Source: an uncultured Candidatus Cloacimonadota bacterium (GTDB lineage: Bacteria; Cloacimonadota; Cloacimonadia; JGIOTU-2). Taken from it: 64,000 nucleotides of DNA. How positions within the stretch are numbered: position 1 is the first letter of the stretch; each line of letters opens with the position of its first letter. The notes under the pieces were generated by a model. That model searched no databases. It was not told the origin of the DNA and was given only the letters and a program-made list of their open reading frames with translations. Shown piece by piece: positions 1-64,000 of the stretch. The stretch spans positions 221 to 64,220 of the forward strand of contig CAYNOU010000001.1 of NCBI GenBank assembly GCA_964398885.1. The letters run 5' to 3'. A program made the position numbers and the translations under genes.

Positions 1-1
1 T

Positions 2-643
2 TCACATGGAGGCGGTGCTGCAGGAAATGTTGAATACCCCGCACAGCCAGTTCCAGCAAACGAGCCAGCCACAATAACATTCACTTCTCAAGACACTTGT
101 AAATCAGTTGAACTTCTCTGGAATACAATTAAAGGCAATGAGTTTAAATCTACTTGTATGAATTTTATAGACAGCACCCTATATTCATATGCAGCTGAAA
201 TCCCCGGACAGCCTGAAGGAACTATCGTCTATTTCTACATTACTGCATCTGATACCTCTGACTCAGTTTCATACTTTCCTGAAAATGCTCCAAAAGAACT
301 ATATCAGTATGAATATAAAGTTGAAACTCTTAAAGCAGTTCTTAAAGTTCCTCATCACACATTCTGTCCTGCTTTAGGCGAAAAATTTGAAATTCAATTC
401 CATTCTCGTACTAATGATAAAATAATTCTAAGATTATATAATTGTGAGGGCAAATTAGTCAACACATTTAAAAATGAGAATTCAAACGGGTTAAATACAA
501 TAGAATGGGATGGTAGGGATGAAACCTGGAATACTTTGCCCCCTGGACTATATATTTGCCATCTTGAAGTAATAGATAGAGAAACTGGCAAAACAAAGAC
601 AGATACAGCACCAATCGTTATTGCCGTTCCACTAAAAGATTAA
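2..643 (+). CDS. 5'-truncated secreted/surface protein with FlgD-Ig/T9SS-like C-terminal beta-sandwich
   Basis: The frame is open from the window edge to the ATG at 158, with no stop in codons 2-157. The listed 158..643 ORF is therefore probably the tail of a longer gene. The C-terminus 'KFEIQFHS..KIILRLYNCEGKLVNTF..IEWDGRD..LPPGLYICHLEV' has the strand pattern of FlgD-Ig/T9SS sorting domains. Confidence 0.6.
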   Translation, partial: SHGGGAAGNVEYPAQPVPANEPATITFTSQDTCKSVELLWNTIKGNEFKSTCMNFIDSTLYSYAAEIPGQPEGTIVYFYITASDTSDSVSYFPENAPKELYQYEYKVETLKAVLKVPHHTFCPALGEKFEIQFHSRTNDKIILRLYNCEGKLVNTFKNENSNGLNTIEWDGRDETWNTLPPGLYICHLEVIDRETGKTKTDTAPIVIAVPLKD

Positions 644-997
644 AGATAAAAGATGAAAAATTTCAAATCTCAAATAACAAATGACAAATAAATTCCAATC
701 CCCGATTAAATCGGGGACAAATTCCAAAAGAATGGCTTGTCCCGATGAATCGGGGGACGAATGTCGAGATAAAGAATAACAAGCCGATGTAGAAGTAACA
801 CGGAACTCTGTTCCGTTCCGTTCAGGCTCGATGCCTGACCGAGACTAACTGTTTAATGAAACTCTGGTTCATAAGTAACGGAGCAGAACCCCTTCTGACA
901 GATCTGTCTCCCGATATATCGGGAGACAAGACGGACTATGCGGAGAAACAGATTACAACAGAGACAATGATTAAAAATGAAAGATTAAAGACTAAAG
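644..997. repeat. Intergenic mosaic of short palindromic modules (exemplar tract)
   Basis: Back-to-back hairpins are tccccgat-taa-atcgggga (699-717), gtcccgat..tcgggggac (739-758), acggaac-tct-gttccgt (800-816) and tcaggc-tcgat-gcctga (822-838). Two perfect palindromes follow: gacagatctgtc (897-908) and the 22-nt gtctcccgatatatcgggagac (906-927). The same stems recur in many other spacers. Confidence 0.85.
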
Positions 998-1339
998 ATG
1001 GACAAAAGAAGTTTAAAAATAGCATATCAACTTAAAAAAGATATTGAGAAAGAAATATCCAAAGGATCCACCTCTGGTGGAAAAGTAATTGATATGCGAA
1101 TTTTTGGTTCCCGCGCAAGAGATGACTTCCAAGAAGATTCTGACTTAGATATTTTTATAGAATTAGAGGAAAGCAATCCAGAAATCCGTAAACTGATTGA
1201 CCATCTGAGCTGGGAAATCGCTTTTGAAAATGACTTAATTATAATGACTCTAATTCACTCTAAAGATGAAGTAGAGAATGGAATTTATAAATACACCCCA
1301 ATCTATAGAAGCATAGTAAGAGATGGAATTGTAGTATGA
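998..1339 (+). CDS. Minimal nucleotidyltransferase (MNT) antitoxin, pair 1
   Basis: 'FGSRARDDFQEDSDLDIFIE' is the GS-X10-DxD Pol-beta-type NTase signature. The stop overlaps the start of the downstream HEPN gene (ATGA at 1336-1339). Confidence 0.85.
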   Translation: MDKRSLKIAYQLKKDIEKEISKGSTSGGKVIDMRIFGSRARDDFQEDSDLDIFIELEESNPEIRKLIDHLSWEIAFENDLIIMTLIHSKDEVENGIYKYTPIYRSIVRDGIVV

Positions 1340-1737
1340 ATGATATTAATCTTACCTTAAAAAGATATAGATTGGAGCAATCTGAAAAAACTCTAAAGGA
1401 TGCAAAAGTTCTTGGGAAAAATCAGGGGGAAAATTTTAGTATAATAAATAGATGCTACTACTCTATATTTTATTCTGTTTTAGCATTATTAGTAGGCACT
1501 GATTTTGTTGGTTCAAAACATCATGGAGTTATTTCTTACTTTGATAAAAACTTTATTAAAAATGGAATATTTACAAAGGAGTTATCTGAAATTATTCATA
1601 GAGCATTTAAGATGCGAAATGTTAGTGACTATGATGAATTTATTGAATACTCTGAAAATGAGGTTGAAGCTTTAATAAATGATACAGAAAAATTTATTGG
1701 AACTATAAGAAATTTCATTGAAGGATCAAGTAAATAA
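1336..1737 (+). CDS. HEPN domain protein (putative toxin), pair 1
   Basis: 'NRCYYSIFYSVLALL...SKHHGVISYFDKNFIKNG...MRNVSDY' is the typical PF05168-type HEPN pattern. The gene has a 4-nt overlap with the MNT gene. Confidence 0.8.
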   Translation: MNDINLTLKRYRLEQSEKTLKDAKVLGKNQGENFSIINRCYYSIFYSVLALLVGTDFVGSKHHGVISYFDKNFIKNGIFTKELSEIIHRAFKMRNVSDYDEFIEYSENEVEALINDTEKFIGTIRNFIEGSSK

Positions 1738-1748
1738 AACAACTTATT

Positions 1749-2066
1749 ATGGATAAAAGAAGTTTAGAAATTGCTCATCAGCTAAAAAAATATATTGAAA
1801 AAGACCTAAATATTATTGATATGCGCATCTTTGGTTCTCGCGCAAGAGATGACTTTGAAGAGGACTCTGACCTTGATATATATCTGGAACTTGAGGAAAA
1901 TAATTCTGAAATAGAAGATAAGATTTTTCATATAGTTTGGAAAATTGGGTTTGAAAATAATTTAGTAATTACTACGATTATCTTCACAATAGATGAACTC
2001 GAAAATGGACCAATGAAATTTTCACCAATTTATAAAAACATTATGCGAGAAGGTGTAGTAGTATGA
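1749..2066 (+). CDS. Minimal nucleotidyltransferase (MNT) antitoxin, pair 2
   Basis: 'FGSRARDDFEEDSDLDIYLE' is present. This is a paralog of 998..1339, with the same N-terminus 'MDKRSLxIAxQLKK'. Confidence 0.85.
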   Translation: MDKRSLEIAHQLKKYIEKDLNIIDMRIFGSRARDDFEEDSDLDIYLELEENNSEIEDKIFHIVWKIGFENNLVITTIIFTIDELENGPMKFSPIYKNIMREGVVV

Positions 2067-2464
2067 GACAAGAAAAGCTTGAATTAATAAAATATCGTTT
2101 GGAACAGTCAGAATCAAGTTTAAAAGATGCGGAATTCCTCCTTGAAAATAAAAGGAGTGGTTTTTCTGTAATAAATAGATGCTATTATGCAATATTCTAT
2201 TCAGTTTTAGCATTATTAGTTGACCAGAAATTCATCGGTTCAAAACACTCAGGGGTCATAGCTTTCTTTGATAAAGAGTTTGTAAGCAAGGGTTTATTCC
2301 ATAAAAAATATTCTAAAATTTTTCATAAAGCTTTTGATATGCGAGGTAAAAGCGATTATAAAGAGTTTATAGAATATTCATATGAAAAAATAAAATTATT
2401 GCTTTCACAAGCAAAAGAATTTGTAAATGAAGTAAAAAAGTTTGTAATGAAAGGTTACCAATGA
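2063..2464 (+). CDS. HEPN domain protein (putative toxin), pair 2
   Basis: This is a paralog of 1336..1737 ('NRCYYAIFYSVLALL..SKHSGVIAFFDKEF..MRGKSDY'). It overlaps the MNT stop at 2063-2066. Confidence 0.8.
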   Translation: MRQEKLELIKYRLEQSESSLKDAEFLLENKRSGFSVINRCYYAIFYSVLALLVDQKFIGSKHSGVIAFFDKEFVSKGLFHKKYSKIFHKAFDMRGKSDYKEFIEYSYEKIKLLLSQAKEFVNEVKKFVMKGYQ

Positions 2465-3333
2465 GAAAAATTTTAATAACAATATTTGTATTTATGCTGA
2501 GCACATCAGTATTTGCTAACATAGAATCCAATATTTTTGGCGATTATGAACCATCAGCAAGAGCACGAGGAATGGGCGGAGCATTTATCTCAAGTTGCAA
2601 TGACGCTGATGCTATTTTTTATAATCCTGCTGCCTTAGATATTGCAACTGCGGGAGTTAATACAGGTTATGCGAAACTATTTGGGAATGACTTTCAGATT
2701 TTGAAAACAGGTGCACTTGCTTTTCATCTGCCCAAATTTGGCACGATAGCTCTTGGAATAAAAAAAATGGGCATTGAATATCAGGATGTTGAATTGGAAA
2801 GTGAAGGAACTTATTCTCTTGCCCACTCATTTCTTCTTATTGGTGATATTCACTCAAAATTATATCTGGGATATACAGTAAATCTGAATTACATTTCTTT
2901 TGGAGAGACTGTCGGGGGATTTGACCCGGGCGAAGAATCTGTATTCGGACTGGATTTTGGTGCGCTTGCTATTCTCCATCAAAGAACTAAGATTGCCTTT
3001 GCGGTCAAAAATATAAACAACCCATCAGTGGGAAAAGGCAGAACATGGGACTTGCCACAGCTCTTGACAATTGGCATTGCATATCAGCCATATCACGGAG
3101 TTACAACCGAATTGGATTTGGAACAGAAATTTTCCGAAGAGACAAAAATTAATTTTGGTATTGAATTTGAGATAGTAGATAATTTTTGGTTGAGGACTGG
3201 TGCTTCAACTTATCCAAATAGTATCTCTGGTGGCATGGGGTTTCTAATCAAAGGTGTTAAATTTGATTATGGAATAAATACACATCCAGTATTGAACTCC
3301 ACACATCATTTTGCAATAGGGTATCAATTCTAA
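2461..3333 (+). CDS. Outer-membrane beta-barrel protein, FadL/PorV/PorQ-like
   Basis: A signal peptide is present. The N-terminal 'SARARGMGGAFISSCNDADAIFYNPAAL' motif is typical of FadL-fold/PorV-family barrels. The protein has an aromatic-rich alternating pattern and ends '...HHFAIGYQF'. Its start overlaps the HEPN stop. Confidence 0.6.
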   Translation: MRKILITIFVFMLSTSVFANIESNIFGDYEPSARARGMGGAFISSCNDADAIFYNPAALDIATAGVNTGYAKLFGNDFQILKTGALAFHLPKFGTIALGIKKMGIEYQDVELESEGTYSLAHSFLLIGDIHSKLYLGYTVNLNYISFGETVGGFDPGEESVFGLDFGALAILHQRTKIAFAVKNINNPSVGKGRTWDLPQLLTIGIAYQPYHGVTTELDLEQKFSEETKINFGIEFEIVDNFWLRTGASTYPNSISGGMGFLIKGVKFDYGINTHPVLNSTHHFAIGYQF

Positions 3334-3450
3334 CTGATAGCCACAATCCCCAATTGAATTGGGGACACAAAGGTCACTAAAAATATTCTCTTATATTCTT
3401 AGTGTCTTTGGGACTTAGTGGTGATAAGAAATTTTATATTTGAGGATATT

Positions 3451-3753
3451 ATGAAAAAAAAGGAAAAAGAAGAATCCTCTGCTCGTTCAACATTAATAAA
3501 AGGATTTATAAAGCTCTTTTTTAACTTTATTAATCATGCTATTAAAGATTGGGAGAATAAATTTAGCTCAAAAGGATATAAAGAATTATCTAAAAAATAT
3601 GATGTCTTTGAAAAACGCTTCTATAAAGATATTCAGGAAATGAAAAACAAAATTGAAAAACTTACACTAAAGGTATACTGGCTAAACTTCATAGCAATTA
3701 TACTTTTGATTTGTGTTGTGATTGAACTTATTTTATTAATTAAATTATTTTAG
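3451..3753 (+). CDS. Hypothetical coiled-coil protein with C-terminal TM helix
   Basis: I prefer the ATG at 3451, preceded by gagga, over the GTG at 3418. The C-terminal 'WLNFIAIILLICVVIELILLIKLF' is hydrophobic. I recognise no family. Confidence 0.4.
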   Translation: MKKKEKEESSARSTLIKGFIKLFFNFINHAIKDWENKFSSKGYKELSKKYDVFEKRFYKDIQEMKNKIEKLTLKVYWLNFIAIILLICVVIELILLIKLF

Positions 3754-3923
3754 CCACCTGCCTTCGTCAAACTATGGCAAGGCAAGCAGATTTGCACAGA
3801 TAGACACAGATATGTATTTAGGATAAAATTGAATAAACTATCAGTTAGAATCCGTGGCGAAAAGAAGAAACAAATCCGTGCTAATCTGCGAAAATCCGTG
3901 GCAAAGAATAAAATCGGGCTAAA

Positions 3924-6542
3924 ATGAAAAAAATAATATTCTTTCTTTTGTTCATATTTATAACTATCTCTCTGCCAATCTTTGCTCAAAACGGGCAATT
4001 AGACCTGAATCAGGCAAGCTTGAATGAGATAAAATCTCTGCCAATTACCGAAAAACAAGCTGAAGATATCTATTACTACCGAACTTACCAGAAATTTTTT
4101 GAATCTGTTTATGAACTGCGTGATATAAAAAGCATTGACCAAATAACCTTCAATAGAATAAAATCTTTGGTGAAGATCTTACCATACACAGACTACGATG
4201 AAGTAGCACAAAGAAGAGACCAGATTTATTATCTCTTGCGAAGCCTGGCTTCAAATGAAGGCTCTCAAGAAGGAATATCAGATTTGTGGGGTGACTTGCT
4301 AATATCCCCTATAAATATCAATACTGCTAACTTTCACGCTTTGCTGAATATACCTATTGTAACTCCAAATGATGTAAAGTCAATACTTTTACAACGGAAA
4401 GTAGGAGATTTTTCAGATTATAGAAGTATGCGGATGTCACCAGGTTTGACACATTATGGAGCAACAAATCTAAAAAATTATGTTATATACTATACTCCTG
4501 AAAAAAAAGGTAGATGGCATTTTAATTATCGATTAAAATTTAATAACTCTCCTTATTCAGAAGAATTAACTGAAGTTTTACGAGAAAGCTTTGTTCCAGA
4601 CAGCACAAACGAAAAATTCTCTATGTGGGGACGCTATCATCTGGATAACGCAGCACCAGAAATCTCTCATAAATTTAGAGCAAGGATGGAAGATTGGATT
4701 AACCTGGAATTCGGCTCAATCTTCTTTTTGAAGAAAGGTGAAAATCGTGATTTGAACTTCTTAGAACTCACTAATGAATGCTCAGAAACTATAAAAGATA
4801 ACTCAAAAACCAGCTTTACAGCAGATATCAAGCCCATAAAAACAAAAGTAATATTAGGAAATTATCGCGCTACTTACGGACAGGGACTGGTTATGGAAAA
4901 TACTGATTATTTTGATAGACGCAGAACAGGATTAGGTTATACAAAACGAGTCTTGGGAATTTTCCCTGACCTATCCCCTACCGAAGAATTTGCTTTAAAA
5001 GGTGGTGCTGTTGAATTTAATAATAATTTTCTGAATGCCTCTGTTTTTTATTCAAATGATAAAAAAGATGCAGTTGTCTGGGACAGCAATGATAACGACT
5101 CTCTTGATGTTGAAGATGACCTATTCTATTATATAATCTCAAAACCACGATTTTCTAATCACGAATTGGAAAGTGCTGAAGAATCCTTTAATCAATACCG
5201 TCCGGGCTTATCTTATTCATTGCCAGAAATTTTGATGGCACCACGCAAAGATATCTTAAAGGAAGTATTAACAGGAGGACATATAGAAGTATCTCCTGCT
5301 ATTGGCACTCATTTTGGAATTACTGCTTATGAAATAGAATACGACAGAAATTTTAAGGGTCCTTCTGCTAACTATAATTCTATTGGAAATTACCTTTTGG
5401 CTAATCCTGAAAAATATACAAAAAAGATTAAAATAACAGATTCTGAAATCTCATCCTTATACTCAACAATATATAAGATAGATACTCTAACCTACGAAAA
5501 AAATTATCGCAGAGTTTATGGTTTTGATTGGCAAACTACTCTCAACAATCTATCACTTCAAGGTGAATATGCAGAATTAGAAGTAAATGGCAAACCAGCA
5601 AAATTAGGCGATGACCCAAAAGCAATTGTGGCAAGTGCTTATTTAGGTTTTGAGAACCTAAACTTTCTTATGCTATACAGAAACTATGATTTAGCCTTTG
5701 ACAATCCCTATGCTCGCCCATTTGCAGAACACGAAAGATTTGATGGTACTATTCTTGAAAAACAATACTATTTGAAAAATCCACTCGTTTCTGAAATATA
5801 TTACAACTCTCCTTGGTCACAACCAGAAGAAGGGATTTATATTGAATCAAGATTTAAGTTTCATCGTCAACTAACTCTAACTAAAGCATATCTTGACATC
5901 TGGAAAAGAAAATCCGATGGAAGAAGAAGTATCCGTTTTCAAGGAGAATTAGATTATAGACCTATTTATCAGGTAAGCATCAGATTGAAAGAAAAACTGC
6001 AAACCAATCGCTCTGAAGACACCTCTGCAAGGTCAGTTTCCAAAACAAGCGAGACAACTCTTCGCCTGATAAACTATCTCACAAATAGAGATAAATTAGA
6101 GATTGAATACCGTTTTAATAAGGTCTGGATGGCTCCATACACTTCTCTTACAAATAGTGCAGAACCAGGCGAAGTTATTGTTCCAACTGCTGATGTCTTG
6201 AATCACGGTGATTATATCGCTGCAAACTATACACACAATTTCACAGATTATTTCCGAATTGAAGGCTCATTCTTGTTCTGGAATGGTCACGGAATCAGTC
6301 ACTGGGATTGGGAAGATATGGAGATTGATTTTATGGGCAGTGAAGGGATGAAATATTGGTTCACAATTTATGATAGAATATCTAATCATCTGGCTATCTC
6401 GTTCAAATATAAGGTTAAACATTATAGAGACGAAGAATTATACCTTAGAAAATATAATGAACCTATTGAGGGACAAAATTATGTTCCACAAACTAAACAC
6501 AAGGAAAGTTCCATAAGATTGCAGATTGATTGGAATTTTTAA
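3924..6542 (+). CDS. Secreted protein with two ComEA-like helix-hairpin-helix motifs fused to a large putative outer-membrane beta-barrel
   Basis: The signal peptide is 'MKKIIFFLLFIFITISLPIFA'. The HhH-type motifs are 'LDLNQASLNEIKSLPITEKQAEDIYYYR' and 'ININTANFHALLNIPIVTPNDVKSILLQRK'. About 650 aa of Y/F/W/N-rich sequence follows, ending 'RLQIDWNF' (terminal Phe). Confidence 0.55.
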   Translation: MKKIIFFLLFIFITISLPIFAQNGQLDLNQASLNEIKSLPITEKQAEDIYYYRTYQKFFESVYELRDIKSIDQITFNRIKSLVKILPYTDYDEVAQRRDQIYYLLRSLASNEGSQEGISDLWGDLLISPININTANFHALLNIPIVTPNDVKSILLQRKVGDFSDYRSMRMSPGLTHYGATNLKNYVIYYTPEKKGRWHFNYRLKFNNSPYSEELTEVLRESFVPDSTNEKFSMWGRYHLDNAAPEISHKFRARMEDWINLEFGSIFFLKKGENRDLNFLELTNECSETIKDNSKTSFTADIKPIKTKVILGNYRATYGQGLVMENTDYFDRRRTGLGYTKRVLGIFPDLSPTEEFALKGGAVEFNNNFLNASVFYSNDKKDAVVWDSNDNDSLDVEDDLFYYIISKPRFSNHELESAEESFNQYRPGLSYSLPEILMAPRKDILKEVLTGGHIEVSPAIGTHFGITAYEIEYDRNFKGPSANYNSIGNYLLANPEKYTKKIKITDSEISSLYSTIYKIDTLTYEKNYRRVYGFDWQTTLNNLSLQGEYAELEVNGKPAKLGDDPKAIVASAYLGFENLNFLMLYRNYDLAFDNPYARPFAEHERFDGTILEKQYYLKNPLVSEIYYNSPWSQPEEGIYIESRFKFHRQLTLTKAYLDIWKRKSDGRRSIRFQGELDYRPIYQVSIRLKEKLQTNRSEDTSARSVSKTSETTLRLINYLTNRDKLEIEYRFNKVWMAPYTSLTNSAEPGEVIVPTADVLNHGDYIAANYTHNFTDYFRIEGSFLFWNGHGISHWDWEDMEIDFMGSEGMKYWFTIYDRISNHLAISFKYKVKHYRDEELYLRKYNEPIEGQNYVPQTKHKESSIRLQIDWNF

Positions 6543-6626
6543 TTATTTGGAGTGCGAAAACGAATCCTGTCCCCGCGGACGCAGGGATAATCGGGATGAA
6601 CTTTTCGCAAAAAATTGGAGGATAAT

Positions 6627-6836
6627 ATGCAAAAAATAAGAAAAAATCTATCTCCTGAAATTGTCTTTCGTGATGGTAGACCCATTGCGGTGATTTTAGA
6701 TATTATTAAATATCAAGAAATATTGGAAAGATTAGAGGATATAGAAGATTTGAAGATGTTGGAAGAGATGAGAAAAAAGCCTCTTAAATTCAAAAAGTTA
6801 AATGATTTCTTACGGGAATATCAATCTAATGTATAG
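6627..6836 (+). CDS. Type II antitoxin (Phd/YefM- or RelB-like)
   Basis: The ATG at 6627 lies 5 nt after ggagg. 'RPIAVILDIIKYQEILERLEDIEDLKMLEE' is a typical antitoxin N-domain plus acidic tail. The gene overlaps the toxin start. Confidence 0.7.
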   Translation: MQKIRKNLSPEIVFRDGRPIAVILDIIKYQEILERLEDIEDLKMLEEMRKKPLKFKKLNDFLREYQSNV

Positions 6837-7083
6837 TATTTATCTTGAATGTGCAGCAGAAAGAGACTTAAAACGGCTTACCTCAAAACTTTTTTACCGT
6901 ATTATTTCTAAAATAAAAGCTTTAGCAGAAAATCCAAGGCCATCTGGCTGTCGTAAGATTACTGGCTCAAAGGCTGATTGGCGTATTAGAATTGGACACT
7001 ATCGTGTTATTTATGAAATTGATGATACTGAGAAGCGTATAAAGATAATGCGAGTAAGACATAGAAAAGATGTGTATAGATAA
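6829..7083 (+). CDS. RelE/ParE-family toxin
   Basis: 'NPRPSGCRKITGSKADWRIRIGHYRVIYEIDDTEKRIKIMRVRHRKDVY' is the classic RelE/ParE C-terminal pattern. The ATG at 6829 overlaps the antitoxin stop (atgtatag). Confidence 0.8.
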   Translation: MYSIYLECAAERDLKRLTSKLFYRIISKIKALAENPRPSGCRKITGSKADWRIRIGHYRVIYEIDDTEKRIKIMRVRHRKDVYR

Positions 7084-7114
7084 ATTTTTAAGATTACAAT
7101 CTTTTGGAGGAAAG

Positions 7115-8449
7115 GTGAAAATTAAAATAATTATCATATTATTATCCATTCTCATTTTTATTGCCATAAACCTATCAGGTGCGTCTCTTTTTGACAGAGA
7201 TACAGGAGAAGAAATAAATTGTTTCTCTGCTCGTTCCCTTGCAATGGGCTCTGTCGGAGTTGCTTCAAAACAGGGACTAACAGCATCACTAAATAATCCT
7301 GCCACTTTAGGACTGCTTCATAATAGATTTGGTATTCAATTAACATCAAATATTACAAAAAATGATGAAGACAGAGCATACCCGATTTATGATTCCTTTG
7401 ACTCATATATAGATGATGCGGTTTATGTCTCTAATGCTCATTTCTTTGACAAATATTTTGGTGGGCTTTATTATAATTGGAATCTTGCAAAATCTATGAA
7501 ATTAACTACAGCATTCAATTATGCTCCAATATATGATTTCAATTTCACATATGTTGAAGAGATGCGAAATAATGAAAATACCGATAATGATAATGAGCCA
7601 AAGAAAATTGCAAATAACACCTATAAAGGTGAGGGAAATATTTCTGCCTATTCTCCTTCGATTGCTTTGACTTTTAAAAATCAAAATAGCATTCTTTCTA
7701 CTCTTTCATTTGGATTTAGTGCATCCTATTTAAATGGGGAAAATGAAATAGACTCTACAATCATTTTCACAGATTGGGCAAAAGAGCAAATGACAAATAA
7801 GCCTGACAGCATACCCGACATTGAATATAACATAAAAAATAAATATTCTGGTATGTGCTATCAAGGCGGATTTATCATTGGATTAGGAGAAAGAGTCCAT
7901 CTTGGCTTTTCTTATACTCATAAAACTGAATTGACAAAAGAATATAAAACCAATTCTGATACAGTATGGGCTGACACAACAATTTATTATCCAACAAAAT
8001 TTGGAATTGGATTTGAATATCATCCGAGAAATATCTGGGATACAAAATTTAGTGTGGAAGCCAGATTAGTAAAATGGAGCGATTACGATGATTCGTATTA
8101 TGATGTAATTGAATATTCCGCAGGAGTTGAACATGTTATGCATAACGGCATTCCTATTCGGCTTGGATTCAGATGTCAACCTTCTGGCAGAGATAAAGAG
8201 GTCACATTAACTGCTTTTTCTGCTGGAACTGCAATAAAATTACCATACAATCTTATGCTTGATTTAGGTGCTGAAGTTGGAAAAAGAAATTATACTGAAA
8301 AAGACCTGTTTCCCGATGGGTATTATGCTAATGAAAACTTATGGGATTATAATCCTCAATATGATGAGCTTCCTGAAGACAGAAAGAATTTTGATAAGAT
8401 AAAAGATTTTATGATAAATGCAATGGCAACGATTTCGTGGAGATTTTAA
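7115..8449 (+). CDS. Outer-membrane beta-barrel protein, FadL/PorV-like
   Basis: I prefer the GTG at 7115 after ggagga, which gives signal peptide 'VKIKIIIILLSILIFIAINL'. The protein has the motif 'SARSLAMGSVGVASKQGLTASLNNPATLG' and ends 'ATISWRF'. Confidence 0.55.
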   Translation: MKIKIIIILLSILIFIAINLSGASLFDRDTGEEINCFSARSLAMGSVGVASKQGLTASLNNPATLGLLHNRFGIQLTSNITKNDEDRAYPIYDSFDSYIDDAVYVSNAHFFDKYFGGLYYNWNLAKSMKLTTAFNYAPIYDFNFTYVEEMRNNENTDNDNEPKKIANNTYKGEGNISAYSPSIALTFKNQNSILSTLSFGFSASYLNGENEIDSTIIFTDWAKEQMTNKPDSIPDIEYNIKNKYSGMCYQGGFIIGLGERVHLGFSYTHKTELTKEYKTNSDTVWADTTIYYPTKFGIGFEYHPRNIWDTKFSVEARLVKWSDYDDSYYDVIEYSAGVEHVMHNGIPIRLGFRCQPSGRDKEVTLTAFSAGTAIKLPYNLMLDLGAEVGKRNYTEKDLFPDGYYANENLWDYNPQYDELPEDRKNFDKIKDFMINAMATISWRF

Positions 8450-8451
8450 GA

Positions 8452-8514
8452 TTACGGGTTACGGGTTACGAGTTACGAGTTAGGAGTTAGAGGTAAGAGG
8501 TTAGAAGTTAGAGG
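8452..8514. repeat. Degenerate heptamer tandem repeat (9 units) abutting the methyltransferase start codon
   Basis: The units are ttacggg ttacggg ttacgag ttacgag ttaggag ttagagg taagagg ttagaag ttagagg, followed by tt-ATG at 8517. The 3' units supply SD-like GGAG/GAGG. Confidence 0.9.
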
Positions 8515-8516
8515 TT

Positions 8517-9842
8517 ATGAGTAAGCAGGCAGAAGGGATTGTAAAAAAGATGTTTGAAAATATTGATATTGATAAGGAATGGTCTTTTTCAGAATTCAGT
8601 CGCGCAGAAACTGCAAAATGGACTCATTGCTACCATCGGTATCCTGCCAAATTTATTCCACAATTAGTAGAAAAATTGATGAATGAATATATTAACTCAA
8701 AAAATGCTCATATCAATGACCCATTTATGGGAAGTGGCACAACGATTGTCTCAGCTATTGCAAGGGGTTACAAAGCGAGTGGAACAGACATAAATAAGAT
8801 AGCCTATTTAATGACAAAAGTAAAAGCAACTCCAATCGAACCTGATTGTCTAAAAAATAAAATTCAAGAATTTTTATACCAAATAGAAAAGATTGAGGAA
8901 GATGATGGAATTTTTTCAGCTACTAATAATTTAGAACCTCTTATTCCAGAAAGACATATAGAAAGAATAAACTATTGGTTCAATGAAAAAAACAAAATTA
9001 AATTAGGAAAAATATTAAGAATTATATACAATGAAAAAGATGAAACAACAAGAGATTTCTTTAAAGTTGCTTTTAGCCATATTTTAAAAAATTGTTCTAT
9101 TTGGTTGCAGAGCAGCACAAAACCAACAAGAGATTTAAAAAAAAATCCTATTTCTCCTTGCAAGGCATTATCAAGACATCTAAGAAAAATGGAAAAAGGT
9201 AATCGCTCCTTTTATGATGTGGTACCCAACTATGTTAAAAATAGAATTAACAATTACCTTAATATTAAATGTGATGATGCCAAAAGACAACCTGTAAAAG
9301 ATAATTCTGTTGATTTAATTATATCCTCAAGTCCTTATGTAACAAGCTATGAATATGCTGACTTACATCAACTTTCAACGATTTGGTTGGATTTGGCAGA
9401 TGACTTAACAGGTTACAAAAAAGAGTTTATAGGCACATCTTACAAAAAGTATGAAAACAAAAGTTTACGAAGCAAAATCGCTATAGATATTGTTGATAAG
9501 ATGTCTACAGAAAGTCCAAAGATGGCAAAGGAAATTGAAGCGTTTTTTATTGATATGGCAGAAATCTTTGATGAGAGTTTCAGAATTTTAAAACCAACTG
9601 GCAGATGCTGTTATGTCATTGGCGATACAAGATTGAAGGGTATAAATATACTAAATGCCGAAGTTTTTGCTGAAAGTTTACAGTATTCTGGTTTTAAATT
9701 AGATAGAATAATTAAAAGAGAAATTCCTTCAAAGATATTACCACAAAAAAGAGATGAGAAGACAGGAAGATTTGCCAATAATAACGATGCAAATTCCGAA
9801 GCATATCCAGTTGAATACATTATTATCGGGAGAAAGAAATGA
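8517..9842 (+). CDS. DNA methyltransferase (N6-adenine or N4-cytosine; not m5C)
   Basis: The AdoMet motif I is 'NDPFMGSGTT'. About 215 aa later comes the catalytic-type motif 'DLIISSSPY' (x-S-P-Y in place of (D/N/S)PPY), then 'ILKPTGRCCYVIGD'. The I...TRD...IV order suggests an alpha-like class. Confidence 0.8.
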   Translation: MSKQAEGIVKKMFENIDIDKEWSFSEFSRAETAKWTHCYHRYPAKFIPQLVEKLMNEYINSKNAHINDPFMGSGTTIVSAIARGYKASGTDINKIAYLMTKVKATPIEPDCLKNKIQEFLYQIEKIEEDDGIFSATNNLEPLIPERHIERINYWFNEKNKIKLGKILRIIYNEKDETTRDFFKVAFSHILKNCSIWLQSSTKPTRDLKKNPISPCKALSRHLRKMEKGNRSFYDVVPNYVKNRINNYLNIKCDDAKRQPVKDNSVDLIISSSPYVTSYEYADLHQLSTIWLDLADDLTGYKKEFIGTSYKKYENKSLRSKIAIDIVDKMSTESPKMAKEIEAFFIDMAEIFDESFRILKPTGRCCYVIGDTRLKGINILNAEVFAESLQYSGFKLDRIIKREIPSKILPQKRDEKTGRFANNNDANSEAYPVEYIIIGRKK

Positions 9843-10525
9843 TCGATTTTAATTATATTAAAAATAGATATTATGAATTAAAAACCAAGAATGAAGGATA
9901 TAATTTTATTGGAAAGATATTCAAAGAAGTTGAAGAAAAATATAAGATTGAAGCAGAAGAACGTGGAAAAAATCCACAGCAATCTTGGAATTCTTGGAGT
10001 GGTAAAGCTTTACAGAATTTAATAACCGAATTAGTAAAAGAACACATATTAAATTGTCACTATCAAGTCAACTTAACATCTGATGATGCTTTACGTGTTA
10101 AGAAATTAAATACAGAACTGGATCAAGTAAGAAGAAATATTGAAGTCTTTTATTCCCAATATTCTATTGTTCCCGATGCTGATATTATTGTTTATTCAAA
10201 CATAGATTATAAAGTAATATGTGTTTTTTCATGCAAAGCAAGTTTGAGAGAGCGTGTAGCACAAGCTGCCTATTGGAAAATAAAATTAACCCAATCAAAT
10301 GGAACAAAGAATATTTTCTATTATCTTGTTTCTACAGACAAAGACAAAGATTTTGTTATAAAAAATGGAAAGATAAGTAGAAATAGAATTATTGTTGAAG
10401 AAGGTGAACTGGATGGTGCTTACATATTAAGAGAAATTCATGAAAGTTCCATGGTTAAAAACTTTTCAAATATTTTTAATGATTTAAACAGAATATTTGA
10501 AGAATGGTTCGATATTAATAAATGA
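9839..10525 (+). CDS. Putative type II restriction endonuclease
   Basis: The gene has a 4-nt overlap with the upstream MTase. A PD-(D/E)xK-like arrangement 'VPDADIIVY...VFSCKASLRER' is present. I recognise no specific family. Confidence 0.5.
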   Translation: MIDFNYIKNRYYELKTKNEGYNFIGKIFKEVEEKYKIEAEERGKNPQQSWNSWSGKALQNLITELVKEHILNCHYQVNLTSDDALRVKKLNTELDQVRRNIEVFYSQYSIVPDADIIVYSNIDYKVICVFSCKASLRERVAQAAYWKIKLTQSNGTKNIFYYLVSTDKDKDFVIKNGKISRNRIIVEEGELDGAYILREIHESSMVKNFSNIFNDLNRIFEEWFDINK

Positions 10526-10630
10526 AAAAATCATTAATATTTACTCTACAAAACCTCAATAATAAAAAGTTTCTACTTAAAGGAAGTAAAAGTATTGTAT
10601 ATAGTATTATGATATAAAGGAATTATTAAA

Positions 10631-10876
10631 ATGATACAATTCAATGAAGAATGGAAAAAATTACAATATGAAATAATCTACAATAAACCACAAATAGATG
10701 GTCCTTATCCTCAAGAGATTGTAGATAAAAGAGAATTATTATTATATGCTCAAGTGGAATTAGAAAAAGCTCAAACCTCATATGATAATAAAAATAATAA
10801 CTTATGTAAATTTCACTCAAAATTATACTCATTAATAATGAAACATTACTATAAATGGATATCTGAAAATGCATAA
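10631..10876 (+). CDS. Small hypothetical protein translationally coupled to the second methyltransferase
   Basis: The 81-aa ORF has a stop at 10874-10876 overlapping the ATG at 10869 of the next gene. It has no obvious HTH. Confidence 0.35.
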   Translation: MIQFNEEWKKLQYEIIYNKPQIDGPYPQEIVDKRELLLYAQVELEKAQTSYDNKNNNLCKFHSKLYSLIMKHYYKWISENA

Positions 10877-11561
10877 TAAAAAAAATAAATTAATAATTGA
10901 ATCTACAACCCTCTGGGATTTTCCAACCCAAAATTATGGTAACATAAAACATGGCGATAATAAATATTCTGGCGTAACTCCTGCCTTTATTGTTTGGAAT
11001 CTTATCCAAAGATATACAAAAGAAGGGGATTTAGTGGTTGATCCTATGTGTGGAAGTGGAACAACTATTGATGTTTGCAATGAAGAAAATCGAAATGTTC
11101 TGGGCTTTGATATAGTCCCCTATAGACCTGATATAAAGCAAGCAGATGCGAGAAAGTTACCAGTAGATAACGAAATTGCCGATTTTATCTTTATTGATTC
11201 TCCTTATTCAGATAATATAAAATACAATGACCATCCTGATAATATAGGAAATATATCTTGCGAAAATCCAAGATTTTTTGAAGAATTAAATAAAGTAGCA
11301 AAAGAGCTTTTTAGAATTCTTAAACCTGATAAATATATTGCATGGCTTATTGGTGATCAAGCAAAAAAGAAACAATTCGTTCCTGTAGGATTAAAGTTAT
11401 ACTCAATATTGAATAAATATTTCACTCCTGTTGATATTGTTTGTGTTACAAGACACAATCAGACATCTAATACAAGAATTTGGGAATACAGAGCAAAAAA
11501 ATATAATTTCTATCTTAGAGGCTTCAAATATCTGATAATAATGAAGAAGAAAGAAATATAA
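10869..11561 (+). CDS. Second DNA methyltransferase (N6-A/N4-C type, compact)
   Basis: 'DLVVDPMCGSGTTIDVC' (motif I) is followed about 45 aa later by 'DFIFIDSPYSDN' (again x-S-P-Y) and 'ILKPDKYIAWLIGD'. The N-terminus has 'TLWDFPTQ'. Confidence 0.7.
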   Translation: MHNKKNKLIIESTTLWDFPTQNYGNIKHGDNKYSGVTPAFIVWNLIQRYTKEGDLVVDPMCGSGTTIDVCNEENRNVLGFDIVPYRPDIKQADARKLPVDNEIADFIFIDSPYSDNIKYNDHPDNIGNISCENPRFFEELNKVAKELFRILKPDKYIAWLIGDQAKKKQFVPVGLKLYSILNKYFTPVDIVCVTRHNQTSNTRIWEYRAKKYNFYLRGFKYLIIMKKKEI

Positions 11562-11656
11562 ATTTTAACCCCCCTTTTAAAAATCCCCTCTAAAGAGGGG
11601 TGGATGCCGATGAAATCGGCAGACGGGGTGTGTAATTTATAATAAAGATAAAAAAA

Positions 11657-13333
11657 ATGAAAAAAATATCTATCTTACTTATATTAATTTTAGTCTTTTC
11701 TTCATCACTCTACTGTGATGAAATTAGACTCAATATCCTTTTCACAAACGACATTCACGGTGGAATTGATGCTGTGCCAGCCACCTTTATGAATCCGGAA
11801 TTCCCACCCCCACTTGGCGGAGGCGCATCTGCTGCGGCTATTATCAAATATGTCCGCAAAAAAGCAAAAGAAAATGGCGAACCTGTTTTGCTTCTTGACG
11901 CAGGAGACTTCTTCCAGGGTCATCCAATTGGCACAATGAGTAATGGTGAAGCAATTATAAAATATATGAATATGGTAAAATACGATGCAATGACCATTGG
12001 AAATCACGAGTTTGACGCTGGATATGCACAACTGAAAAAGACTTTATTTCTGGCTGAATTTCCAATTGTCTGTGCTAATATTGTTTTTGAGAATACAGGA
12101 GAAATCATCCCAGAAGCTGTCCCATATATCATGAAAGATATTCAAGGCGTAAAACTTGCCATAATCGGTTTATGTACAGAAGAAACTCCAATGATGAGTT
12201 TTCCTGAACATGTTAAAGGATTAAAATTCTTACCTGTTGCTCCAACCTTAAAAAAGTATATCAAGGAAGTTAAAGATAAAGGAGTAGACTTAATATTGGT
12301 TTTGGCTCATCTTGGAATTCCTTATGATGTCCAATCTGCTTATCAGCACGATATTGTAGAAGGACATATTAATGACCCTAACAAATATTGGCCTGATAAT
12401 GCTATTGACCTTGCCTACAAAGTTCCCGGAATTGACCTCTTTTTCGCGGGACATATTCATAAAGGATACAATGAGCCCTGGGAAGAGCCGAATAATCATA
12501 CTCTGCTTTTCCAAAATTATGCCTATGGCTCTAATATCGGGCATGTGATAATCAAGATAGACAAAGAGACCAAAACCATTTCTGGCTATGAACTGCCCGC
12601 TTATATTGATGGAGATTTGCTTACTTTATTTACTGAGGAATTTATTCCAGATAAAGAAGTAAAAGAAAAGATAGATGCTATGCAGATAGAAGCAGAAAAG
12701 GGAATGGATGAAATTGTCGGAGAAGCAGTCATTCATCTCTCAAGGGGTGTTGGTGCACAAAGTTTAATAGGCAATTTTGTTATGGATGCGATGCTTGAAG
12801 AAGTTGGAGCAGACTTTTCATTTCTTAATCTCGGTGGAGTAAGAGATGATATCAACAAAGGTCCCGTAATTTATCGTGATGTATTTGATGTTCTCCCTTT
12901 TGAAAGCCAGATAGTTACACTCAATATCTCTGGAGCATTGCTTAAAGAAATTCTGGAAATTAGAGTTTCTTACGGACATCAAGGATTACGAATTGCAGGC
13001 GGAGAAGTGGTCTATAATAAAAACCTCCCAAATTTCCAACGAGTTACAAAATTGAAAATAGCAGGCAAGGATTGGGACCCGAATAAAATCTATAAGGTTG
13101 CAACTACTGACTTTCTTATGGCTGGTAATGCGGGACTAACCATCTTAACAGAAATTCCACAACAGCAAATCACTTATAATTATATCATTATGCGGGATGC
13201 CTTAGCAAATTATTTTAGAAGGCACAAAATTGTTACTGCCAAAATTGATAATAGATGGATAATGGATATCACTTCTCAACCAACAAAAGAGATTGCTGAG
13301 TTTAATAAGAGAAAGACATCTTCTTTCAGATGA
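11657..13333 (+). CDS. Secreted bifunctional metallophosphatase/5'-nucleotidase (UshA-like)
   Basis: A signal peptide is present. Calcineurin-like motifs are 'NDIHGG', 'DAGDFFQG', 'GNHEFD' and 'GHIH'. A C-terminal 5'-nucleotidase-type domain follows. Confidence 0.85.
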   Translation: MKKISILLILILVFSSSLYCDEIRLNILFTNDIHGGIDAVPATFMNPEFPPPLGGGASAAAIIKYVRKKAKENGEPVLLLDAGDFFQGHPIGTMSNGEAIIKYMNMVKYDAMTIGNHEFDAGYAQLKKTLFLAEFPIVCANIVFENTGEIIPEAVPYIMKDIQGVKLAIIGLCTEETPMMSFPEHVKGLKFLPVAPTLKKYIKEVKDKGVDLILVLAHLGIPYDVQSAYQHDIVEGHINDPNKYWPDNAIDLAYKVPGIDLFFAGHIHKGYNEPWEEPNNHTLLFQNYAYGSNIGHVIIKIDKETKTISGYELPAYIDGDLLTLFTEEFIPDKEVKEKIDAMQIEAEKGMDEIVGEAVIHLSRGVGAQSLIGNFVMDAMLEEVGADFSFLNLGGVRDDINKGPVIYRDVFDVLPFESQIVTLNISGALLKEILEIRVSYGHQGLRIAGGEVVYNKNLPNFQRVTKLKIAGKDWDPNKIYKVATTDFLMAGNAGLTILTEIPQQQITYNYIIMRDALANYFRRHKIVTAKIDNRWIMDITSQPTKEIAEFNKRKTSSFR

Positions 13334-13443
13334 GATTGTATAAATCCACTCCTGCCTGTCCGTTCTTTGGCGAGAGATGGGTGTCCCGATTCATCGGGAT
13401 AAGTTAAGTTACAACACGATTGTGTCACATTATGGAGGCTTCA

Positions 13444-14706
13444 ATGGACATAAATAAAATTAGATATCAGGGCGACCTACAAGACACAAAAGATTTATAT
13501 GAAGTCTATAAAGTAAAACAGATTATAAGTTCTCACGAAGAAATATTGAAAGAGCATATTTCTTTTAGAGATGAACTTCTTGCAAATTCCGTCCGATTAA
13601 CATCTATTATATCTCCAAGAATTCGCAAAATTATTGAGAAAGTTAAGACGATATTTGACATCAAGGAAAATGTTGAATTCTTTTCTCTAAACAACAATAG
13701 TTACAATGCTTTTGCTTTCAAACAGAAATCTAACATAAGCATTGTCTTCACTTCAGGATTATTAGAAAACTTTTCTGATAATGAAATCCTGTTCGTATTG
13801 GGGCACGAAATTGGACATATCCTGTTTAACCACAATCGGCTTTTGCTTTTATACAATCCAAGTAAAAGAAAAATCACTTTTTTGCCAATTCTTGCGGAAA
13901 AAAAATTCTTAACATGGCAAAAAAAGGCAGAAATCAGCTGTGATAGAGCAGGTCTGGTTGCTTGCATGAATTATGAAACTGCTATCCAAAGTCTGCTCAA
14001 AATTTCGTATGGACTTACAGAAAAGAATCTAAACTTCAATTTACCAGAGCTAATGAGCCAATTGGATGACATTGCTCACTCTGAATATCTCTCACAGCTC
14101 AGCACAGCCACCCATCCCCTATTGCCAGTTCGTCTTAAAGCCCTTGAATTATTTCATAATTCAAAACTATTCTCTAAAAAGGGTAAAATCTCCCCAGAAA
14201 AACTTTCAGAAGAAGTTGATAAATTAATCGGGCTTACAAAATTCTATCCACGCAATAAAACTAAAGAACAAATGATGAAATTCATTGCTTCTGGTGGTGT
14301 CTCTATTATTGCAGCAGATAGAGAAATCAATATTGAAGAAATAAAAAGCCTGGTAAAAATCTTAGCAGATGTGTTCACAGATGACCCTGAAAAAGAGATT
14401 GTTTATGACAAAGAAAAAGTGGAAGCACAGTTAAAAAAATCTGCAAAATATCTTAAAGAAAAAGGCACTGATTACGACAGATTCTATGCGATGCATTTTT
14501 TGACAGTTATTGCTCTTTCTGATGGAAAATATACTATCAAAGAGAAGAATATGCTGCTTAAACTCGCAGAATCAATTGGCTTTTCTAAAGATGACGCTAT
14601 GGGTGTCGTCTGGAAAACTTTGCAACAAAATGGCATTAATATTGATGTGCGACTTAACGAAATAGCACAAAATGTAAAAGAACATTATGCTGATTATCTA
14701 AAATAA
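13444..14706 (+). CDS. M48-family zinc metallopeptidase-like protein with C-terminal TerB-like domains
   Basis: 'VLGHEIGHILFNH' contains HExxH. The C-terminal 'MHFLTVIALSDGKYTIKEKNMLLKLAESIGFS' is TerB-like. I prefer the ATG at 13444, 5 nt after ggagg, over the TTG at 13420. Confidence 0.65.
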   Translation: MDINKIRYQGDLQDTKDLYEVYKVKQIISSHEEILKEHISFRDELLANSVRLTSIISPRIRKIIEKVKTIFDIKENVEFFSLNNNSYNAFAFKQKSNISIVFTSGLLENFSDNEILFVLGHEIGHILFNHNRLLLLYNPSKRKITFLPILAEKKFLTWQKKAEISCDRAGLVACMNYETAIQSLLKISYGLTEKNLNFNLPELMSQLDDIAHSEYLSQLSTATHPLLPVRLKALELFHNSKLFSKKGKISPEKLSEEVDKLIGLTKFYPRNKTKEQMMKFIASGGVSIIAADREINIEEIKSLVKILADVFTDDPEKEIVYDKEKVEAQLKKSAKYLKEKGTDYDRFYAMHFLTVIALSDGKYTIKEKNMLLKLAESIGFSKDDAMGVVWKTLQQNGINIDVRLNEIAQNVKEHYADYLK

Positions 14707-14935
14707 TCTATATATAAATCCTATTAAACTTCGGAGGTTTTATGAGCTGTCAGGGACCATTCCCTGACATTTCTTGCCAGAGGACAGATCCTTTGGAAAA
14801 GATATTCAGTGGTTGGTTTAAGTTCGTCATGGAGTGGTCCATGACGACTCCTCGGAAAATGGCATTAATATTGATGTGCGACTTAACGAAATAGCACAAA
14901 ATGCAAAAGAACATTATGCTAATTATTTAAAATGA
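14627..14935. repeat. 80-bp direct duplication of a gene's 3' end flanking a 149-bp hairpin-module cassette
   Basis: Copy 14627-14706 (the last 26 codons plus stop of the M48/TerB gene) matches 14856-14935 with 4 mismatches by eye, including stop TAA vs TGA. The intervening 14707-14855 consists of palindromic modules. Confidence 0.85.
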
Positions 14936-14961
14936 TAGTAAACCAAAAGAGGCAAATTATT

Positions 14962-15714
14962 ATGAAAAAAAATATTATAGCGCTATTTGTTATCATAACT
15001 TGCTTAACTTTTCCTTTATTTTCGAATACGATAATCATAAAAAATGAGGCGGGTAAAGAAGGTGATACGCTGTCAACTAAATCAAAAATTGACTCTATCT
15101 ATTTAACTCAAAAACAAATGCGTAACATCCAACAGAAACTGTATAAAACTCTGCGGAATAAACCACTTCAAGATAAAAAATATGGCATAGAAATAAACAT
15201 TCTAAGATTATTATTTTTTGGAACTAATAATGTTTTTTTTAACCATACTCTTAGTGGAGGAATATCATTTTTCAATATAGATAGACATGCGGAGATTACA
15301 TTCCCCTTTTATTATTCTCATCCAGAATTTAATTGGGATGATGATTGGGAAGTGGAGGAAGATAAACTTCAACAGTTTACCTTAGATTGTCATTATAGAC
15401 GTTTTTTAGGAAATACACAAAACGGATTCTACATAAGTGGATTTATCCGATATGCAAATCTTCGTGGATATGAAGGCTATTATTATTGGGGAGATGATAA
15501 TCATAAAAAAAGCACTGAAAACAAATTGGGAGTTGGAATCGGTATTGGTTATAGGAAATTTTCTTACAAAGGATTCTATTGGGGAACAAGCCTAAATTTG
15601 GGCAGATATATCATTGGAGAAAATGATAAATTTAAAGGTGAATTTTTTGAGTATGATAATGACAATGAAGTTGTTTATAGCTTTGAATTATTAAAGTTTG
15701 GTTGGGCATTCTAA
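14962..15714 (+). CDS. Hypothetical secreted/outer-membrane protein
   Basis: The ATG at 14962 follows agagg; the upstream ATG at 14932 lies inside the duplicated gene tail. A signal peptide 'MKKNIIALFVIITCLTFPLFS' is present. The protein is Y/G/W-rich and ends 'KFGWAF'. Confidence 0.5.
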   Translation: MKKNIIALFVIITCLTFPLFSNTIIIKNEAGKEGDTLSTKSKIDSIYLTQKQMRNIQQKLYKTLRNKPLQDKKYGIEINILRLLFFGTNNVFFNHTLSGGISFFNIDRHAEITFPFYYSHPEFNWDDDWEVEEDKLQQFTLDCHYRRFLGNTQNGFYISGFIRYANLRGYEGYYYWGDDNHKKSTENKLGVGIGIGYRKFSYKGFYWGTSLNLGRYIIGENDKFKGEFFEYDNDNEVVYSFELLKFGWAF

Positions 15715-15752
15715 ATTTATCAGATAAATTCTATAAAATATGAAGGTATTAA

Positions 15753-16361
15753 ATGAAAACATTTAATTATATCATTTTAATGTTGATGATTATCCTTTTA
15801 ACAAATAATCCTCTTTTTGCTCAATATAAAACTAAAGGTATAGGATTAGGTATTAGCCTTGGTAAAGAGTTCTTAGGAGGTACCGAGTTAAATATCTCAT
15901 TGTTAGATTTTCCCAGTTTTTATGTCCCAATCATATTATCATCAACATTTAAACTTGAGCCTGAGATTGGATTTTATTCATATTCAATGTCTATAGAAGA
16001 TCCTAATGAAGGTTGGGAAAAAGTAGAATATTATAATATATTTTCCTTGGGATTAGGAATTTTCCCTTTAAAACAATATGATAAAGTAATCATTAACTAT
16101 GGAGTAAGATTGGGTCTAATTCATTATTCATTAGAAGAAAGTTTAGATGATAAAGAAGTTGAGAAATCATCTAAAACAGATTATATAATTAGTCCTTCAA
16201 CAGGTGGTGAATATTTTTTCAATGAACACTTTAGTCTTGGTGGGGAAATACAATTAAACTTAATATTTGTTGGACAATATGATGATGATTACTATGATAT
16301 CAATGTCTCTGAAACAATAACTAAAAGCAAAGCACTCTTTTTTTTAAGATGGTATTTCTAA
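15753..16361 (+). CDS. Small outer-membrane beta-barrel protein
   Basis: A signal peptide is present. The protein has alternating hydrophobic strands and ends 'FFLRWYF'. Confidence 0.5.
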   Translation: MKTFNYIILMLMIILLTNNPLFAQYKTKGIGLGISLGKEFLGGTELNISLLDFPSFYVPIILSSTFKLEPEIGFYSYSMSIEDPNEGWEKVEYYNIFSLGLGIFPLKQYDKVIINYGVRLGLIHYSLEESLDDKEVEKSSKTDYIISPSTGGEYFFNEHFSLGGEIQLNLIFVGQYDDDYYDINVSETITKSKALFFLRWYF

Positions 16362-16422
16362 CTTCTACAGTTGATAAATAAAAAATTAAATATTTTATTC
16401 CTGATACATCCGGAAAAATAAT

Positions 16423-17319
16423 ATGATAAAAAACTTTGATGAACTACTTGAAAAAGTAAAAAAACTTCCTTCCAAAAGAGTGGTTATTCCAGGTGCGGAT
16501 ACAAAAACAGTCATATATGCAGCAACTTTAGCCAAAGTTGAAGGAATTGCTGATTTTCTTCTTATAGGTGATAAGAAAAAAATCTTATCTTATATTGAAA
16601 TGATTGAGGAATCCTTGCTTGATGCTTTTGAAATTATTGATGAATCTGACCCTCTAAAATGTGTACAAAAAGCTGTGGATTCCATTCATCAGAAAAAGGC
16701 TGATTTAATTTTAAAAGGAAAAACCACAACTTCCCAGCTTATGAAAGGTGTGCTGGATAAAGAAACCGGTCTTCAAACTGGTAATATATTATCTGATGTC
16801 TTCGTATTTGAAACCAGGAGCAGATTAACACTTATGACTGACGGTGGGATTGTCCTTTATCCAGAAATAAAAGAAAAGATTGCTTTGATAAATAATGCTG
16901 TTAAGGTTGCTCATCATCTTGAAAATCCAAATCCAAAGGTTGCTTTACTTGGTGCAATTGAAGTTCCAAACCCAAAGATGCCTCCAACAATTGACGCTGC
17001 TATCATTGCTCAAATGAGCAAAAGAGGACAAATAAAGGGATGTATTGTTGATGGTCCTTTTGCTCTTGACAATGCTATTTCAGAAGAAGCTGCAAAAATA
17101 AAAAACATAGACTCACCCGTTGCAGGAAATGCAGATATACTTATTATGCCAAATATTGAAGCTGGGAATATCTTTGGAAAGGCATTGACATATTATGCTC
17201 ATCTTCGAGTTGCTCATGTTGTGATGGGTGCAAAAGCCCCAATATTAATTACTTCCAGAGCTGATGATGCAGAAACTAAACTGCACTCCATTGCTCTGGG
17301 AATTATCTGCGCTTATTAA
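16423..17319 (+). CDS. ptb: Phosphate butyryl/acetyltransferase (PTA_PTB family)
   Basis: At 298 aa it has the size of Ptb. It shows the family-typical 'VVIPGADTKTVIYAA', 'MTDGGI' and 'ADILIMPNIEAGNIFGKAL'. Confidence 0.75.
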   Translation: MIKNFDELLEKVKKLPSKRVVIPGADTKTVIYAATLAKVEGIADFLLIGDKKKILSYIEMIEESLLDAFEIIDESDPLKCVQKAVDSIHQKKADLILKGKTTTSQLMKGVLDKETGLQTGNILSDVFVFETRSRLTLMTDGGIVLYPEIKEKIALINNAVKVAHHLENPNPKVALLGAIEVPNPKMPPTIDAAIIAQMSKRGQIKGCIVDGPFALDNAISEEAAKIKNIDSPVAGNADILIMPNIEAGNIFGKALTYYAHLRVAHVVMGAKAPILITSRADDAETKLHSIALGIICAY

Positions 17320-17400
17320 TTTAATATTCATATGAAAATCTCTTGCCACAGAGTCACACCCGTTCTCCGTCCAGATTATATCGGGACTGCGAAGGGTGAA

Positions 17401-17596
17401 GAGCACACAGAGATAAATGTAAAATTACGAATTACAATTAAATTGCAATGATCTTAACACCATTTTTAATGGTGTTTTAATAAACAGTCCCCGCGTACGC
17501 GGGGATCAAATCCTGCCCGTCTTGGCTCGGCACCAAGCCGAGACAGGTTAGGAACAAATGGGATCTGTGCATTCAGCCTCTCAATTTTCATACTCC
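17401..17596. repeat. 196-bp composite module repeat, copy A
   Basis: It matches 44462-44657 in the same orientation with about 9 mismatches by eye. It contains the hairpins aacaccattttt-aatggtgtt, tccccgcg-ta-cgcgggga and ctcggc-accaa-gccgag. Confidence 0.9.
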
Positions 17597-17685
17597 TTCG
17601 TGTTAAGTATAATCGGTGACTACATCTATGTTTAATTATTTTATAAAAAATTTATTTAAAACTACTTTTTTTAAGAAAGGAAAAA

Positions 17686-18684
17686 ATGACAAGAGTAGGT
17701 TTATCCTTTGATGATATTTTACTCATTCCAAATTATTCAGAAGTAGTTTCTCGCATTCATATTGATTTAACAACAAAGATTACTAAAAATTACAAAATAA
17801 AACTACCAATAATTTCTGCAAATATGGATACTATTACGGAATTTGATATGGCAGATAAAATTTACGAATTTGGCGGATTGGGTATTGTTCATAGATTTTG
17901 CTCAATTGAAAAAGAAGTATCAATAATTGAGAAATTACGCAATACTGGAAATGAAATATGTGCTGGGTCAATAGGTGTTGCACGGGAATACAAAGAGCGT
18001 CTGCAAGCACTGGTAGATGCTGGAGCAAACATAATCTGTATTGATGTTGCTCACGGACATCATAAGTTAATGGCAGACACTATAAATCTATGTAAAAAAT
18101 ATAATGTTGATATAATCGCAGGTAATATTGCAACTGTTGAAGCTGCAGAATTTCTATGCAAGCATGAAGTAGACGCTGTAAAAGTTGGAATCGGACCGGG
18201 TTCTATGTGCACCACTCGTATAAATGCTGGCTTTGGCGTTCCACAGATTACTGCACTTGAAGATGTCTGTTCAATAACAAAAAAATATAATGTTCCAGTA
18301 ATTGCCGATGGCGGTATCAAAAACTCTGGCGATGTAGCAAAAGCATTAGCTGTTGGTGCTGATTCCGTTATGATTGGTGCTCTCTTCGCTGGATGTAAAG
18401 AAACTCCAGGACCAATTCATAAAGAAGGCAATTTCCCAAACTATCGGCTTTATAAACAATATCGTGGCTCAGCCAGTTTGGAATCAAAATTGGAACGAGG
18501 TGAAAAAGAAAAAAATATTGAGGGAATAAGCATTACTGTTGACTATAAAGGACCAGTCAAATATGTTGTTAAAAATATTGAAGATGGCCTGCGTTCTGCC
18601 TTTTCTTATGCTGGAGCAAATAATATCCAAGAATATCACAAAAAGGTAAAATATATTCAGACAAGGAAGCTGGTCGCGAGCTAA
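17686..18684 (+). CDS. IMP dehydrogenase/GMP reductase family protein lacking the CBS insert
   Basis: 'GIGPGSMCTTR' is the catalytic Cys loop, and 'VIADGGI' and 'GADSVMIG' are present. The 332-aa size with no CBS pair fits GuaC-like/short IMPDH-family enzymes. Confidence 0.75.
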   Translation: MTRVGLSFDDILLIPNYSEVVSRIHIDLTTKITKNYKIKLPIISANMDTITEFDMADKIYEFGGLGIVHRFCSIEKEVSIIEKLRNTGNEICAGSIGVAREYKERLQALVDAGANIICIDVAHGHHKLMADTINLCKKYNVDIIAGNIATVEAAEFLCKHEVDAVKVGIGPGSMCTTRINAGFGVPQITALEDVCSITKKYNVPVIADGGIKNSGDVAKALAVGADSVMIGALFAGCKETPGPIHKEGNFPNYRLYKQYRGSASLESKLERGEKEKNIEGISITVDYKGPVKYVVKNIEDGLRSAFSYAGANNIQEYHKKVKYIQTRKLVAS

Positions 18685-19053
18685 CGAATTACGAGTTGCA
18701 GGTTAGTCTCAGAAACCCGACTCGAGCTCGCAGAGCCGTCAAATAAAAGATTGAGAGTATTTTGAAATTATTTTCTATTCCAACTAATAATAAACAAATT
18801 TATGAAAAAAACAATTATATTCTGAATTTGACACATTTTTATATTGACAAACATTCACAAATGCAGAATTTAAAAATTAGTTTTGCAGGACTTTTTCTTA
18901 CAGTTCTCGAAAATTAGCACATAATTTCAACTTAGGAAAAAAATGAAAAAAAAGTTATTTTGCATAAATTTGGATTTTAAAATCCCTAAAATTATCAATT
19001 TTTTTTCAATTATATGAATCTTAAAAAAAGACAAAAAATCAAAGGAGGAGAAA

Positions 19054-19896
19054 ATGCGCATTAGTATTAGAGGATTGTTATTTATTTGTTTGTTTGTATT
19101 CTTTAGCTCGATTTGTTCAGCTGGAGAGGTTTTTAAACAGGTTCAAGAAAGTGGGATTGTAAGAATTGGTCTCGAAAACAATATTATCCCATCAGGTTTT
19201 ATAAATAACGAAGACCAGTGGGTTGGTTTTGATGTTGATATGGCTGAAGCTCTTGTGGAACATCTTAAAAAATATGTTGGAAAAGAACTGAAGATTGAAT
19301 TTGTCAAAGTGGATAATGAAACTCGAATTTCATTTGTAGTTTCCAGAAAGGTAGATTTAAGCATTTCCAATATGACTCACACAAAAAAGCGGGATGATAT
19401 CATCGACTTTTCGATCACCTATTTTTTTGACGGTCAGAAAATCCTGGCAAAGAAAGGCAAATTTGAGAAGCTGGAAGATTTCGCAGGAAAGTTGATTGCT
19501 GTGGAAAAAGGAACTACAGCAGAGATGAAGGCTGTCGAAATTTTAAAAAAAATTGGTGTCCAGAAACCTGAACAACACATAATATCACAAGGAATTACAG
19601 AGTGTTTTGAGCTTCTTAAAAACGATGAAGTTGATGGTTGGTTAGATGATAGTTCAATTCTTTTAGCACTTTCAGCTATTGAACCTGGAAAATACGAATT
19701 AATTGGTGATTTCCTCAGTAACGAGCCATATGGGATGGGTTTGCCCGAAAATGATAGCGATTGGCGGGATGCAGTTAATTTTGCTATTCAGGATATCTGG
19801 CATGATGGAACATATGAAAAGATCTATAATAAATGGTATGGACCGGATTCTTCATTTTATTTCCCATTGAGCGAAGAAATCGAAATCTGGCCTTAA
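19054..19896 (+). CDS. Periplasmic solute-binding protein, family 3 (amino-acid type)
   Basis: A signal peptide is present. 'IVRIGLENNIIPSGF...WVGFDVDMAEAL', 'DLSISNMTHTKKRDDIIDFS' and 'YGMGLPENDSDWRDAVNFAI' are SBP_bac_3 hallmarks. Confidence 0.75.
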   Translation: MRISIRGLLFICLFVFFSSICSAGEVFKQVQESGIVRIGLENNIIPSGFINNEDQWVGFDVDMAEALVEHLKKYVGKELKIEFVKVDNETRISFVVSRKVDLSISNMTHTKKRDDIIDFSITYFFDGQKILAKKGKFEKLEDFAGKLIAVEKGTTAEMKAVEILKKIGVQKPEQHIISQGITECFELLKNDEVDGWLDDSSILLALSAIEPGKYELIGDFLSNEPYGMGLPENDSDWRDAVNFAIQDIWHDGTYEKIYNKWYGPDSSFYFPLSEEIEIWP

Positions 19897-19926
19897 AAAA
19901 ATATTTTTTAAACAAAAGGGGGAGAA

Positions 19927-20919
19927 GTGAAAAAAGGTATTTTCATTTTAGGTATTTTTGCATTTATTATCTTATCAGGATGCGCCAAAGCTCCAAAAAA
20001 AGTTTTACTGGTTTTTAGTTATCATCCGGAATATTCGTGGGTAAAGGAACAAACAAAAGGTGTGGAAGAAATTCTCACAGATAAAGTTTATAATCAAGAG
20101 GATAAAACGATTCTCCAACACAGTAAATATAAAATTGAAAAATTCTATCTGGATACCAAAAGACATACCAGTTCTGAATGGAATGAAAAAATTACTGAGG
20201 AAACAATTAAAAAAATCGCAGAATTCAAACCTGATATTGTTATTGTATTTGATGATAATGCTTGCGAATTGGTAGCAAAACAATACATCGGAAAAAAACT
20301 ACCTTTTGTTTTCTGCGGTATGAATGGTGAACCATCTGACTACGGATTCCCTGCTGAAAATATTACAGGCGTAATAGAAAGACTTCACATCGATGAATCG
20401 TATGAACTTCTAAAACAAATTCTACCGGATGTTGAGAAAATTGCCTTTATAACTGATAATAGTCATACTTCACAAAAGATTATGAGCAGGATAAACAAAG
20501 CTGATTTTCCTGCAGAAATTAGCGAAATTATGACCACAAATGATCTTAATGAATGGAAAAAAAAGATAAAGGATTTCCAAAATAATGTGGATGCAATCGG
20601 TATAATTTTGTATCACACAATCCAAGCAGACGGAAAAAGCATTCCTTCAGAAGAAGTAATTCATTGGACGATTGCCAATAATCAGCTTCCGGAATTTGTC
20701 TTCTGGGATTTTGTGATTGCAGAAGGTGCTTTTTGTGGTGTAACGATCTCCGGTTATGAGCAGGGAAAAGCAGCAGCAGAAATTGCAGTAAGAATTTTAA
20801 ATGGCGACAAACCTGCTGATATTCAAATTTCTCGTACAAACGCGGTAATTCCAATGATTAACCTGGAAAGAGCAAAACAACTTAACCTGAAAATTAATGA
20901 GGAAATTCTAAAAAAATAA
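19927..20919 (+). CDS. Lipoprotein, ABC_sub_bind-type solute-binding protein
   Basis: The GTG start follows gggggag. The lipobox is 'ILSGC'. 'KVLLVFSYHPEYSWVKEQTKG' and 'DIVIVFDDNA' are typical of the PF04392 family. Confidence 0.6.
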   Translation: MKKGIFILGIFAFIILSGCAKAPKKVLLVFSYHPEYSWVKEQTKGVEEILTDKVYNQEDKTILQHSKYKIEKFYLDTKRHTSSEWNEKITEETIKKIAEFKPDIVIVFDDNACELVAKQYIGKKLPFVFCGMNGEPSDYGFPAENITGVIERLHIDESYELLKQILPDVEKIAFITDNSHTSQKIMSRINKADFPAEISEIMTTNDLNEWKKKIKDFQNNVDAIGIILYHTIQADGKSIPSEEVIHWTIANNQLPEFVFWDFVIAEGAFCGVTISGYEQGKAAAEIAVRILNGDKPADIQISRTNAVIPMINLERAKQLNLKINEEILKK

Positions 20920-20929
20920 GGGAGTTAAA

Positions 20930-21595
20930 ATGTTAACTTTTGCAGAAGAACTTTTATTACTTGCCTTAGATGACGAAAAGGGAGTTCTCGTTCAAATGCC
21001 GATTATGTCATTTGAATATGGACTTGTTGGAGCAATTCTGATGGAATTAGCTCTGATAAACAAAATCGACACGGATTTGAAAAACCTGATTCTCGTAGAT
21101 GAATCTGAAACCGGAGATGAAATTTTTGATAAAGTCATCCGCTTTATTAAAGAATATCCAAAATCTAAAGATGCAAAATATTGGGTTAATGTAATTTGCA
21201 GTAGAATCGAAAATCTTAAAGACCTTTTATTAGCCCGTCTTATTGAAAAGGGTATTTTGAAAGAGATTGAAAAAAAGATTCTCTGGGTTTTTTCAAAAAG
21301 GCGATATCCAGTAGTTGATAACAAAGAAGAAAAAGAGGTGAAAACCAGGATTCGTGATACTATTTTGAGTGACGAAATTCCAGACCCGCGGGATATTGTG
21401 TTGATTTCCCTGGTAAGGACTTGTGGGCTGATGGATGAAATTTTTTCTACTGAAGAGATTGAGACTGCAAATTCTCGAATAGCTCAAATTGCCAAAATGG
21501 ATCTGATTGGTCAGGCTGTTTCTAAGGTTGTAAATGAGATTCAGAAAATGGTCACATCTGCTGTTGCTTCAGTTATGATGGGTCCTCCAGCATAA
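20930..21595 (+). CDS. GPP34/GOLPH3-family protein
   Basis: The N-terminal 'MLTFAEELLLLALDDEKG' and overall helical pattern are characteristic of PF05719. Confidence 0.6.
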   Translation: MLTFAEELLLLALDDEKGVLVQMPIMSFEYGLVGAILMELALINKIDTDLKNLILVDESETGDEIFDKVIRFIKEYPKSKDAKYWVNVICSRIENLKDLLLARLIEKGILKEIEKKILWVFSKRRYPVVDNKEEKEVKTRIRDTILSDEIPDPRDIVLISLVRTCGLMDEIFSTEEIETANSRIAQIAKMDLIGQAVSKVVNEIQKMVTSAVASVMMGPPA

Positions 21596-21699
21596 ATGAA
21601 TTTGTTGATTTAATCATTTGGAGATATGGTGATTGAAAATTGAATATTGAATATTGAACTAATATTTTGCATCGTTCCCAATCCCCTCATTCCATTCTT

Positions 21700-21845
21700 C
21701 CTTTCTCGTCTTCTCGTCTTCTCGTCTTCTCATCTTCTCATCTTCTTGTCTTCTCATCTTCTCGTCTTCTCGTCTTCTCATCTTCTCATCTTCTTGTCTT
21801 CTCATCTTCTCGTCTTCTCGTCTTCTCATCTTCTCGTCTTCTCCT
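21700..21845. repeat. Polypyrimidine octamer tandem array (~18 units) with 48-bp higher-order period
   Basis: The unit is TCTTCTYR, seen as tcgtcttc, tcatcttc and ttgtcttc. The variable dinucleotides read cg | cg cg ca ca tg ca | cg cg ca ca tg ca | cg cg ca cg. The array is intergenic, 75 bp upstream of 21920. Confidence 0.9.
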
Positions 21846-21919
21846 TTTATTTGACATTAGGAATTCGGATTTAGAAATTAATTTATTTTTTCCGGTTTTC
21901 CCGGATTAGGTGGTAAAAA

Positions 21920-22909
21920 ATGAAGCAGTTTAATTTTATTTTGATTTATCTTTTTATGAGTATTTGTTTCATTTTCTCTCTTTCAGCAGAGGAGAAAATT
22001 TTGGAGCAAACTATTGTTCTGGAAGTTCAGTGGTTTCCGCAATCTCAATTTGCAGGCTATATTGTTGCTTATGAAAAAGGATTTTATAAAGAGCTCGGAC
22101 TTGATGTTCAGATTAGTTTTTCGGATGGAACTGATAGTCCGATAAATAAAATCCTGAATGAAGAAGCAAAATTCTGTACAGCCTGGTTGTCTCAAGCGAT
22201 TGTTCTAAAAACAAAAGGAACACCAATCGTAAATATCTCTCAAATCCTGCAAAAATCTTCACTTTTGTTAGTTGCAAAAAAAACGAGCAATATTTTTGAG
22301 CCGACAGATATGAATGGAAAATGCATCAGTACCTGGGGAGGTGATTTTTCCATCCAACCCAATGCTTTTTTTAATAAATTTGATATTAATGCGAAAGTTG
22401 TTCCCCAGTCTTTTACAATCGATGCCTTTCTTGCCGGTGCCTGCGATGTTTGCTCTGCAATGTATTACAATGAATATCACAAATTCATTCAGGCCGGAAT
22501 AAATGAAGATGAATTAGTGCCTTTTTTCTACTCTGATTTTAACCTGAATTTTCCGGAAGATGGGATATATTGCACTGAAAAAACTTTTAATACTAATCCT
22601 GAACTTTGTAGAAAGATCGTTCAAGCTTCCATTTCAGGCTGGGAATATGCTTTTGCTCATCCTGAGGAAACTCTGGATTTTGTGATGAAATATTGTGATG
22701 AATTTTATATGCAAACCAACTGGTCTCATCAGAAGTGGATGCTGAAAGCAATTGAAACTGCAGTTAAATATCAAGTTGGCGATGATTCTGCGAATTGGGG
22801 AAAATTGCGAAAAGATGATTTCCTGAGAGTTGCTTATGAATTGAAAGAACAAGGTTTTATAGATGAAATTCCGAATTTCAATAATTTTTTTAAAGGTGAT
22901 TTGAAATGA
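21920..22909 (+). CDS. NMT1/THI5-like (nitrate/sulfonate/bicarbonate-type) solute-binding protein
   Basis: A signal peptide is present. 'VQWFPQSQFAGYIVAYEKGFYKELGLDVQI' is typical of this SBP family. The stop overlaps the start of the phosphatase gene (ATGA at 22906-22909). Confidence 0.65.
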   Translation: MKQFNFILIYLFMSICFIFSLSAEEKILEQTIVLEVQWFPQSQFAGYIVAYEKGFYKELGLDVQISFSDGTDSPINKILNEEAKFCTAWLSQAIVLKTKGTPIVNISQILQKSSLLLVAKKTSNIFEPTDMNGKCISTWGGDFSIQPNAFFNKFDINAKVVPQSFTIDAFLAGACDVCSAMYYNEYHKFIQAGINEDELVPFFYSDFNLNFPEDGIYCTEKTFNTNPELCRKIVQASISGWEYAFAHPEETLDFVMKYCDEFYMQTNWSHQKWMLKAIETAVKYQVGDDSANWGKLRKDDFLRVAYELKEQGFIDEIPNFNNFFKGDLK

Positions 22910-24831
22910 TAGATGATATAAAATTAGAAGTAAAAAAACCAATCCTGAAAAAATTAATTCTTTCCATTGGAATTCCGCTTTTAATAGTTTATTTAACTGT
23001 TTTAGTTCTGAATTATATCTGGGGAAAAAGTGCTGCTCTCGAGCAGACAAAAAATTATCTGATAGAATTAACAAACCATCATGCTGCTGTTCTGGATGCT
23101 CAATTTTCAAAGATAACCATGGCTCCGATTGCAGTTTCGGAAGCTCTTGAAACTCTGCAAAAACCTACTCATGAGCAACTCATTTCTCTAGTAGAAGAAA
23201 AAATGGAATACAATCAAAATATTTTTGGGATGGCTGTAGCATTCGAGCCTTATGAATTTAGCTCCCAAAAAGAGTTTTATTCTCCTTATGTGTACAAAGA
23301 GAATGGGAGTTTTTTGTCTTGTGAGCTATCTGAGAGTTACAATTATCTGCTTAAAGATTGGTATTTGATACCTAAACTATTGAATCACTCTTATTGGATA
23401 GAACCCTATTTTGATGAAGGCGGTGGTAATATTTTGATGAACACATTTTCTGCTCCGATTTATTCCAAAGATAAATTCATAGGAATCGCCACTGCAGATA
23501 TGTCTTTGGAAAATCTTAAAGCCAGTATGGATAGTATTAACATTATGGGAGGATACACATTTATCATCAGCCAGCATGGAACCTATATTTACCATCCGAA
23601 TAGAAGGGATATTATGAGGGAAACTCTTTTCAGTAAAGCACAAAGAGTAGATTTCCCTCCTATGAGAGAATTTGGACGCGATATGCTGAAAGGCAATAAA
23701 GCTGTTACTCCCTTCTTTGACCCGATACAAAATTCCAAACAGTGGCTGGTTTATACTCCCATAAAATCTACGGGTTGGACATTAGCTGCAGTTATACCGG
23801 AAAAACAAATTTTAGCATCTGTGCATTCTGCAATTATACGTCAGAGTTCGGTTATGTTAATCGGACTTCTGATTATTTCATTGGTTATTATCTGGGCTTC
23901 TATGGGAATCGCTAAACCGATTCGAAAACTGGTTGGACTCGCAGGAATACTTGCCACCGGAAATCTGGATGTACAGATGGAAAATATCAAAGGGGAAGAC
24001 GAAATTCATGAACTGGCTGTGGTTTTCAATAAAATGGTCATAGATTTGAAACAACATATTGAAGATTTAACAAGAACCACAAAAGCAAAACAAGCTGTGG
24101 AAAGCGAATTGAAAATTGCGCGTCAAATCCAGGAATCGCTTTTGCCCAGAATCTGGCCTGCTTTCCCGGATAGAGAAGAGTTTGATCTTTATGCAAAGAA
24201 TATTCCTGCCAAAGAAGTAGCAGGTGATTTCTATGATTTCTTCTTTTTGGATGATAATACTTTAGCTATTATTATTGCAGATGTTTCCGGTAAGGGAATT
24301 TCAGCCGGATTATTTATGGCTGTAACCAGAACTTTGATGAAAACCGTTTGTCAAAAAGGTGTTGAACCGGCAGATGCTGTTGAGAAAGCGAACAATATTC
24401 TTTGCCAGGATAATGATGCATGTATGTTCACAACTCTTTTTCTGGCAATTTACAGCGTGGATACCGGCAAGTATTCTTATGCAAATGCAGGGCATAATTT
24501 GCCGATTGTTTTAGCGAAGAATGGAGATTGTAGATTCCTGCCAACTCTTAATAATATTGCCATGGGAATCGCTGATGAACACCATTACAACCAGGTAGAT
24601 TCAAATTTAGAAGTTGGTGATAGTTTGATTCTTTATACGGATGGAGTTACAGAAGCAACTGACGGTTCGGATAATCTTTATGGTGAAGAAAGATTTTGTG
24701 AAAAATTGAAAATCAATGTTTCAAATCCTGTGGAAGTCCTTTTGAATAAAATCGAAGATGACCTTGATAAATTTCAGGGAGAAAATCAATTTGACGATAT
24801 TACCATGTTATTTATTAGAAGGATGATATAA
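22906..24831 (+). CDS. Membrane sensor: dCache-like periplasmic domain - HAMP - PP2C/SpoIIE phosphatase (RsbU-like)
   Basis: Two TM segments flank a ~280-aa Cache-like region ('DWYLIPK..YWIEPYFDEGGGNILMNTFSAPIY', 'GWTLAAVIPE'). A HAMP-like linker follows. SpoIIE motifs are 'AGDFYDFFFL..IIADVSGKGISAGLFMA' and 'LILYTDGVTEA'. Confidence 0.8.
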   Translation: MIDDIKLEVKKPILKKLILSIGIPLLIVYLTVLVLNYIWGKSAALEQTKNYLIELTNHHAAVLDAQFSKITMAPIAVSEALETLQKPTHEQLISLVEEKMEYNQNIFGMAVAFEPYEFSSQKEFYSPYVYKENGSFLSCELSESYNYLLKDWYLIPKLLNHSYWIEPYFDEGGGNILMNTFSAPIYSKDKFIGIATADMSLENLKASMDSINIMGGYTFIISQHGTYIYHPNRRDIMRETLFSKAQRVDFPPMREFGRDMLKGNKAVTPFFDPIQNSKQWLVYTPIKSTGWTLAAVIPEKQILASVHSAIIRQSSVMLIGLLIISLVIIWASMGIAKPIRKLVGLAGILATGNLDVQMENIKGEDEIHELAVVFNKMVIDLKQHIEDLTRTTKAKQAVESELKIARQIQESLLPRIWPAFPDREEFDLYAKNIPAKEVAGDFYDFFFLDDNTLAIIIADVSGKGISAGLFMAVTRTLMKTVCQKGVEPADAVEKANNILCQDNDACMFTTLFLAIYSVDTGKYSYANAGHNLPIVLAKNGDCRFLPTLNNIAMGIADEHHYNQVDSNLEVGDSLILYTDGVTEATDGSDNLYGEERFCEKLKINVSNPVEVLLNKIEDDLDKFQGENQFDDITMLFIRRMI

Positions 24832-24837
24832 AGACAA

Positions 24838-25161
24838 ATGAAAACCGAAAATATTTTTACTGAAAATGGGATTATAGATTCTCACGAAATATTTGAAACT
24901 TTATTGAAATCTGATGATTTCAAATTGGAACGGATAATTTCTTCCGGGCAGGCAACTCCAGAGGGTGAATGGCTTTGTCAGGAATTGGATGAATGGGTGA
25001 TACTTCTGAGAGGAAGTGCAGGATTAAGTTTTGAAGATGAGGAATGTATCCACAATTTGTTTCCTGGAGATTATATTCATATCCCTGCAAATAAGCGACA
25101 TCGCGTGGAATGGACAGATAAAAACCAAAAGACAATCTGGTTAGCGTTTCATTATAAATAA
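24838..25161 (+). CDS. Cupin domain protein
   Basis: 'GDYIHIPANKRHRVEWT' is cupin motif 2. The gene starts 6 nt after the phosphatase gene. Confidence 0.6.
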   Translation: MKTENIFTENGIIDSHEIFETLLKSDDFKLERIISSGQATPEGEWLCQELDEWVILLRGSAGLSFEDEECIHNLFPGDYIHIPANKRHRVEWTDKNQKTIWLAFHYK

Positions 25162-25451
25162 TGAAGTTCGTAAACTCACCCCAGCACATAGTTTATTTAT
25201 CTTCGTTGTAGTTTAGACAAAGTAGGTGTTGGGGTCTTGGAAACGGGGATAGGAGTTTTCAACTACAACTCGAGATTGAAAATAAAACTTGCTAAATTTT
25301 TGAAATTTAGCACGTTTGTCTTCTCATTCCCAAGCCCCAGCTTGGGAATGTAATTCTTTGTGTTTTAGAAGATTACTAAGCTGGGGCTTAGTAACCAGAA
25401 TTTGGCCGGAATGTAGTGGGATTTATTAAAAATAAATTATGGAATAGAAAA

Positions 25452-26966
25452 ATGGTTAAAAAAGAAATATCAACAATTAGTTTACCGGTCAACTTATCAT
25501 ATTTAGCTGCCATACAATCTTATATTGGAGCAATAGCAAACAAAGTCGGCTTTTCTCAAAAAGACAAAAACTTGATTCTTTTAGCAGTTGAGGAAGCGGT
25601 TTCAAATGTTGTTAAACATGCATTTTCACCAGAGGAAGAAGCAACTTTTGAGGTGACATGCCAATTGTCCTCCACTGAATTACGTGTAATTATCAAGGAT
25701 AAAGGTTTACCTTTTGATCCCTCTCAGGTAAAGGCATTTTCTCTAAAAAAAGCTTTAAAAGAAGAAAAACAAGTCGGTCTTGGATTTCGTTTGATGAAAG
25801 GAAGTGTAGATGAACTGACTTTTCATAATAAAGGTTTTGGGGGAAAAGAAGTCCACATTGTAAAATTTCTTCATCAGCAGCGTATTGAAAATCTTATTGA
25901 AGAATCTTCTTTGCAAGAGTATTCTCAACCAGTACATATAAAGAAAAAAGAAAAAATTCCCTATCATGTTCAGCTTCTGGAACCATCTCAGGCAATAGAC
26001 ATTTGCAGGAGTGCCTACAGGACTTACGGATACACTTATATTTATGAGCATATTTATTATCCGGAACGAATAGTGGAAATGACGAAAACTGGCGAGCTCA
26101 TTTCTGCTGTTGCTGTATGTGATGAGACAAATGAAATAATGAGCCACTCAGCTCTGGAATTTTTTGGTGAAAAAAAGGAACTGCCTGAACTTGGCATGGC
26201 GTTCACCAAACCTAAATTTCGAGGTCAGGGTTGTTTTAATTCTATTGGCGATTTTCTCGTCAGATATGCAAAAGAAATCGGTATTACAGGTATGTTTGCA
26301 AAGGCTGTAACCACCCATCCATTTTCTCAAAAAGGGTGTTTACGTCATGGACTAAAAGAATGTGGAATGCTCATTGGTTTGTCTCCTACAAAAAAATTCA
26401 AAAAAATGGAAGAAAAAGCCGGGCAGAGAGAAAGTCTGGTTCTTGTGTATTTATCTTTAAAAAAATCTTTGAAACCGGTTATATGCCTGCCTTCACAGCA
26501 TAAAGAGATTATTGAAAAAATCTATAAAAATATAGAAGTACCATATATGTTAGAAAAACCGGAACAAAGAGATATCCCACAGCTTTGCGAAGAGCAATCC
26601 AATATTGAAATAAATGTGAACAGTTCGCTTTTGATTGCTAATATCCGGGTGAAAAAATATGGGAAAAGTATTATCGATGAAGTTCAACTTCGTTTGAAAG
26701 AATTATGTTTCAAAAAGATAGAAGCAATAAATATCTATCTTAATCTGTGCGATCCATATACAGCTATTTTCACGGAAAAATTTGAAAAAATGGGATTCTT
26801 CTTTGCAGGTGTGTTGCCAACCAAATCCAGGCAAAATCTGATTCTGCAGTATCTTAATAATGTACCTATCAATTACTCCAAAATCATTACTCTCACAGAT
26901 TTTGGTACAAATTTACTATCTTATGTGAAGTCTTTGGATCCAAATCAGCATCTTCAAAATTATTAG
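25452..26966 (+). CDS. RsbW/SpoIIAB-like HATPase (anti-sigma kinase type) fused to a GNAT acetyltransferase and an uncharacterised C-terminal domain
   Basis: 'LAVEEAVSNVVKHAF' and 'GLGFRLMKGSVDELTF' are the N-box and G-box of RsbW-type kinases. 'LGMAFTKPKFRGQGCFNSIGDFL' is the GNAT acetyl-CoA loop (R/Q-x-x-G-x-G). I prefer the ATG at 25452 to the GTG at 25416. Confidence 0.65.
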   Translation: MVKKEISTISLPVNLSYLAAIQSYIGAIANKVGFSQKDKNLILLAVEEAVSNVVKHAFSPEEEATFEVTCQLSSTELRVIIKDKGLPFDPSQVKAFSLKKALKEEKQVGLGFRLMKGSVDELTFHNKGFGGKEVHIVKFLHQQRIENLIEESSLQEYSQPVHIKKKEKIPYHVQLLEPSQAIDICRSAYRTYGYTYIYEHIYYPERIVEMTKTGELISAVAVCDETNEIMSHSALEFFGEKKELPELGMAFTKPKFRGQGCFNSIGDFLVRYAKEIGITGMFAKAVTTHPFSQKGCLRHGLKECGMLIGLSPTKKFKKMEEKAGQRESLVLVYLSLKKSLKPVICLPSQHKEIIEKIYKNIEVPYMLEKPEQRDIPQLCEEQSNIEINVNSSLLIANIRVKKYGKSIIDEVQLRLKELCFKKIEAINIYLNLCDPYTAIFTEKFEKMGFFFAGVLPTKSRQNLILQYLNNVPINYSKIITLTDFGTNLLSYVKSLDPNQHLQNY

Positions 26967-27026
26967 CTTTGAAAATCGGGTTTTCATGCATTTGGGAATT
27001 CAAAATTAAAAAATATAGGTGGAGAG

Positions 27027-27113
27027 ATGAAATTTGAAAGATTTAAAATAAGTTTTAAGGTTTGTATTGGTGTATTATTAATGCTTATTTCCTGTTCAAC
27101 CCCAACCCCTTGA
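27027..27113 (+). pseudogene. 28-codon signal-peptide/lipobox ORF ending exactly at a repeat module (possible truncated lipoprotein gene)
   Basis: The sequence is ggtggagag-ATG, 'MKFERFKISFKVCIGVLLMLISCSTPTP*'. The TGA stop is formed at the junction with the module gaaacccgactcgagcttgcagagcc (27112-27137), which also occurs at 18712-18737. Confidence 0.25.
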
Positions 27114-27367
27114 AACCCGACTCGAGCTTGCAGAGCCCTAGTCGAGTTTCAGATAAGTAGATTTATTTTCTTATCAAAATTCGATTTCATCTTTCTTGAC
27201 ATCCTGAGCGAAAAAAACAATTATTCCTTTAGATTCAGCTCATTCCACAAAAATGACCCGAATTGAATTGGAAAACTTGACAACTCAACTAATAGGACAA
27301 AATCAGTAAGAAAATAAATCTTTGTGTACTCTGTCGCAAGCTGGCAGAGTGAACCATCGGAGGTTAA

Positions 27368-27937
27368 ATGAAAAAAGGCTGGATTGTAGTAATTGCTATT
27401 ATAGTCATACTTCTGCTTATAGGTGTCTCAAAATACAACACCTTTGTAAAAATGAAGGTAGAGATAGATAATGCCTGGGCAGAAATTGATAATCAGTTAA
27501 AACGCAGATATGACCTAATTCCAAATTATGTGGAAACGGTCAAAGGTTATGCAAAACACGAAAAGGAAGTTTTTACCGAAGTTACAAAAGCAAGAGCAAG
27601 TGTTGGTAAGGCAACCACCAGAGAAGAAACAATTAACGCAAATAATGAACTAACTGGTGCCCTTTCTCGTTTACTGTTAGTTGTGGAACGCTATCCTGAA
27701 TTAAAAGCTAATACAAATTTCATTAGATTACAGGATGAATTGGCCGGAACAGAAAACCGTCTTGCTGTTTCAAGAAGAAGATATAATGAATCAGTAAAAA
27801 TTTACAATCAGAAGATTGTGGTTTTCCCAAACAATATGATTGCTGGAATGTTTAACTTCTCAAAAGAACCTTTCTACGAGATTCAAGAAGCTGAAAAAGA
27901 AACTCCCGATGTAGGTAAAATTTTAAAAAAAAGTTAG
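27368..27937 (+). CDS. lemA: LemA family protein
   Basis: An N-terminal TM helix is followed by 'YNTFVKMKVEIDNAWAEIDNQLKRRYDLIPNYVETVKGYAKHEKEVFTEVTKARA', the canonical LemA pattern. Confidence 0.9.
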   Translation: MKKGWIVVIAIIVILLLIGVSKYNTFVKMKVEIDNAWAEIDNQLKRRYDLIPNYVETVKGYAKHEKEVFTEVTKARASVGKATTREETINANNELTGALSRLLLVVERYPELKANTNFIRLQDELAGTENRLAVSRRRYNESVKIYNQKIVVFPNNMIAGMFNFSKEPFYEIQEAEKETPDVGKILKKS

Positions 27938-28260
27938 ATTTGATATAAAAACCTCTTAATTTCGAAAATGTTACAATGACTTTTGCTTTGCTTAAACTCT
28001 CATTCCCAAGCCCTCCCCAATTGAATTGGGGATTGGGAATGCTTACAACGCCATTTTCATTCTCCTTTCAGGCTCGGCGCCTCTGTCTCGGCTCCCGATA
28101 TATCGGGAGACGGGCAGACGGGTGCGTCTCGATTTGTTTTCGGGACATGTATGTTTCATCTTTAATCTTTTTCCTTTAATCTTTCCGCCATAGGCGGATC
28201 AGCCTCAGGCTGATAGTCTTTATTTTTGCGTTTTACAGCGCTATGCATTCCTAAAATATA

Positions 28261-29331
28261 ATGTTATCTCAGAAGTTTATTGAAGAGCATTGGGCAAGGA
28301 TAACTTTAACCTCCTTTCTTCTTTTGCCCTTTGCTCTCCTTTTTAGTTTTATATTGAAAGTTCGTAGGTTTTGTTTTGCGATAGGAATGTTTAAACAATA
28401 TAATTCAAAATGTAAGATTATTAGTGTTGGAAATTTAGTAGTTGGAGGAACTGGTAAAACACCATTTACCATTTTGTTAGCAAAATATTTGAAATCAAAA
28501 GGAAACTCGGTAGCAGTGTCTCACAGGGGATATAAGGGAAAATTTGAGAATATGGTAAAACTAATTTCTGATGAAAATTTTATTTATGATTGTGCAAAAG
28601 ATGCTGGTGATGAACCATTTTTATTGGCACAGAATTTGTTAGGAATTCCAGTAATTGTGGGAAAGAATCGCACGAAAGCAATTAAATATTTGGAGAAAAA
28701 GTTTTCACCAGATTATATTATTTTAGATGATTCATATCAGCATCTTAAAGTGAGGCATGATATTGATTTTTTACTATTCAGTGCAAAGAACCCTCTTGGA
28801 AATGGCTTTGTGATACCTGCCGGGATGCTTCGTGAACCTAAAAGTGCAATCAAATTTGCAGATGTTGTTGTTTTTAATGATTGTTCCGATAATTTTAAGA
28901 TTCCCAAAGAAATGAGTAAATTTCAAAAACCAATTTTTCAAACTGAATATGAAATTAAAAACTTTATAAATTATCAAACAGATGAAACTGAAGATATTAG
29001 TTATTTTAAAAATAAAAAGATATACTTAATTTCCGGAATTGGTAATCCAGAATCATTTGAAAATAGTATAAAGAGTTCAGGGATTGATTTTTCGCACCAT
29101 TTTATTTTTTCAGACCATTATTATTTTAGATATGAGAATGACATTCGTCCAATTATTCGCAAAGGACTCAAAGAAAAGATTGACACTATTTTGACAACTG
29201 AAAAGGATTTTATGAAAATGCAAAATTTCCCTTTATATGAAATTGATTTTTATTATGCTAAATTAAATATTAAAATAATTCCGATGTATCGGAAGAAAAA
29301 ACTTGAAGAATTGATAAATAAAATTTTATAA
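28261..29331 (+). CDS. lpxK: Tetraacyldisaccharide 4'-kinase
   Basis: 'ISVGNLVVGGTGKTP' is the P-loop and 'LDDSYQH' is present. The size and N-terminal membrane helix are typical of LpxK. Confidence 0.85.
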   Translation: MLSQKFIEEHWARITLTSFLLLPFALLFSFILKVRRFCFAIGMFKQYNSKCKIISVGNLVVGGTGKTPFTILLAKYLKSKGNSVAVSHRGYKGKFENMVKLISDENFIYDCAKDAGDEPFLLAQNLLGIPVIVGKNRTKAIKYLEKKFSPDYIILDDSYQHLKVRHDIDFLLFSAKNPLGNGFVIPAGMLREPKSAIKFADVVVFNDCSDNFKIPKEMSKFQKPIFQTEYEIKNFINYQTDETEDISYFKNKKIYLISGIGNPESFENSIKSSGIDFSHHFIFSDHYYFRYENDIRPIIRKGLKEKIDTILTTEKDFMKMQNFPLYEIDFYYAKLNIKIIPMYRKKKLEELINKIL

Positions 29332-29486
29332 TAATAACTACAAAAGAATATTTCAAAGTTAATTAAAGTAATAGCCACAGAGGCACTGAGAAAATAGATA
29401 ACTATAATAAAAGTGTTAAATTAAATAAAATCCTCTGTGTCTCCGTGGCTAAAGTATTATGTAGGAGTATTATGTAGGAGGAACAA

Positions 29487-30125
29487 ATGCCATTTATCTC
29501 TCATAGTAATAAAATTGTAGTGGAATTTAAAAACTATGTGAATACGGTTGAGAAGTCCTTAGATGTGCTGTCAGAGGTTTTTCTTATGTACATTCAAAAT
29601 CCTAAAGAGATTGAGGAGTTTACAAATCCTGTTCATAAATATGAAGCGGAAGCTGATGACATTAAAGATAAGATTGAGCAGGAGCTATTTCGCGGTTCGC
29701 TCTTGCCCGACGCAAGGGAGGACATTTTTAATATTATATCCTCTTATGATAGTATTCCTGATGTGGCACAAAAGATTTTGGAATTCTTTGCAGTGCAGTC
29801 AATTAGAATACCTGAACAGTTTATAGAACTGATTGAGGAATTGTTTATGAAAAGTGTTGAAACTGCCAAGAGACTCAATAAAGCTGCGTTATTTCTTCTT
29901 ACTGATTTAGAGGGGACCAAAAAAATGCTGGAAGGTATAGATGATTTAGAAAGTAGAGTTGACCATCTTGAAAGGGATTTAGTTCTTAGCATTTTTAGAG
30001 TTGATATAGATTTGTCTAAGAAGCTTTTTCTCCGTGACTTTATCAAAAAAATAGCTCAGATATCTGATGAAGCAGAGCACATAGCTAATAGAATGCTAAT
30101 TTTTTGCATAAAAAATAAGGCTTAG
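29487..30125 (+). CDS. DUF47/TIGR00153 (PhoU-like) protein paired with the PiT transporter
   Basis: The 212-aa helical protein has 'HKYEAEADDIKDKI' and 'LERDLV' patterns. It sits immediately upstream of a PiT gene, the conserved pairing. Confidence 0.7.
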   Translation: MPFISHSNKIVVEFKNYVNTVEKSLDVLSEVFLMYIQNPKEIEEFTNPVHKYEAEADDIKDKIEQELFRGSLLPDAREDIFNIISSYDSIPDVAQKILEFFAVQSIRIPEQFIELIEELFMKSVETAKRLNKAALFLLTDLEGTKKMLEGIDDLESRVDHLERDLVLSIFRVDIDLSKKLFLRDFIKKIAQISDEAEHIANRMLIFCIKNKA

Positions 30126-30129
30126 AACT

Positions 30130-31074
30130 TTGAGTTTTTATTTACTTGGTGCCATTTTTCTTGGCTGGTCTCTTGGCACAAATGATGCTGCAAATGTTTT
30201 TGGCACAGCAGTTGCTACCAGAAGTGTAAAATACAGAATGGCAGTTATTCTTACTGCTATTTTTGTAATTTTGGGTGCAATAATAAATGGTAGACCAGGC
30301 ATTAATACTTTGGATAGTATTACACACCAAAATTTGTTTTCAGCATTTGTAGTATCTATCTCTGCTGGGATTGTTGTAATAGTTATGAGTTTTTTAAAAT
30401 TACCTGTTTCAACTTCACAGGCAGTAATTGGTGGAATTTTAGGAGTTGGATTTGTTAATCACAATATTGAATGGTATCGCTTAATCAAAGTTGGAATTTG
30501 CTGGGTGAGCACTCCAATTGGAGCAGCAATTATCTCATTTCTCCTCTATTTTATATTTAGGCCTTTAATAAACAAAATTACAAATCCGATAAAAAGAAAT
30601 AACATTTTAAAAATTGGTCTGATTATTGCGGGGTCTTACGGAGCTTATGCCCTGGGTGCTAATAATGTTGCAAATGTAATTGGGGTTTTTGTTGGTGAAG
30701 GGAACGGGATGTTGAACCCTTTGACAGCTACTATAATTGGTGGTAGTGCAATCGCATTTGGAACTCTTACTTATAGTAAAAAGGTGATGTATACAGTTGG
30801 GAAGAATCTGGTAGTCCTTGACTCTTTTACAGCTTTTATTGCTGTTCTTGCAGAAGCAATTACAGTTTATATTTATGCACTTATTGGCGTGCCGGTTTCA
30901 ACATCTCAAGCAATCGTTGGTGCAGTTTTAGGGATTGGTATTCTGAAAGGAATTCGTACAATTAAGAAAAAAACTTTAAGAAATATACTGTTGGGCTGGG
31001 TGGCAACACCTGTAGTTGCAGCAATTGTCTCTTTTGGAATATTTAAGATTATTAAATTTGTAAAACCGTATTAA
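30130..31074 (+). CDS. Inorganic phosphate transporter, PiT family
   Basis: 'GTNDAANVFGTAV' and a second 'GANNVANVIG' are duplicated PHO4 signatures. The protein is polytopic. The start is TTG. Confidence 0.85.
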   Translation: MSFYLLGAIFLGWSLGTNDAANVFGTAVATRSVKYRMAVILTAIFVILGAIINGRPGINTLDSITHQNLFSAFVVSISAGIVVIVMSFLKLPVSTSQAVIGGILGVGFVNHNIEWYRLIKVGICWVSTPIGAAIISFLLYFIFRPLINKITNPIKRNNILKIGLIIAGSYGAYALGANNVANVIGVFVGEGNGMLNPLTATIIGGSAIAFGTLTYSKKVMYTVGKNLVVLDSFTAFIAVLAEAITVYIYALIGVPVSTSQAIVGAVLGIGILKGIRTIKKKTLRNILLGWVATPVVAAIVSFGIFKIIKFVKPY

Positions 31075-31098
31075 ATATTGAAATAAGTTAAGGAGTTT

Positions 31099-31863
31099 AT
31101 GCAATTCATAGATACACACGCTCATCTGAATTTTTCTGATTATGATAAGGATAGAGACGAGATTATCGCTTCTGCTTTTAAAAATGGTGTGAAATATATC
31201 ATCAATGTTGGGACTGATTTGAACACATCCAAAGAATCTATTAGTTTAAGTAAAAAATATGATAAAATTTTTGCAACTGTTGGATGGCATCCGCATGATG
31301 CTGAATCTTATGATGAAAATGAATTACTGAAACTGCTTGATAATAAAAAGATTGTTGCTATTGGCGAGATAGGTCTTGATTATTATAGAAATTTATCGCC
31401 CAAAAATATTCAAAAAGAAGTATTTGAAAAACAGATAAAAGTTGCAATTGATAAAAACCTCCCGATAATAATTCACGATAGAAATGCTCATAATGATGTG
31501 TTGGAAATATTGAAAAAGTATAATCCAAAAAAGGTTGTGTTTCACTGCTTTTCAAGTGATTATTCACTTTTATGTAAGATTATAGAAAAGGGATGGCATG
31601 CTTCTTTTACTGGAAGTGTAACATTTAAAAAAGGTGAATATTATTCAATAATTAAGGATATTCCAGATGATAGATTTTTTGTAGAAACCGATACACCATT
31701 TTTAACTCCAAAACCTTTTCGCGGTAAAAGGAATCATCCTGAATATGTAAGATATATTATCGAAACTATCGCAGAAATAAAGCAGCAAACCCCAAATGAA
31801 ATAGCCGAAATAACTACCCAAAATGCAGAAAAATTCTTCTTATTAACTAAAAAACTTGATTAG
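31099..31863 (+). CDS. tatD: TatD-family metal-dependent hydrolase
   Basis: 'FIDTHAHL', 'GEIGLDY', 'IIHDR' and 'FVETDTPFL' are TatD hallmarks. Confidence 0.85.
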   Translation: MQFIDTHAHLNFSDYDKDRDEIIASAFKNGVKYIINVGTDLNTSKESISLSKKYDKIFATVGWHPHDAESYDENELLKLLDNKKIVAIGEIGLDYYRNLSPKNIQKEVFEKQIKVAIDKNLPIIIHDRNAHNDVLEILKKYNPKKVVFHCFSSDYSLLCKIIEKGWHASFTGSVTFKKGEYYSIIKDIPDDRFFVETDTPFLTPKPFRGKRNHPEYVRYIIETIAEIKQQTPNEIAEITTQNAEKFFLLTKKLD

Positions 31864-32003
31864 AGAAATTTACCTCAAAATAGTTTGCCTAATTTTACAG
31901 TAGATAAATTGATGATATCAATTTGAAAACGGTTAACGGATGACGCCTGACGAAACGAGCATCGCAACCGGAACCGTTTAACGAAATATTAAATGGAGGT
32001 AAG

Positions 32004-32174
32004 ATGGCAGTAAAGATTGATAAGGAAAAATGTATTGGCTGCGGCGTATGCGTGGATGTCTGCCCAACAGAGGCACTCTCTCTTGTGGATGATATTGCTG
32101 TTTGTGATGAAGATTTATGTGTTGATTGCGGAGTTTGCATCCCAGAGTGCCCCTCAGAAGCAATATCTGAATAA
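32004..32174 (+). CDS. 2x[4Fe-4S] ferredoxin (56 aa; below the ORF-track length cut-off)
   Basis: The sequence is ggagg-taag-ATG, 'MAVKIDKEKCIGCGVCVDVCPTEALSLVDDIAVCDEDLCVDCGVCIPECPSEAISE*'. It has two CxxCxxCxxxCP motifs. Confidence 0.85.
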   Translation: MAVKIDKEKCIGCGVCVDVCPTEALSLVDDIAVCDEDLCVDCGVCIPECPSEAISE

Positions 32175-32241
32175 GACCCAAATTATTCAAAAGCCATCTC
32201 CCCACAATTTAGTGGATGGATGGCTTTTTTGGGTATGATTT

Positions 32242-33678
32242 ATGAAAAAAATATTAATTATTATTTTCTCAATTTTATCTGTTAGTTGCTCATCTCAATT
32301 AAAAGAGGTTAATAATATTGATAAACCAGATATAGCAGATTCATTAAAAACTCAACAACTAATAGAGCAATATAAAATTATTTTTAACAATCAGCAAAAA
32401 GAAATAGATTCATTATATCAAATTGTTGCGGAGTTACAGGATTCAATAAATTTTTTGAATAACACGATTAGAATAAAAAACAATGCCAAATTTCCTGATT
32501 CCTTATTATTTGCCGGTTATAGGTTTGACCTCACAAATGAAAGATTAAGGCAAAAATTTATAAAATGTTACAAAGCTGAATTAAAATTTGCATATAAATA
32601 TATTCCAAGAAGCACAAAGTATTTTCCTATTATTGAAGAAATCCTGGGTGATTACAATCTCTCTAATGATTTAAAATATTTAGTAGCAGCAGAAAGTTAT
32701 CTTAGTCCTTTTGCAAAATCTTCTGCTGGGGCAACTGGTTTCTGGCAATTTATGAAATCTACAGCAAAATACTATGACTTACAGATTAATCAGTTTGTTG
32801 ACCAACGAATGGATATTTTTGCGTCAACAAAGGCGGCGTGTGAATATATTTTGTGGGCTCACAAGTCATTAAAAAGTATGGGTGCCAATGACATGCTTCT
32901 GGCTATTTGCTCATTCAACTCAGGTTTGGGAAATATTAAAAAAGCTATTAATGAACAAGGAGGAAAGGATTTCTTTAGTCTTATTCAAAGAAAAAGTGAA
33001 ACCGATGATTATATATGGCGAGCTTTAGCAATTAAGTATATCATTGAAAACGAGGATAAAATATTTACGAAAAAATTTGAAAGAGAACAAAATCTACTAT
33101 CCACTTGTAAAACTGTTGATCTTACTTTAAAGGGGTATTATAAATTAGATGATTGGGCACAAGCACAAGGAACTTATATTAAACAAGTTTGGGAATTGAA
33201 CCCATGGATAAAGATTTATAAAAGAAATCAATATAGATACTCTCCTATTAATGATGTGATTATTAGCCCCGGCACTTATACAATTCTAATTCCAAAAGAT
33301 TCATCCCCTGATGAAACCAAATTAGCAAGGATAGAAAAACAATTCTTAAATAAAAATGATGGGTATTTTGCGATTGAACATATTGTAAGAAAAGGTGAGA
33401 ATTTGTCTATTATTGCAAAACGTTATAATACAACTGTAACCAATCTTATGAATATAAATGGATTACGCTCAACAACGATTTATCCAGGACAGAAATTAAG
33501 CCTGATAACAAACTATGGAAACTATTATGTAGTAAAAAAAGGCGATTCGCTTTATAAAATTTCTCAAAAATTAGGTATATCAAGTCAAAGACTTATTGAT
33601 AAAAATAATTTATTAGTAAAAAATAGAGCAGGAAAGAAGATAGTTTATATCTATCCCGGGCAGAAGCTTTATTTTTAA
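32242..33678 (+). CDS. Lipoprotein lytic transglycosylase with two C-terminal LysM domains (MltD-like)
   Basis: The lipobox is 'LSVSC'. The SLT motif is 'AESYLSPFAKSSAGATGFWQFM'. LysM repeats are 'HIVRKGENLSIIAKRYNTTVTNLMNINGL' and 'YVVKKGDSLYKISQKLGISSQRLIDKNNL'. Confidence 0.8.
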   Translation: MKKILIIIFSILSVSCSSQLKEVNNIDKPDIADSLKTQQLIEQYKIIFNNQQKEIDSLYQIVAELQDSINFLNNTIRIKNNAKFPDSLLFAGYRFDLTNERLRQKFIKCYKAELKFAYKYIPRSTKYFPIIEEILGDYNLSNDLKYLVAAESYLSPFAKSSAGATGFWQFMKSTAKYYDLQINQFVDQRMDIFASTKAACEYILWAHKSLKSMGANDMLLAICSFNSGLGNIKKAINEQGGKDFFSLIQRKSETDDYIWRALAIKYIIENEDKIFTKKFEREQNLLSTCKTVDLTLKGYYKLDDWAQAQGTYIKQVWELNPWIKIYKRNQYRYSPINDVIISPGTYTILIPKDSSPDETKLARIEKQFLNKNDGYFAIEHIVRKGENLSIIAKRYNTTVTNLMNINGLRSTTIYPGQKLSLITNYGNYYVVKKGDSLYKISQKLGISSQRLIDKNNLLVKNRAGKKIVYIYPGQKLYF

Positions 33679-33871
33679 AACGATACAAATAAATCAACTC
33701 AGGTGTCATGGTCCATACCATGACACAAATCACTGTCAGGGAATGGTCCCTGACAGCCCATGTTAAAATAAGATCCAACACGATTTATAATCATGTTTTT
33801 TAGACACCATTATAAATGGTGTCGAATCAGATTATGCTAAATTAAATAAAGAAATATTTTATCAAATAAAT

Positions 33872-36076
33872 TTATCTTAGAAGCAGCATCTTTTTAACGG
33901 CTGATTTATCTCCTGAAGATAATCTACAAAAATATATTCCATTAGGAACTTGGTTTCTATTCTCATCTTTCCCATCCCAATTTATGGAGTAGTCCCGATA
34001 CATCGGGGCTTTCGTGGAGAGAGACTCTCCACACTCCAAGCATTTCACCAATTGTCCTTTTACATTATAAATTTTTATCTCTGCGTTCTTTGCGTCTCTG
34101 CGGTGAATATTAAAAGATATAGTGGTTGAGCTGCTGAAAGGATTAGGATGGTTAGTAAGTTGGACACCATTTGCTATTTGAAGCTCCTCATCAACACTCG
34201 CAGTTGAATATTCATAAATACTTGCAGAAGTGCTTTCTAAATATAAGAGATAATTATTACTATTTCGTTTAAAAGGTATAATACTCGTTGCATGTGACCA
34301 GTTCTGAAAATTATAAATTTCGTTTAAGTAGTTGTATTCAATACTTGTTAAATCGTATATACTACATGTTTCCCCACCTAAAAATAAAAGATGATTCTCT
34401 CTATCAATACCTAATCTTCCGCCTTTGTTAATAGTGAATAAATATTCCGGCGTTTCTGGATTTGAAATATCAAATATACTGCAATCACCGAAATCAAGAC
34501 TTTCACTGATAAAAAGATAATGTTCATAAGTTCCTATATTCTGAGCAGGCATAATATCCTCCAATATGAGAGTATTTGCTAATTCTAAATCAGTAGTATC
34601 AATATTTCTGACTACATAGAGGTCATCACCTAAAATTATATAGGCAATATTATCATAAAAACAGATAAATCCACCATGAGCACCTGGTATTTCTAATGTA
34701 GCCACTTCCTCTAATTGATTATTAGAATCAAGTATATATTTATGCAATGTATCGTTATAAACTATGAAAAATCCAATATCTTCTTTATAATATGGCTCAA
34801 GTGCCTGAATATAAAGAGTATCCCAAGGTATAAGGCCACCTTCTTCTGTGATATTTAATATTATATCTACCCATATTTCATTTTCTATGTCAGTCATTCC
34901 AGAAATAGCTATTATATCTCCGTCACCATAAAATAAAGCAGAATGGAACTCTTCAAGATATTCTCCAATATATTGTGGGTCATTGAGGTTAGAAATATCA
35001 AAGGAATGGATTCCACGAAGATAAGAATTTACAAAAAACATATTATCTCGTATATATGCGTTATAAAAACTACCATAGGTACAATAATTTCCAATATGGT
35101 CTAAACTATTCTCTGCAATGGAAAATATCTCTATGCCGTATTCACCTGCTCCCCAATAAACTATATTATTATAAATTATTGGTTTTCCACCACCCCATAC
35201 AGGATATACATCATGATAATAATCTAAAAGAACAGGATTGTCCAAATTGCTTATGTCAAAAAGTCTTAAACCACTACCACTTACAATCATTTTATCACCA
35301 GAAATATCTATATTCCACTGAAACAGTTCTATTTCATTTATCATTTCCCAATCAAATGGTTCTGAAATATCCCAAAATTCTATCTCAGCACCATTGCCGA
35401 TAACAAGAATGGTATCTTGTATAAGCTTAGCGCATCTATAACCCCAAGTATCATTTACATCATATTGAGCAATGACTTGCAAACTATCAGGATTTGATAT
35501 ATCATATAGTCTTACAATCCCATGTAATTTATTAAAGGCAATATTTTCTTTAATGTATAGTAGAACTAAATTCTGGGGAGCATCAATTTGGGTGATTTCA
35601 TCAAATGTTTCATTATCATAGATATGAATTATACTTTTGCTATTTTGATAATCCCAATCGTGAACAAAGACATAATTATTATTTATAAAAGCATAAGAGA
35701 ATGAATTGAGATATAAGGAATCAGTTAAAACTGGATTGTATTTATCTTCAATATTAAAACGATAAAGAACATATTCTGGAATGAGAGTAGATGCATAAGC
35801 AAAATTATCCTTAACCACCACACTATAAGTAAGATGATATAGATTCACATCACTTAATAATGTTAAGCTATGGTCATCTTCAATATGGAATATCTGGAAG
35901 CACCTTATATTTACAGCGTAGAGATAATCATCCTGAATATTAAATCCATCATAATCTGGGGAATAACATCCCGAAAAGCCAAACTCTGAAATCTTGTTAA
36001 ATTCAAAAGCATTTATAAAAAGGGGATCAGCAAATATTATTAAGGTTAGGATTAATGATAAAATTATATATTTCAT
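33872..36076 (-). CDS. Surface protein with LVIVD-like beta-propeller repeats and T9SS-type C-terminal domain
   Basis: I prefer the start at 36076 ('MKYIILSLILTLIIFA' after aagagg) to the 36259 extension. Repeats are 'RLYDISNPDSLQV', 'LRLFDISNLDNPVL', 'IHSFDISNLNDPQY' and 'CSIFDISNPETPEY'. The C-terminus is 'NPFSSSTTISF...IKIYNVKGQLV...GIYFCRL'. Confidence 0.7.
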   Translation of the reverse strand: MKYIILSLILTLIIFADPLFINAFEFNKISEFGFSGCYSPDYDGFNIQDDYLYAVNIRCFQIFHIEDDHSLTLLSDVNLYHLTYSVVVKDNFAYASTLIPEYVLYRFNIEDKYNPVLTDSLYLNSFSYAFINNNYVFVHDWDYQNSKSIIHIYDNETFDEITQIDAPQNLVLLYIKENIAFNKLHGIVRLYDISNPDSLQVIAQYDVNDTWGYRCAKLIQDTILVIGNGAEIEFWDISEPFDWEMINEIELFQWNIDISGDKMIVSGSGLRLFDISNLDNPVLLDYYHDVYPVWGGGKPIIYNNIVYWGAGEYGIEIFSIAENSLDHIGNYCTYGSFYNAYIRDNMFFVNSYLRGIHSFDISNLNDPQYIGEYLEEFHSALFYGDGDIIAISGMTDIENEIWVDIILNITEEGGLIPWDTLYIQALEPYYKEDIGFFIVYNDTLHKYILDSNNQLEEVATLEIPGAHGGFICFYDNIAYIILGDDLYVVRNIDTTDLELANTLILEDIMPAQNIGTYEHYLFISESLDFGDCSIFDISNPETPEYLFTINKGGRLGIDRENHLLFLGGETCSIYDLTSIEYNYLNEIYNFQNWSHATSIIPFKRNSNNYLLYLESTSASIYEYSTASVDEELQIANGVQLTNHPNPFSSSTTISFNIHRRDAKNAEIKIYNVKGQLVKCLECGESLSTKAPMYRDYSINWDGKDENRNQVPNGIYFCRLSSGDKSAVKKMLLLR
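33972..34141. repeat. 170-bp block identical to 37182-37351 (inside T9SS C-terminal-domain coding sequence)
   Basis: By-eye alignment with a constant offset of 3210 nt shows no mismatch. Flanking coding sequence on both sides diverges. The block contains the hairpins cccgat-ac-atcgggg and gtggagag-aga-ctctccac. Confidence 0.85.
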
Positions 36077-36134
36077 AGTAACCTCTTTTTTATTGGGGGA
36101 AGGAGTAAATTCCCTTCCCCCCTTTGGTTTTCTG

Positions 36135-36512
36135 TTATTCCTCTTGAGGTTCTGGCTCTTCGGGATACGGATACGGAACACATAAAGATAGATGCAAATT
36201 AACATGAAGATCATTAAGATGCATAATTTTTGTTTCAGAGTCAGAATAATTGCCTGCAACTACTGTTGAAGTTATTTCTTTACCTACATTAAATGCTGTT
36301 ACCTCAAAATAGTAATTGTCAGGTCCATGGTATGGTCGGGAAGGAGGGTCAGGTGGTGGCCATTCTTCTATCACAACAGATACAGTACCATTTGTTGGAA
36401 TCCTAGGGTCGGCTGTAATATGAACTGTCCATATAACTGGATTTTCTGCAATCAAGCTGCCTGCCAAAAACAGTCCAAGCAAGATTGCAGTTATTGCGAT
36501 TTTCTTAAACAT
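36135..36512 (-). CDS. Small secreted protein with Pro/Glu-rich tail
   Basis: The signal peptide is 'MFKKIAITAILLGLFLAGSLIA'. The protein ends 'VPYPYPEEPEPQEE'. It lies 58 nt upstream of the LVIVD-like gene on the same strand. Confidence 0.5.
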   Translation of the reverse strand: MFKKIAITAILLGLFLAGSLIAENPVIWTVHITADPRIPTNGTVSVVIEEWPPPDPPSRPYHGPDNYYFEVTAFNVGKEITSTVVAGNYSDSETKIMHLNDLHVNLHLSLCVPYPYPEEPEPQEE

Positions 36513-36719
36513 TGCTTTCTCCTTATATTTTTATTTTTTAACCAGACATATTTGTCTCTCCAATTCTAAAGCAAGGATATGGAGAGACAGAAGAGAACGA
36601 ATTTGTTTTTCCCAAGATAAAATAAGTATTTATCTCTCCGAGATAGGTTCTCGGATTGTGTTATGTAATTTTCTTTGTATTTTAATAATCCGTCTGTCGC
36701 CGTGATAAATTGGATTTCT

Positions 36720-36728
36720 GGGGGGGGG
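36720..36728. repeat. G9 homopolymer (C9 on the gene strand) ~210 bp upstream of the 36512 start
   Basis: The sequence reads ...tggatttct-ggggggggg-tgaaacc... It is the only long G/C run in an AT-rich window. Confidence 0.9.
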
Positions 36729-36892
36729 TGAAACCAGAAATGTAAAATGTAAAATTAAAAATGAAAAATTAGGGATAGGAATGGTAGAATGGAATATTAA
36801 AATATCGTCATTGCTCAAACACAATTTTTTCTTTCTTGCTTTCATCTTTTCCCCAAAAATATAAATACAATTTAATAATAATTAAAATAACC

Positions 36893-36938
36893 TTGTCAAA
36901 TAAAAGTTACTTAAAGAGTAAAAAAATAAGTACAAAAT
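36893..36938. repeat. Conserved ~45-bp box, copy 1
   Basis: ttgtcaaataaaagttacttaaagagtaaaaaaataagtacaaa recurs at 40593-40637 with 1 mismatch. Both copies lie upstream of minus-strand T9SS-cargo genes. Confidence 0.85.
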
Positions 36939-37081
36939 TATACTCTATTATCCCGATCCGTTCAGACTTCCCGATGAAATCGGGGAGACTAATATACCCG
37001 TTCTCCGGAGCACTGCGAAGGGTGAATCGGGAGTATCAGAGCAGATTATGGAGAGATAAAAAAATATTTTATCAAATAAAC

Positions 37082-38089
37082 CTATCTCAGAAGTAGCATC
37101 TTCTTAACTGCTGATTTATCTCCTGAAGATAATCTACATAAATAAATTCCAGTTGGTAACTGCTTTCCATTTTTATCTTTTCCATCCCAATTTATGGAGT
37201 AGTCCCGATACATCGGGGCTTTCGTGGAGAGAGACTCTCCACACTCCAAGCATTTCACCAATTGTCCTTTTACATTATAAATTTTTATCTCTGCGTTCTT
37301 TGCGTCTCTGCGGTGAATATTAAAAGATATAGTGGTTGAGCTGCTGAAAGGGTTGGGATAAGAGGATAGCATTAATTTTTCTTTTTCTCTATTTGAATTT
37401 TCCGTAACAGAGGTAATTATGTGATAAAATATCTTTAAGTAAGGCCGTTTTTCCGGGAAATCAATACCAATATCACTAGTATAAAAACATAAAAAATCCC
37501 AATGATTATCATAATCTGTATTTATTGGAAAGCGAACACGAAATTGGCATCTCTCATAATCTTCTTGTACTAAAGTTTCTATATAGGAGCCTACCTGCAT
37601 TTTTTGAAATCCGATATTAAAATAAGAACATAACACACCTATATTGCTGACAATAGTTTGGGGATCACCCGGATCGCCAGCTGTCCAATCTGAATAGTCT
37701 AAACTTGGACCATAATCTATAAGATCCATAATACAGAACAATGTATCGCCACCTGGCACATCCCATATTGGGTAAGAATAATTCCCAATATTACTTTGGC
37801 CATTATATAGATAAACACCAACCTCCGCTGAATCTATTTCAGTGCTATCATTGAACAATATTAATGGCATGTCAAAAGAAAGATAGCCTCTGTCGTAGGA
37901 AGTATACTGAACCCAATCACCAGGATAAAACCCCAATGATATTGTGCTCATATTATAAAAACCACCATTTTCAGCATATGACATATCACCATCCAGATAA
38001 TCTGTACTATAAACAATTAGTGAATCCTGAGCTCGTAGAGAAATGGAAAAGAAGAGTATAAAAGTATAGATAAAAACTACTTTTTTCAT
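37082..38089 (-). CDS. Secreted protein with T9SS-type C-terminal domain
   Basis: A signal peptide is present. The last ~90 aa are nearly identical to those of 33872..36076. Confidence 0.65.
   Translation of the reverse strand: MKKVVFIYTFILFFSISLRAQDSLIVYSTDYLDGDMSYAENGGFYNMSTISLGFYPGDWVQYTSYDRGYLSFDMPLILFNDSTEIDSAEVGVYLYNGQSNIGNYSYPIWDVPGGDTLFCIMDLIDYGPSLDYSDWTAGDPGDPQTIVSNIGVLCSYFNIGFQKMQVGSYIETLVQEDYERCQFRVRFPINTDYDNHWDFLCFYTSDIGIDFPEKRPYLKIFYHIITSVTENSNREKEKLMLSSYPNPFSSSTTISFNIHRRDAKNAEIKIYNVKGQLVKCLECGESLSTKAPMYRDYSINWDGKDKNGKQLPTGIYLCRLSSGDKSAVKKMLLLR
37182..37351. repeat. 170-bp block identical to 33972-34141
   Basis: See the partner feature at 33972-34141. Confidence 0.85.
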
Positions 38090-38143
38090 GATTTCCTCTT
38101 TTTAATAATTTAATATATATCGAATTTTTTATTAGCTATTAAC

Positions 38144-40429
38144 TTATTTCATCAGAATCATCTTCCTTGTACATGACTCATCACCAGATGATAGTCGATA
38201 TAGATAAATTCCAGAGGAAACAGATTTGCCATTATCATCTTTGCCATTCCACACAACCTTAGTAAATTCGGAATTTCCATCCTCCGAAGCAGAGCTTCTG
38301 CGGAGGACGGGCGGGGTTCGGAGTTCGAAATTCTTCACCAATTGCCCTTTTATATTATAAATTTCTATTTGTGCATTTTTGTGTGATTTTGTGGCTAAAT
38401 TGAACGAAATCGTTGTTGAACTGCTGAATGGATTGGGATAATTGAAAAGAGAGAAAGTAATGTCTGTAATTTCTTCATTCTCATCCACAGAAACTATACC
38501 ACCTTCGTTAAATACAGCTACATACTCAAGCCAGGTTCCTATCCATAGATTATCATTAGTATCAAAAAATAAGGCAGATGTGCGGGTATCTGGTAACAAG
38601 GAATTTCCCATATCATATACAGTTACTACATCGCCGTCTATTTTAACTAATCCTCCTTCAGTAGCAGATGGATATCTAAATCCAGCAACCCAAACGCTTC
38701 CATCAGATGCAAGTGCAATATCATTTATCTTCTCCAAGCCGTATGAATAACCGTAGATATGCCAGCTTGAGCCATCAAACTTTCCAAGACAATCACCTTC
38801 AGTTCCTACCCAGATATTCTCTTCATTATCAACTAAAATGCAGGATATTTCATTACTCGGAATATTTGAATTGCTTGTATTATAAATTATCCACTCATCT
38901 TCTTTATCAAATCTGGCAATGCCATTATAACAAGTGCCAAGCCAGATGTTTCCTTCATTATCAAAATCTAAATCAGATACATGATTCCCTGGTATACCGG
39001 AATTATAAGTTTTATACACTTCACAAATCTGTGCTTGCTCATCAAACATTATCAATCCCTCTCCATCTGCTCCGAGCCATTTAACATTATTAGTATCTAT
39101 TTTGATACTAAGAAAGTTATTATATGGTAAGATAGAATTATAGTAGTTGTAATATGTCCATTCGTTACCATCAAAACAGGCTATTCCGCCCTCGCTGTTA
39201 TCTGCATCTGTCGTAGCAGCCCAGATATGACCGTAAGAATCCGTATCAAATGACAGTATACGATTACTGGGCAGGTTAGAATTAGACATATTATATAAAC
39301 TCCATTCTGAGTTTTGATAATGTGCCACTCCCATAGGGTTAGAAATACTCCCAACACCTATCCATGCTCCATTCTCATTGCAATGTACACAGGTTATCCA
39401 ATGATAAGACAAAATAGAATTACTTACATTATAACTGGTAAAACTCTCATCATCAAATTTTACAAGTCCATAATCCTGAACTGCCAGCCATTTGATACCA
39501 TCAGAATCTACCAGAATATCAGTTACATTATTGCCTGGAATATTTGAATTTCCAGTATGCCATACAGTCCAATTCTCTTCATCAAATTTTACTAAACCAG
39601 TATCTGCTGTTGCTATCCATTTGTTTCCTTGTGCATCTATTGCTATATCATATAACTCCTCACTCGGTAATCCAGAGTTCGCCATCGTGTATCCTGTCCA
39701 TTCTTCTGTTTCAGTATCAAAACACCCCAAACCGCCATGATAACTTGCCCATTTTCGCACGGTAAACCATATATAATTATCAGTATCAATTTCTAGGGCA
39801 GTTACATCCCCACTCTCTATTCCAGAATTAAGGGTAGAAAATTCTTCCCATTCAAAATTGTTAAACTTTATTAACCTTGCATTTCCAGTAAACCATTTAG
39901 TTCCATCTGGGGTAATAATTAAAGATCTAACCCCCACAAAATCAATTCCAATGGTATCTTCATCAAATAAAGTCCATTCATTTCCCTGAATTTTTATTAT
40001 ATAATCATCCATTCCAATCCAGATAGTAGTATCGTTTTCTGTTGCTATACAATATATATGTTTTCTTGGTAGTTCAGAGTTATAATAATCATAGTAATAC
40101 CAGTTTTCATAATCATATTGTGCGATTGCTTTTATCCCCCGTATATCACTGGTGTTCATACCTACCCAAATATTACTACTTTGCACAGCTACGGAATTAA
40201 GTCTATTCGTAGCAGGCACTCCAGTTCCTCTATTAAAGAATATCATCTCCTCAGTATTTTTATTAAATCTCGTTAGTCCCCCAGAATGAGCTACCCATAA
40301 GAAATCACCATCTTCTTTAATGTCATTAACATATAAGCCAGTAGTATAATTAATCCACTCAGGGTTCTGTGAAAATAGGAATGAGACAGGAAGAAGTAAG
40401 ATGGATATGATTAGAAATAATTTTCTCAT
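38144..40429 (-). CDS. Surface protein with two-component-regulator-propeller (Reg_prop) repeats and T9SS-type C-terminal domain
   Basis: I prefer the start at 40429 ('MRKLFLIISILLLPVSFLFS'). There are many repeats such as 'NSGLPSEELYDIAIDAQGNKWIATADTGLVKFD'. The C-terminus is 'NPFSSSTTISFNL...IEIYNIKGQLV...GIYLYRL'. Confidence 0.7.
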   Translation of the reverse strand: MRKLFLIISILLLPVSFLFSQNPEWINYTTGLYVNDIKEDGDFLWVAHSGGLTRFNKNTEEMIFFNRGTGVPATNRLNSVAVQSSNIWVGMNTSDIRGIKAIAQYDYENWYYYDYYNSELPRKHIYCIATENDTTIWIGMDDYIIKIQGNEWTLFDEDTIGIDFVGVRSLIITPDGTKWFTGNARLIKFNNFEWEEFSTLNSGIESGDVTALEIDTDNYIWFTVRKWASYHGGLGCFDTETEEWTGYTMANSGLPSEELYDIAIDAQGNKWIATADTGLVKFDEENWTVWHTGNSNIPGNNVTDILVDSDGIKWLAVQDYGLVKFDDESFTSYNVSNSILSYHWITCVHCNENGAWIGVGSISNPMGVAHYQNSEWSLYNMSNSNLPSNRILSFDTDSYGHIWAATTDADNSEGGIACFDGNEWTYYNYYNSILPYNNFLSIKIDTNNVKWLGADGEGLIMFDEQAQICEVYKTYNSGIPGNHVSDLDFDNEGNIWLGTCYNGIARFDKEDEWIIYNTSNSNIPSNEISCILVDNEENIWVGTEGDCLGKFDGSSWHIYGYSYGLEKINDIALASDGSVWVAGFRYPSATEGGLVKIDGDVVTVYDMGNSLLPDTRTSALFFDTNDNLWIGTWLEYVAVFNEGGIVSVDENEEITDITFSLFNYPNPFSSSTTISFNLATKSHKNAQIEIYNIKGQLVKNFELRTPPVLRRSSASEDGNSEFTKVVWNGKDDNGKSVSSGIYLYRLSSGDESCTRKMILMK

Positions 40430-40592
40430 GATGACTCCTTTCTTAATGGGTATAATGAATTCTGCAGAATAGAGAAACAACACTCAAAGCTGTCATTTTG
40501 ATAATTCCATTAAATGAGTTTAGTATTATTATTTGCTTTTAAATTTCTTTATCAACTATTTAGGAAACAATTTTATAAAAATAAAAAATATT

Positions 40593-40637
40593 TTGTCAAA
40601 TAAAAGTTACTTAAAGAGTAAAAAAATAAATACAAAC
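40593..40637. repeat. Conserved ~45-bp box, copy 2
   Basis: It matches 36893-36938. It lies 164-208 nt upstream of the 40429 start. Confidence 0.85.
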
Positions 40638-40757
40638 TATGCTCCAACACGGTTTGTAATCATGTTTTAATATTGTTTAGACACCATTACAAATGGTGCC
40701 GGATCAGATTATGTAAGTTACAAATGGTGTCAGAGCAGATTATTTTTAAAAAAATAT

Positions 40758-43397
40758 TTATTGCAATTTATTTTTAATCTCAGCTAAAACTTTTATTGCT
40801 TCTAAAGGGGTAATATTATTTGTATCAATATTTTTTATATCTTTTAATGCTTCTTTCTCTTTATTCGTTTTTTGTGAAAGGAAATCAAAAAAATTTGTCT
40901 GAGTAGCAGAACTTTTTTCTCTTTTGGCCCTTTCAAACATACTTGTCTCGTTAAATTCATTTTTTTCTAAATTTTTCAAGATTTCTTTTGCACGAATAAC
41001 TACTTTATCTGGGATGCCAGCAAGTTTTGCTACTTGTATTCCATAACTCTGGTCTGCGCTTCCTGGAACAACCTTTCTTAAGAAGATAACCTTATCTTTC
41101 CATTCCTTTGCAGTAATATTATAGTTTTTTACTGCAGGAAATATATCAGCCAATTCGGTAAGTTCATGATAATGGGTAGCAAATAAGGTTTTTGCTGCCA
41201 CATTTTTATTTTCGTGTAGGTATTCTACAACAGCCCAGGCGATGCTGAGTCCATCAAAAGTGCTTGTCCCTCGTCCTATCTCATCAAGAAGAATAAGACT
41301 TCTTGGAGTTGCATTGTGTAAGATATTTGCTGTTTCTATCATTTCAACAAGAAAAGTACTCTGTCCCAGTGCGAGATTATCAGAAGCACCTACTCTGGTA
41401 AATATTTTATCCACAATTCCAATTTTTGCAGAGGCTGCAGGAACAAACGAACCAATTTGAGCCATTAAAACAATCAATCCTACCTGACGCAAAAAAGTAG
41501 ATTTTCCAGCCATGTTCGGTCCTGTAATAAGCAAAATCCTATCTGATTTATTATTCAGGTATGTATCATTGGGAATAAAAGTTTCTTCAGTAATCAGTTT
41601 TTCTATTACAGGATGTCGCCCATCTTTTATTTCTATTTTTAGTTCATCTGTAATTTCCGGTCTTGAATAATTATTATAATATGCAATCTGTGCAAAATTT
41701 GTTATAACATCCAGAATTGATATTACATAGGAATATTTTTGCATTCTTGGAATGAATTTTGTTAGCTTATTTCTTATTTCAGTAAACAGAGAATATTCCA
41801 ACTGCTTTATTCGTTCTTCAGCACCTAAAACCTTGCTTTCATATTCTTTTAACTCAGGAGTAATAAATCTTTCTGCATTTACAAGAGTTTGCTTTCGTGT
41901 ATAGTTATCAGGAATCTTATCCAGATACGATTTAGTAACTTCAATGTAATACCCGAACACATTATTGAATTTTACTTTTAGCTTTTGAATTCCAGTTCTT
42001 TTTATCTCCTTATCTTGTAGTTTTGCAATCCATTTTTTACCGTTTTTACTCGCATTTCGTAGAGTATCTAATTCTTCATTATACCCATCTTTGATGATTC
42101 CACCATCTTGAATGGTAAGCGGTGCTTCTTCTATTATTGCATTTTCAATAATCAGTATTACTTCATCAAAATTTTGAATAGAATTAAACATATCTTTGAG
42201 AATTTTAGATTCACAATCTCTTATTAAATCAGCAATTGGTGTGGATAATTTCAGATAATTTTTTAACGCGATGAGGTCTCTCGGATATGCTTTTTCAGTT
42301 CCTATTTTGCTGATAATTCTTTCAATATCACCTATATCTTTCAGAATTTCAATTAATGAATTTCTTATGTAAGATTTATCAAGTAGTTCAGAAACAGCGT
42401 CCAAACGGTTATCTATTTCATCTTTAATAATTAGTGGATTTAATATCCATTGAAAAAGAAGTCGGCTACCCATTGAAGTTTTATTATAATCTATTGTATC
42501 AAGAAGAGTGCCTTTTCTTTCTCGTGTTCTTATTGATTCTATGAGTTCTAAATTATGTCGTGAGATTGCATCAACCTGCATAAACTGGCTGGTTGAGTAA
42601 AAGTTAATGTTTGTTATATGTTTGAGTTCAGTCCCTTTTAAATCTTGCAAATAGGAAAGTATTGCGGCTGATGCGCAGATTGTATTATCTCTTCCAGCTA
42701 AACCGAATCCATCTAATGATAGAACCGCAAAGTGTCTTTTCAGAATATCTTCTGCTTCAATATAATCGTATCTCCATGATTCATATTTTGTGAATGTGGG
42801 TGAATAGAAAATTTTTATGTCTTGCTCCAATTTTAATTCTGCACCTTCTGGTATAAGTATTTCAGTTGGATGGATTCTTACAATTTCATCTAACAGTTTA
42901 TCTTTTGATAATTCTGTGCATAAGAATTTACCAGTTGATATATCAATGGATGCCACTCCGCAGTTTGATTTTCCTTCATATATTGCAGTTAGAAAGTTAT
43001 TACTTTTCCCCTTTAGATAGTCTTGTTCTAAAATTGTTCCAGGTGTTATGACCTCAACAATTTCTCTTTTTACTAATTTTTTTGCAAGTTTTGGGTCTTC
43101 AACCTGTTCGCAAATTGCAACTTTAACTCCATTATCAATTAGTTTTTTTAGGTAATTATTTAAAGCATGATAAGGAAAACCAGCAAGCGGGACAGGATTT
43201 TTCTTTTTTTTATCTCTTGTAGTAAGAGTAAGACCCAAAATTTTGGAAGCTTTCTTTGCATCGTCAAAAAAGGTCTCGTAGAAATCTCCCATTCTAAATA
43301 AGAGTAAGGCATCGGGCTGTTTCCTTTTTATGGATAAGTATTGATTCATTAAAGGCGTAAATTCTTGTGAGGAATCAGATTTTGATGATTTCGTCAT
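40758..43397 (-). CDS. mutS: DNA mismatch repair protein MutS
   Basis: 'TPLMNQYLSIKRKQPDALLLFRMGDFYETFFDDA' and the Walker A 'TGPNMAGKSTFLRQ' are present, along with 'DEIGRGTSTFDG'. The length is 879 aa. Confidence 0.97.
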   Translation of the reverse strand: MTKSSKSDSSQEFTPLMNQYLSIKRKQPDALLLFRMGDFYETFFDDAKKASKILGLTLTTRDKKKKNPVPLAGFPYHALNNYLKKLIDNGVKVAICEQVEDPKLAKKLVKREIVEVITPGTILEQDYLKGKSNNFLTAIYEGKSNCGVASIDISTGKFLCTELSKDKLLDEIVRIHPTEILIPEGAELKLEQDIKIFYSPTFTKYESWRYDYIEAEDILKRHFAVLSLDGFGLAGRDNTICASAAILSYLQDLKGTELKHITNINFYSTSQFMQVDAISRHNLELIESIRTRERKGTLLDTIDYNKTSMGSRLLFQWILNPLIIKDEIDNRLDAVSELLDKSYIRNSLIEILKDIGDIERIISKIGTEKAYPRDLIALKNYLKLSTPIADLIRDCESKILKDMFNSIQNFDEVILIIENAIIEEAPLTIQDGGIIKDGYNEELDTLRNASKNGKKWIAKLQDKEIKRTGIQKLKVKFNNVFGYYIEVTKSYLDKIPDNYTRKQTLVNAERFITPELKEYESKVLGAEERIKQLEYSLFTEIRNKLTKFIPRMQKYSYVISILDVITNFAQIAYYNNYSRPEITDELKIEIKDGRHPVIEKLITEETFIPNDTYLNNKSDRILLITGPNMAGKSTFLRQVGLIVLMAQIGSFVPAASAKIGIVDKIFTRVGASDNLALGQSTFLVEMIETANILHNATPRSLILLDEIGRGTSTFDGLSIAWAVVEYLHENKNVAAKTLFATHYHELTELADIFPAVKNYNITAKEWKDKVIFLRKVVPGSADQSYGIQVAKLAGIPDKVVIRAKEILKNLEKNEFNETSMFERAKREKSSATQTNFFDFLSQKTNKEKEALKDIKNIDTNNITPLEAIKVLAEIKNKLQ

Positions 43398-44431
43398 TAT
43401 GGTTTTTTGTATATAAATGATGATATTCCGTTTTCTTTAAGTTTATTTCTAACATATTTTGCTTCTGTTTCTGTTCTATATGGTCCCAATCCAACAGCAA
43501 AATATCTTGTTCCTTTAACAATTTTTTCGTAAACAAAAGTGTCATACCCTTTTTCTCTAAATTCTGTTTTTGATTTCTCAGCTTTTTCTTTATTTAAAAA
43601 TGCGGCAAGTTGCACAATATACTTTTTGTCAGAATCTGTTTTTATTTCAGGCATCTTAACAGACGAGTCGTAATGCCCTTTTTCAGCAAGACTAACAAGT
43701 TGCGACTCGGCTAAGAATCTTTCGTTTGAATATGGATATTGATTGATTACTTTTTTGTAGGCTACAATAGCATTACTAAATTGCGATAACTTTTCCTCAC
43801 ATAATCCAATCATATATAAAATATACGACGAAAAATTTTTGTTCTTGTTAGAACTATTCAAATTTTTAAAGTGGTTTAATGCGGCAGGGTAATTATTCAG
43901 TTTGAAGTATGAAGTTCCTATGTTTAAAGATGCTAATTCTATTTTAGTATTGTCCTTACCAGTTTTAAGATAGTTTTTTAAGTAATTTATACAATTATCA
44001 TAATTATTCATAGCAAGGCAAGTTTGGCCTGACCAATATAATGTTTCCTCAAAAGAATTGCTCGTTGAATTTTGAAGTATTTGGTTCAAATATTTCCTGG
44101 CTTCTGAATAATTTGACTTGCAGAAATAATTTTTGGCAAGAGATAATCTTGCTTTATCACTATATGTATTTTCTTGAAGAGCTAATATTTTTTCGTAGTA
44201 TTTATTAGCTTCATCAGATGTTTCTGCACAATGAGCGATAAGAAAATAAATTTCTGCGAGTAAATTTATGTCATCAGCAAAGTCTATTGACTTTTCTAAA
44301 ATATTTTTAGCAGAAAGATAATTCTCCTTATTAATTTCAGCCTTTGCTTTGCTAATTTCATTATGGCAATCTGCAAAGGAGAGATTTGATATAAGAAAGA
44401 CAGTGCATGCAAAAAGAATAGATAGTTTCAT
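43397..44431 (-). CDS. TPR-repeat protein with C-terminal SPOR domain
   Basis: I prefer the start at 44431 ('MKLSILFACTVFLISNLSFA'). The protein has TPR-like helices. The C-terminal 'YIVQLAAFLNKEKAEKSKTEFREKGYDTFVY...YFAVGLGPYRTETEAKYV' is SPOR-like. The stop overlaps the mutS start. Confidence 0.7.
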   Translation of the reverse strand: MKLSILFACTVFLISNLSFADCHNEISKAKAEINKENYLSAKNILEKSIDFADDINLLAEIYFLIAHCAETSDEANKYYEKILALQENTYSDKARLSLAKNYFCKSNYSEARKYLNQILQNSTSNSFEETLYWSGQTCLAMNNYDNCINYLKNYLKTGKDNTKIELASLNIGTSYFKLNNYPAALNHFKNLNSSNKNKNFSSYILYMIGLCEEKLSQFSNAIVAYKKVINQYPYSNERFLAESQLVSLAEKGHYDSSVKMPEIKTDSDKKYIVQLAAFLNKEKAEKSKTEFREKGYDTFVYEKIVKGTRYFAVGLGPYRTETEAKYVRNKLKENGISSFIYKKP

Positions 44432-44461
44432 ATGTAAATCCTTTTTTGCCACAGAGGCACA

Positions 44462-44657
44462 GAGCACACAGAGATAAATGTAAAATTACGAATTACAAGT
44501 ACATTGCAATGATCCTAACGCCATTTTTAATGGTGTTTTAATAAACAGTCCCCGCGTACGCGGGGATCAAATCCTGCCCGTCTTGGCTCGGCACCAAGCC
44601 GAGACAGGTTAGGAACAATTAGGATCTGTACATTCAGCCTCTCAATTTTCATTATCC
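44462..44657. repeat. 196-bp composite module repeat, copy B
   Basis: It matches 17401-17596. The flanking spacer 44658-44790 carries further modules: gtcccgactcgtcgggat and tcccggtatatcgggagacgggcagac. Confidence 0.9.
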
Positions 44658-44847
44658 TTTGTCCCGACTCGTCGGGATGAATATTTCATCTAAAAATAAC
44701 CCGCAAATGATATGTTTCAAACACCATTATCCCGGTATATCGGGAGACGGGCAGACAGGTGAAATACTTTGTAATCAATTTAATCAGGGACGGCATGAAT
44801 GTTTCATTGTTGCGAAAGAGTTTGAATTTGTTTTTTTGGATTTTCTG

Positions 44848-46116
44848 CTAACTGCTCATTAGTTTAAGGAATTCAGTATTATTTTTCGTATCTCTCATTT
44901 TATTTTTGAGAAACTCTATTGCACTGTAAGGGCTTTGATTTTTAAGATATTTGCGAAGAACAAAGACGCGATTTCTAACTTCTTCTGATAGTAGCAATTC
45001 TTCCCTTCTTGTTCCAGATGTAACAAGGTCAATAGCCGGGTACATTCGGAGGTCACTTATTGAACGGTCTAAGACAAGTTCCATATTTCCAGTGCCTTTG
45101 AATTCTTCAAATATGACTGTATCCATTTTACTGCCAGTTTGAATTAATGCCGTTGCAATAATAGTCAGAGTTCCACCTTCTGCCGTGTTACGCGCAGCAC
45201 CAAAGAACCGTTTGGGTTTATGCAATGCATTTGCATCCACGCCACCGGAAAGCACTTTTCCACTTGCAGGAACTAAAGCATTATAAGCTCTTGCAAGACG
45301 TGTAATACTGTCTAATAATATTACAACATCTTGGTTAAATTCAACCATTCTTTTGGCTTTTTCCATCACCATCTCTGCTAAGCGGACATGATGATAAGCT
45401 GTTTCGTCAAATGTAGAGCTTACAACCTCTGAGTTTATTGGTTTTACAATTCTCTTCATTTCTGTGACCTCTTCTGGCCGTTCATCAATAAGAAGAACAA
45501 TTACATAAACCTCCGGATGATTTGTTAATATAGCATTTGCGAGTTTTTGTAATAAAACAGTTTTTCCAGTTCGTGGTGCGGAAACAATTAAACCCCTTTG
45601 GCCTTTACCAATTGGAGTGAAAAGGTCAATTATTCTTGATGAGAGTTCATTAGGGGTTGTTTCAAGATTTAATCTTTCTTCAGGATAAAAAGGTGTCAAA
45701 GAATCAAAATTAGGCATTTCAGCAACAGATTCCGGAGGTTCTCCATTTATAGAATCAATTCTGATTAAAGCAAAATACTTCTCCTCATCCTTTGGAGAAC
45801 GAACAGGACCTGCAATAATATTACCTTGTTTAATATGAAATTTCTTTATCTGTGCTTTTGAAACATAGATGTCACTGATACCACTATTGTAATTATTCTC
45901 TGGGGATCTTAAGAAACCATAACCTTCATTTGTTAGGTCTATAACCCCAGTCGTAAATACCAGCCCTTCACTCTCAGCCTGTGCTTTCAGAATTTCATTA
46001 ATTAGCTTCTCTTTGTTTAGAGATCTGTATTTTTTTATTTCAAATTCTTTTGCTAAACCATAAAGTTCATTTACAGTCTTTTTTTGAATATCCTTTAATC
46101 CTATTATGTTTTCCAT
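44848..46116 (-). CDS. rho: Transcription termination factor Rho
   Basis: 'GYGFLR', Walker A 'APRTGKT' and '[10 protein letters not shown]' are present, along with '[30 protein letters not shown]'. Confidence 0.97.
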
Positions 46117-46138
46117 AATACTCCTATATTATTTTAAT

Positions 46139-46834
46139 TTATAATTTATAATTTTGAATTTTATAATATTCTTCAGCTGATGACCTCCTGATATAGAATG
46201 GTTGCAGGTTTGCAATGTATTGATAGTCATAACTTAACTTAATATTCTTTTTGAATAAAATATCAATAAGAGATGCTGCTCGTGGATAATTAAGATGAGA
46301 AGGTGCAATTTTGTAATAAACTTTTACACCTGCATTTAATTCATCTTTTAGATTATCAATGCAAGGCCCAACAAAGACAACTTCCTCTTTTATACTATTT
46401 ATCAATTCCTCAACAGTGAATAGTTGCGGATTAATCAATTCATCTAATTCTGAAGAATAAATTGCGCTATAAACCTGGCTTCTTCCAGCATCCAATAAGA
46501 CACAAATATTTTTATTAGCAAAAGTAATATTATTCGCAAGAGACATCAAAGTAGAGATGGCAATTAATGGAATTTTTTGTCCATAACATATACCTTTTGC
46601 AGTTGAAAGCCCGATACGCAGACCTGTAAATGAGCCCGGACCAATTGCGACTACAACCGCATTAATTTCATTAATGTGAATACCAGTTTCTTTTAACATT
46701 TTATCAATATTTGGTAATAAGGTTTTAGAATGTGTCTTGTAACTTTTTATGGAATATTCAGCAATGATAGTTTTGTCGCTTGATATTGCAATACTACCAA
46801 ATGTTGTTGATGTATCCAGAGCAAGAATTTTCAT
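46139..46834 (-). CDS. tsaB: tRNA t6A37 biosynthesis protein TsaB (YeaZ)
   Basis: 'MKILALDTSTTFGSIAI' and 'VAIGPGSFTGLRIGLSTAKG' are present. Confidence 0.85.
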   Translation of the reverse strand: MKILALDTSTTFGSIAISSDKTIIAEYSIKSYKTHSKTLLPNIDKMLKETGIHINEINAVVVAIGPGSFTGLRIGLSTAKGICYGQKIPLIAISTLMSLANNITFANKNICVLLDAGRSQVYSAIYSSELDELINPQLFTVEELINSIKEEVVFVGPCIDNLKDELNAGVKVYYKIAPSHLNYPRAASLIDILFKKNIKLSYDYQYIANLQPFYIRRSSAEEYYKIQNYKL

Positions 46835-46857
46835 TAGAATTAATCGGGCAAAAAATA

Positions 46858-47250
46858 TTAGCAGTTATTGACCTGTTTATTACCTAAAGGGTTTTTTGTT
46901 TCTTTTTTCTTTGTCTTTAAAGGTATAGCACAAAGAAAGCGGAGCAAAATATCGCCCGTATTTTTAAATTGATGATATCTATTAGGGTCAATATAAATCA
47001 CATCCCATTGCTGGAATTCTTTTTCTCCTTCTGAGGTGACCAATACCCCAGTTCCTTGCAGAATAAAGGTTTCATGCTCCCAATCGTGGGTATGGTATGG
47101 TGTATGGCCGCCCGGTTCAAGTTCAAACATCCGTAAAGCAAAATTTGGTGCATTGTCCTTATCTGAGACGAGCCAACGTATCTTGGTATTCTCTGCACCA
47201 TCAACATTAACATTTTCCAATGGAACATTATTGAAATGCGTGAGTTTCAT
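46858..47250 (-). CDS. Cupin domain protein
   Basis: 'GGHTPYHTHDWEHETFILQGTG' and 'GDVIYIDPNRYHQFKN' are cupin motifs 1 and 2. Confidence 0.7.
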   Translation of the reverse strand: MKLTHFNNVPLENVNVDGAENTKIRWLVSDKDNAPNFALRMFELEPGGHTPYHTHDWEHETFILQGTGVLVTSEGEKEFQQWDVIYIDPNRYHQFKNTGDILLRFLCAIPLKTKKKETKNPLGNKQVNNC

Positions 47251-47404
47251 TAACGCCTCCTTATTGATTTTTTCCTACCATGCTGTTAATTTTTTTTGAT
47301 AGGCTACTCTTATTTTCTGATACCAAAAAGAATGATTATATAGATGTTAGTCAATTTTTTTTTGAATATTAAATATTTATAATCAATTGACATTTTGGTT
47401 TTTT

Positions 47405-48157
47405 TTACTTATACTTCACATCATAAAGATACAATCCTTGTGAAGGTGCAGTTGCTCCTAACATTTTATAATCTTGCTTTTTTAGTATCTCCTGTAAATA
47501 ATTATCAGGCAAATCATAATGAGAAATCTTTATCAGAGTTCCTACAATTCTACGAACCATATTGTGCAGGAATCTATCGGCAGTTATATAGAAAAGAAAT
47601 TTGTCCTCTGTCTCCTCCCATTTAACAGAAATAATCGTGCATAGATAATTATTCAATTGAGAAGTATCATTTGCAAAAACCTTAAAATCATAAGTTCCAT
47701 TTAGGTATTTTATCACTTTATTTATTTCTTTAGTATTGATTTTTTTTGTTGGAAAAAAAGCAGTGTAATTTCTTTCAAATGGGTTGAAATTCCTATTGAT
47801 TTTGTAAAGATAGGTTCTACTTATAGCAGAAAAGCGTGCATGAAAATCAGAGTCAACCACCTTGCAATCTTTAATATATATGGAATTCTGGAGAAGGCTA
47901 TTTAATGCTTTGATAATATTTCCAGATTTCATTCTGGTTTGTGCTGTAAAATGTGCATATTGATTATATGCATGCACACCTCTATCAGTCCGACCAGATG
48001 CAACTAATTTTGTTTCTGATTTGAATATCCTGGAAAGACAGTTTTCCATCACAAATTGGATAGATTTGTTTTTAACTAAGGAAATTCCATTCGTTTTTTG
48101 TCTTTGCCAGCCACAAAAATCAGTACCATCATAACAGAAGTTTAATAAAAATTTCAT
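47405..48157 (-). CDS. truA: tRNA pseudouridine(38-40) synthase TruA
   Basis: 'YDGTDFCGWQRQ' and 'SGRTDRGVHA' (catalytic Asp) are present. The length is 250 aa. Confidence 0.9.
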   Translation of the reverse strand: MKFLLNFCYDGTDFCGWQRQKTNGISLVKNKSIQFVMENCLSRIFKSETKLVASGRTDRGVHAYNQYAHFTAQTRMKSGNIIKALNSLLQNSIYIKDCKVVDSDFHARFSAISRTYLYKINRNFNPFERNYTAFFPTKKINTKEINKVIKYLNGTYDFKVFANDTSQLNNYLCTIISVKWEETEDKFLFYITADRFLHNMVRRIVGTLIKISHYDLPDNYLQEILKKQDYKMLGATAPSQGLYLYDVKYK

Positions 48158-48274
48158 CTGAAAATCTTAACCGCAAAGGACGCAAAGAATACAATCCCCG
48201 CGTCCGCAGGGACGCAAAGAAAATAATAATATAATAAAATACATAACTCTTCCGCCAGATGACGAATGTATATT

Positions 48275-48997
48275 TCATATAAACATTAACAAAAAGATTT
48301 GTATAATTATTATGGATAAAATTATAATATCGCTTAACTTGAATTCCATTCCGTCTAGGCTCGGCCTAGCCGAGACTGATGTAATCCCCGATTCCTGAGC
48401 CTCGTCAGGAACGGGCTTAATCGGGGAGGAGTTAATTAATATCTCTGAACAAAATGAAAGCCCTTTTATTTTATTCATTGATTTTTCCAAAAATGAATTG
48501 AAAGTAGATGAAACTTCCGATAATTTTATTTTTCTCCCTTTTTGTAATCTGTATGCAACTATTGTTTCAGAAAATTGGCAATAAAAAATAGGAACGAAGT
48601 TGATAATTCCATATATAAATATGATGAAATTGTCAAAAACTCTGTAATGCAAAAATCCTCTTAAATTCCTCAAAAAATTGTATCCTGATGTGGTATTAAT
48701 CAAAATTGTGGTAAGACAAACTAATATCCCAATCCTAGCTATTATCAGTAAATCTCTTTGCCATGCAGTTCCAAAAATAAATCCTAATAATAATATTGCG
48801 AAGAATAGTGGAGAAAGTCCTAAAATTGCTGATATTGAATTTTTTAATAGTCGTAGATTCAATAAAAAGGTTATTGCCAATATTATCAGAACAGAGAAAA
48901 TAAATATTTTATCTTTTATAAGAAATAATGCAATCAATTCAAAGAGCACAAAGAATATTTTTCCTATTGGATTGAGATTGTTTAAATCAAGTGTCAT
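48275..48997 (-). CDS. Polytopic membrane protein (possibly CbiQ/EcfT-like) with palindromic modules in frame near the C-terminus
   Basis: The protein has 5-6 hydrophobic helices. Assignment to EcfT is weak and rests only on general topology and 'AYRLQKGRK'. Residues 'SPIKPVPDEAQESGITSVSARPSLDG' are encoded by nested hairpins at 48353-48427. Confidence 0.4.
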   Translation of the reverse strand: MTLDLNNLNPIGKIFFVLFELIALFLIKDKIFIFSVLIILAITFLLNLRLLKNSISAILGLSPLFFAILLLGFIFGTAWQRDLLIIARIGILVCLTTILINTTSGYNFLRNLRGFLHYRVFDNFIIFIYGIINFVPIFYCQFSETIVAYRLQKGRKIKLSEVSSTFNSFLEKSMNKIKGLSFCSEILINSSPIKPVPDEAQESGITSVSARPSLDGMEFKLSDIIILSIIIIQIFLLMFI

Positions 48998-49015
48998 TAT
49001 TTTTAATAAAAGGTA

Positions 49016-50992
49016 TTATTCTTTTTCTTTTATCTTCAAACTATCTACAGGGATAGTATTGACTATTCTACTTGTGTCTGACAAAGATTCTCTAATATAG
49101 TTGTTTCCATCAAAGAATGTTCTGATAAAAGTTGTTAAGTCAATATTAGGATATTCGTTAATAAGTTCTTTCAAATATGGTTTTGCCGCTGTTGTATCTG
49201 ACAATTCTTCAATCAACAAATATGCCTTAGCATAGAGAGCCTTAGGATAGATTTCACTTTCTGGATAATTTGTAATGATGGTATCTAAATATGACATACT
49301 TTTTTCCAAACCAATACTTTTATTATAGTAATTCATAGATTTATAAAATAGAGATTGGGATTTAAATTCATATTGGGTTGTTAGTTCATAAGGTTTGTTG
49401 TTAAGCATTCTTTTTGCTGCAAAGCAATATTTTGATTCAGGAATATCATTTTCCATACGAGATACTACTTCTTTAGCCAGGAGTGTATCCTTTTTTATGT
49501 TAAATAGTATCCAGGTTTTTAAGAAAAGAGCTTTAGGATAAATTTCATTCTGGTAATACTCAATATTGTTTTTTAAATTTTCAATTTGTGTTGATAGAGG
49601 TTCTTTAGAAATTTCTTCTTTTATATTGGATTTTTCAGATAATGTATCTAAAGTATCTATATCAGATTTAATTGTATCCGATACTGGAATTGCAGTCAAG
49701 CTGTCAGGAATAAAGCTCAGACTATCCTGAATATTTGTTTTTAAACTTTCCGCAATAAAATTATTATAAAGTATATTAAGAGAATCCAACTGACAATTTA
49801 AAATGTTTAATTGATTAATAATCCTATCATATATTGCGATTGCAGAGTCAGGTAGAGATAAATCCAGATTATAGTATTCAGCAATATTGAATTGCGATTC
49901 AACAAGTTCAAGCAAATCATCGGAATTTTGTTTTGATTTATAAGCAATGAATTGATTAGCAGTCTTGATTTTTTTTAAAGCATCTGCCATCAATTCTTTA
50001 TCAATTTTTTCAGATTTTACTTTTTGAAATTTCTCAACAGCATTTTCATAGTCCTTAAGTAAAGAAAAATAGATTTCTCCCCAATGATAATAAGCTATAT
50101 CTGCAATTTGTTTCCCTTTATTTTCGTTAATTAATTTCTCAAAAATTGAAAAGGCAGTTTCTGTATCTCCTGAATAAGCATAACAAATTCCGATGTTCAA
50201 ATCAATTTCATTAATCTTATCATTAATTATTTCATCTTTCTTTAGCTTTTTGAATTGATTCTTTGACTTTTTGTATTGGTTTAACTCCATATAAATCTTA
50301 CCAATATAAAATCTTGTATCTAACCTCATTCGCTTTGGGGGACTGTTTGAAAGAAGCTTATTAAAAGTGACCAATGAGTTATCATATTCTTCATTTTGAT
50401 ATTCAATTTGTGCGTATTGGAAAAGAGCGTTCAGGTAGGATTCTTTTGAAATTTTCTTTTCAATTAAAGTCTGGAGAATTACTTCTGCCTGGGTGTAATC
50501 CTTCTCTTCAAGATAGTATTTTGATAGATATAGATATGCTTGCTCGCGATAAGAAATAAATTTATCATCATTGAAAATAATATTAAACTGGGTTTTTGCC
50601 TCATCAATTTCTTTTAATTTAAGGTATGTTCTTGCGAGGTATAGTATAGTTAAAGGGTATGATGGACTTTCATTGTAATACTGCTCAATTTCCTGAAATT
50701 TTTTCAAAGCTTTCAGATAATGCTCTTGTTCAAAAAAGCATTTTCCCATAAGCAGAAGCGCATCATCTGCATATTTGCTTTTTGGATATTCTTTAATTAC
50801 ATAAGCACATTTTGCAATTGATTTTTCAAATGTTTTTTTAATGCTTGAATTTATTTTATTATTGTTTTTTTCTTTGGCTGTTTTTGCTTCTGTATAGTAT
50901 CTTTTGGCATTGTAAAAGGTGTTAAAATATACATCATAGTAACCACAAGAACTGATTAAGGTAAATATTATAATTAAATAGATTTTTTTCAT
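49016..50992 (-). CDS. TPR-repeat lipoprotein
   Basis: The lipobox is 'LISSC'. TPR-like units recur throughout, for example 'YLKALKKFQEIEQYYNES' and 'YENAVEKFQKV'. Confidence 0.6.
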   Translation of the reverse strand: MKKIYLIIIFTLISSCGYYDVYFNTFYNAKRYYTEAKTAKEKNNNKINSSIKKTFEKSIAKCAYVIKEYPKSKYADDALLLMGKCFFEQEHYLKALKKFQEIEQYYNESPSYPLTILYLARTYLKLKEIDEAKTQFNIIFNDDKFISYREQAYLYLSKYYLEEKDYTQAEVILQTLIEKKISKESYLNALFQYAQIEYQNEEYDNSLVTFNKLLSNSPPKRMRLDTRFYIGKIYMELNQYKKSKNQFKKLKKDEIINDKINEIDLNIGICYAYSGDTETAFSIFEKLINENKGKQIADIAYYHWGEIYFSLLKDYENAVEKFQKVKSEKIDKELMADALKKIKTANQFIAYKSKQNSDDLLELVESQFNIAEYYNLDLSLPDSAIAIYDRIINQLNILNCQLDSLNILYNNFIAESLKTNIQDSLSFIPDSLTAIPVSDTIKSDIDTLDTLSEKSNIKEEISKEPLSTQIENLKNNIEYYQNEIYPKALFLKTWILFNIKKDTLLAKEVVSRMENDIPESKYCFAAKRMLNNKPYELTTQYEFKSQSLFYKSMNYYNKSIGLEKSMSYLDTIITNYPESEIYPKALYAKAYLLIEELSDTTAAKPYLKELINEYPNIDLTTFIRTFFDGNNYIRESLSDTSRIVNTIPVDSLKIKEKE

Positions 50993-51082
50993 TGGAAAAT
51001 AGCACGCAGATTTTGCTGATAAAGCTGATGAACACAGCTAAATATAATAAATTCTTTCATAAATATATACACTTGATAATTT

Positions 51083-51163
51083 CCGAGGAGTCGTCATGGA
51101 CCACTCCATGACGAACTTAAACCAACCACGGAATATCTTTTCCAAGGGATCTGCCCTCTGGCA
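51083..51163. repeat. 81-nt module, inverted copy of 14775-14855
   Basis: The reverse complement of 14775-14855 matches with 3 mismatches by eye. It contains cgtcatgg-..-ccatgacg. Confidence 0.85.
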
Positions 51164-51204
51164 TGGACTAATTATCCTTTACAGTAATTCAAAGCAGAAA
51201 ATTG

Positions 51205-51236
51205 GCGCAGCGAATTTGAGACTCGTTTCGCTGCGC
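51205..51236 (-). terminator. Probable Rho-independent terminator downstream of the ammonia-lyase gene
   Basis: The GC-rich 10-bp stem gcgcagcgaa/ttcgctgcgc has a 12-nt loop. On the gene strand it is followed by caattttctgcttt. It lies 23 nt after the stop. Confidence 0.5.
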
Positions 51237-51258
51237 ACATAGTATCGTTTCTTTTCAC

Positions 51259-52782
51259 TTATTCCAAACTTCCTACAACCTTTTCCACTTCTTCCAAAAT
51301 TTCACAAGATTTAACTAATTCTTTCATTCTATTATGGTCAGAATATAAAGGACGGTCTTCATCTAAATGCTTTACATATTTTCTGACTATTTTTCTAGCA
51401 GTAGATACTCCTTTACCTGGATTAAAATCACGGAAATCCAAAGCTTGTGCTGCAGCCATAAATTCAATTCCTAGTACACCAAAGGCATTATCCAAAATCT
51501 GGTCATTTTTGATAGCAGTATTCATTCCCATAGAAACAAAATCTTCCTGGTCAGCCGCAGCAGGAATAGACATTGTGGAAGCTGGTGCAGATAGAATTCT
51601 TTGCTCAACAATCAAGGAGCATGCAGTGTATTGGCTAAGCATCATTCCTGAGAACATTCCAGCTCCCTTTGTTAAAAATGGAGGTAATCCAATACTCAAT
51701 GCTGGATTCGTTAAACGATTGAGTCTTCTTTCAGACATAACACACACCATAGTTACAGCAGCACTTATCATATCCATTGGTAATGAAATAGGCGTTCCTT
51801 GAAAATTGGCTCCTGTTATTGTTAATTTATATTCTGGGAAGAAAACAGGATTATCGCCTACACCATTAAGTTCTATTTCTACCTGACTTTTGGCGTAAGC
51901 TACAGCATCGTGAACTGCACCAATTACTTGTGGTGTAGAGCGCATAGAATAGGCATCCTGAACCTTCATTTTAAATTTGCCAGTTAGAAGCTCGCTTCCT
52001 TCTACACATTTATTTAGAGCCTTAGCGGTTCTAACAGCTCCAGAAAAGCCTCTTATCTGATGTAGTCGGATGTCATAAGGTTTCATATTGGCATATAATG
52101 CTTCCAGTGTCATTGCACAGGCAATTTCTGCCTGTTTAAGCCAGCGATTGATATCATACAATTGAATAGCGCTCATAGCAGTAAGTAAGTTTGAGCCATT
52201 TATGGCAGCCAGCCCATCTCTGGCTTTTAATCCTGGAATAGGAATTCCTGCTCGTTCCATTGCAACTTTGCCTGGTAACCGTTCTTCTTTGTAATATGCC
52301 TCACCTTCACCCATTAACAAAAGGGCAAGTTGAGCCATCGGAGCTAAATCTCCACTTGCCCCAACTGAACCTTTCTGACATACAACTGGCGTAACACCTT
52401 TGTTTAACATTTCAACAAAGGTTAGGGGTATTTCTGGTCGGCATCCTGATTTTCCTTTGGCAAGAACATTTATTCTACTTGCCATTGCTCCGCGTATATA
52501 TTCAATTGGTGCCGGGTCTCCAATACCTGCCGCATGATTATAAATCAAATACTTCTGAAATTGTTTTGTCTGCTCATCATCCAATACCACTTCAGAAAAT
52601 TCGCCTATGCCTGTATTAACTCCATACATAATTTCATGCGCTTGTATCTTTTCTTCCAGCATAGCACGACATATCTTAATCTTTTTTAAAGCTTCGGGAT
52701 GAAGCTCAACCTTTTCATTGTGTCTAGCGATCCGAACCAGTTTTTCAACTGTTAATCCTGAACCATCTAATACTATAGCCAT
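51259..52782 (-). CDS. hutH: Histidine/aromatic amino acid ammonia-lyase (MIO-dependent, HAL/PAL family)
   Basis: 'GSVGASGDLAPMA' contains the ASG MIO-forming triad. 'YGVNTGIG' and 'QDAYSMR' are present. The 507-aa length is HutH-like. An aminomutase or TAL cannot be excluded from sequence reading alone. Confidence 0.75.
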   Translation of the reverse strand: MAIVLDGSGLTVEKLVRIARHNEKVELHPEALKKIKICRAMLEEKIQAHEIMYGVNTGIGEFSEVVLDDEQTKQFQKYLIYNHAAGIGDPAPIEYIRGAMASRINVLAKGKSGCRPEIPLTFVEMLNKGVTPVVCQKGSVGASGDLAPMAQLALLLMGEGEAYYKEERLPGKVAMERAGIPIPGLKARDGLAAINGSNLLTAMSAIQLYDINRWLKQAEIACAMTLEALYANMKPYDIRLHQIRGFSGAVRTAKALNKCVEGSELLTGKFKMKVQDAYSMRSTPQVIGAVHDAVAYAKSQVEIELNGVGDNPVFFPEYKLTITGANFQGTPISLPMDMISAAVTMVCVMSERRLNRLTNPALSIGLPPFLTKGAGMFSGMMLSQYTACSLIVEQRILSAPASTMSIPAAADQEDFVSMGMNTAIKNDQILDNAFGVLGIEFMAAAQALDFRDFNPGKGVSTARKIVRKYVKHLDEDRPLYSDHNRMKELVKSCEILEEVEKVVGSLE

Positions 52783-53148
52783 GTTAATCCTCCAATGTAA
52801 TAAATTTTTATGTTTTTAAATATAGATTTTAAACTCGTCAAATACTAAAGAGTTTTTATAAAAAATATTTGTTAAAAATCAGAGCATAAAATATCCGATT
52901 TTTGCCTGAACTCTATTCAAAAAATGATGGATATGCTCTTTATTCGGCAAACTTACAAGTATTTCACGGATACCTAATTTTGCTCCTAATTGTCTTAATA
53001 GAAGGCAGATAATTAGTCTTTAGAAATAATATTGCAATTTCTCTAACTTCAAAAGAATCGGAAAGAATACTTTCGTTGATGTATAGCATACAATTCTCCA
53101 CTCTATAGTCATTCCCTATGTTCAGTCTTCTTAACTTCATTTCTTGTT

Positions 53149-53868
53149 TTAGAATCTCTTTACGAGAGCAAGGGTTATTTTCTCACTTTTAGGATTAAAG
53201 TCAATATGAAAAGAAAAATCATTTTTGACAGATAAATTTTTGTTATATTTAGAAGTTGAGCGAACAGCTTTAATCATGCTTATTACTCTATTTACAATCA
53301 TAGCTCCGATAGTAAATTTTGCAAGTATCTTAAATTTATTTTTTTCACGCCGCAGTTCTCCATATCTATACCAGATTTCTTTTGATTGCCAATTCCATTC
53401 TTCATGCCCTTGATAAAGAGTATTAGAAAGAAATTCGTCGTGGTCTTCTTGATTCCATTTCTCTAAACCATAACTTTGCAATTGTGAATCTGTAAGCCAG
53501 AGTCTCCACCTTGCATATATTCTGGCATTATTATTATATCCTTCACTGGAAAAATAATGTTGAAGATTTTTATAATATTGAGCACTACAATTTGTAGTAT
53601 TACTTCCAGAATATGCAGAGGCATATATTTTGTAGTCTCTTTCTGCCCAGTCTGCTTCCTGTAAGAATCCAAAATATCCAAGCCAGAGAATAGTCTCGCT
53701 TGCAAGACTAATAAGAGCTGAAGTATTATTTTTGGAGTAAAATTCTCCAGCACCTGGCAATAAGGAAGAAAGCAAGGCTGCTTTTGTCTTTGACTTCGGT
53801 TGTTGTGCAAAAAGAGAAGTAAAAATAAAAAGGATAAAGATTGATATAAGTAAAATTCTTTTTTTCAT
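53149..53868 (-). CDS. Hypothetical secreted/membrane protein
   Basis: A signal peptide is present, along with 'LLSSLLPGAGEFYSKN' and a later hydrophobic helix 'AKFTIGAMIVNRVISMI'. I recognise no family confidently. Confidence 0.45.
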   Translation of the reverse strand: MKKRILLISIFILFIFTSLFAQQPKSKTKAALLSSLLPGAGEFYSKNNTSALISLASETILWLGYFGFLQEADWAERDYKIYASAYSGSNTTNCSAQYYKNLQHYFSSEGYNNNARIYARWRLWLTDSQLQSYGLEKWNQEDHDEFLSNTLYQGHEEWNWQSKEIWYRYGELRREKNKFKILAKFTIGAMIVNRVISMIKAVRSTSKYNKNLSVKNDFSFHIDFNPKSEKITLALVKRF

Positions 53869-53952
53869 TTGGCGATTACTTCTTTCTTTTATTTTTGTGT
53901 TTTTCTCTCAAAATCATATCAGCGTCGGTCTCGGCGCCCAGACGGGATGGAA

Positions 53953-54672
53953 TCATTTCAAAATAATGCACTTTTTGATAGAAGTAAATGTATCGGTATA
54001 TAATTTGTAGAAATAAATTCCAGAACTCATATCTTTAGCGTTCCATATCAGGTAATGAAAGCCAGCTGGCTTATCTTCATCAACGAGGGTTTCAACTAAT
54101 TGACCTTTTAGATTATAAATTTGCAGTTTGACATTACTGGCTTTTGGTAATGAATAACTGATGAAGGTTGTTGCATTAAAGGGATTAGGGCTGTTTTGTC
54201 TTAGTTGAAACACGGGAGGAATATTAGAACTATTGACATCGGTTAAATATGATGTTAACATATAGGGTTCAAATGGGCTCCCAATAGTTTCTCCATCTTC
54301 AAAGACAATAATCTCATTACAATCATAAACCACATCAGTTGAGTCATCATATATTTTAAAGTTTATCTCTTCTCCGATTATATTTCCGACAATTGTAAGG
54401 TACCAATATCCATCATAGTAAGGTGGGTTGGCTGGTTGCCAGATGCCTACTGCTCGGCAATCAGATTCTCCATCAGGTCCGAACGCACCTAACATATTAT
54501 TCCCATTTCCTTCAAATACTACTCCATCAAATGTAACTTCTGCCATTAAGACCATTGAATATTGAGTTCCATATATGTGCTCCCAGTTTGGTGGGTCTGC
54601 ATATAAAAATTGATTTACAAATATTAATAATAAGATAAGAATAAAAATCTTTATTTTCATTAATTCTTCCAT
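53953..54672 (-). CDS. Small secreted protein: uncharacterised ~110-aa domain + T9SS-type C-terminal domain
   Basis: A signal peptide is present. The C-terminus 'NPFNATTFISYSLPKASNVKLQIYNLKGQLVETL...GIYFYKL' is a canonical T9SS CTD pattern. Confidence 0.7.
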   Translation of the reverse strand: MEELMKIKIFILILLLIFVNQFLYADPPNWEHIYGTQYSMVLMAEVTFDGVVFEGNGNNMLGAFGPDGESDCRAVGIWQPANPPYYDGYWYLTIVGNIIGEEINFKIYDDSTDVVYDCNEIIVFEDGETIGSPFEPYMLTSYLTDVNSSNIPPVFQLRQNSPNPFNATTFISYSLPKASNVKLQIYNLKGQLVETLVDEDKPAGFHYLIWNAKDMSSGIYFYKLYTDTFTSIKKCIILK

Positions 54673-54775
54673 TCGGCTCTATGTGAAATTAATTTATTAA
54701 TTCATATATAAAAATTTGAATATAAGGAAAGGCAGTTTATTTAAAACTACCTTTCCTTTTATTGGTTAACTGCAA

Positions 54776-57700
54776 TTATTTAAGTTTTATTAATTTCTGA
54801 ATTTCAGTATATTTATCAGTCGTTAGTTTATAGAAATATATTCCGCTTGGTAATGAGTTATTTTTAGCATCTTTTCCATTCCATTTTACAAGATATGTAT
54901 CCGGTTCTTTTGTTGAATTAACTAAGGTTTTCACTTTTTGACCTAAGATATTATATATTGAGATATCAACTTTAGTTCTTTCTGGAATTTGATACTTTAT
55001 AGAAGTTGAGTTATAGAAAGGATTGGGATGGGAATTATATAAATTATACTCTTCTGGAATATCACTATTTGAACCATTACAAGTTACAATAACAGCTTTT
55101 TCAGGAGAGCCAATAATAGCATCATTTTGGAAGATTATTTCCTCATTACTTTTAAATGTTTCTTCAGTAACTATATCATAAACTTTGAAATATAATTCTT
55201 CTCCATTCTCATTACCAACTATAGTAAAATACCAAAAATCATACACTTTTTTTCCAACAGAACGACAATTACCTTCATTATCAAAAACTCCTACAATATA
55301 TTTATCAGAGTTGCCAATGGTTTCATTATTGATTTTTATATCTGCCATAGCTATCATATTATATTGTGTCCCGGTGATTAATTGCCATCCTGCCCGATTA
55401 TAATCGTTATTTTTCTTATATAAAGGCTCAGACTTGTCATTTTCAATAAGAGGATAAATTAATACAGAAGAATCAGGTACATTAATTTTATAAGTTACTC
55501 CCGGTTCCAATTGAGTCAAATCACCAATCCAACCACCACTATATATGGCAGATTTGTCTTGTGTCTTTACCACAGTTGCACTTATTGAAGCTAATGCTTC
55601 AGATAAAGTAAGTGAGACATAAGGATAATATCCAACCCAATTCCAATTTGGCACTAAGTTAATTGGATGTGTCACTGGATTTATCGCTGTTCCACTCACA
55701 GTAAATGTATCAACAGCATTATTCATATACACTAGATAACCTTCACCATCGGTTATTTCTGATAAACCTGGACCCCATGATGTTCCATTGTATGTTGTAG
55801 AATTATATTGGTCTTTTACCTGATAAATATCATTTGGTGTTAAAGTATCAAATATTGTTGATATTGAAGGATCAGGTGGATGGAGATTAAATGATATCCA
55901 ATTCCATTCTTCAATTAGAGAGAAGTCTTGGTTATGCATTGGTGAGGGTGCATTTAAGCTAATAGCGTTATCAGTGCAATCTGCAAAAGTTATTGTTTCA
56001 ACACAGTCATAAATGCTGTCTGTTTGGGTTTCATACATTTTGAAGCTAATATCTTCACCAGAGTTGTTGTTACTTACGATTGTTAGATACCAATAGCCAT
56101 CAAGGTCCCAGTAATTAGTCCATAGAGGATGATTACCTTCTTGCCATATAGCTATTCCTCGGCAATCACCTCCAGGTCCAAAAGCAGCTACCTGGTTGCT
56201 CCCTATATGTTTAACAAATTTACCATCATAAGTTACTGTTGCATATTCTATCATTACAAATTGTGTACCCGAGATTACTTCCCAATTAATCAATGTCATA
56301 TCAACATTTCTTGTTGTATCTTCTGCTACAACTTCTACATCACTAATAGTAACACTTGTATAATGATCTAATGAAGCAATAACATCGTAGGTACCACTTA
56401 AGATCTCAATTTGGTAATCACCATTAACATCTGGATGGACTGTTACAGTATCTGCTGTCACATCAACATCCTGCACATTGCCAATTCCATCATAGAGAGT
56501 AACAGTTCCTTCAATATAACCTTCATATCTAATGAGTTGTAATATAAAATTGATATTTTCAGTTATCAGTCCAGATTGAACAACCACATTTGTTATTGTA
56601 GAGTCGCTATAGCCAGCCAAATAGGCGCTAACATTATAAGTTCCTGGTGCAATTTCAATTTCATATTCATAATAAAGTATAATACCGGGATTATAAGGAT
56701 CTTCTACACCATAAGGATGTACAGTTATTCCTCCAGCAGATACTTCGGTTTCTAATATATTACCAATTCCTTCATTGATATCCACTGTTCCTTTAATCTT
56801 ACCAGGTGGAGGAGGAGATAGAGTAAAGTCTAAGATTACTATTTGATTGGCAACATTTACAGAATAATATGATGAAGGATTATATCCTGTTAATGAGGCA
56901 GTAACATCATAAGTTCCTGATGATACATCTAAAAAGTAGTTTCCATCTCCATCAGGATTTACAGTTGTTATTGTATTCGGTGGCGTTAATAAAGTAGCTG
57001 TTACAGTAACATCCTGGACATTACCATAGCCCCCATCAAGAGTAACTACTCCACGAATTCCAGTTTGGACAAAGTAAAAAGCTCCAATATCATTTCTTGT
57101 ATTATCCGGGTCATTGTAAATAGGGTCTGGATGGCCAGTATCAATACAAGGTGATTTTGTTGAATCTGGAGTAGGAATATTAACCCATGTTAAATGAAAA
57201 TCTCCATTTAAGGGGTCTGCAAAAAGTGGGTCAGAATCTACACAGGTTGTGTCAGTATAACTTTGCCCTGTTCCATTCTCAATATCAGAATATGTAGCAG
57301 TTAATGTGCCTCCGCTATCAAAGTAAATTCCATTAATTCCATTATCCCAAACGATACTATTTAACAAAGTAACATCTGAATTAAATAAACATGCAATTCC
57401 GCTTCCACCACTATACGCAAGATTTTTTGAAATAGTTGAATTAATTAATGTAGGATTAGAATTATCAAAGCAGGCGATTCCACCTCCATTCCAGGAGGTA
57501 TTGTTATTATAAATACACACTTTTGTTAGTTCTGGATTGGAAGTATAGCAAAATATACCACCGCCATCATAGGTAGCGGTATTATCATGAACAGAAACAG
57601 TTGTTATATTCGGGTTTGAGTTTAACATATAAATTCCACCGCCATATCCAGCAGCATAATTTTTCATTATCGTTACATTTTCAAAAGTTTCGTTAGAATT

Positions 57701-58114
57701 TTCAAGAAAAACAGCACCACCCGAACTCTCAGCTCCAGTTGCCCTACCGTATTCTAATATGCAATAAGCTAAGCTTGAACCTTCCTGCCCGTTTATATTG
57801 GTGTCATAGAATCTAAGTCCATACCAACCGGTTGTAGTATCCTGTGCAGTAAAAGTAATAAGACTATCAGCATTACCGTCTGCAATTAACCTGCCATATA
57901 CAATGAACTTATAGTGACCAGAGAATTGAACAATTACTCCTGGTTCAATTGATAAAGTACTATCAGATGGAATTGTTATTTCACCATTAATAATATATGG
58001 ACTGCCTGCAAAGGTCCATATTCCGCTGACATTGCCACCGGGAATATTTGTGTCAGCGATTGTAATTGAGGCTGTAAGTAATACACCAAATAAGATAATA
58101 ACTATCTTTTTCAT
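54776..58114 (-). CDS. Large surface protein: right-handed beta-helix + three CarboxypepD_reg-like domains + two copies of the uncharacterised domain + T9SS CTD
   Basis: N-terminal repeats such as 'GGGIYMLNSNPNIT' and 'GGGIFCYTSNPELT' are beta-helix/Pmp-like. 'GTVTLYDGIGNVQDVDVTA...GDYQIEILSGTYDVIASLDHY' is carboxypeptidase-regulatory-like and occurs three times. The CTD is 'NPFYNSTSIKYQIP...ISIYNILGQKV...GIYFYKL'. Confidence 0.75.
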   Translation of the reverse strand: MKKIVIILFGVLLTASITIADTNIPGGNVSGIWTFAGSPYIINGEITIPSDSTLSIEPGVIVQFSGHYKFIVYGRLIADGNADSLITFTAQDTTTGWYGLRFYDTNINGQEGSSLAYCILEYGRATGAESSGGAVFLENSNETFENVTIMKNYAAGYGGGIYMLNSNPNITTVSVHDNTATYDGGGIFCYTSNPELTKVCIYNNNTSWNGGGIACFDNSNPTLINSTISKNLAYSGGSGIACLFNSDVTLLNSIVWDNGINGIYFDSGGTLTATYSDIENGTGQSYTDTTCVDSDPLFADPLNGDFHLTWVNIPTPDSTKSPCIDTGHPDPIYNDPDNTRNDIGAFYFVQTGIRGVVTLDGGYGNVQDVTVTATLLTPPNTITTVNPDGDGNYFLDVSSGTYDVTASLTGYNPSSYYSVNVANQIVILDFTLSPPPPGKIKGTVDINEGIGNILETEVSAGGITVHPYGVEDPYNPGIILYYEYEIEIAPGTYNVSAYLAGYSDSTITNVVVQSGLITENINFILQLIRYEGYIEGTVTLYDGIGNVQDVDVTADTVTVHPDVNGDYQIEILSGTYDVIASLDHYTSVTISDVEVVAEDTTRNVDMTLINWEVISGTQFVMIEYATVTYDGKFVKHIGSNQVAAFGPGGDCRGIAIWQEGNHPLWTNYWDLDGYWYLTIVSNNNSGEDISFKMYETQTDSIYDCVETITFADCTDNAISLNAPSPMHNQDFSLIEEWNWISFNLHPPDPSISTIFDTLTPNDIYQVKDQYNSTTYNGTSWGPGLSEITDGEGYLVYMNNAVDTFTVSGTAINPVTHPINLVPNWNWVGYYPYVSLTLSEALASISATVVKTQDKSAIYSGGWIGDLTQLEPGVTYKINVPDSSVLIYPLIENDKSEPLYKKNNDYNRAGWQLITGTQYNMIAMADIKINNETIGNSDKYIVGVFDNEGNCRSVGKKVYDFWYFTIVGNENGEELYFKVYDIVTEETFKSNEEIIFQNDAIIGSPEKAVIVTCNGSNSDIPEEYNLYNSHPNPFYNSTSIKYQIPERTKVDISIYNILGQKVKTLVNSTKEPDTYLVKWNGKDAKNNSLPSGIYFYKLTTDKYTEIQKLIKLK

Positions 58115-58156
58115 GGTTCCTCCTTATTTAATTTTTTCATAGTTTCTTATATTTTA

Positions 58157-60232
58157 TTATGGTGCGACTTGAATAATTTTTAATCCTTCGTTATCTGCTA
58201 AGTATACATAACTGCCAAACTTATAAATGGATACGGGTTCTGTTGACATTTCAAAATTCCCTAAGATATAGGGGGATAAAGGGTTTGAAACATCTATTAC
58301 AATCAAACCCCTATCTTTATCTGCTAAATATACATAATTATCTTGAGCATAAACACTATAGGCAAAACCATTTGTTGGACAATTGGCAACAAGAGTTGGA
58401 GAGTTTACATCAGAAATATCAATAATTTCTAATCCATTCTCACCATTTGCTAAGTATGCATAGTTTTCAAGTACATATACATCCTGTGATAGTCCATTAA
58501 TTGGTAAATTAGAGACAGATGTGGGATTTAATGGATCAGAAATGTCAATAATAGCAAGTCCTCCATTTAGACCATTGGCAACGAATGCATAATCACAATT
58601 GTTTTTAACAAACACTCTTCTTGCATCACCATTGGTTGAGATTTTTGCCCTAAAATGAGGGGGTCCAGATGTGATGATTATTGAAAGTCCAATTTCGCCA
58701 TCTGCAATATATGCATAATCTCCATAGACAAATACATCATTTGGAATGCCATCTTCACCTGTTCCGCAAGAACCAGTTATTATTGGTGCATAAATATTAC
58801 TAATATCTATAAGATTAAAACCTCCATTATGATTTGTAACATATGCATGATTATCCTGTACAAATACAGAAAGCGTTCGGTCTGTTAAACTTAATGTAGT
58901 AATTCCAGTAGGAGAGCTTGGATTTGAACAATCAATTATGGCTAAACCAGCAAATTTTGTTGAAATAAATGCATTATAATTAGAAACAAAAACTTCAGTT
59001 GGGTCGCCAGAAGTAGAAACACTACTTACTAACCCTAACAATATATTTATGCATTCTTCATCAGAATAAGCAGAATATTCTGTTTCATAATATGCTCGTA
59101 CACGATAAGAAAATGTTCCACAAGGTTGTTCAATATCATCTATAAAAGAAGTAGCATTAGTTGCTACAGAATCATACTCTGTAATCCAATCCAATTCACC
59201 AATTTTTTTATCAATATAAAATCCTTGTTCTCCCTGGCTATTATCATCCCACATAATTTTGATTTTACTTGGATCTGGTTTCTGTAATGTAAGATTTGAT
59301 GGTGCAGGAAAGATATTATCAATCTCATCGGTTTCAATAAAGCCAGAATAGTGGTTCTGTCCATAAGCATAGACTCTATATTTTATATTTTGATTAATAT
59401 CAGCATTTTCATCTATCCATTGCGTAGCATTTTCTGCAGTCGTTCCATAGGAGGATTGCCAATTCCCATCGTTAACTTTTTTATCTATTTTAAAACCTTC
59501 CTCTCCATCTGAGTTGTCAGTCCAATTAAGTTGAATCTTGTTTATTGCGAGTATGCTGTATGTTAAGTTTGATGGGCTTGGAAAAGTAGGAGTTATTGAA
59601 TTTTCAGCTGAAACTGATTTTGATTCTCCAACAAAGGCAGAAACTCTGTAATATATTGTATCAAAAAGTGTTGTAGTATCAAGAAAGTTGTTTACATTTG
59701 CTGTAAGCTTTTTGTAGCTATTATTCCATGAACCGTTACCAATCTTTTTATCAATGAGATATCCATCTTCGCCGACGCACCTATCATTCCAGGTTATTTT
59801 AATTGTATCTTGAGATATTTGCTCAATAACAATATTTGATGGTGTAGTATTATCAGAAAAATAAGCGACAACTTCAGAGAAATATGAGGAAGTACCTTCT
59901 GATATATTATCAGCTTTTACCTTATAAGCATAAACTAAACTGTCATTAGTTAGAATATCATCTTTAAATAAATGAGATTCATCGGAAATGACTTCATAAT
60001 TTTCATTCCAGTTACCTTCACCAGCTTTTCTGGCAATAACAAATTGGATAGTATCATTTGTGTTAAAGTAATTCCAGGTTAGTTTTATTCTGCCATCTGC
60101 AATTTTCTCAATTTTCAAATCAGTTGGAGCTTCTTTACTAGGAGCTGTTAGTTTTCCACAACTTATAATATAAAGTAGTATGATAATTAAAGAAAAGAAA
60201 GATAAAATATATTTTTTATTTTTTATTTTCAT
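58157..60232 (-). CDS. Lipoprotein with four Fn3-like domains and seven LVIVD repeats (no T9SS CTD)
   Basis: I prefer the start at 60232 ('MKIKNKKYILSFFSLIIILLYIISCGK', with a lipobox); it overlaps the secretin gene end by 17 nt. Fn3-like units include 'PSNLTYSILAINKIQLNWTDNSDGEEGFKIDKK'. LVIVD units include 'DVYVLENYAYLANGENGLEIIDISDVNSP'. Confidence 0.75.
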   Translation of the reverse strand: MKIKNKKYILSFFSLIIILLYIISCGKLTAPSKEAPTDLKIEKIADGRIKLTWNYFNTNDTIQFVIARKAGEGNWNENYEVISDESHLFKDDILTNDSLVYAYKVKADNISEGTSSYFSEVVAYFSDNTTPSNIVIEQISQDTIKITWNDRCVGEDGYLIDKKIGNGSWNNSYKKLTANVNNFLDTTTLFDTIYYRVSAFVGESKSVSAENSITPTFPSPSNLTYSILAINKIQLNWTDNSDGEEGFKIDKKVNDGNWQSSYGTTAENATQWIDENADINQNIKYRVYAYGQNHYSGFIETDEIDNIFPAPSNLTLQKPDPSKIKIMWDDNSQGEQGFYIDKKIGELDWITEYDSVATNATSFIDDIEQPCGTFSYRVRAYYETEYSAYSDEECINILLGLVSSVSTSGDPTEVFVSNYNAFISTKFAGLAIIDCSNPSSPTGITTLSLTDRTLSVFVQDNHAYVTNHNGGFNLIDISNIYAPIITGSCGTGEDGIPNDVFVYGDYAYIADGEIGLSIIITSGPPHFRAKISTNGDARRVFVKNNCDYAFVANGLNGGLAIIDISDPLNPTSVSNLPINGLSQDVYVLENYAYLANGENGLEIIDISDVNSPTLVANCPTNGFAYSVYAQDNYVYLADKDRGLIVIDVSNPLSPYILGNFEMSTEPVSIYKFGSYVYLADNEGLKIIQVAP

Positions 60233-61415
60233 TTTTTCCTTTTTTATTCTCAATAAATAGTGTATCAATATTAGTTGAATTTTCTCTAAATTCTTCTATC
60301 TTTTCTTTAGTAGAGATAAGTTCTTTTTTTCTCTTATCAAGAGATTTTGCAATTTCAGCCTTTAATATGATAATCATTTCACGAATATTTTTTTCTTTCT
60401 TATTATAACCTGTGAGATAGCGTATTCCGAAGACCCACCATGGTAGGTCTTTTAGAAGTGGAATTCCAGTACGAACTATTGTAACTTCCGTATCATATAG
60501 ACCACCCATCACAGTTTCCTCGCCATCAAATAGTAAAACATCTGTTTCTGATTGACTTGTATGGATAATCGTGCTAATTTCTCCAGGAACTGCTGAACTC
60601 TTTTCAATTTTTGCTTTAAGATGAATAGCTTCTTTCCCATCCTCTTCTATAACGGTTGGTGTAACATCCATAATAACACCTGTTTTAAAGAATTTATCCG
60701 TAATATTTCCAGCTTCATCTGTTTGTTTGACAGAGAAATCATCACCAACTTGAATCTTTCCTGTTTTTCCAGATAAAACGCAAACAGAGGGTCTTGCGAT
60801 AACCGTCCCCTTTTGATTACTTTCAATTATTCGTAAAAGAGCATTAATATCAATAGTTATATCACCTGATTCAAGTCTTGTAGAACCTGTAGCCTGTAAT
60901 AGTTCAGAACCAACCATACTTCCGGCCTTAAAATCAATTGAGGCAACAACCTTATTGTTGAATAGTGTTGACCAGTCAATGCCAATACTGTTTAAGAATG
61001 ATTTATCAGCTTTAAATAGTATTGCACTGATTTTCACCTGTTTGCTATCAATTGAAATTTCTGGTTTTTCTTCTTTTATAACTTCTTCCTCTACTATTAA
61101 ATCTTTAATTAAATATGCACCTGGTAGTTCTTCAAGAACGAGATTATGATAACTAACAATAATATTGAGAGCTTCCTTCCAATATAATTTTTTAATTGGA
61201 ATTCCAATTGGTTTTGTTACGCTACTCATATTAATGATTTTTTTACCTTCAAACTGTTGAGACATAACCTCAAGAGTTTTCAAAGCATCTGGAATAGATA
61301 GAGTTTGAGAAATAGTTATTAATTCTTTTTCACTATAATTTTTACCTATCTGGCGCTGAGCAAATAAGTTAAAATATACAAAAAATATGATTAAAATTAT
61401 AAGTATTTTTTTCAT
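60216..61415 (-). CDS. pilQ: Secretin (type IV pilus/T2SS family), short form
   Basis: The secretin core is 'GTVIARPSVCVLSGKTGKIQVGD...VIMDVTPTV...ETDVLLFDGEETVMGGL...TGIPLLKDLPWWVFGIRYL'. At 399 aa it has room for only one or two N domains. Confidence 0.8.
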   Translation of the reverse strand: MKKILIILIIFFVYFNLFAQRQIGKNYSEKELITISQTLSIPDALKTLEVMSQQFEGKKIINMSSVTKPIGIPIKKLYWKEALNIIVSYHNLVLEELPGAYLIKDLIVEEEVIKEEKPEISIDSKQVKISAILFKADKSFLNSIGIDWSTLFNNKVVASIDFKAGSMVGSELLQATGSTRLESGDITIDINALLRIIESNQKGTVIARPSVCVLSGKTGKIQVGDDFSVKQTDEAGNITDKFFKTGVIMDVTPTVIEEDGKEAIHLKAKIEKSSAVPGEISTIIHTSQSETDVLLFDGEETVMGGLYDTEVTIVRTGIPLLKDLPWWVFGIRYLTGYNKKEKNIREMIIILKAEIAKSLDKRKKELISTKEKIEEFRENSTNIDTLFIENKKGKNENKK

Positions 61416-62284
61416 AAGTTATCCCCATTCATATATATTATTTCCTCTTCACGAATACCAATTCTATTTATCATAAAAACTGCTGCCTGTTTATACCAAT
61501 TAATGTTATCTAAATATCCATAAGCAACCTTTTCACCGGGCGTTAAGGTATGAATCCTTCCTTTATCATCACGCAAAAAAGCTTTATACGGAGTTAATCC
61601 AATTATCGTTGATGTATATATATTTAGAAATTTAAGCTCATATTCATCAGATATAGGGGCATGGATTCTTGAATAAAATGGATTATATCTAAGATTTGTA
61701 AACTTAAAATTTCTAAATGGTATGTTTTTTAGTTCAGTCCCATCCTCATTAAAATATGCATTCAGTGTAATTGTAAAGCTTACTGTATCAGCTTTAGCTA
61801 CAGATTGTTCAGCAATTTTAATAGATTCAATTGTATAAAGAGGGGATTGATACTCAATTTGAAATACAAAAAAATAAAGAGATTTTATATCAGCATTACC
61901 AGAAATCGTGTATGTATTAAAAGAAAATTCTTTAACCTTTCCAGACTTTGAAATCTGAAAATTAAAACTTACATCAGGGCAGAAATTATCCGCAATATCA
62001 ACTAAATATTGGTATGTAAGAGTTGGAGTGTCTTCTCTTAGTATAAGTTTACTGTTTTCAAGAACTTCTTTTTTCATATCCTCAAGAGATTGCATAACCT
62101 TTTCTTCATTTTCCAAATCTGGATTTGCCTTTTTGAGTCCTTCAAGCATCTCTGAGTTTTCTTTGTTTGCCTTTTTCATTTTTTCTAATCTTCTAACAGA
62201 ATTTGCGTTAGCCAAGATAGTGCCAATTATTACAATTAACAATAAAACAACTAAAACAATTGTATTTCTAACCGTATATGGCAT
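61412..62284 (-). CDS. PilO-like protein with PilP-like C-terminal extension
   Basis: An N-terminal TM helix is followed by a coiled coil and an alpha/beta domain ('YTISGNADIKSLYFFVFQIE'). The C-terminal 'IGLTPYKAFLRDDKGRIHTLTPGEKVAYGYLDNI' is PilP-like. The gene has a 4-nt overlap with the secretin start. Confidence 0.5.
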   Translation of the reverse strand: MPYTVRNTIVLVVLLLIVIIGTILANANSVRRLEKMKKANKENSEMLEGLKKANPDLENEEKVMQSLEDMKKEVLENSKLILREDTPTLTYQYLVDIADNFCPDVSFNFQISKSGKVKEFSFNTYTISGNADIKSLYFFVFQIEYQSPLYTIESIKIAEQSVAKADTVSFTITLNAYFNEDGTELKNIPFRNFKFTNLRYNPFYSRIHAPISDEYELKFLNIYTSTIIGLTPYKAFLRDDKGRIHTLTPGEKVAYGYLDNINWYKQAAVFMINRIGIREEEIIYMNGDNL

Positions 62285-62289
62285 ATTAT

Positions 62290-64000
62290 CTATTTCCCAA
62301 AAACATTTATTTTATATTGAGCGATTTTTGCTAATTTATTATTTGGGTAATCGGTTACTAATTTATTCCAATAATAAATTGCACTATTAATGTCAGTTAG
62401 TCTTTGGCAAGAGTTCCCAAGCATAATAAGAGCATCGGATGTTTTAGTTCCCTTTAGTTTAATTATTTTTTCAAATATAGATTTTGCCTGGTTAATTTTA
62501 TCTAATCTGTACAAGCATTCTCCAATAAGATAACTGGCATTATATGCGAGAGGATGGGTTGGATAATTTTCAATAAACTTATTTAACTCTTTATATGCTT
62601 TTTCAATATTTCCAGAAAAATATGTTTCTACGATACTATGATAAATCTCTGAAATATTTTCATCATATTCTATTTTTTCTATCCAATAACTGTTAATAAA
62701 AGGAAATTGTTCCTTTATTTTTTCTCCCATTGCAACAGCTTCGGACTTTGTATATGTACTATCCAGCCGTAAGCGATAGAAAATTTCCCCGTCTTTTTTA
62801 ACCGAAGAAACTTTTGTTTTATATCCATATTGTTCTATTTTGCTCTTTGCTTCTTCAACTTTTGAAAGGTTTTTTCTTGATACTAATTGTAATTCAAATA
62901 CATTTTTTTCATTATCTTTTTTATAAGAAGCATATTCATTTTGTGATATTTTAGATACTGATTTTTCTATAATTTTGTTTATAGCCGCTTCAGGCACTCT
63001 TTCCATTTCTTCTTTATTAATATCCTTAGTTTTAGAAAAAGTATTAATTTTATTTTGAGCGATTTTTGCTAATTTATTATTTGGGTAATCGGTTACTAAT
63101 TTATTCCAATAATAAATTGCACTATTAATGTCACTTAGTCTTTGGCAAGAGTTCCCAAGCATAATAAGAGCATCAGGTGTTTTTATTCCACTTTGTTTAA
63201 GAATATTTTCAAAGATATCTTTCGCGTCTGAAATTTTTCCCATCGTGTAAAGACATTCCCCCATAAGATAATTAGCATTATAAGAATATTTACACTCAGG
63301 ATATTCTAAAACAAATTCTTTAAACCTTTCGTATGCCTCTTTTGAATTACTTGCAAAATATAATTTTGTAATAGAGTTATAAATTTTTAATTTGTCTTTT
63401 TCAGAAGCTTCTTTATAAATCTCAGGTTCAAGTGGTTCTTCAGTTATTGGTTCTGATGGTTTTTCCATCACTTCAGCTATGTGAATTTTAGATAAACTTT
63501 CTTCTTTTTCTTCTTTAATATCTTTTGGATTAGGATATGAAAAAGTCATATCATATTTCCAGATTGGTAAATCTTGAATGGAATGTTCTGTAATTCTTTC
63601 AATTCTGCCATCAGGAAATAGTTTTGAAAACCCGATAATATTCCGTTTTTTCGTTGTATATCCTGAAATTTGAAAGTTATTTTCTGAGCTTTTCAAATTA
63701 GTTATCCAACTTATTTTATTTTCTAAGAATGAATTTGCTATAACATTTAGGATATAATGCCACTGATTTTTGTTTCCTGTTAATTTCTCTATTTTTTTAA
63801 CATTTGCTTCCAGAATAGCAAGTTCTTTTTTTACTTTATCAAGCTTAGCAATTATAACCTTATGCTTTTTTAGTTCAACTTCCAGATTTATATTCACTTT
63901 TCCCGCATCTAAGACCTCTTGCTTCAGGTTCATATTTCTGATAGTGCCGATTAAAGCAAAATAGAATATTCCAGCTAAAACAAAAAATCCATGCCATGCT
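62290..64000 (-). CDS. 5'-truncated PilN-like protein fused to TPR - SPOR - TPR modules
   Basis: The frame stays open upstream of the ATG at 63933 to the window edge ('AWHGFFVLAGIFYFALIGTIRN' is a TM helix). The coiled coil 'KLDKVKKELAILEANVKKIEKL' is PilN-like. There are two YbgF-like TPR modules, and a SPOR-like 'FELQLVSRKNLSKVEEAKSKIEQYGYKTKV...YRLRLDS' lies between them. Confidence 0.6.
   Translation of the reverse strand, partial: AWHGFFVLAGIFYFALIGTIRNMNLKQEVLDAGKVNINLEVELKKHKVIIAKLDKVKKELAILEANVKKIEKLTGNKNQWHYILNVIANSFLENKISWITNLKSSENNFQISGYTTKKRNIIGFSKLFPDGRIERITEHSIQDLPIWKYDMTFSYPNPKDIKEEKEESLSKIHIAEVMEKPSEPITEEPLEPEIYKEASEKDKLKIYNSITKLYFASNSKEAYERFKEFVLEYPECKYSYNANYLMGECLYTMGKISDAKDIFENILKQSGIKTPDALIMLGNSCQRLSDINSAIYYWNKLVTDYPNNKLAKIAQNKINTFSKTKDINKEEMERVPEAAINKIIEKSVSKISQNEYASYKKDNEKNVFELQLVSRKNLSKVEEAKSKIEQYGYKTKVSSVKKDGEIFYRLRLDSTYTKSEAVAMGEKIKEQFPFINSYWIEKIEYDENISEIYHSIVETYFSGNIEKAYKELNKFIENYPTHPLAYNASYLIGECLYRLDKINQAKSIFEKIIKLKGTKTSDALIMLGNSCQRLTDINSAIYYWNKLVTDYPNNKLAKIAQYKINVFGK
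62317..62436. repeat. 120-bp near-identical intragenic direct repeat, copy 1
   Basis: It matches 63055-63174 (offset 738 nt) with 1 mismatch by eye. It encodes 'ALIMLGNSCQRL(T/S)DINSAIYYWNKLVTDYPNNKLAKIAQ'. Confidence 0.85.
63055..63174. repeat. 120-bp near-identical intragenic direct repeat, copy 2
   Basis: See the partner feature at 62317-62436. Confidence 0.85.

Follow-up and report, generated by a model that had tools for sequence, protein, structure and literature searches.

The GC-rich palindromes in the intergenic spacers of this Cloacimonadota MAG (33% GC) are probably non-autonomous small hairpin repeats of the REP/REPIN type, which belong to several families and form BIME-like stacked and nested mosaics; the BIMEs of E. 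coli are likewise built of stacked and nested hairpin units. Judging from the sequences that flank the genes, some of the families appear clearly tied to RAYT genes located elsewhere in the genome. As the concept of REP, BIME and REPIN elements and their RAYT is well established, the finding extends it and does not overturn it; no such elements were found described for the phylum Cloacimonadota. The term window refers to the whole stretch of 64,000 nucleotides that was analysed.

A perfect hairpin was defined by a stem of at least 6, a loop of 3-8 and at least four G or C per arm. Genome-wide, such GC-rich hairpins occur at 2.44 per kb of intergenic DNA and at 0.235 per kb of ORFs (~10-fold), and because the ORF calls, which were our own and crude, over-extend into spacers, this intergenic enrichment is an underestimate. 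The spacers of the genome contain 731 perfect hairpins compared with 15-23 (~18) in shuffled spacers, and 100.7 of 305 kb of intergenic DNA matches itself compared with 6.3 kb after dinucleotide-preserving shuffling, which places the modules above a composition-matched null. About one-third of the intergenic DNA is similar to other intergenic DNA and about one-fifth is present at three or more places. The 354-nt exemplar spacer (644-997), folded as single-stranded DNA, reached -54.8 kcal/mol versus -28.6 +/- 4.0 for its shuffles. Like REPs, the modules are short, high-copy palindromes, mostly extragenic and far above chance, though 83 copies of the family hairpins lie deep inside long ORFs.

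The preliminary description held that almost every intergenic spacer is built from a shared vocabulary of palindromes. The sharing was confirmed, and "almost every" is somewhat overstated, since 22 of the 30 window spacers of at least 50 nt share modules, each matching at least two other spacers (17 of the 30 match at least five). Genome-wide, 63% of the spacers of at least 100 nt share modules with other spacers, and a perfect GC-rich hairpin is present in only 22-32% of spacers. The vocabulary is also only partly palindromic, as a portion of it consists of arrays of non-palindromic heptamer and octamer words. The modules of the window are listed below, with the strand where one applies and with their state in related genomes; the comparison genome G002 belongs to the same genus, and 1.64 Mb aligned to it at 88.7% identity.

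699-717: F1 hairpin (TCCCGAT family), TCCCCGAT-TAA-ATCGGGGA; orthologue in G002 with an extra 23-nt hairpin in the loop
739-758: F1 hairpin GTCCCGATGAATCGGGGGAC with one extra G; kept in G002
800-838: hairpins ACGGAAC-TCT-GTTCCGT and TCAGGC-TCGAT-GCCTGA, both of minor families; the latter swapped for different modules in G002
903-965: 63-nt module with the F1 hairpin TGTCTCCCGATATATCGGGAGACA (905-928); cleanly missing in the G002 spacer (gap 63 vs 0)
3347-3365: O2 hairpin TCCCCAATTGAATTGGGGA (CCCCAAT family, ~38 copies); no adjacent Y1 gene
6549-6620, + strand: half of the compound REP unit GGAGTGCGAAAACGA...TTTTCGCA, CCCCGCG hairpin nested in an F1-type apex; cognate RAYT clade in G004 and G006, not found here
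8450-8516, 18685-18711 and 21695-21850: non-palindromic heptamer and octamer word arrays
11585-11621: hairpins CCCCTC-TAAA-GAGGGG and TGCCGAT-GAA-ATCGGCA (F1-like)
13384-13399: F1 hairpin TCCCGATTCATCGGGA; orthologous spacer hairpin-free in G001 but with 4-5 hairpins in G002
14742-14858, + strand: REPIN-like F2 doublet with inverted loops, members TGTCAGGGA-CCAT-TCCCTGACA (14748-14769) and TCGTCATGGA-GTGG-TCCATGACGA (14824-14847); site empty in G002 and G001
17341-17601, + strand: composite cassette with a CCCCGCG hairpin (17488-17505) and CTCGGC-ACCAA-GCCGAG (17526-17542); G002 spacer 110 nt, without GC-rich hairpins
25325-25350: F3-type hairpin CATTCCCAAGC-CCCA-GCTTGGGAATG, 11-bp stem; related to the hairpins flanking the MRSSYKFS clade
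28001-28041: O2 hairpin (28014-28032) nested within the F3-type stem CATTCCCAA/TTGGGAATG
28068-28124, + strand: extended F1 unit GGCTCGGCGCCTCTGTCTCGGCTCCCGATATATCGGGAGACGGGCAGACGGG, source of the words CTCGGC and GACGGGCAG; also in long repeats around the C40 RAYT
29371-29450: word-armed long inverted repeat GCCACAGAGGCACTGAG...CCTCTGTGTCTCCGTGGC, a class distinct from the short GC-rich hairpins
33686-33830, + strand: 145-nt block of an F2 doublet (33703-33726 and 33733-33756, inverted loops) and a GACACCAT hairpin module (33803-33823); missing in G002 (8 nt)
36970-36984: F1 hairpin CCCGAT-GAA-ATCGGG
40670-40713, + strand: GACACCAT-type module, 89% identical to 33793-33836; among the few kept in G002 (94% over 53 nt)
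44433-44815, - strand: word-armed cassette directly adjoining the start codon of the gene ending at 44432, with TTTCAT after each end; inside it hairpins CCCCGCG (44549-44566) and CTCGGC (44587-44603), a variant of F1 (44662-44677) and the extended form of F1 (44730-44761); G002 spacer 97 nt long, that of the relative NIOZ-UU1 AT-rich and ~60 nt long
48196-48217: degenerate CCCCGCG-family hairpin TCCCCGCGTCCGCAGGGA; 262 vs 90 nt unaligned against the G002 spacer
51080-51163, - strand: F2 module with hairpin TCGTCATGGACCACTCCATGACGA (51091-51114), a 96% inverted copy of 14775-14858

Every coordinate quoted earlier for these modules was correct. The segments 3347-3365 and 28014-28032 are identical, both reading TCCCCAATTGAATTGGGGA, TCCCCGCGTACGCGGGGA occurs twice (17488-17505, 44549-44566) and in degenerate form at ~6570 and ~48196, and the stems GTCATGG, GTCAGGG, GACACCAT and CTCGGC lie where they had been reported. 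The segments 18712-18737 and 27112-27137, described as identical in pattern, do agree in pattern and differ in letters by one or two bases. The recurrent word GACGGGCAG forms the 3' flank of CTCCCGATATATCGGGAGACGGGCAGACGGG, a unit located at 28093-28124 and 44730-44761 (family D12). The segments 17400-17601 and 44461-44662 share 95% identity.

Among the roles first suggested for the modules, a REP/RAYT-like mobile system gained support from the Y1 genes of the genome, from the hairpins flanking RAYT clades and from presence/absence polymorphism within the genus. The genome search for a Y1 (RAYT-type) transposase found seven intact RAYT-type genes, four IS200-type genes and one split RAYT remnant, none of them in the window, and 12 PF01797 matches in the genome. 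By motif and curated models, the RAYT-type proteins can be assigned to the RAYT class (NF047646 / PF01797 class 2). Against the NCBIfam model REP_Tyr_transpos (NF047646, cut-off 80 bits) five of them scored 85-110 and two 64-65, and the motifs H-x-H and Y-[IV]-x-x-N-P are invariant across the seven aligned proteins, which show 23-56% identity to the first among them. A profile of the seven matched E. coli TnpA-REP (PDB 4ER8) with E = 1.7e-15, aligning the HUH motif and the Y-x-x-x-NP tyrosine; only this profile reached 4ER8, and a single-sequence phmmer search of the PDB with one RAYT gave no match. Two of the four IS200-type genes were scanned and passed the transpos_IS200 cut-off of 55 with scores of 56 and 70. 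The IS200-type genes are diverged paralogues (70-80% amino-acid identity), not identical IS copies, and are flanked by CCCAC[AG]A..T[CT]GTGGG hairpins present in 2-3 copies each. In most genomes of this Cloacimonadota family that are more than ~85% complete, 5-17 RAYT matches were found; as the genomes are draft MAGs, an absent RAYT may be an assembly gap.

The same hairpin type stands on both flanks of the RAYT genes C8b, C11, C76, C30a, C30b and C15, and for three families, F2, F3 and the GGAGTGC unit, the flanking sequences point to a cognate RAYT clade. Among 20 genomes of the family, F2 (GTCAGGG/GTCATGG stems, 57 copies here) flanks the MxLRGRS RAYT clade at 9 of 9 loci, and F3 (CCAAGC stem, CTTTACCAAGC/CATTCCCAAGC, 21-32 copies) flanks the MRSSYKFS clade at 8 of 8. 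In this genome and G002, the RAYT genes C8:18176-18715 and D62 have GTCAGGG/GTCACGG/GTCATGG hairpins within 3-45 nt, and C11 (C11:13863-14402) and D14, which are 96.6% identical, have C[AT]TTACCAAGC hairpins within 15-25 nt. A partner less than 200 nt away is present for 32 of the 57 F2 hairpins, and 12 of the 16 pairs have inverted loops, which gives REPIN-like doublets. In the sister genomes G004 and G006, the MLK[IK]Y..HTPAHL RAYT is flanked by the compound GGAGTGC...GCACTCC unit; the RAYT of G004 carries the sequence MLKIYQHTPAHL, and F1-type hairpins stand at the apices of the unit beside the RAYT in both genomes. Its RAYT was not found in this genome, though the unit is present, with 28 GGAGTGC half-sites (0 for the reversed control) that form inverted pairs ~80-115 nt apart.

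The other large families are TCCCGAT (F1, ~305 copies), TCCGCC (74-110), CCCCAAT (O2, 38), CCCCGCG (32) and CTTGGC/CTAGGC/CTCGGC (79). No Y1 gene immediately adjoins the TCCCGAT, TCCGCC, CCCCAAT, CCCCGCG or CTTGGC families in this genome or in G002. A TCC...GGA foot is common to 339 of 754 intergenic hairpins (45%). A GTAG (or GGAG) foot tag is not general, GTAG being found only at the C15 flanks (GTAGCCCGAACC...) and in the C30b-type hairpin (GTAGAACGACC..., ...CCTGTGCTAC). As the flank hairpins of the RAYT genes C76, C30a, C15, C5 and C30b have just 1-5 copies, these five genes are without a dispersed family. TCCCGAT was considered as the REP of the C40 RAYT and rejected. Its copies stand on both sides of that gene, but within a ~350-nt duplicated block; the hairpins nearest the gene are of the TGGTTCA...TGAACCA, CTTGGC and CTCGGC types, with no TCCCGAT closer than 200 nt. 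The C40 RAYT has no orthologue in G002, yet the density of F1 is equal in both genomes (~109 per Mb), so the link fails.

The comparison between strains, also proposed earlier, showed that the modules are presence/absence polymorphisms among same-genus genomes, where the families come and go as seamless indels that leave no target duplication. Against G002, 81 junctions are filled here and empty there and 49 show the reverse; among the 12 window tracts with G002 synteny, 10 differ, one differs partly and one is conserved. At 6549-6620 a long alignment block spans the site in G002, yet the best short matches lie at other loci. The units that differ range from 15-17-nt hairpins through 30-nt double hairpins and 33-63-nt extended hairpins to 80-380-nt cassettes. 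The bare 15-17-nt hairpins are inserted with zero boundary ambiguity, which means that there is no direct repeat or target duplication; the 30-nt double hairpins are clean indels as well, and insertions nested in the loops of other hairpins recur. The hairpin units likewise lack the target-site duplication by which MITEs of DDE transposons are recognised. Most indels are not polarised as to gain or loss. Some tracts are absent from both G002 and G001, or from both G002 and NIOZ-UU1, and indicate gain in this lineage. The modules had been suggested to be relics of a mobile system; they are not merely that, because tracts missing in two or three relatives are read most simply as gains here.

Some of the hairpins deep inside ORFs are in frame. 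Polymorphic hairpin indels have lengths that are multiples of three in 11 of 16 deep-ORF cases and in 14 of 34 intergenic cases, so an intrinsic 3n length of the inserted units was ruled out and the reading-frame pattern reflects a selection filter.

The mechanism that we propose for these REP/REPIN-type repeats is that Y1 enzymes would bind hairpins folded in single-stranded DNA such as that of the replication fork, and that cutting and rejoining at the hairpin foot would excise and insert the units in trans without a footprint. The same footprint-free mode of cutting and rejoining is known from IS200/IS605 and TnpA-REP. The TCCCGAT, TCCGCC, CCCCAAT and CCCCGCG hairpins may have been moved by a RAYT that this genome has lost or its assembly lacks, through cross-recognition or as passive cargo of larger cassettes. 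Any terminator, RNA-stabilising or protein-binding roles would be secondary.

An unlikely alternative for these four abundant hairpin families without an adjacent transposase is spread by a non-Y1 route, as passengers of cassettes that recombine at conserved leader or start-codon sequences, by another enzyme (e.g., small nuclease-type genes) or by hairpin-templated repair or gene conversion. It agrees with the lack of a Y1 gene beside these families in two genomes and with the independence of F1 abundance from the C40 RAYT. Many of the large clean insertions are word-armed cassettes of 80-260 nt that carry the hairpins as internal cargo, and the cassettes have 6-8-nt duplicated ends that contain TTCAT and lie at gene starts; duplications of this kind at start codons are unlike the Y1 mechanism and suggest a second process. 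In 20 of 20 copies, ATG comes after the cassette end, (word)n-GTGGC-A(n)-GGATTTxCAx, and in relatives small ORFs, small nuclease-type genes among them, stand between the word arms at sites that are empty here. However, the bare 15-17-nt and 30-nt double hairpins are also clean indels with neither direct repeats nor a cassette, repeated insertion into hairpin loops fits an enzyme that acts on single-stranded DNA, and F1-type hairpins occupy the apices of the RAYT-flanking REP unit of G004 and G006.

It is very unlikely that the modules are mainly selected transcript elements, that is, bidirectional intrinsic terminators or 3' mRNA-stabilising hairpins that were not spread by transposition. Stable GC-rich hairpins in an AT-rich genome would suit such a role, as would the T-rich tail on one side of 31% of the CCCCGCG-family hairpins, and REPs elsewhere are known to have been co-opted as terminators or stabilisers (PMC3733652). 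As a general role, bidirectional termination is not supported: at least six T among the 9 nt that follow the hairpin on one side or the other were found for 7% of F1, 4% of TCCGCC, 0% of CTTGGC and 2% of F2 hairpins against a per-window background of 9.4%, and a terminator scan gave 12 sites versus 9.3 +/- 3.3 in shuffles. Positions in tandem spacers are uniform, with medians at 0.4-0.68 of the spacer and not beside the stop codon, and divergent spacers are occupied too (1.9 per kb vs 2.5 per kb elsewhere). Without T tails and without a bias to the 3' end of the upstream gene, the modules are not canonical terminators; moreover, most tracts are not kept at the orthologous spacers of the 89%-identity genome, and copies occur deep in long ORFs. 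An Rfam scan of the whole window gave no family at gathering thresholds, and ARAGORN found no tRNA or tmRNA in it.

Selection-amplified sites of a host DNA-binding protein (nucleoid protein or regulator) or paired DNA-uptake sequences are highly improbable, for although the TCCCGAT half-sites are conserved around variable loops and the window codes for a ComEA-like HhH protein (3924-6542), the stems comprise dozens of sequences unrelated to one another, orthologous sites turn over fast, copies lie in frame within genes, and CCCGAT (572 in total, ~305 of them in perfect hairpins, with ~213 per strand expected from composition) is not enriched outside hairpins, for which the uptake-sequence idea was rejected.

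The REP/REPIN-type reading places the Cloacimonadota modules close to several known systems. As in the E. coli REP/BIME system with TnpA-REP (YafM; PDB 4ER8; 'REPtron'), short GC-rich intergenic palindromes form mosaics and single-copy HUH/Y1 genes stand between their own palindromes. The E. coli REPtron has one RAYT, whereas there are seven intact genes and one remnant here, the stems are perfect, short (6-12 bp) and mostly without the GTAG tag, the flank units are direct and not inverted around several genes, and the most abundant families have no adjacent RAYT. Pseudomonas fluorescens and Stenotrophomonas (PMC3116915; PMC3686654) likewise have several REP classes per genome, each with its own RAYT, and their REPs occur as inverted doublets, as F2 does here. 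REP classes can persist in strains without the cognate RAYT that relatives keep (Nunvar et al. 2013, PMC3686654), which is paralleled by the GGAGTGC unit. Two large surveys of pseudomonads and stenotrophomonads counted no more than four RAYTs in any genome (PMC3116915, Bertels and Rainey 2011; PMC3686654, Nunvar et al. 2013), compared with the seven intact RAYTs and four IS200-type genes here and up to 17 matches in relatives; copies per class are lower here (tens to ~300), and the units are smaller and nested in each other.

The 'peel and paste' of single-stranded DNA by the Y1 TnpA of IS200/IS605, a HUH/Y1 enzyme that recognises hairpins, resembles the present case in seamless insertion and excision without target duplication and in the four IS200-type genes, but the dispersed modules here are gene-free. 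Rickettsia palindromic elements are roughly 100-150 nt long and have no known transposase; the units here differ in being 15-42 nt long and mostly intergenic. In-frame palindromic inserts in protein-coding genes are shared with these elements and with intragenic REPs (Di Nocera et al. 2013, PMC3733652). The F2 consensus, [C/T]GTC-A[G/T/C]GGA-N4-TCC..-GAC[G/A], resembles the CGTC-tagged REPs in its CGTC/TGTC start, 4-nt loop and mainly head-to-head dimers, which the same source reports for CGTC families; it also gives the tag as an unpaired end motif and states that the class "apparently lacks a dedicated transposase" (PMC3733652). In F2, however, CGTC is stem-paired with GACG and a RAYT clade has the family at its flanks in 9 of 9 loci, which makes its membership in the CGTC-tagged REPs doubtful.

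A bolder reading, which we regard as possible but doubtful, concerns the hairpins with a TCC...GGA foot (TCCCGAT, TCCGCC, CCCCAAT, CCCCGCG), near half of the vocabulary. They could form a distinct class, at 15-19 nt (30 nt for double hairpins) smaller than any other mobile DNA unit known in bacteria, with seamless insertion, a preference for the single-stranded loops of other hairpins (nesting three levels deep), in-frame tolerance in genes and mobilisation in trans by the expanded and diverse Y1 repertoire or by a not-yet-recognised enzyme, never linked physically to a transposase gene. If this were true, they would be the bacterial counterpart of mitochondrial GC clusters and a second parasitic layer above ordinary REP/RAYT systems.

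The repeated intergenic DNA turns over far more quickly than the genes do. Its modules can be misread as regulatory RNAs, terminators or operators, and they also insert into genes. The repeats plausibly fragment MAG assemblies, and N-runs were found in the repeat arrays adjoining two RAYT loci. The family offers a natural setting in which to ask how many REP/RAYT pairs can coexist, how REPs survive the loss of their transposase, and whether very small hairpins move without a linked gene.

The hairpin vocabulary that the preliminary description had reported for the window proved to be real. All of its coordinates that were checked were correct, including the positions of the GTCAGGG/GTCATGG, GACACCAT and CTCGGC stems; the sequence at 3347-3365 is identical to that at 28014-28032, and TCCCCGCGTACGCGGGGA was found at 17488 and 44549. 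A longer repeat underlies the module tract at 17400-17601, which is 95% identical to 44461-44662, while 51080-51163 and 14775-14858 are inverted copies (96%) and 40670-40713 is similar to 33793-33836. Across the genome (2.56 Mb, 126 contigs, 33% GC), counts based on our own crude ORF calls gave 0.235 GC-rich perfect hairpins per kb inside ORFs versus 2.44 per kb between them, and the suspected over-representation was evident, with 731 such hairpins in spacers compared with 15-23 after shuffling. A third of the intergenic DNA (100.7 of 305 kb) has a match elsewhere in the intergenic DNA, compared with 6.3 kb in a dinucleotide-preserving shuffle, and the exemplar spacer (644-997, 354 nt) folds far more stably than its own shuffles (z = -6.5). 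The statement that almost every spacer is built of such modules was too strong: modules common to at least two other spacers occur in 22 of the 30 window spacers of at least 50 nt, and genome-wide the share is 63% among spacers 100 nt or longer. Part of the vocabulary is made of non-palindromic word arrays.

Heptamer word arrays (TTACGGG/TTACGAG/TTAGAGG) lie immediately 3' of stop codons at 8450-8516 and 18685-18711; the position of the latter is kept in three same-genus genomes (orthologous spacers of G002 and G001 compared), and the word sequences differ. The spacer ahead of the gene at 21920 holds about 19 tandem 8-nt pyrimidine units (TTCTCGTC/TTCTCATC/TTCTTGTC; 21695-21850), which do not form a palindrome family. 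An Rfam scan and a tRNA search of the whole window gave no match and no tRNA gene. The best matches of the window MutS (40758-43397) were Candidatus Cloacimonadota MAG proteins (NIOZ-UU1, 85%; Cloacimonas sp. 4484_140, 74%).

The intergenic hairpins fall into a limited number of families, and a TCC...GGA foot is common to 45% of them.

Hairpin families and their copy numbers
F1: TCCCGAT-N3-5-ATCGGGA, about 305 copies
O1: TCCGCC-N3-GGCGGA and relatives, 74-110 copies
O2: TCCCCAAT-TNA-ATTGGGGA, 38 copies
O3: TCCCCGCG-NNN-GCGGGGA, 32 copies
O4: CTTGGC/CTAGGC/CTCGGC units, interleaved, 79 copies
F2: [C/T]GTCA[G/T/C]GGA-N4, 57 copies
F3: C[A/T]TT[A/C]CCAAGC-N4, 21-32 copies

The outer, imperfectly paired arms of the extended F1 unit (28068-28124) are the previously noted words CTCGGC and GACGGGCAG, and 12 of 16 F2 pairs are inverted, REPIN-like doublets.

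A general role as terminators, one of the functions proposed earlier, was not supported: only the CCCCGCG family has some T-rich tails (31%), such tails being otherwise rarer than background (F1, 7% on either side versus 9.4% per single background window), hairpins in tandem spacers lie at any position rather than 3' (median relative position about 0.5), divergent spacers also carry them (1.9 per kb versus 2.5 per kb elsewhere), and a consensus terminator scan of 1-20000 found no excess (12 sites versus 9.3 +/- 3.3 in shuffles).

The comparison with relatives points to mobility. The same-genus genome G002 (1.89 Mb), reassembled from fetched stretches, was aligned over 1.64 Mb at 88.7% identity; 371 of the 501 collinear junctions differ on both sides, 81 are filled in the genome under study and empty in G002, and 49 are the opposite. 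The presence/absence differences looked for between strains were found in 10 of the 12 window tracts with G002 synteny, while one differs in part and one (40670-40713) is conserved; this tally excludes a thirteenth tract, 6549-6620. In the exemplar spacer, a 63-nt F1 module (903-965) is missing from G002, the modules at ~817-870 are different there, and the G002 counterpart of the hairpin at 699-717 holds a further hairpin of 23 nt in its loop. The block at 33686-33830 (145 nt, reduced to 8 nt in G002), the tract 44468-44847 (97 nt in G002; ~60 nt, AT-rich, in NIOZ-UU1) and the F2 doublet 14707-14855 (missing from both G002 and G001) are best read as gains in the lineage under study. Both bare hairpins (15-17 nt) and double ones (30 nt) come and go cleanly, without direct repeats at their flanks, and F1 and F2 hairpins repeatedly have insertions in their loops. 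HUH/Y1 'peel and paste' enzymes would insert and excise units seamlessly and would favour single-stranded loops, a link that we infer. Lengths of polymorphic hairpins are multiples of three in 11 of 16 cases deep in ORFs versus 14 of 34 intergenic ones.

Across the genome, 83 hairpins of these families are located far from the ends of long ORFs (e.g., G000:C20:8240-8269, C18:24077-24091, C2:59766-59781), several with in-frame presence/absence differences from G002. Many are located 120-270 nt ahead of the stop in large secreted proteins, where a T9SS C-terminal sorting domain would be expected. A 289-nt segment (6812-7102) inside a small-ORF pair (6627-7069), toxin-antitoxin-like by position and size, is missing from G002; the junction shows a 4-nt overlap. 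At ~33700-33870, a cumulative GC skew peak coincides with a switch of gene orientation from + to -, convergence- or terminus-like, and the spacer includes the 145-nt hairpin block absent from G002.

The search for a Y1 (RAYT-type) transposase, proposed as a check, was positive, with 12 PF01797 matches in the genome and none on contig C1, of which the window is positions 221-64220. Five proteins were above the NCBIfam cut-off for REP-associated tyrosine transposases (RAYTs) and two just below it; four Y1 genes are of the IS200 type (2/2 scanned exceed the transpos_IS200 cut-off) and the twelfth match is a split remnant. Neither the HUH motif nor the Y-x-x-x-NP tyrosine varies in the RAYT alignment, and a seven-protein profile matches E. 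coli TnpA-REP (4ER8; E = 1.7e-15). The RAYT genes are each bracketed by their own hairpin type. Among loci examined across 20 same-family genomes, F2 hairpins flank the MxLRGRS clade in 9/9 loci and F3 hairpins the MRSSYKFS clade in 8/8. As F2 flanks the MxLRGRS clade, the cognate enzymes of the GTCAGGG/GTCATGG modules of the window (14742-14858, 33703-33756, 51080-51163) are identified and encoded elsewhere; family resemblance suggests the same for the CCCAAGC hairpin (25325-25350, 28001-28041).

A third clade, MLK[IK]Y..HTPAHL, is present in G004 (same genus) and the sister genome G006, where the compound unit on the flanks of its genes, GGAGTGC[T]GAAACGA...TCGTTTTCGCACTCC, bears F1-type hairpins at its apices. 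The gene was not found in the genome under study or in G002 (best tblastn identities 25% and 40%, respectively), which hold 28 and 33 half-sites of the unit (reversed control, 0), including one copy at 6549-6620. This is the situation described by Nunvar et al. (PMC3686654), in which a REP class outlives its RAYT while relatives retain the gene.

The IS200-type genes (G000:C9:46885-47301, C9:48587-49030, C66:5533-5976 and C8:31784-32284) are diverged paralogues (45-80% identical) rather than identical copies of an IS; 1.3 kb separates two of the genes, and the flanking CCCAC[A/G]A...T[C/T]GTGGG hairpins have only 2-3 copies each. Runs of N occur in the tandem REP arrays adjoining two RAYT genes (G000:C11:14414-14860, C15:14873-15450). 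As breaks or masking of the assembly fall precisely in these repeats, the MAG may lack a RAYT or a REP array.

No Y1 gene directly adjoins F1, O1, O2, O3 or O4, which form the majority, in the genome under study or in G002, both fully examined. The flank hairpins of five RAYTs have only 1-5 copies each. F1 was considered as the REP of the RAYT on contig C40 and rejected: its copies there sit in a ~350-nt duplicated block, none within 200 nt of the gene, and G002 has the same F1 density without an orthologue of this RAYT. The hairpins closest to that gene are of the TGGTTCA...TGAACCA, CTTGGC and CTCGGC types.

A less likely alternative is that the abundant hairpins without an adjacent transposase have spread by a non-Y1 route, as cassette passengers or through another enzyme or repair. 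The main reason for this explanation is that many larger clean insertions are 80-260-nt cassettes carrying small hairpins as cargo, the insertion of which does not look like Y1 transposition. Their arms are inverted heptamer-word arrays (GCCAC[A/G][A/G]A[G/C]...GTGGC) and their ends show a 6-8-nt duplication containing TTCAT, the complement of the start codon.

Window tracts that have these cassette ends
44433-44815
17320-17685
27938-28260

Genome-wide, an ATG comes directly after the end (word)n-GTGGC-A(n)-GGATTTxCAx in 20/20 copies, and in 15 of them it begins an ORF of 70 aa or more; the cassettes may be leaders or ribosome-binding sites that target gene starts. Between mutS and the next gene (43361-43396), G002 (D49:6105-6591) and NIOZ-UU1 (L017) carry a 485-650-nt insertion, and the site is empty in the window; in the L017 insertion, word arms of (GGTAAAG)n bracket a small reverse-strand ORF, and ATCTAACGGGGTAAA hairpins lie internally.

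In its workings the system resembles REP/BIME/REPIN elements with RAYTs, and F2 and F3 pass the REP/RAYT membership tests that were run. Unlike classical REPs, the GTAG tag is mostly missing, units are nested in one another, copies also occur inside genes, and no gene is linked to the dominant families. RAYT genes are also many in this Cloacimonadota family, with 5-17 matches in most of its more complete genomes and 0-4 in the remaining families of its class, whereas Nunvar et al. (PMC3686654) give a maximum of four. No paper describing REPs in Cloacimonadota was found in the literature searched, and Quentin et al. 2018 do not mention the phylum. Overall, the intergenic hairpins are real and striking, yet a conceptually known kind of element.

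Follow-up and report, generated by a model that had tools for sequence, protein, structure and literature searches.

A duplicated gene end beside a small hairpin element in a Cloacimonadota contig, a probable joint of two alleles of one locus

Composition of the locus

The analyzed stretch of DNA, here referred to as the window, comprises 64,000 nucleotides of a contig from an uncultured Candidatus Cloacimonadota bacterium, and all positions given below refer to it. The locus starts with a gene of 420 aa (13444..14706, plus strand; P0001 in the ORF list) assigned to Pfam PF01435 and PF05099 as an M48 peptidase/TerB-domain gene (here referred to as the M48 gene). Its homologues are M48 family metallopeptidases of Cloacimonadota. 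The last 26 codons and the stop of this gene form in frame the first copy (14627-14706) of a direct repeat, the second copy of which is located at 14856-14935. The repeat of 80 nt contained four mismatches at the repeat positions 49, 66, 72 and 79 (T/C, G/A, C/T and A/G, respectively). Extended by one position (14627-14707 vs 14856-14936) it measured 81 nt with a match of 95%. No reading frame was present upstream of copy 2, which terminates with a TGA 26 nt 5' of the next ATG. These data confirmed a preliminary description of the same DNA, in which an 80-bp duplication with four mismatches and a second copy out of coding context had been reported. Across the 64-kb window this is the sole long local non-coding direct repeat, and none of the other modules in the window was flanked by a long repeat.

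The two copies are separated by 149 nt without any gene. Here, a spacer (TCTATATATAAATCCTATTAAACTTCGGAGG; 14707..14737, plus strand), which resembles the post-M48 spacer of the related contig L003 and not the native one, is followed by a hairpin element in its long form of 119 nt (14738..14856, plus strand). The latter was delimited by family alignments, nhmmer (E 3e-33) and its fold. It joins copy 2 with an overlap of A/AAAAT. Copy 2 (14856..14935, plus strand) carries the native TGA and runs into the native spacer and the next gene. This gene (14962..15714, plus strand; ORF list) encodes 250 aa without a Pfam family, and a look-up of the protein gave no record. It opens a gene block that differs among lineages, as the genes 3' of M48 were different in L003, L007 and L016.

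An identical structure was present in three further JGI assemblies (L004, L005 and L006). The structure is no artefact of assembly, since these and the window are four independent assemblies that agree base for base. Additionally, the repeat of 80 nt is presumably shorter than the k-mers usual for such assemblies, the sole visible k value being the k141 in the contig name of L009.

The empty site in near-identical strains

The preliminary description had proposed to look for an empty site with a single copy of the 80-bp tail, and such a site was found in the near-identical strains L001 and L002. Both carry one tail, then 26 nt and then the next gene, and lack an extra segment of 229 nt that is present in the window and in L004-L006. 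Both had 0 SNPs vs the window across 5.2 kb upstream. An upstream alignment of 5,261 nt between the window and L001 contained three differences, and all of them lie in the terminal 32 nt of copy 1. The stop codon (TAA vs TGA) adds a fourth difference from L001 outside those three aligned ones. The best alignment of the window with L001 consisted of a single 229-nt indel (14676-14904) and one SNP. The difference between the filled and the empty state at M48 is a recent and real polymorphism. Copy 2 equals the single tail of L001 and L002 with the exception of one codon (GCA vs GTC), and an identical spacer of 26 nt follows both. In agreement with an exchange between lineages, short recombination tracts from diverged lineages segregate in the population, with six SNPs found in 15627-15696.

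Two alleles within the repeat

According to the alignments, copy 2 is the native tail, and copy 1 is native for 48 nt only. These first 48 nt (14627..14674, plus strand) are equal to copy 2 as well as to the single tail of the empty site. The homologous exchange was placed at their 3' edge, the copies differing from repeat position 49 on. The distal part of copy 1 (14675..14706, plus strand) aligned as the tail of a foreign allele, with the codons GTA, GAT, CTA and TAA vs the native GTC, AAT, TTA and TGA and a protein end of ...ADYLK vs ...ANYLK. All four differences between the copies fell into the last 32 nt and none into the first 48 (Fisher test with a 47/33 split, p 0.026).

The stretch 14675-14737 is of foreign origin. 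The final ~31 nt of copy 1 together with its TAA stop and the 31-35 nt behind it belong to a different allele of the same locus. The spacer at 14707-14739 (TCTATATATAAATCCTATTAAACTTCGGAGGTT) matched L003 at 27/33 positions without gaps, and the native spacer aligned poorly. The M48 gene of L003 shares 88.7% identity with that of the window, and the foreign allele in copy 1 and spacer resembles a lineage that is ~11% diverged. According to the preliminary description the 149 bp consist of modules. This has to be corrected, since about 31-35 nt after the stop, from 14707 on, correspond to the intergenic spacer of the donor allele. A duplication made from the local target finds no support either, as the two copies were different alleles from the outset. 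The proposal that incoming DNA brings a replacement gene end is in agreement with our data in so far as copy 1 carries the foreign allele and copy 2 the native one; the integrase/att type of element proposed with it is not.

One point against a joint of two alleles is the codon at repeat positions 48-50. The empty strains and the outgroups have GTC here, copy 1 has GTA and copy 2 has GCA, and a single reciprocal crossover accounts for these states only if a short patch of heteroduplex or a further change is added. In a donor, GCTGATTATCTAAAATAATCTATATATAAATCC would be expected ahead of the element, with some gene other than that of 250 aa behind it. Such an allele (M48 tail, L003-type spacer, element and other downstream gene) was absent from all collections scanned, which also counts against the joint. 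All three contigs encoding P0001 already have the duplication, and P0006 was not on record. The loci of P0005 (L007) and P0004 (L016) were rejected as donors owing to their other spacers and other downstream genes.

The hairpin element and its family

The 119-nt element is bounded by TTTTATGAGC and CTCCTCGGA, which are sharply conserved beside unrelated flanks. Its order is TTTTATGAGC, hp1, middle hairpin, linker, hp2 and ACTCCTCGGA. The first palindrome, hp1 (TGTCAGGGA-CCAT-TCCCTGACA; 14748..14769, plus strand), has a 9-bp stem and a 4-nt loop and is followed by TTTCTT. The middle hairpin module (CCAGAGGACAGATCCTTTGG; 14777..14796, plus strand) is confined to long-form copies and was found in three copies only, namely the window element, L009 and the partial copy at 51080-51163. 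The palindrome hp2 (CGTCATGGA-GTGG-TCCATGACG; 14825..14846, plus strand) is tagged with CGTC and forms the most conserved part of the family. The element is thus built of two related palindromes, one of them CGTC-tagged. The fold had a z of -4.1 as RNA and -5.6 as DNA. Furthermore, the left end (GAGCTGTCAGGGACCATTCCCTGACA) and the reverse complement of the right end (GAGTCGTCATGGACCACTCCATGACG) form a terminal inverted repeat with 20/26 matches, and the predicted fold closes the termini. The arms of hp1 and hp2 matched at 20/26 positions in inverted comparison; both are perfect palindromes, which leaves their orientation ambiguous, and nhmmer also matched the reverse strand of each element copy.

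Identical termini were located next to unrelated flanks at six loci, and all family instances (9/9) were intergenic and co-oriented with their neighbours. Within the window we found two hp2 copies and one diverged relative. The hairpin TGTCAGGGACCATTCCCTGACA occurs at 14748-14769 (plus strand) and 33734-33755 (minus strand), with a chance expectation of zero. Its inverted recurrence had been noted before, only with coordinates that were a few bases off (33727-33750). It is part of the diverged short relative (33703..33761, minus strand; nhmmer E 9e-8), composed of ATGGGC-hp1, 7 nt and an hp2-like GTGTCATGG..CCATGACAC. The unit 14775-14858 recurs inverted at 51080-51163 with 96%. This recurrence was likewise described previously, with a length of 81 nt (51083-51163) instead of 84 nt. 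The copy (51080..51163, minus strand) represents a partial element from the middle hairpin to CTCCTCGGA without hp1 and without a flank repeat, 88 nt upstream of a co-oriented TPR gene of 658 aa.

A scan with a 25-mer of hp2 yielded two loci in genome contigs (GTDB species representatives) and six in metagenomes. The element had no match in viral contigs, phage records or plasmid records. In Rfam, the window gave nothing at gathering score and one weak chance match (E 0.67). The promoter/terminator scan yielded nothing beyond hp1 as a weakly terminator-like hairpin. Coding of a small peptide was considered as well, since two copies seemed to share a conserved minus-strand ORF with GAGGAG-ATG; it was rejected because the linker lengths across six copies were 0, +5, +4, -2, -2 and +1 nt. 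Two other candidates were also discarded. For an apparent compensatory change in hp1 of L009, a swap for the palindrome module TCCGCCAGTTGGCGGA, which is seen elsewhere, is a better explanation than covariation. What looked like a relic gene start beside the copy of L014 (GGAGTATGAAAA) belongs to a different repeat module, which L029 carries as well. The 51080 copy was uninformative with regard to polymorphism, as the contigs L017 and L018 break inside hp2.

Recurrence at other loci

A scar of this kind was also seen at two further copies of the element. Long flank repeats were present at 3/6 full-length copies, with sizes of 81 nt (z 40), 66 nt (z 33) and 47 nt (z 11), and at 0/4 solo hairpins. 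At these unrelated loci the repeat consists of the adjacent gene end (47-81 nt). At L011, L012 and L014 no short repeat flanked the element. Other cassettes with long flanking duplications, which the preliminary description had suggested to search for, were seen at L009 and L010, and its objection that no other cassette might be flanked in this way thus falls. The duplicated cases number only three, and L010-L014 may belong to one genome.

At the site of L009 the single-copy empty state was found in nine contigs of two related lineages. Here, the repeat copy that follows CTCCTCGGA is native in type, and private variants occur in the copy ahead of the element. The identity of L009 to group B was 90.4% on the left and 97.3% on the right, with the step exactly at the element. 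In L010 the copy upstream of the element is a relic that codes for a divergent N-terminus of MurE, and the functional one is located 3' of the element.

A probable joint of two alleles

Based on these data we would regard the repeat as probably a recombination joint of two alleles of one locus and not as a target-site duplication, from which the preliminary description had rightly set it apart. The unsampled donor-side allele would have carried an M48 tail (ADYLK, TAA), a spacer of the L003 type and the 119-nt REP-dimer-like element. The other allele would have been element-less and of the L001/L002 type. Both would have been joined out of register. The left junction would be homologous, with the exchange at repeat positions 49-50 within the M48 tail. 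The right one would be illegitimate and link the element terminus CTCCTCGGA (overlap A/AAAAT) with the element-less allele 80 nt further upstream. This would yield an intact M48 gene with an imported end, followed by the element and the displaced native end.

Gene transfer may have brought the two alleles together in one cell. Their joining would require either a single crossover with a circular intermediate or a pairing that involves two sister chromosomes. A hairpin terminus may favour the illegitimate join. The microhomology A/AAAAT was taken from the family consensus CGGA[AC]AAT because the donor sequence is unsampled; it is weak at L009. Two directions are conceivable: a chromosome without the element could have gained it plus its flank, or the neighbouring genes could have entered a resident that already bore the element.

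A precedent for this topology is the tandem duplication driven by transformation through alternative pairing and interchromatid integration (PMC3784515). As in homology-facilitated illegitimate recombination, one junction would be homologous and one illegitimate, with foreign DNA trapped by the homologous anchor (cf. PMC3784515). The explanation of the duplication by pairing with two sister chromosomes is also shared with Johnston et al. 2013 (PMC3784515). In contrast to that study, the duplicated segment measures 47-81 nt here vs about 100 to 900 kb, three independent cases have the illegitimate joint at a defined terminus of the element, and DNA uptake by the host is indicated only indirectly, by the short imported tracts that segregate among strains.

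Relation to known repeats and significance

CGTC-tagged REPs and REP dimers/REPINs have been described by Di Nocera et al. 2013 and include dRS3 of Neisseria and RPE of Rickettsia (PMC3733652). A CGTC REP is defined as a short stem-loop with an 8-9-bp stem, a 4-5-nt loop and CGTC at one end (PMC3733652). With CGTC, a 9-bp stem and a 4-nt loop, hp2 (14825-14846) agrees with this definition, and hp1 has the same architecture starting with TGTC. Two related palindromes per unit, an intergenic location, variation between strains and species and the lack of an adjoining transposase are likewise in agreement with CGTC REPs. The element differs from them by the TGTC of hp1, the fixed non-palindromic termini (TTTTATGAGC and ACTCCTCGGA), the optional third hairpin and an apparently low copy number. 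Long allelic flank repeats were not reported for REPs in the literature found by a limited search. With MITEs the element shares its small size, imperfect terminal inverted repeats (20/26), non-coding nature and defined ends. Unlike MITEs it has no short target-site duplication of fixed length, its long repeats of 47, 66 and 81 nt being allelic, and an autonomous partner sharing its ends was not detected.

To our knowledge, small palindromic repeats are very common in bacteria and the movement of most of them is unexplained. This applies especially to the CGTC-tagged class, which has no known enzyme. Here, a clean filled/empty pair in a near-clonal background is available together with two further loci. 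The element seems to bring along part of the gene next to it in the donor and to leave a long allelic repeat, which probably marks a spread through recombination between lineages and not through classical transposition. Such elements could replace gene ends or starts, including that of murE, without destroying the genes. For annotation, long "target duplications" beside small repeats can be imported alleles.

Alternative explanations

One alternative, less likely but deserving attention, is one-ended mobilisation by a trans-acting single-strand nuclease or transposase (e.g. a RAYT-like Y1 HUH enzyme), which would cut one terminus and transfer it to a nearby site on an element-less homologue. 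That the other side would then be resolved by homologous recombination, with flanking gene ends travelling along, is equally tentative. The element would be a non-autonomous mobile unit spreading between alleles or lineages by a homology-assisted route, a reading to which we give limited credit. One-ended movement would drag along the neighbouring gene end or start and leave an allelic duplication of 47-81 nt. The novel junction lies at the exact terminus in 3/3 cases (right end in the window and L009, left end in L010), the termini are invariant across loci, and hp2 is a REP-like CGTC-tagged palindrome. Furthermore, L010, L011 and L015 share a 25-nt extension that resembles the native leader of murE in L029, as though parts of a flank had moved along to other loci.

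A related genome (L028) does encode a Y1_Tnp protein (PF01797, E 2e-7) with an HVH motif. However, its gene has no demonstrated hairpin flanks. The preliminary description had suggested to look for a RAYT/TnpA-REP-like or IS200/IS605-like gene elsewhere in the genome; tblastn with the L028 protein as the sole query found no Y1 homologue in the window or at any other element-bearing locus examined. Moreover, a dedicated transposase is not known for CGTC REPs (PMC3733652), the element seems to occur in few copies (two matches among GTDB species representatives), and no excision product or circle was observed. If true, the one-ended route would be a movement mode undescribed for REP- or MITE-like elements that lets tiny elements shuffle gene termini and leaders.

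It is improbable that the filled state came first and that deletion between the 80-nt repeats gave rise to the empty strains. This proposal concerns the polarity only, and the structure would need an origin of its own. Direct repeats of 80 nt with 48 identical bases are suited for deletion, and filled and empty strains coexist in one sample series. However, a crossover between the copies yields GTA or GCA, and the empty strains have GTC like the outgroups L003 and L016. In addition, every sampled relative at the L009 site is empty.

Integrative elements residing in the 3' ends of genes or tRNAs, and their integrase-less cis-mobilisable derivatives, supply a functional 3' end with the incoming DNA and displace the native end as a direct repeat. 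The M48 locus has the same geometry, with an imported functional end and a displaced native end. A remnant of such an element (integrase and an attP with the gene 3' end), of which the body was deleted and attL-attR were left, is nevertheless very improbable. One element is accompanied by three unrelated repeats at three loci, which argues against element-borne att sites, and three other loci have the same exact element ends without repeats. With 119 nt there is no room for an integrase, and none was encoded by the called genes adjoining the site. Matches to phage, plasmid or viral collections were lacking, too. The integrase/att element of the preliminary description is not supported, since the duplicated sequence differs per locus and the element has neither a gene nor a recombinase inside.

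A long target-site duplication by widely staggered cuts, or a simple local tandem duplication, is more improbable still. The direct repeat does immediately bound the inserted element, but its copies differ allelically despite 0 SNPs in the 5.2 kb background and a foreign spacer of ~31-35 nt separates copy 1 from the element. The repeat length varies from 47 to 81 nt with half of the copies lacking any, and a tandem duplication would copy the element too. Least credible of all are an assembly chimera of two strains, for which the coexistence of strains in the metagenome speaks and which is contradicted by four independent assemblies and by the junction CTCCTCGGAAAATGGCATT that must exist in reads, and the template/variable repeat pair of a diversity-generating retroelement, which the position of the repeat at a gene 3' end recalls but to which neither the allele without a second repeat nor the mismatches T/C, G/A, C/T and A/G conform, the latter not being adenine-specific.

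The M48/TerB gene end and its empty site

The direct repeat at the end of the M48/TerB gene was confirmed and comprised 81 nt with 95% identity (14627-14707 and 14856-14936). Within the 80 nt delimited in the preliminary description the 4 mismatches were located at repeat positions 49, 66, 72 and 79. This was the sole direct repeat across the 64-kb window that was long, local and non-coding. Copy 1 (14627-14706, + strand) forms the in-frame 3' end of a 420-aa M48 peptidase/TerB protein, homologues of which are annotated in Cloacimonadota, and no reading frame runs into copy 2 (14856-14935). Two recurrences described for the DNA between the copies were found as well: the long unit (14775-14858) is present inverted at 51080-51163 with 96% identity, and the hairpin TGTCAGGGACCATTCCCTGACA occurs again on the opposite strand (chance expectation 0), although at 33734-33755, a few bases from the position first reported.

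An M48 protein identical to that of the window was also encoded on three contigs (L004, L005 and L006) of three other JGI samples, where the structure was the same base for base. A variant differing by one residue (P0002, ...ANYLK) was found on the contigs L001 and L002. Here, a single M48 end is followed by 26 nt and the start of the next gene, which represents the anticipated empty site with a single tail.

Over 5,261 nt of upstream alignment the window and L001 showed only 3 differences, all of them at the 3' end of copy 1, within its last 32 nt. The most economical alignment comprised one 229-nt indel (14676-14904) and one SNP (14905). Downstream of the repeat there were 8 more SNPs in 4 kb, 6 of which formed a 70-nt patch (15627-15696) in a 250-aa gene. 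This patch separates the window and L004 from L001, L002 and L005, and is a short imported recombination tract. Since it segregates independently of the filled or empty state, this population is exchanging short stretches of DNA that derive from diverged lineages. The difference between filled and empty strains is a real and recent polymorphism.

Two alleles in the repeat copies

In copy 2 the native states AAT, TTA and TGA are found, and the native spacer and the next gene follow it directly. Copy 1 equals the native tail exactly in its first 48 nt, followed by GTA, GAT, CTA and the stop TAA. The two copies thus had no differences in the first 48 nt and four in the last 32 (p 0.026 in a Fisher test run on a 47/33 split), which places the homologous exchange at repeat positions 49-50. 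The spacer 3' of the copy 1 stop, TCTATATATAAATCCTATTAAACTTCGGAGG (14707-14737), aligned poorly with the native spacer; together with the next two bases it matched the spacer behind M48 of the outgroup L003 at 27 of 33 positions without gaps. The M48 gene of L003 shared only 88.7% identity with that of the window.

Because the 5.2-kb background contained no SNPs, the tail and spacer of copy 1 cannot be a drifted local duplicate. Judged by their sequences, copies 1 and 2 are different alleles, and the functional M48 gene, too, has its final 32 nt by import. The 149 bp between the copies (14707-14855), initially regarded as consisting of modules, therefore contain about one fifth of intergenic DNA that came in from another allele. 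Downstream of M48 the genes vary by lineage, so that the M48 tail lies at the border of a variable block. The sharp breakpoint would be explained by another haplotype that is identical upstream and diverged from about position 49.

It is unlikely that the empty strains arose by deletion, since a crossover between the copies would yield a variable codon of either GTA or GCA; these strains carry GTC, which is also the state in the outgroups L003 and L016.

The hairpin element family

Family members of the 119-nt element (14738-14856) were obtained from two GTDB genomes and six metagenome contigs. Six full-length copies shared the exact termini TTT(T)ATGAGC...ACTCCTCGGA and had unrelated flanks. 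The short form measures 83-90 nt, and the long form, represented by the copy at 14738-14856 and that of contig L009, carries the additional hairpin CCAGAGGACAGATCCTTTGG. The constant hairpins hp1 (TGTCAGGGA-CCAT-TCCCTGACA) and hp2 (CGTCATGGA-GTGG-TCCATGACG) each have a 9-bp stem and a 4-nt loop. They are related palindromes, whereby the ends of the unit are imperfectly inverted (20/26). Fold prediction gave three hairpins, with the termini pairing to close the structure (z -4.1 as RNA, -5.6 as DNA). A protein-coding element was rejected since linker indels were not multiples of three. Searches with the element gave no family match in Rfam and no match in phage, plasmid and viral contigs.

All nine full or partial instances were intergenic and co-oriented with both neighbour genes (0.5^9 = 0.002). 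From the CTCCTCGGA end to the next start codon the distance was 2-175 nt, or about 26 nt without the duplicated copy or with an alternative start. By the published definition hp2 is a CGTC-tagged REP (repetitive extragenic palindrome); such REPs are mostly dimers, and a dedicated transposase is not known (PMC3733652). The element can be placed in the REP-dimer/MITE-like world as a new member.

The preliminary description had suggested looking for a RAYT/TnpA-REP- or IS200/IS605-like gene elsewhere in the genome. A Y1/IS200-like protein was encoded in the related genome L028, on a Cloacimonadota contig downstream of murE-acpS (3516-4259, 247 aa, HVH motif; PF01797, E 2e-7), and is a candidate enzyme for the palindromic repeats. 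A tblastn search with this protein as the single query gave no homologue in the window or at the other loci that carry the element.

Flank repeats at other copies

For each copy 200 nt on either side were compared by Smith-Waterman alignment against 200 shuffles. Long direct flank repeats were present at three of the six full-length copies, namely in the window (81 nt, z 40), in L009 (66 nt, z 33) and in L010 (47 nt, 77% identity, z 11), and at none of four solo hairpins. The three repeated sequences were mutually unrelated. In L009 the repeat comprised the last three codons of a TPR gene, the stop and 56 nt of spacer, and nine contigs from two related lineages had this site empty and in single copy. 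The copy after CTCCTCGGA had native-type variants and the copy preceding the element private ones. Additionally, identity to the nearest lineage shifted exactly at the element: it was 90.4% over the 3.1 kb to the left and 97.3% over the 669 nt to the right. L010 is a mirror image: a relic murE start (MRLPNLISVLKNYKIL*) adjoins the left end of the element, and the functional start, similar to that of relatives, comes after it. At each of the three loci the new junction lay at an element terminus, and the copy across the element from it was of a different allelic type. In the literature searched, no description was found of a recurrent pairing of a REP/MITE-like element with long allelic gene-end repeats.

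On the minus strands of L010 (2808-2832), L011 (about 11265-11293) and L015 (about 3150-3186) three element copies next to unrelated genes had a common 25-nt extension, CAATGSACAAAAAAAGRGATTTTCA, running to the start codon. Its 3' half was similar to the native murE leader of L029, and the L011 gene matched the start of murE at 22 of its first 30 nt. These similarities hint that leader and start sequences may travel along with the element.

Origin of the structure

An integrase att site was excluded: three unrelated repeats flank the same element, the element has the same ends without a repeat at three other loci, and it has no gene. The proposed analogy with integrative elements does not hold. 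The arrival of a replacement gene end is borne out by copy 1. A staggered-cut target duplication, already doubted in the preliminary description, is excluded since the two copies are different alleles.

We propose that an element-bearing and an element-less allele were joined out of register, the join being homologous on the flank side and illegitimate where the element terminates. By comparison with the family consensus CGGA[AC]AAT, terminus and target in the window would share the overlap A/AAAAT. The topology requires either that a small circle of flank and element integrates via a single crossover or that two sister chromosomes pair with one donor strand; in pneumococcus, tandem duplications driven by transformation have been shown to arise in the latter way (PMC3784515). 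Probably only products keeping an intact gene survived, which would account for the gene-end-preserving appearance. The terminus may be a hot spot passively, as a hairpin at the homology border, or through a nuclease cutting there. The element may have been added to an element-less chromosome or neighbour genes imported into an element-bearing one. The variable codon (GTC native, GTA in copy 1, GCA in copy 2) can be accounted for only with an additional change or a short patch of heteroduplex. The early view of the duplication as a footprint of how the modules move was borne out; there is a small chance that repeats and element reflect a separate mode of movement that is one-ended and assisted by homology.

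Other features of the window

Cumulative GC skew peaked at about 33-34 kb (window 32000-35000), where gene strand changes from + to - (convergent) like at a replication terminus. A hairpin-module cluster (33700-33840) is located exactly there. Three neighbouring regions (33765-34145, 36867-37355 and 40567-40713) had common upstream or intergenic segments (300 nt 93%, 70 nt 89%, 44 nt 89% and 35 nt 86%), an indication of paralogous genes that share a leader.

A restriction-modification cluster of two N6_N4 methyltransferases and a BsaWI-like endonuclease (L001 1-2118; window about 9444-11560) lies directly upstream of the 5'-nucleotidase and M48 genes. Between two + strand genes an intergenic tandem array (21703-21843) comprised 17.6 copies of the 8-nt unit TTCTCGTC/TTCTCATC with 89% matches. 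Several GC-rich hairpins (AACACCATTTTTAATGGTGTT, GTCCCCGCGTACGCGGGGAT and CCCGTCTTGGCTCGGCACCAAGCCGAGACAGG) make up a 202-nt composite that was repeated at 95% (17400-17601 and 44461-44662), the first copy being also present in strains L001, L004 and L005. Finally, the hairpin family (G)TCTCCCGATATATCGGGAGAC occurred, variants included, at 909-940, 28093-28124 and 44730-44761, and also at 736-776 and 13363-13403. One copy is located immediately 5' of the M48 gene, and a related hairpin is nested within the L015 element copy.

Follow-up and report, generated by a model that had tools for sequence, protein, structure and literature searches.

A Y-shaped palindromic repeat of Cloacimonadota occurs in intergenic DNA and in frame within predicted T9SS sorting domains

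Two neighboring minus-strand genes in the 64-kb stretch of Cloacimonadota DNA analyzed here (the window) code for putative cargo proteins of 734 aa (33872..36076) and 335 aa (37082..38089), both ending in Por_Secre_tail/FlgD_ig domains that exceed the Pfam cut-offs. Their predicted T9SS type A C-terminal sorting domains (CTDs; 33875..34156 and 37085..37366, minus strand) are each 94 aa long and reach the stop codon, the extreme C-terminus of the protein. They score 35.6 and 41.4 bits, respectively, with PF18962 (cut-off 27), both genes match TIGR04183 (40 bits versus a cut-off of 23), and the CTD of the 734-aa protein is also identified by a CTD HMM. The N-termini, MKYIILSLILTLIIFA... and MKKVVFIYTFILFFSISLRAQ, are signal-peptide-like as judged by eye. 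An AlphaFold model of the 37085..37366 CTD (pLDDT 81.5) predicts an Ig-like beta-sandwich with six long strands, and Foldseek matches include FlgD Ig-like domains, the PorZ CTD (5m11), and a T9SS-bound substrate CTD (8glk_D), with TM scores of ~0.5 to 0.6. Cloacimonadota are named among the phyla possibly having a T9SS (PMC11285876), and the best CTD match to the window CTDs in a collection of species-representative genomes has 61 to 63% identity.

A sequence-only reading had described a 170-bp block as identical between these two paralogs and diverged on either side, and this is borne out by pairwise comparison in the window, in which 33972..34141 and 37182..37351 (minus strand) match at 170 of 170 positions. 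In the coding direction, the block starts at the NPF motif and ends 11 nt past the element described below (WDG); it is part of a wider similar block (33846..34145 and 37056..37355) with 93% identity, in which the mismatches are all on the stop-codon side except for a few near the cargo edge. Given 7% divergence, the chance of a 170-nt mismatch-free run is ~0.93^170, or 4e-6. Similarity is absent upstream of the CTD, and the two host genes are unrelated in their 5' parts.

The two palindromes seen earlier in this block, CCCGAT-ac-ATCGGG and GTGGAGAG-aga-CTCTCCAC, are both present and are parts of one 57-nt Y-shaped unit (the Y element), laid out as TTGGAGT, hairpin 1, hairpin 2, and ACTCCATA, and translated in frame as LECGESLSTKAPMYRDYSI. 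Its two copies, at 33983..34039 and 37193..37249 (minus strand), are identical and are recovered by cmsearch, nhmmer, and RNA folding; copy 1 scores 55.6 bits with cmsearch (E = 6e-15) and has an nhmmer E value of 6e-15. In this copy the closing stem pairs TGGAGT (34033-34038 on the plus strand) with ACTCCA (33985-33990), hairpin 1 spans 34014-34032 with the stem GTGGAGAG-aga-CTCTCCAC, and hairpin 2, CCCGAT-ac-ATCGGG, spans 33994-34007. The predicted RNA fold is a three-way junction of -26 to -27 kcal/mol (z = -2.8), and the two-hairpin Y fold is found in 39 of 46 unique family members. Family members are 51 to 57 nt long, with two internal 6- to 8-bp hairpins and a 6-bp terminal inverted repeat, TGGAGT/ACTCCA, that is invariant or nearly so among the 46 unique copies. 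The three-way junction, with GAAA between the hairpins, prompted us to consider a hammerhead or other known ribozyme or RNA motif; this is rejected, as the CUGAUGA core is absent, the GAAA is unconserved in relatives, and the Rfam 15 covariance models yield nothing at gathering score in the window and the 14 loci with intergenic copies (best local E = 0.2).

The in-frame translation of the palindromes inside the T9SS CTDs, ECGESLSTKAPMYRDYS, is as had been described, and so is its place relative to the canonical CTD of the window (53953..54678), which is without the element. In the AlphaFold model, the element-encoded segment is predicted to fall in a low-confidence surface loop: CTD residues 42-52, which link strand 36-41 to strand 53-60, lack regular structure and have low pLDDT. 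The TIGR04183 alignment is broken into two stretches at the segment, which is an insertion relative to the family and adds 6 residues to the 13-residue canonical loop. The element swaps out most of that loop rather than simply contributing 19 further residues, so that a deletion or remodeling step is needed. At this loop, 156 of 197 CTDs from the same genomes have no insert. In the Porphyromonas gingivalis CTD, a tight turn and the C-terminal end are the essential motifs, and a different loop accepts 11 inserted residues without harm (PMC11285876).

The hairpins were proposed to belong to intergenic families, and genuine copies of the complete two-hairpin unit are indeed present between genes. 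When metagenomes were scanned with an unbiased DNA pattern, 47 Y-element matches were obtained, of which 32 lie in CTDs, 13 are genuine copies outside CTDs (most of them clearly intergenic), and two are chance matches; loci were sampled via CTD similarity, and the copy-number ratios describe this sample rather than whole genomes. The stems of the 13 non-CTD copies differ from those of the CTD copies, and the intergenic elements at L019:4809-4863, L005:1504-1559, and L023:4701-4801 lack CTD flanks. The element recurs in independent assemblies from several projects, and in-frame Y-type palindromes are common across Cloacimonadota. All 32 CTD copies are on the same strand and in the same frame, although five of the six frames are open, which argues for a single origin; the CTD-borne copies look like the product of one ancient capture event, passed on by descent and by conversion. 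The flanks of the 13 intergenic copies show no consistent target-site duplication, with A/T-rich sequences (TAT, TA) being ambiguous, and no empty site for the Y element was found among the CTD loci sampled.

The simpler CCCGAT..ATCGGG hairpin has a wider distribution. The pattern CCCGAT-N0-12-ATCGGG occurs eight times in the window compared with 0.01 expected from shuffles, a strong enrichment, and six of these are intergenic (701..715, 741..754, 910..923, 13385..13398, 28094..28107, and 36970..36984). Several are tied to CTD sequences: the flanks of the first, AATCCCCGAT..ATCGGGGACAAAT, are also present in frame within L019 CTD loops, the second agrees with the CTD copy at 15 of 17 positions (GTCCCGAT-nn-ATCGGGG), and the same 15-mer as at 13385..13398 is in frame in a CTD at L048:16399. 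The hairpins at 910 and 28094 were located by pattern search, and that at 36970 lies ~100 nt 3' of the stop codon of gene 37082..38089. This stem family had been described as filling spacers, and the hairpin is indeed nearly exclusive to spacers and CTDs, with 12 in spacers, 10 in CTDs, and one in 970 kb of other coding DNA (0.10, 0.18, and 0.001/kb, respectively; odds ratio for CTDs versus other coding DNA, 179; p = 2e-12). Within CTDs it is found in four loops and all three frames, and it has probably entered CTDs many times, unlike the Y element. We note that the window CCCGAT hairpins are not followed by a T run, and they are not canonical intrinsic terminators.

Perfect G+C-containing hairpins as a class show a similar bias: their density is 1.64/kb in spacers, compared with 0.66/kb in CTDs and 0.093/kb elsewhere in coding DNA, and non-CTD genes have 0.068/kb in their final 270 nt (odds ratio 9.8, p = 3e-8); CTDs outside the query selection still have 0.52/kb (p = 4e-5). 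Spacer palindromes are denser in tandem and convergent spacers (1.9/kb) than in divergent ones (0.74/kb), and their median distance to the stop codon is 94 nt. The CTD inserts have exact 15- to 21-nt matches to spacer sequences and fold much better than shuffles (median z of -1.9 versus 0, p = 3e-7), although the shuffles ignore relatedness. A comparison of inserts and conserved CTD segments against spacers was dropped because the control held unannotated CTD fragments, and was replaced by the hairpin-density and pattern censuses; 8-mer intergenic-versus-coding log-odds along CTD columns gave no signal, with A/T-rich words dominating.

Other modules occupy CTD loops as well. A third CTD gene, 38144..40483, carries at the same loop as the Y element a 36-nt G+C-rich hairpin that is unlike Y (PVLRRSSASEDG; 38276..38311, minus strand; -22 kcal/mol). 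A related CTD at L005:10001-10273 has the empty site opposite this hairpin, with flanks ~95% identical, and no further copies were found in 1.14 Mb, just chance 10- to 12-mers. The first-loop module CACCGCAGAGACGCAAAGAACGCAGAG (34079..34105, minus strand, with a second copy at 37289-37315), translated as HRRDAKNAE, is, from alignment to the L007 and L068 CTDs, a locally frameshifted (+1/-1) form of the 9-nt-repeat loop ACCGCAGAGGACGCAGAGAAC (TAEDAENAE), and its word family is represented 11 times in CTDs, three times in spacers, and not at all in 970 kb of other coding DNA. These codons had been likened to a spacer at 48171-48225; alignment shows that the spacer (48167..48225) has the words CCGCAAAGGACGCAAAGAA and GGGACGCAAAGAA, which resemble the first-loop CTD codons, and the likeness is real (17 of 18 positions) but weak (E = 0.11 in 1.14 Mb).

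Between species, the Y element is the best-conserved DNA of the entire CTD, with 89 to 93% identity compared with 49 to 76% for the CTD flanks. Compensatory changes are seen in six of the eight pairs of hairpin 1 and, in a model-fitted alignment, in 15 of 21 pairs, and this stem covariation alters both encoded residues, through reverse-complement codon pairs (G/S, D/V, F/E, and I/N). Related CTDs of other genomes keep palindromic codons with compensatory changes, rather than encoding the same peptide with non-palindromic codons. Every CTD copy retains the Cys that follows LE as well as the YSI/HI strand. Among five distinct close paralogs, pairwise diversity is zero over 68 nt and near zero over ~100 nt centered on the element, compared with 0.1 to 0.45 in the flanks, and in three independent sequences the identity tracts stop no more than ~20 nt downstream of the element. 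This diversity valley supports the gene conversion that had been suggested for the identical block.

The Y element is probably a REP/MITE-like palindromic repeat that became fixed in a permissive CTD loop and was spread among paralogs by gene conversion. A small, non-autonomous repeat of this kind would reside in Cloacimonadota intergenic DNA and, on one or a few occasions, would have become fixed, in the host reading frame, at a permissive loop on the surface of a T9SS type A CTD. This loop joins the strand that follows the conserved IYNxKGQ turn to the strand that finishes with W(D/N)G. Translation of the element would then supply the end of the first of these strands, 11 loop residues, and the start of the second, and the element would be tolerated, and presumably neutral for secretion, because it avoids both of the CTD motifs known to be export essential. 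The element-bearing CTD would have spread across paralogous cargo genes by duplication and gene conversion, with the conserved CTD motifs flanking the element serving as homology and the palindrome possibly as the initiating lesion; the 170 bp shared without mismatch by the two window genes would be a product of this spread. For the simpler CCCGAT..ATCGGG hairpin, and for other spacer modules, entry into CTD loops would have taken place independently and many times. A neutral passenger should decay, yet the element is highly conserved, so that this account has to be extended by either structural selection or a mutational process that corrects the stems.

Selection is central to a possible, if unlikely, alternative, in which the Y element has a function as a nucleic-acid structure and is for that reason retained in the CTD coding sequence, acting as a DNA recombination handle between tags or as an mRNA structure that influences translation, processing, or stability of T9SS cargo messages. 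It would explain why compensatory stem changes occur while both encoded residues change, why the element's DNA is more conserved than that for the surrounding beta-strands, why the element is at the center of the diversity valley, and why three independent identity tracts end so close to it. Quasi-palindromes are, however, subject to template-switch correction, which can give covariation without selection, and the covariation may have come about in this way. Moreover, most CTDs in the same genomes are without the element, which is therefore not needed for T9SS export, there is no Rfam match, and the shuffle controls leave relatedness out. We regard as doubtful the proposal that the Y element has been selected for its DNA or RNA structure, serving either as a gene-conversion hot spot that homogenizes or swaps T9SS signals or as a cis-regulatory mRNA structure of a secreted-protein regulon.

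Selection could instead act on the Cys-containing peptide loop (LEC...YSI), for example for translocon or sortase recognition, with codon palindromy being incidental; the conserved Cys and YSI/HI strand and the use of a single frame are consistent with this, but reverse-complement codon covariation makes no structural sense for a protein, the same DNA element is untranslated in spacers, the loop is modeled with low confidence, and the canonical CTDs of the window are without it, making this very improbable. It is also improbable, though less so, that the structure was born in a CTD and copied outward by fragment duplication, leaving the intergenic copies as CTD remnants. Sampling was centered on CTD genes, and the copies at L019:4809, L023:4701, and L111:911 do sit just downstream of such genes; however, the intergenic copies show CTD-like flanks in no frame, their boundaries match the inverted repeat TTGGAGT..ACTCCATA exactly, their stems are more diverse than those of CTD copies, and those in L087, L090, L096, and L097 are in tandem arrays or distant from any CTD. 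The individual stems are short, as chance palindromes or an assembly artifact might produce, but we consider the probability of either to be negligible in light of the eight patterns against 0.01 expected, the statistics for insert folding, CTD hairpin density, and the CCCGAT census, and the recurrence across assemblies. The favored interpretation, a repeat that was probably mobile and passed from spacers to a CTD loop, with gene conversion as the likely homogenizing process, is consistent with the intergenic copies, the near restriction of coding copies to CTDs, and the empty/filled site pair for the 36-nt hairpin of the third CTD gene.

Literature searches that paired T9SS or Cloacimonadota with REPs, MITEs, or palindromic elements returned nothing relevant, in agreement with the sequence-only reading, which knew of no description for T9SS sorting signals, and a palindromic repeat inside T9SS tags is apparently undescribed so far. 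The preference is unusual in that coding copies are practically confined to the loops of one kind of sorting signal, and these insertions map CTD loops that tolerate foreign sequence, which is useful for T9SS tag engineering. They also explain why Cloacimonadota annotations contain odd G+C-rich peptides and HMM alignments that are split in two. The secretion tags undergo concerted evolution around a palindrome, and provide a natural system in which to ask if in-gene hairpins are maintained by selection or by self-templated correction. If the selected-structure reading were true, the Y element would be a translated nucleic-acid structure whose evolution proceeds by covariation.

Several known repeat systems share some of these features. 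Very small dispersed hairpin repeats of roughly 20 to 30 nt are present in spacers and inside genes of cyanobacteria, and resemble the CCCGAT hairpin with its four CTD loops and three frames; the phylum and sequences differ, and to our knowledge no preference of the cyanobacterial repeats for a secretion-signal domain has been described. REPs and BIMEs are likewise short, G+C-rich, imperfect palindromes that are multi-copy, extragenic, near gene 3' ends, and in composite arrays with other modules. REPs have a conserved GT[AG]G head beside the palindrome, whereas the six window intergenic copies are without a GTAG head and GTAG precedes the stem only in the CTD copy; classical REPs are extragenic by definition, whereas the Cloacimonadota palindromes are also translated. 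MITEs (Correia, ERIC, BOX, and others) are small and non-coding, are bounded by terminal inverted repeats, and are on occasion fused in frame to host ORFs (PMC10969869). The Y element is much shorter than typical MITEs and forms a three-way junction instead of one long hairpin, no consistent target-site duplication is seen for its 13 intergenic copies, and no parent insertion sequence is recognized. Presence/absence at an orthologous site is seen for the 36-nt third-CTD hairpin. Another parallel is with the Rickettsia palindromic elements (RPEs), which are ~100 to 150 bp long, restricted to Rickettsia, and present in many unrelated genes (Ogata et al. 2000, 2002, summarized in PMC10969869). 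Both are intergenic palindromic repeats also found in frame in genes and translated, and both are thought to occupy sites where the fold tolerates them, but the Y element is 51 to 57 nt long, unrelated in sequence, found in Cloacimonadota, and essentially limited, in its coding copies, to the loops of a single kind of domain, the T9SS CTD. The Y element is thus an analogue of the RPEs and not a member, and, in-frame palindromic repeats being best known from Rickettsia, Cloacimonadota provide a second, independent, and widespread case.

The blocks at 33972-34141 and 37182-37351, called identical by eye in the sequence-only reading, match at 170 of 170 positions. The surrounding 300-nt block is 93% identical overall between the copies, with nearly all mismatches toward the stop codon and zero similarity past the opposite edge. 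Both lie in minus-strand cargo genes, 33872..36076 (734 aa) and 37082..38089 (335 aa), whose Por_Secre_tail/FlgD_ig C-terminal domains (CTDs) score over the Pfam and TIGR04183 cut-offs, bearing out their assignment as T9SS sorting tags; the cargo portions are unlike each other, and the N-termini resemble signal peptides. The two palindromes reported within the block are there as described; they are not separate modules but, with TGGAGT and ACTCCA on either side, parts of one 57-nt element. This Y element (33983-34039 and 37193-37249, minus strand) has a predicted three-way-junction fold (-26 to -27 kcal/mol, z = -2.8) and is translated as LECGESLSTKAPMYRDYSI. We note that the spacers around the three tandem CTD genes (33765-33836, 36867-37068, and 40567-40762) have common mosaic segments (D7, D10, D13, and D17; 72 to 89% identity), which indicates that the whole locus is probably a product of tandem duplication, shuffled later.

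The Y element is an insertion relative to the CTD family, as had been suspected: its region has six residues more than the usual 13-residue loop (compared with the window CTDs 53953..54678 and 54776..58123 and 15 relatives), and the TIGR04183 alignment is broken into two pieces at this site. An AlphaFold model (pLDDT 81.5), whose fold resembles FlgD Ig-like domains and the PorZ CTD, places CGESLSTKAPM in a loop modelled with low confidence and flanked by strands 36-41 and 53-60, in keeping with the proposed surface loop. Motif correspondence suggests that the element sits in the next loop downstream of the IYNxKGQ tight turn. Export in P. gingivalis needs the tight turn and the C-terminus of the CTD, and an 11-residue insertion in a different CTD loop is harmless (PMC11285876). 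The nearest CTDs in the database are from Cloacimonadota MAGs, and the window's own proteins are present in Ga03155xx-series metagenomes from JGI. One MAG CTD (L001, 76% identity) has a perfect hairpin 1 and a 5-bp stem in hairpin 2, and a metagenome fragment (L002) is identical across the element and divergent right past WDG.

Copies also lie between genes. With the CTD-borne family as query, nhmmer finds complete intergenic elements without CTD flanks in any frame at two of the other loci compared (L019:4809-4863 and L005:1504-1559), and a longer version, likewise without CTD flanks, at L023:4701-4801. A pattern blind to CTDs (TTGGAGT N5-6 AGTCTCT N24-31 ACTCCATA) has 47 matches in metagenome contigs, comprising 32 in CTDs, 13 genuine two-hairpin elements outside CTDs, and 2 by chance; the 13 are mostly clearly intergenic, with differing stems, and some are arrayed. 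The same two forms exist among intergenic and CTD copies, one of 54 nt with a second hairpin of the GCCGAG/CTCGGC type and one of 57 nt with CCGAT..ATCGG, and the presence of the latter between genes supports the tie to the intergenic CCCGAT family drawn earlier. The CTD copies are all (32/32) on the same strand and in the same frame, and five of the six element frames are open. Intergenic Y elements at L090:12100-12250, L092, L098, and L005:1354-1709 lie within a larger conserved composite, ordered CATG-TCCCCGAT..ATCGGGGA-CGCAAAGGAGCATGAAAATTTCAGATGGT, Y element, and CAAATATAAAAG, such that the spacer repeat unit may be about 150 nt.

The window's perfect G+C-containing hairpins are nearly all intergenic, just past stop codons, and fall into several families with covarying stems. 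CCCGAT-N0-12-ATCGGG occurs 8 times in the window (six in spacers) versus 0.01 expected from dinucleotide shuffles, a strong enrichment that goes against the refuting condition set in the sequence-only reading. Perfect G+C-containing hairpins have densities of 1.64/kb in spacers, 0.66/kb in CTDs, and 0.093/kb in other coding DNA. Proximity to gene ends is ruled out as the cause of the CTD hairpins, since the last 270 nt of CTD-less genes have only 0.068/kb (odds ratio 9.8, p = 3e-8), as is locus-selection bias, since bystander CTDs in fetched flanks still have 0.52/kb (p = 4e-5). Counts of the CCCGAT hairpin are 12 for spacers and 10 for CTDs, against a single one across the 970 kb of remaining coding DNA (odds ratio 179, p = 2e-12), this one adjoining a contig end that may have truncated a CTD. 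Its CTD copies are spread over four loops and are read in each of the three frames (PDxxG, PMTIG, SRFNRG, and APMYRD), which implies that it entered CTDs independently several times.

Other spacer repeats in the window include an 8-nt tandem repeat, TTCTCGTC (21703-21843, about 17.6 copies, 24-nt super-period), between 20912..21595 and 21917..22909, and a 202-nt composite holding hairpins TCCCCGCGtaCGCGGGGA and GGCTCGGCACCAAGCCGAGAC (17400-17601 and 44461-44662, 95% identity, in spacers 27 kb apart). Two more hairpin families, TCGTCATGGA-nnnn-TCCATGACGA and TGTCAGGGA-nnnn-TCCCTGACA, are paired past gene ends (14748-14769, 14824-14847, 33703-33756, and 51091-51114), and the short spacers 8452-8525, 18685-18706, and 44486-44500 are filled by heptamers of the TTACGAG/TTACGGG/TTAGGAG type. 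The nominal spacer 6627-7057 has two small adjacent ORFs that by eye look like a putative antitoxin/toxin pair of the Phd-YefM/RelE-ParE kind, and a two-gene unit at 991-2464, in two tandem diverged copies (D5 and D8, ~80% identity), codes for 143-aa products that by eye look like a putative HEPN-type toxin partner.

An HMM scan of 1.14 Mb (80 loci from representative genomes, the window, and L001-L002) gave 206 CTDs (197 full length), and inserts concentrate at few profile positions: after column 45, the Y-element loop (41/197), column 19, the first loop (19), columns 7-10 (11), and columns 73-75 (5). The inserts form hairpins, with a G+C fraction of 0.45-0.8 versus 0.30-0.40 in the remaining CTD and a median folding z-score of -1.9 versus 0 in CTD segments taken as controls (p = 3e-7). 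Some are copies of window spacer modules, matching 680-724 at 21/21 and 25/27 nt, the CCCGAT hairpin of spacer 644-997 at 18/18 nt, and 13385 at 15/15 nt; an L008 insert runs on into TTACGAG-type heptamers, as in spacer 8450-8504. Spacer heptamer words TACGAGTTATGAGTTAGGAGTT are translated in frame within a CTD loop at L008:5016. The window CTD 38144..40483 contains a 36-nt hairpin as a clean insertion (38276-38311), with the empty site in a related CTD of another MAG (L005:10001-10273). Its host loop, ELRTPNSEF, is encoded by heptamers GAACTCC GAACTCC GAATTCC GAATTTA, and even the "empty" loop thus looks repeat-derived. The same CTD loop in L024:7667, L026:4180, and proteins P0006, P0112-P0117, P0132, and P0136 has HPELVEG, ILSGVEG, STTLRMT, and others, which resemble translated copies of additional dispersed repeat families; these are sometimes nested (VILS-PSTQLRTG-SVEG), and one matches an L045 spacer at 28/30.

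HRRDAKNAE, in the first loop, is a copy of TAEDAENAE with local frameshifts (+1 and -1 nt); TAEDAENAE is a common Cloacimonadota loop encoded by 9-nt repeats (ACCGCAGAGGACGCAGAGAAC), and the DNA is thus kept where the peptide is not. First-loop words occur 11 times in CTDs, three times in spacers (including 48173-48189), and nowhere in the remaining 970 kb of coding DNA. The likeness of HRRDAKNAE codons to spacer 48171-48225 noted earlier holds in that the words occur there, and a link, with few cases behind it, is plausible from the sequences.

The stems are constrained as nucleotides. Among 11 CTD-borne elements, six of the eight hairpin 1 pairs (34014-34032 in the first copy) have changed on each side, with 93% of cells paired; fitting 17 distinct copies to the model yields an alignment, biased toward structure and including some reverse-strand reads, with 93.5% pairing and double changes in 15 of 21 pairs. 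Both tallies are above all 500 shuffles and all slid controls, and related CTDs keep paired stems rather than the same peptide in non-palindromic codons. A protein-level explanation is unlikely, since these changes alter the two encoded residues together, in pairs of reverse-complement codons (CGESLST, CDESLVT, CFNSFEA, CVNSFDA, and CINRVNA), a pattern without meaning for a protein. Across species, identity is 89-93% in the element and, in the CTD flanks, 60-76% upstream and 49-69% downstream; five distinct close paralogs show no diversity over 68 nt and almost none over ~100 nt centred on the element, with 0.1-0.45 either side of this valley.

The simplest account is that a small REP/MITE-like palindromic spacer repeat was taken up in frame by a permissive loop of the CTD; this loop would have been remodelled during capture, as only six residues were gained overall. 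The element-bearing CTD version would then have spread by descent and gene conversion among paralogs, with the highly conserved motifs flanking the element supplying homology, and the 170-bp identity would be a single long conversion tract. The reverse, an origin inside the CTD, is unlikely given the flank-free spacer copies. A neutral version of the capture account leaves unexplained both the persistence of paired stems and why no other DNA of the domain is as well conserved as the element. These same features could reflect selection on DNA or RNA structure, which we consider possible but rather improbable; alternatively, template-switch correction of quasi-palindromes may keep the stems paired and account for the conservation.

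There is no matching Rfam family, and full-text literature searches gave nothing joining T9SS signals or Cloacimonadota to such elements. We regard the interest of the element as solid, not exceptional, unless the structure proves functional. Spacer hairpins here are commoner in tandem and convergent than in divergent spacers and lie closer to the upstream stop codon, the same preference and position as REP elements. Of the features that define REPs (GTAG head, RAYT) and MITEs (target-site duplication), the GTAG head is absent from the six intergenic CCCGAT hairpins of the window, and the flanks of the 13 intergenic Y copies show no consistent duplication; REP-like and MITE-like denote resemblance. 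In-frame palindromic repeats are already known, RPEs being the classic case (PMC10969869); the Y element has this behaviour in common with them, but differs in sequence, size, host, and target range.
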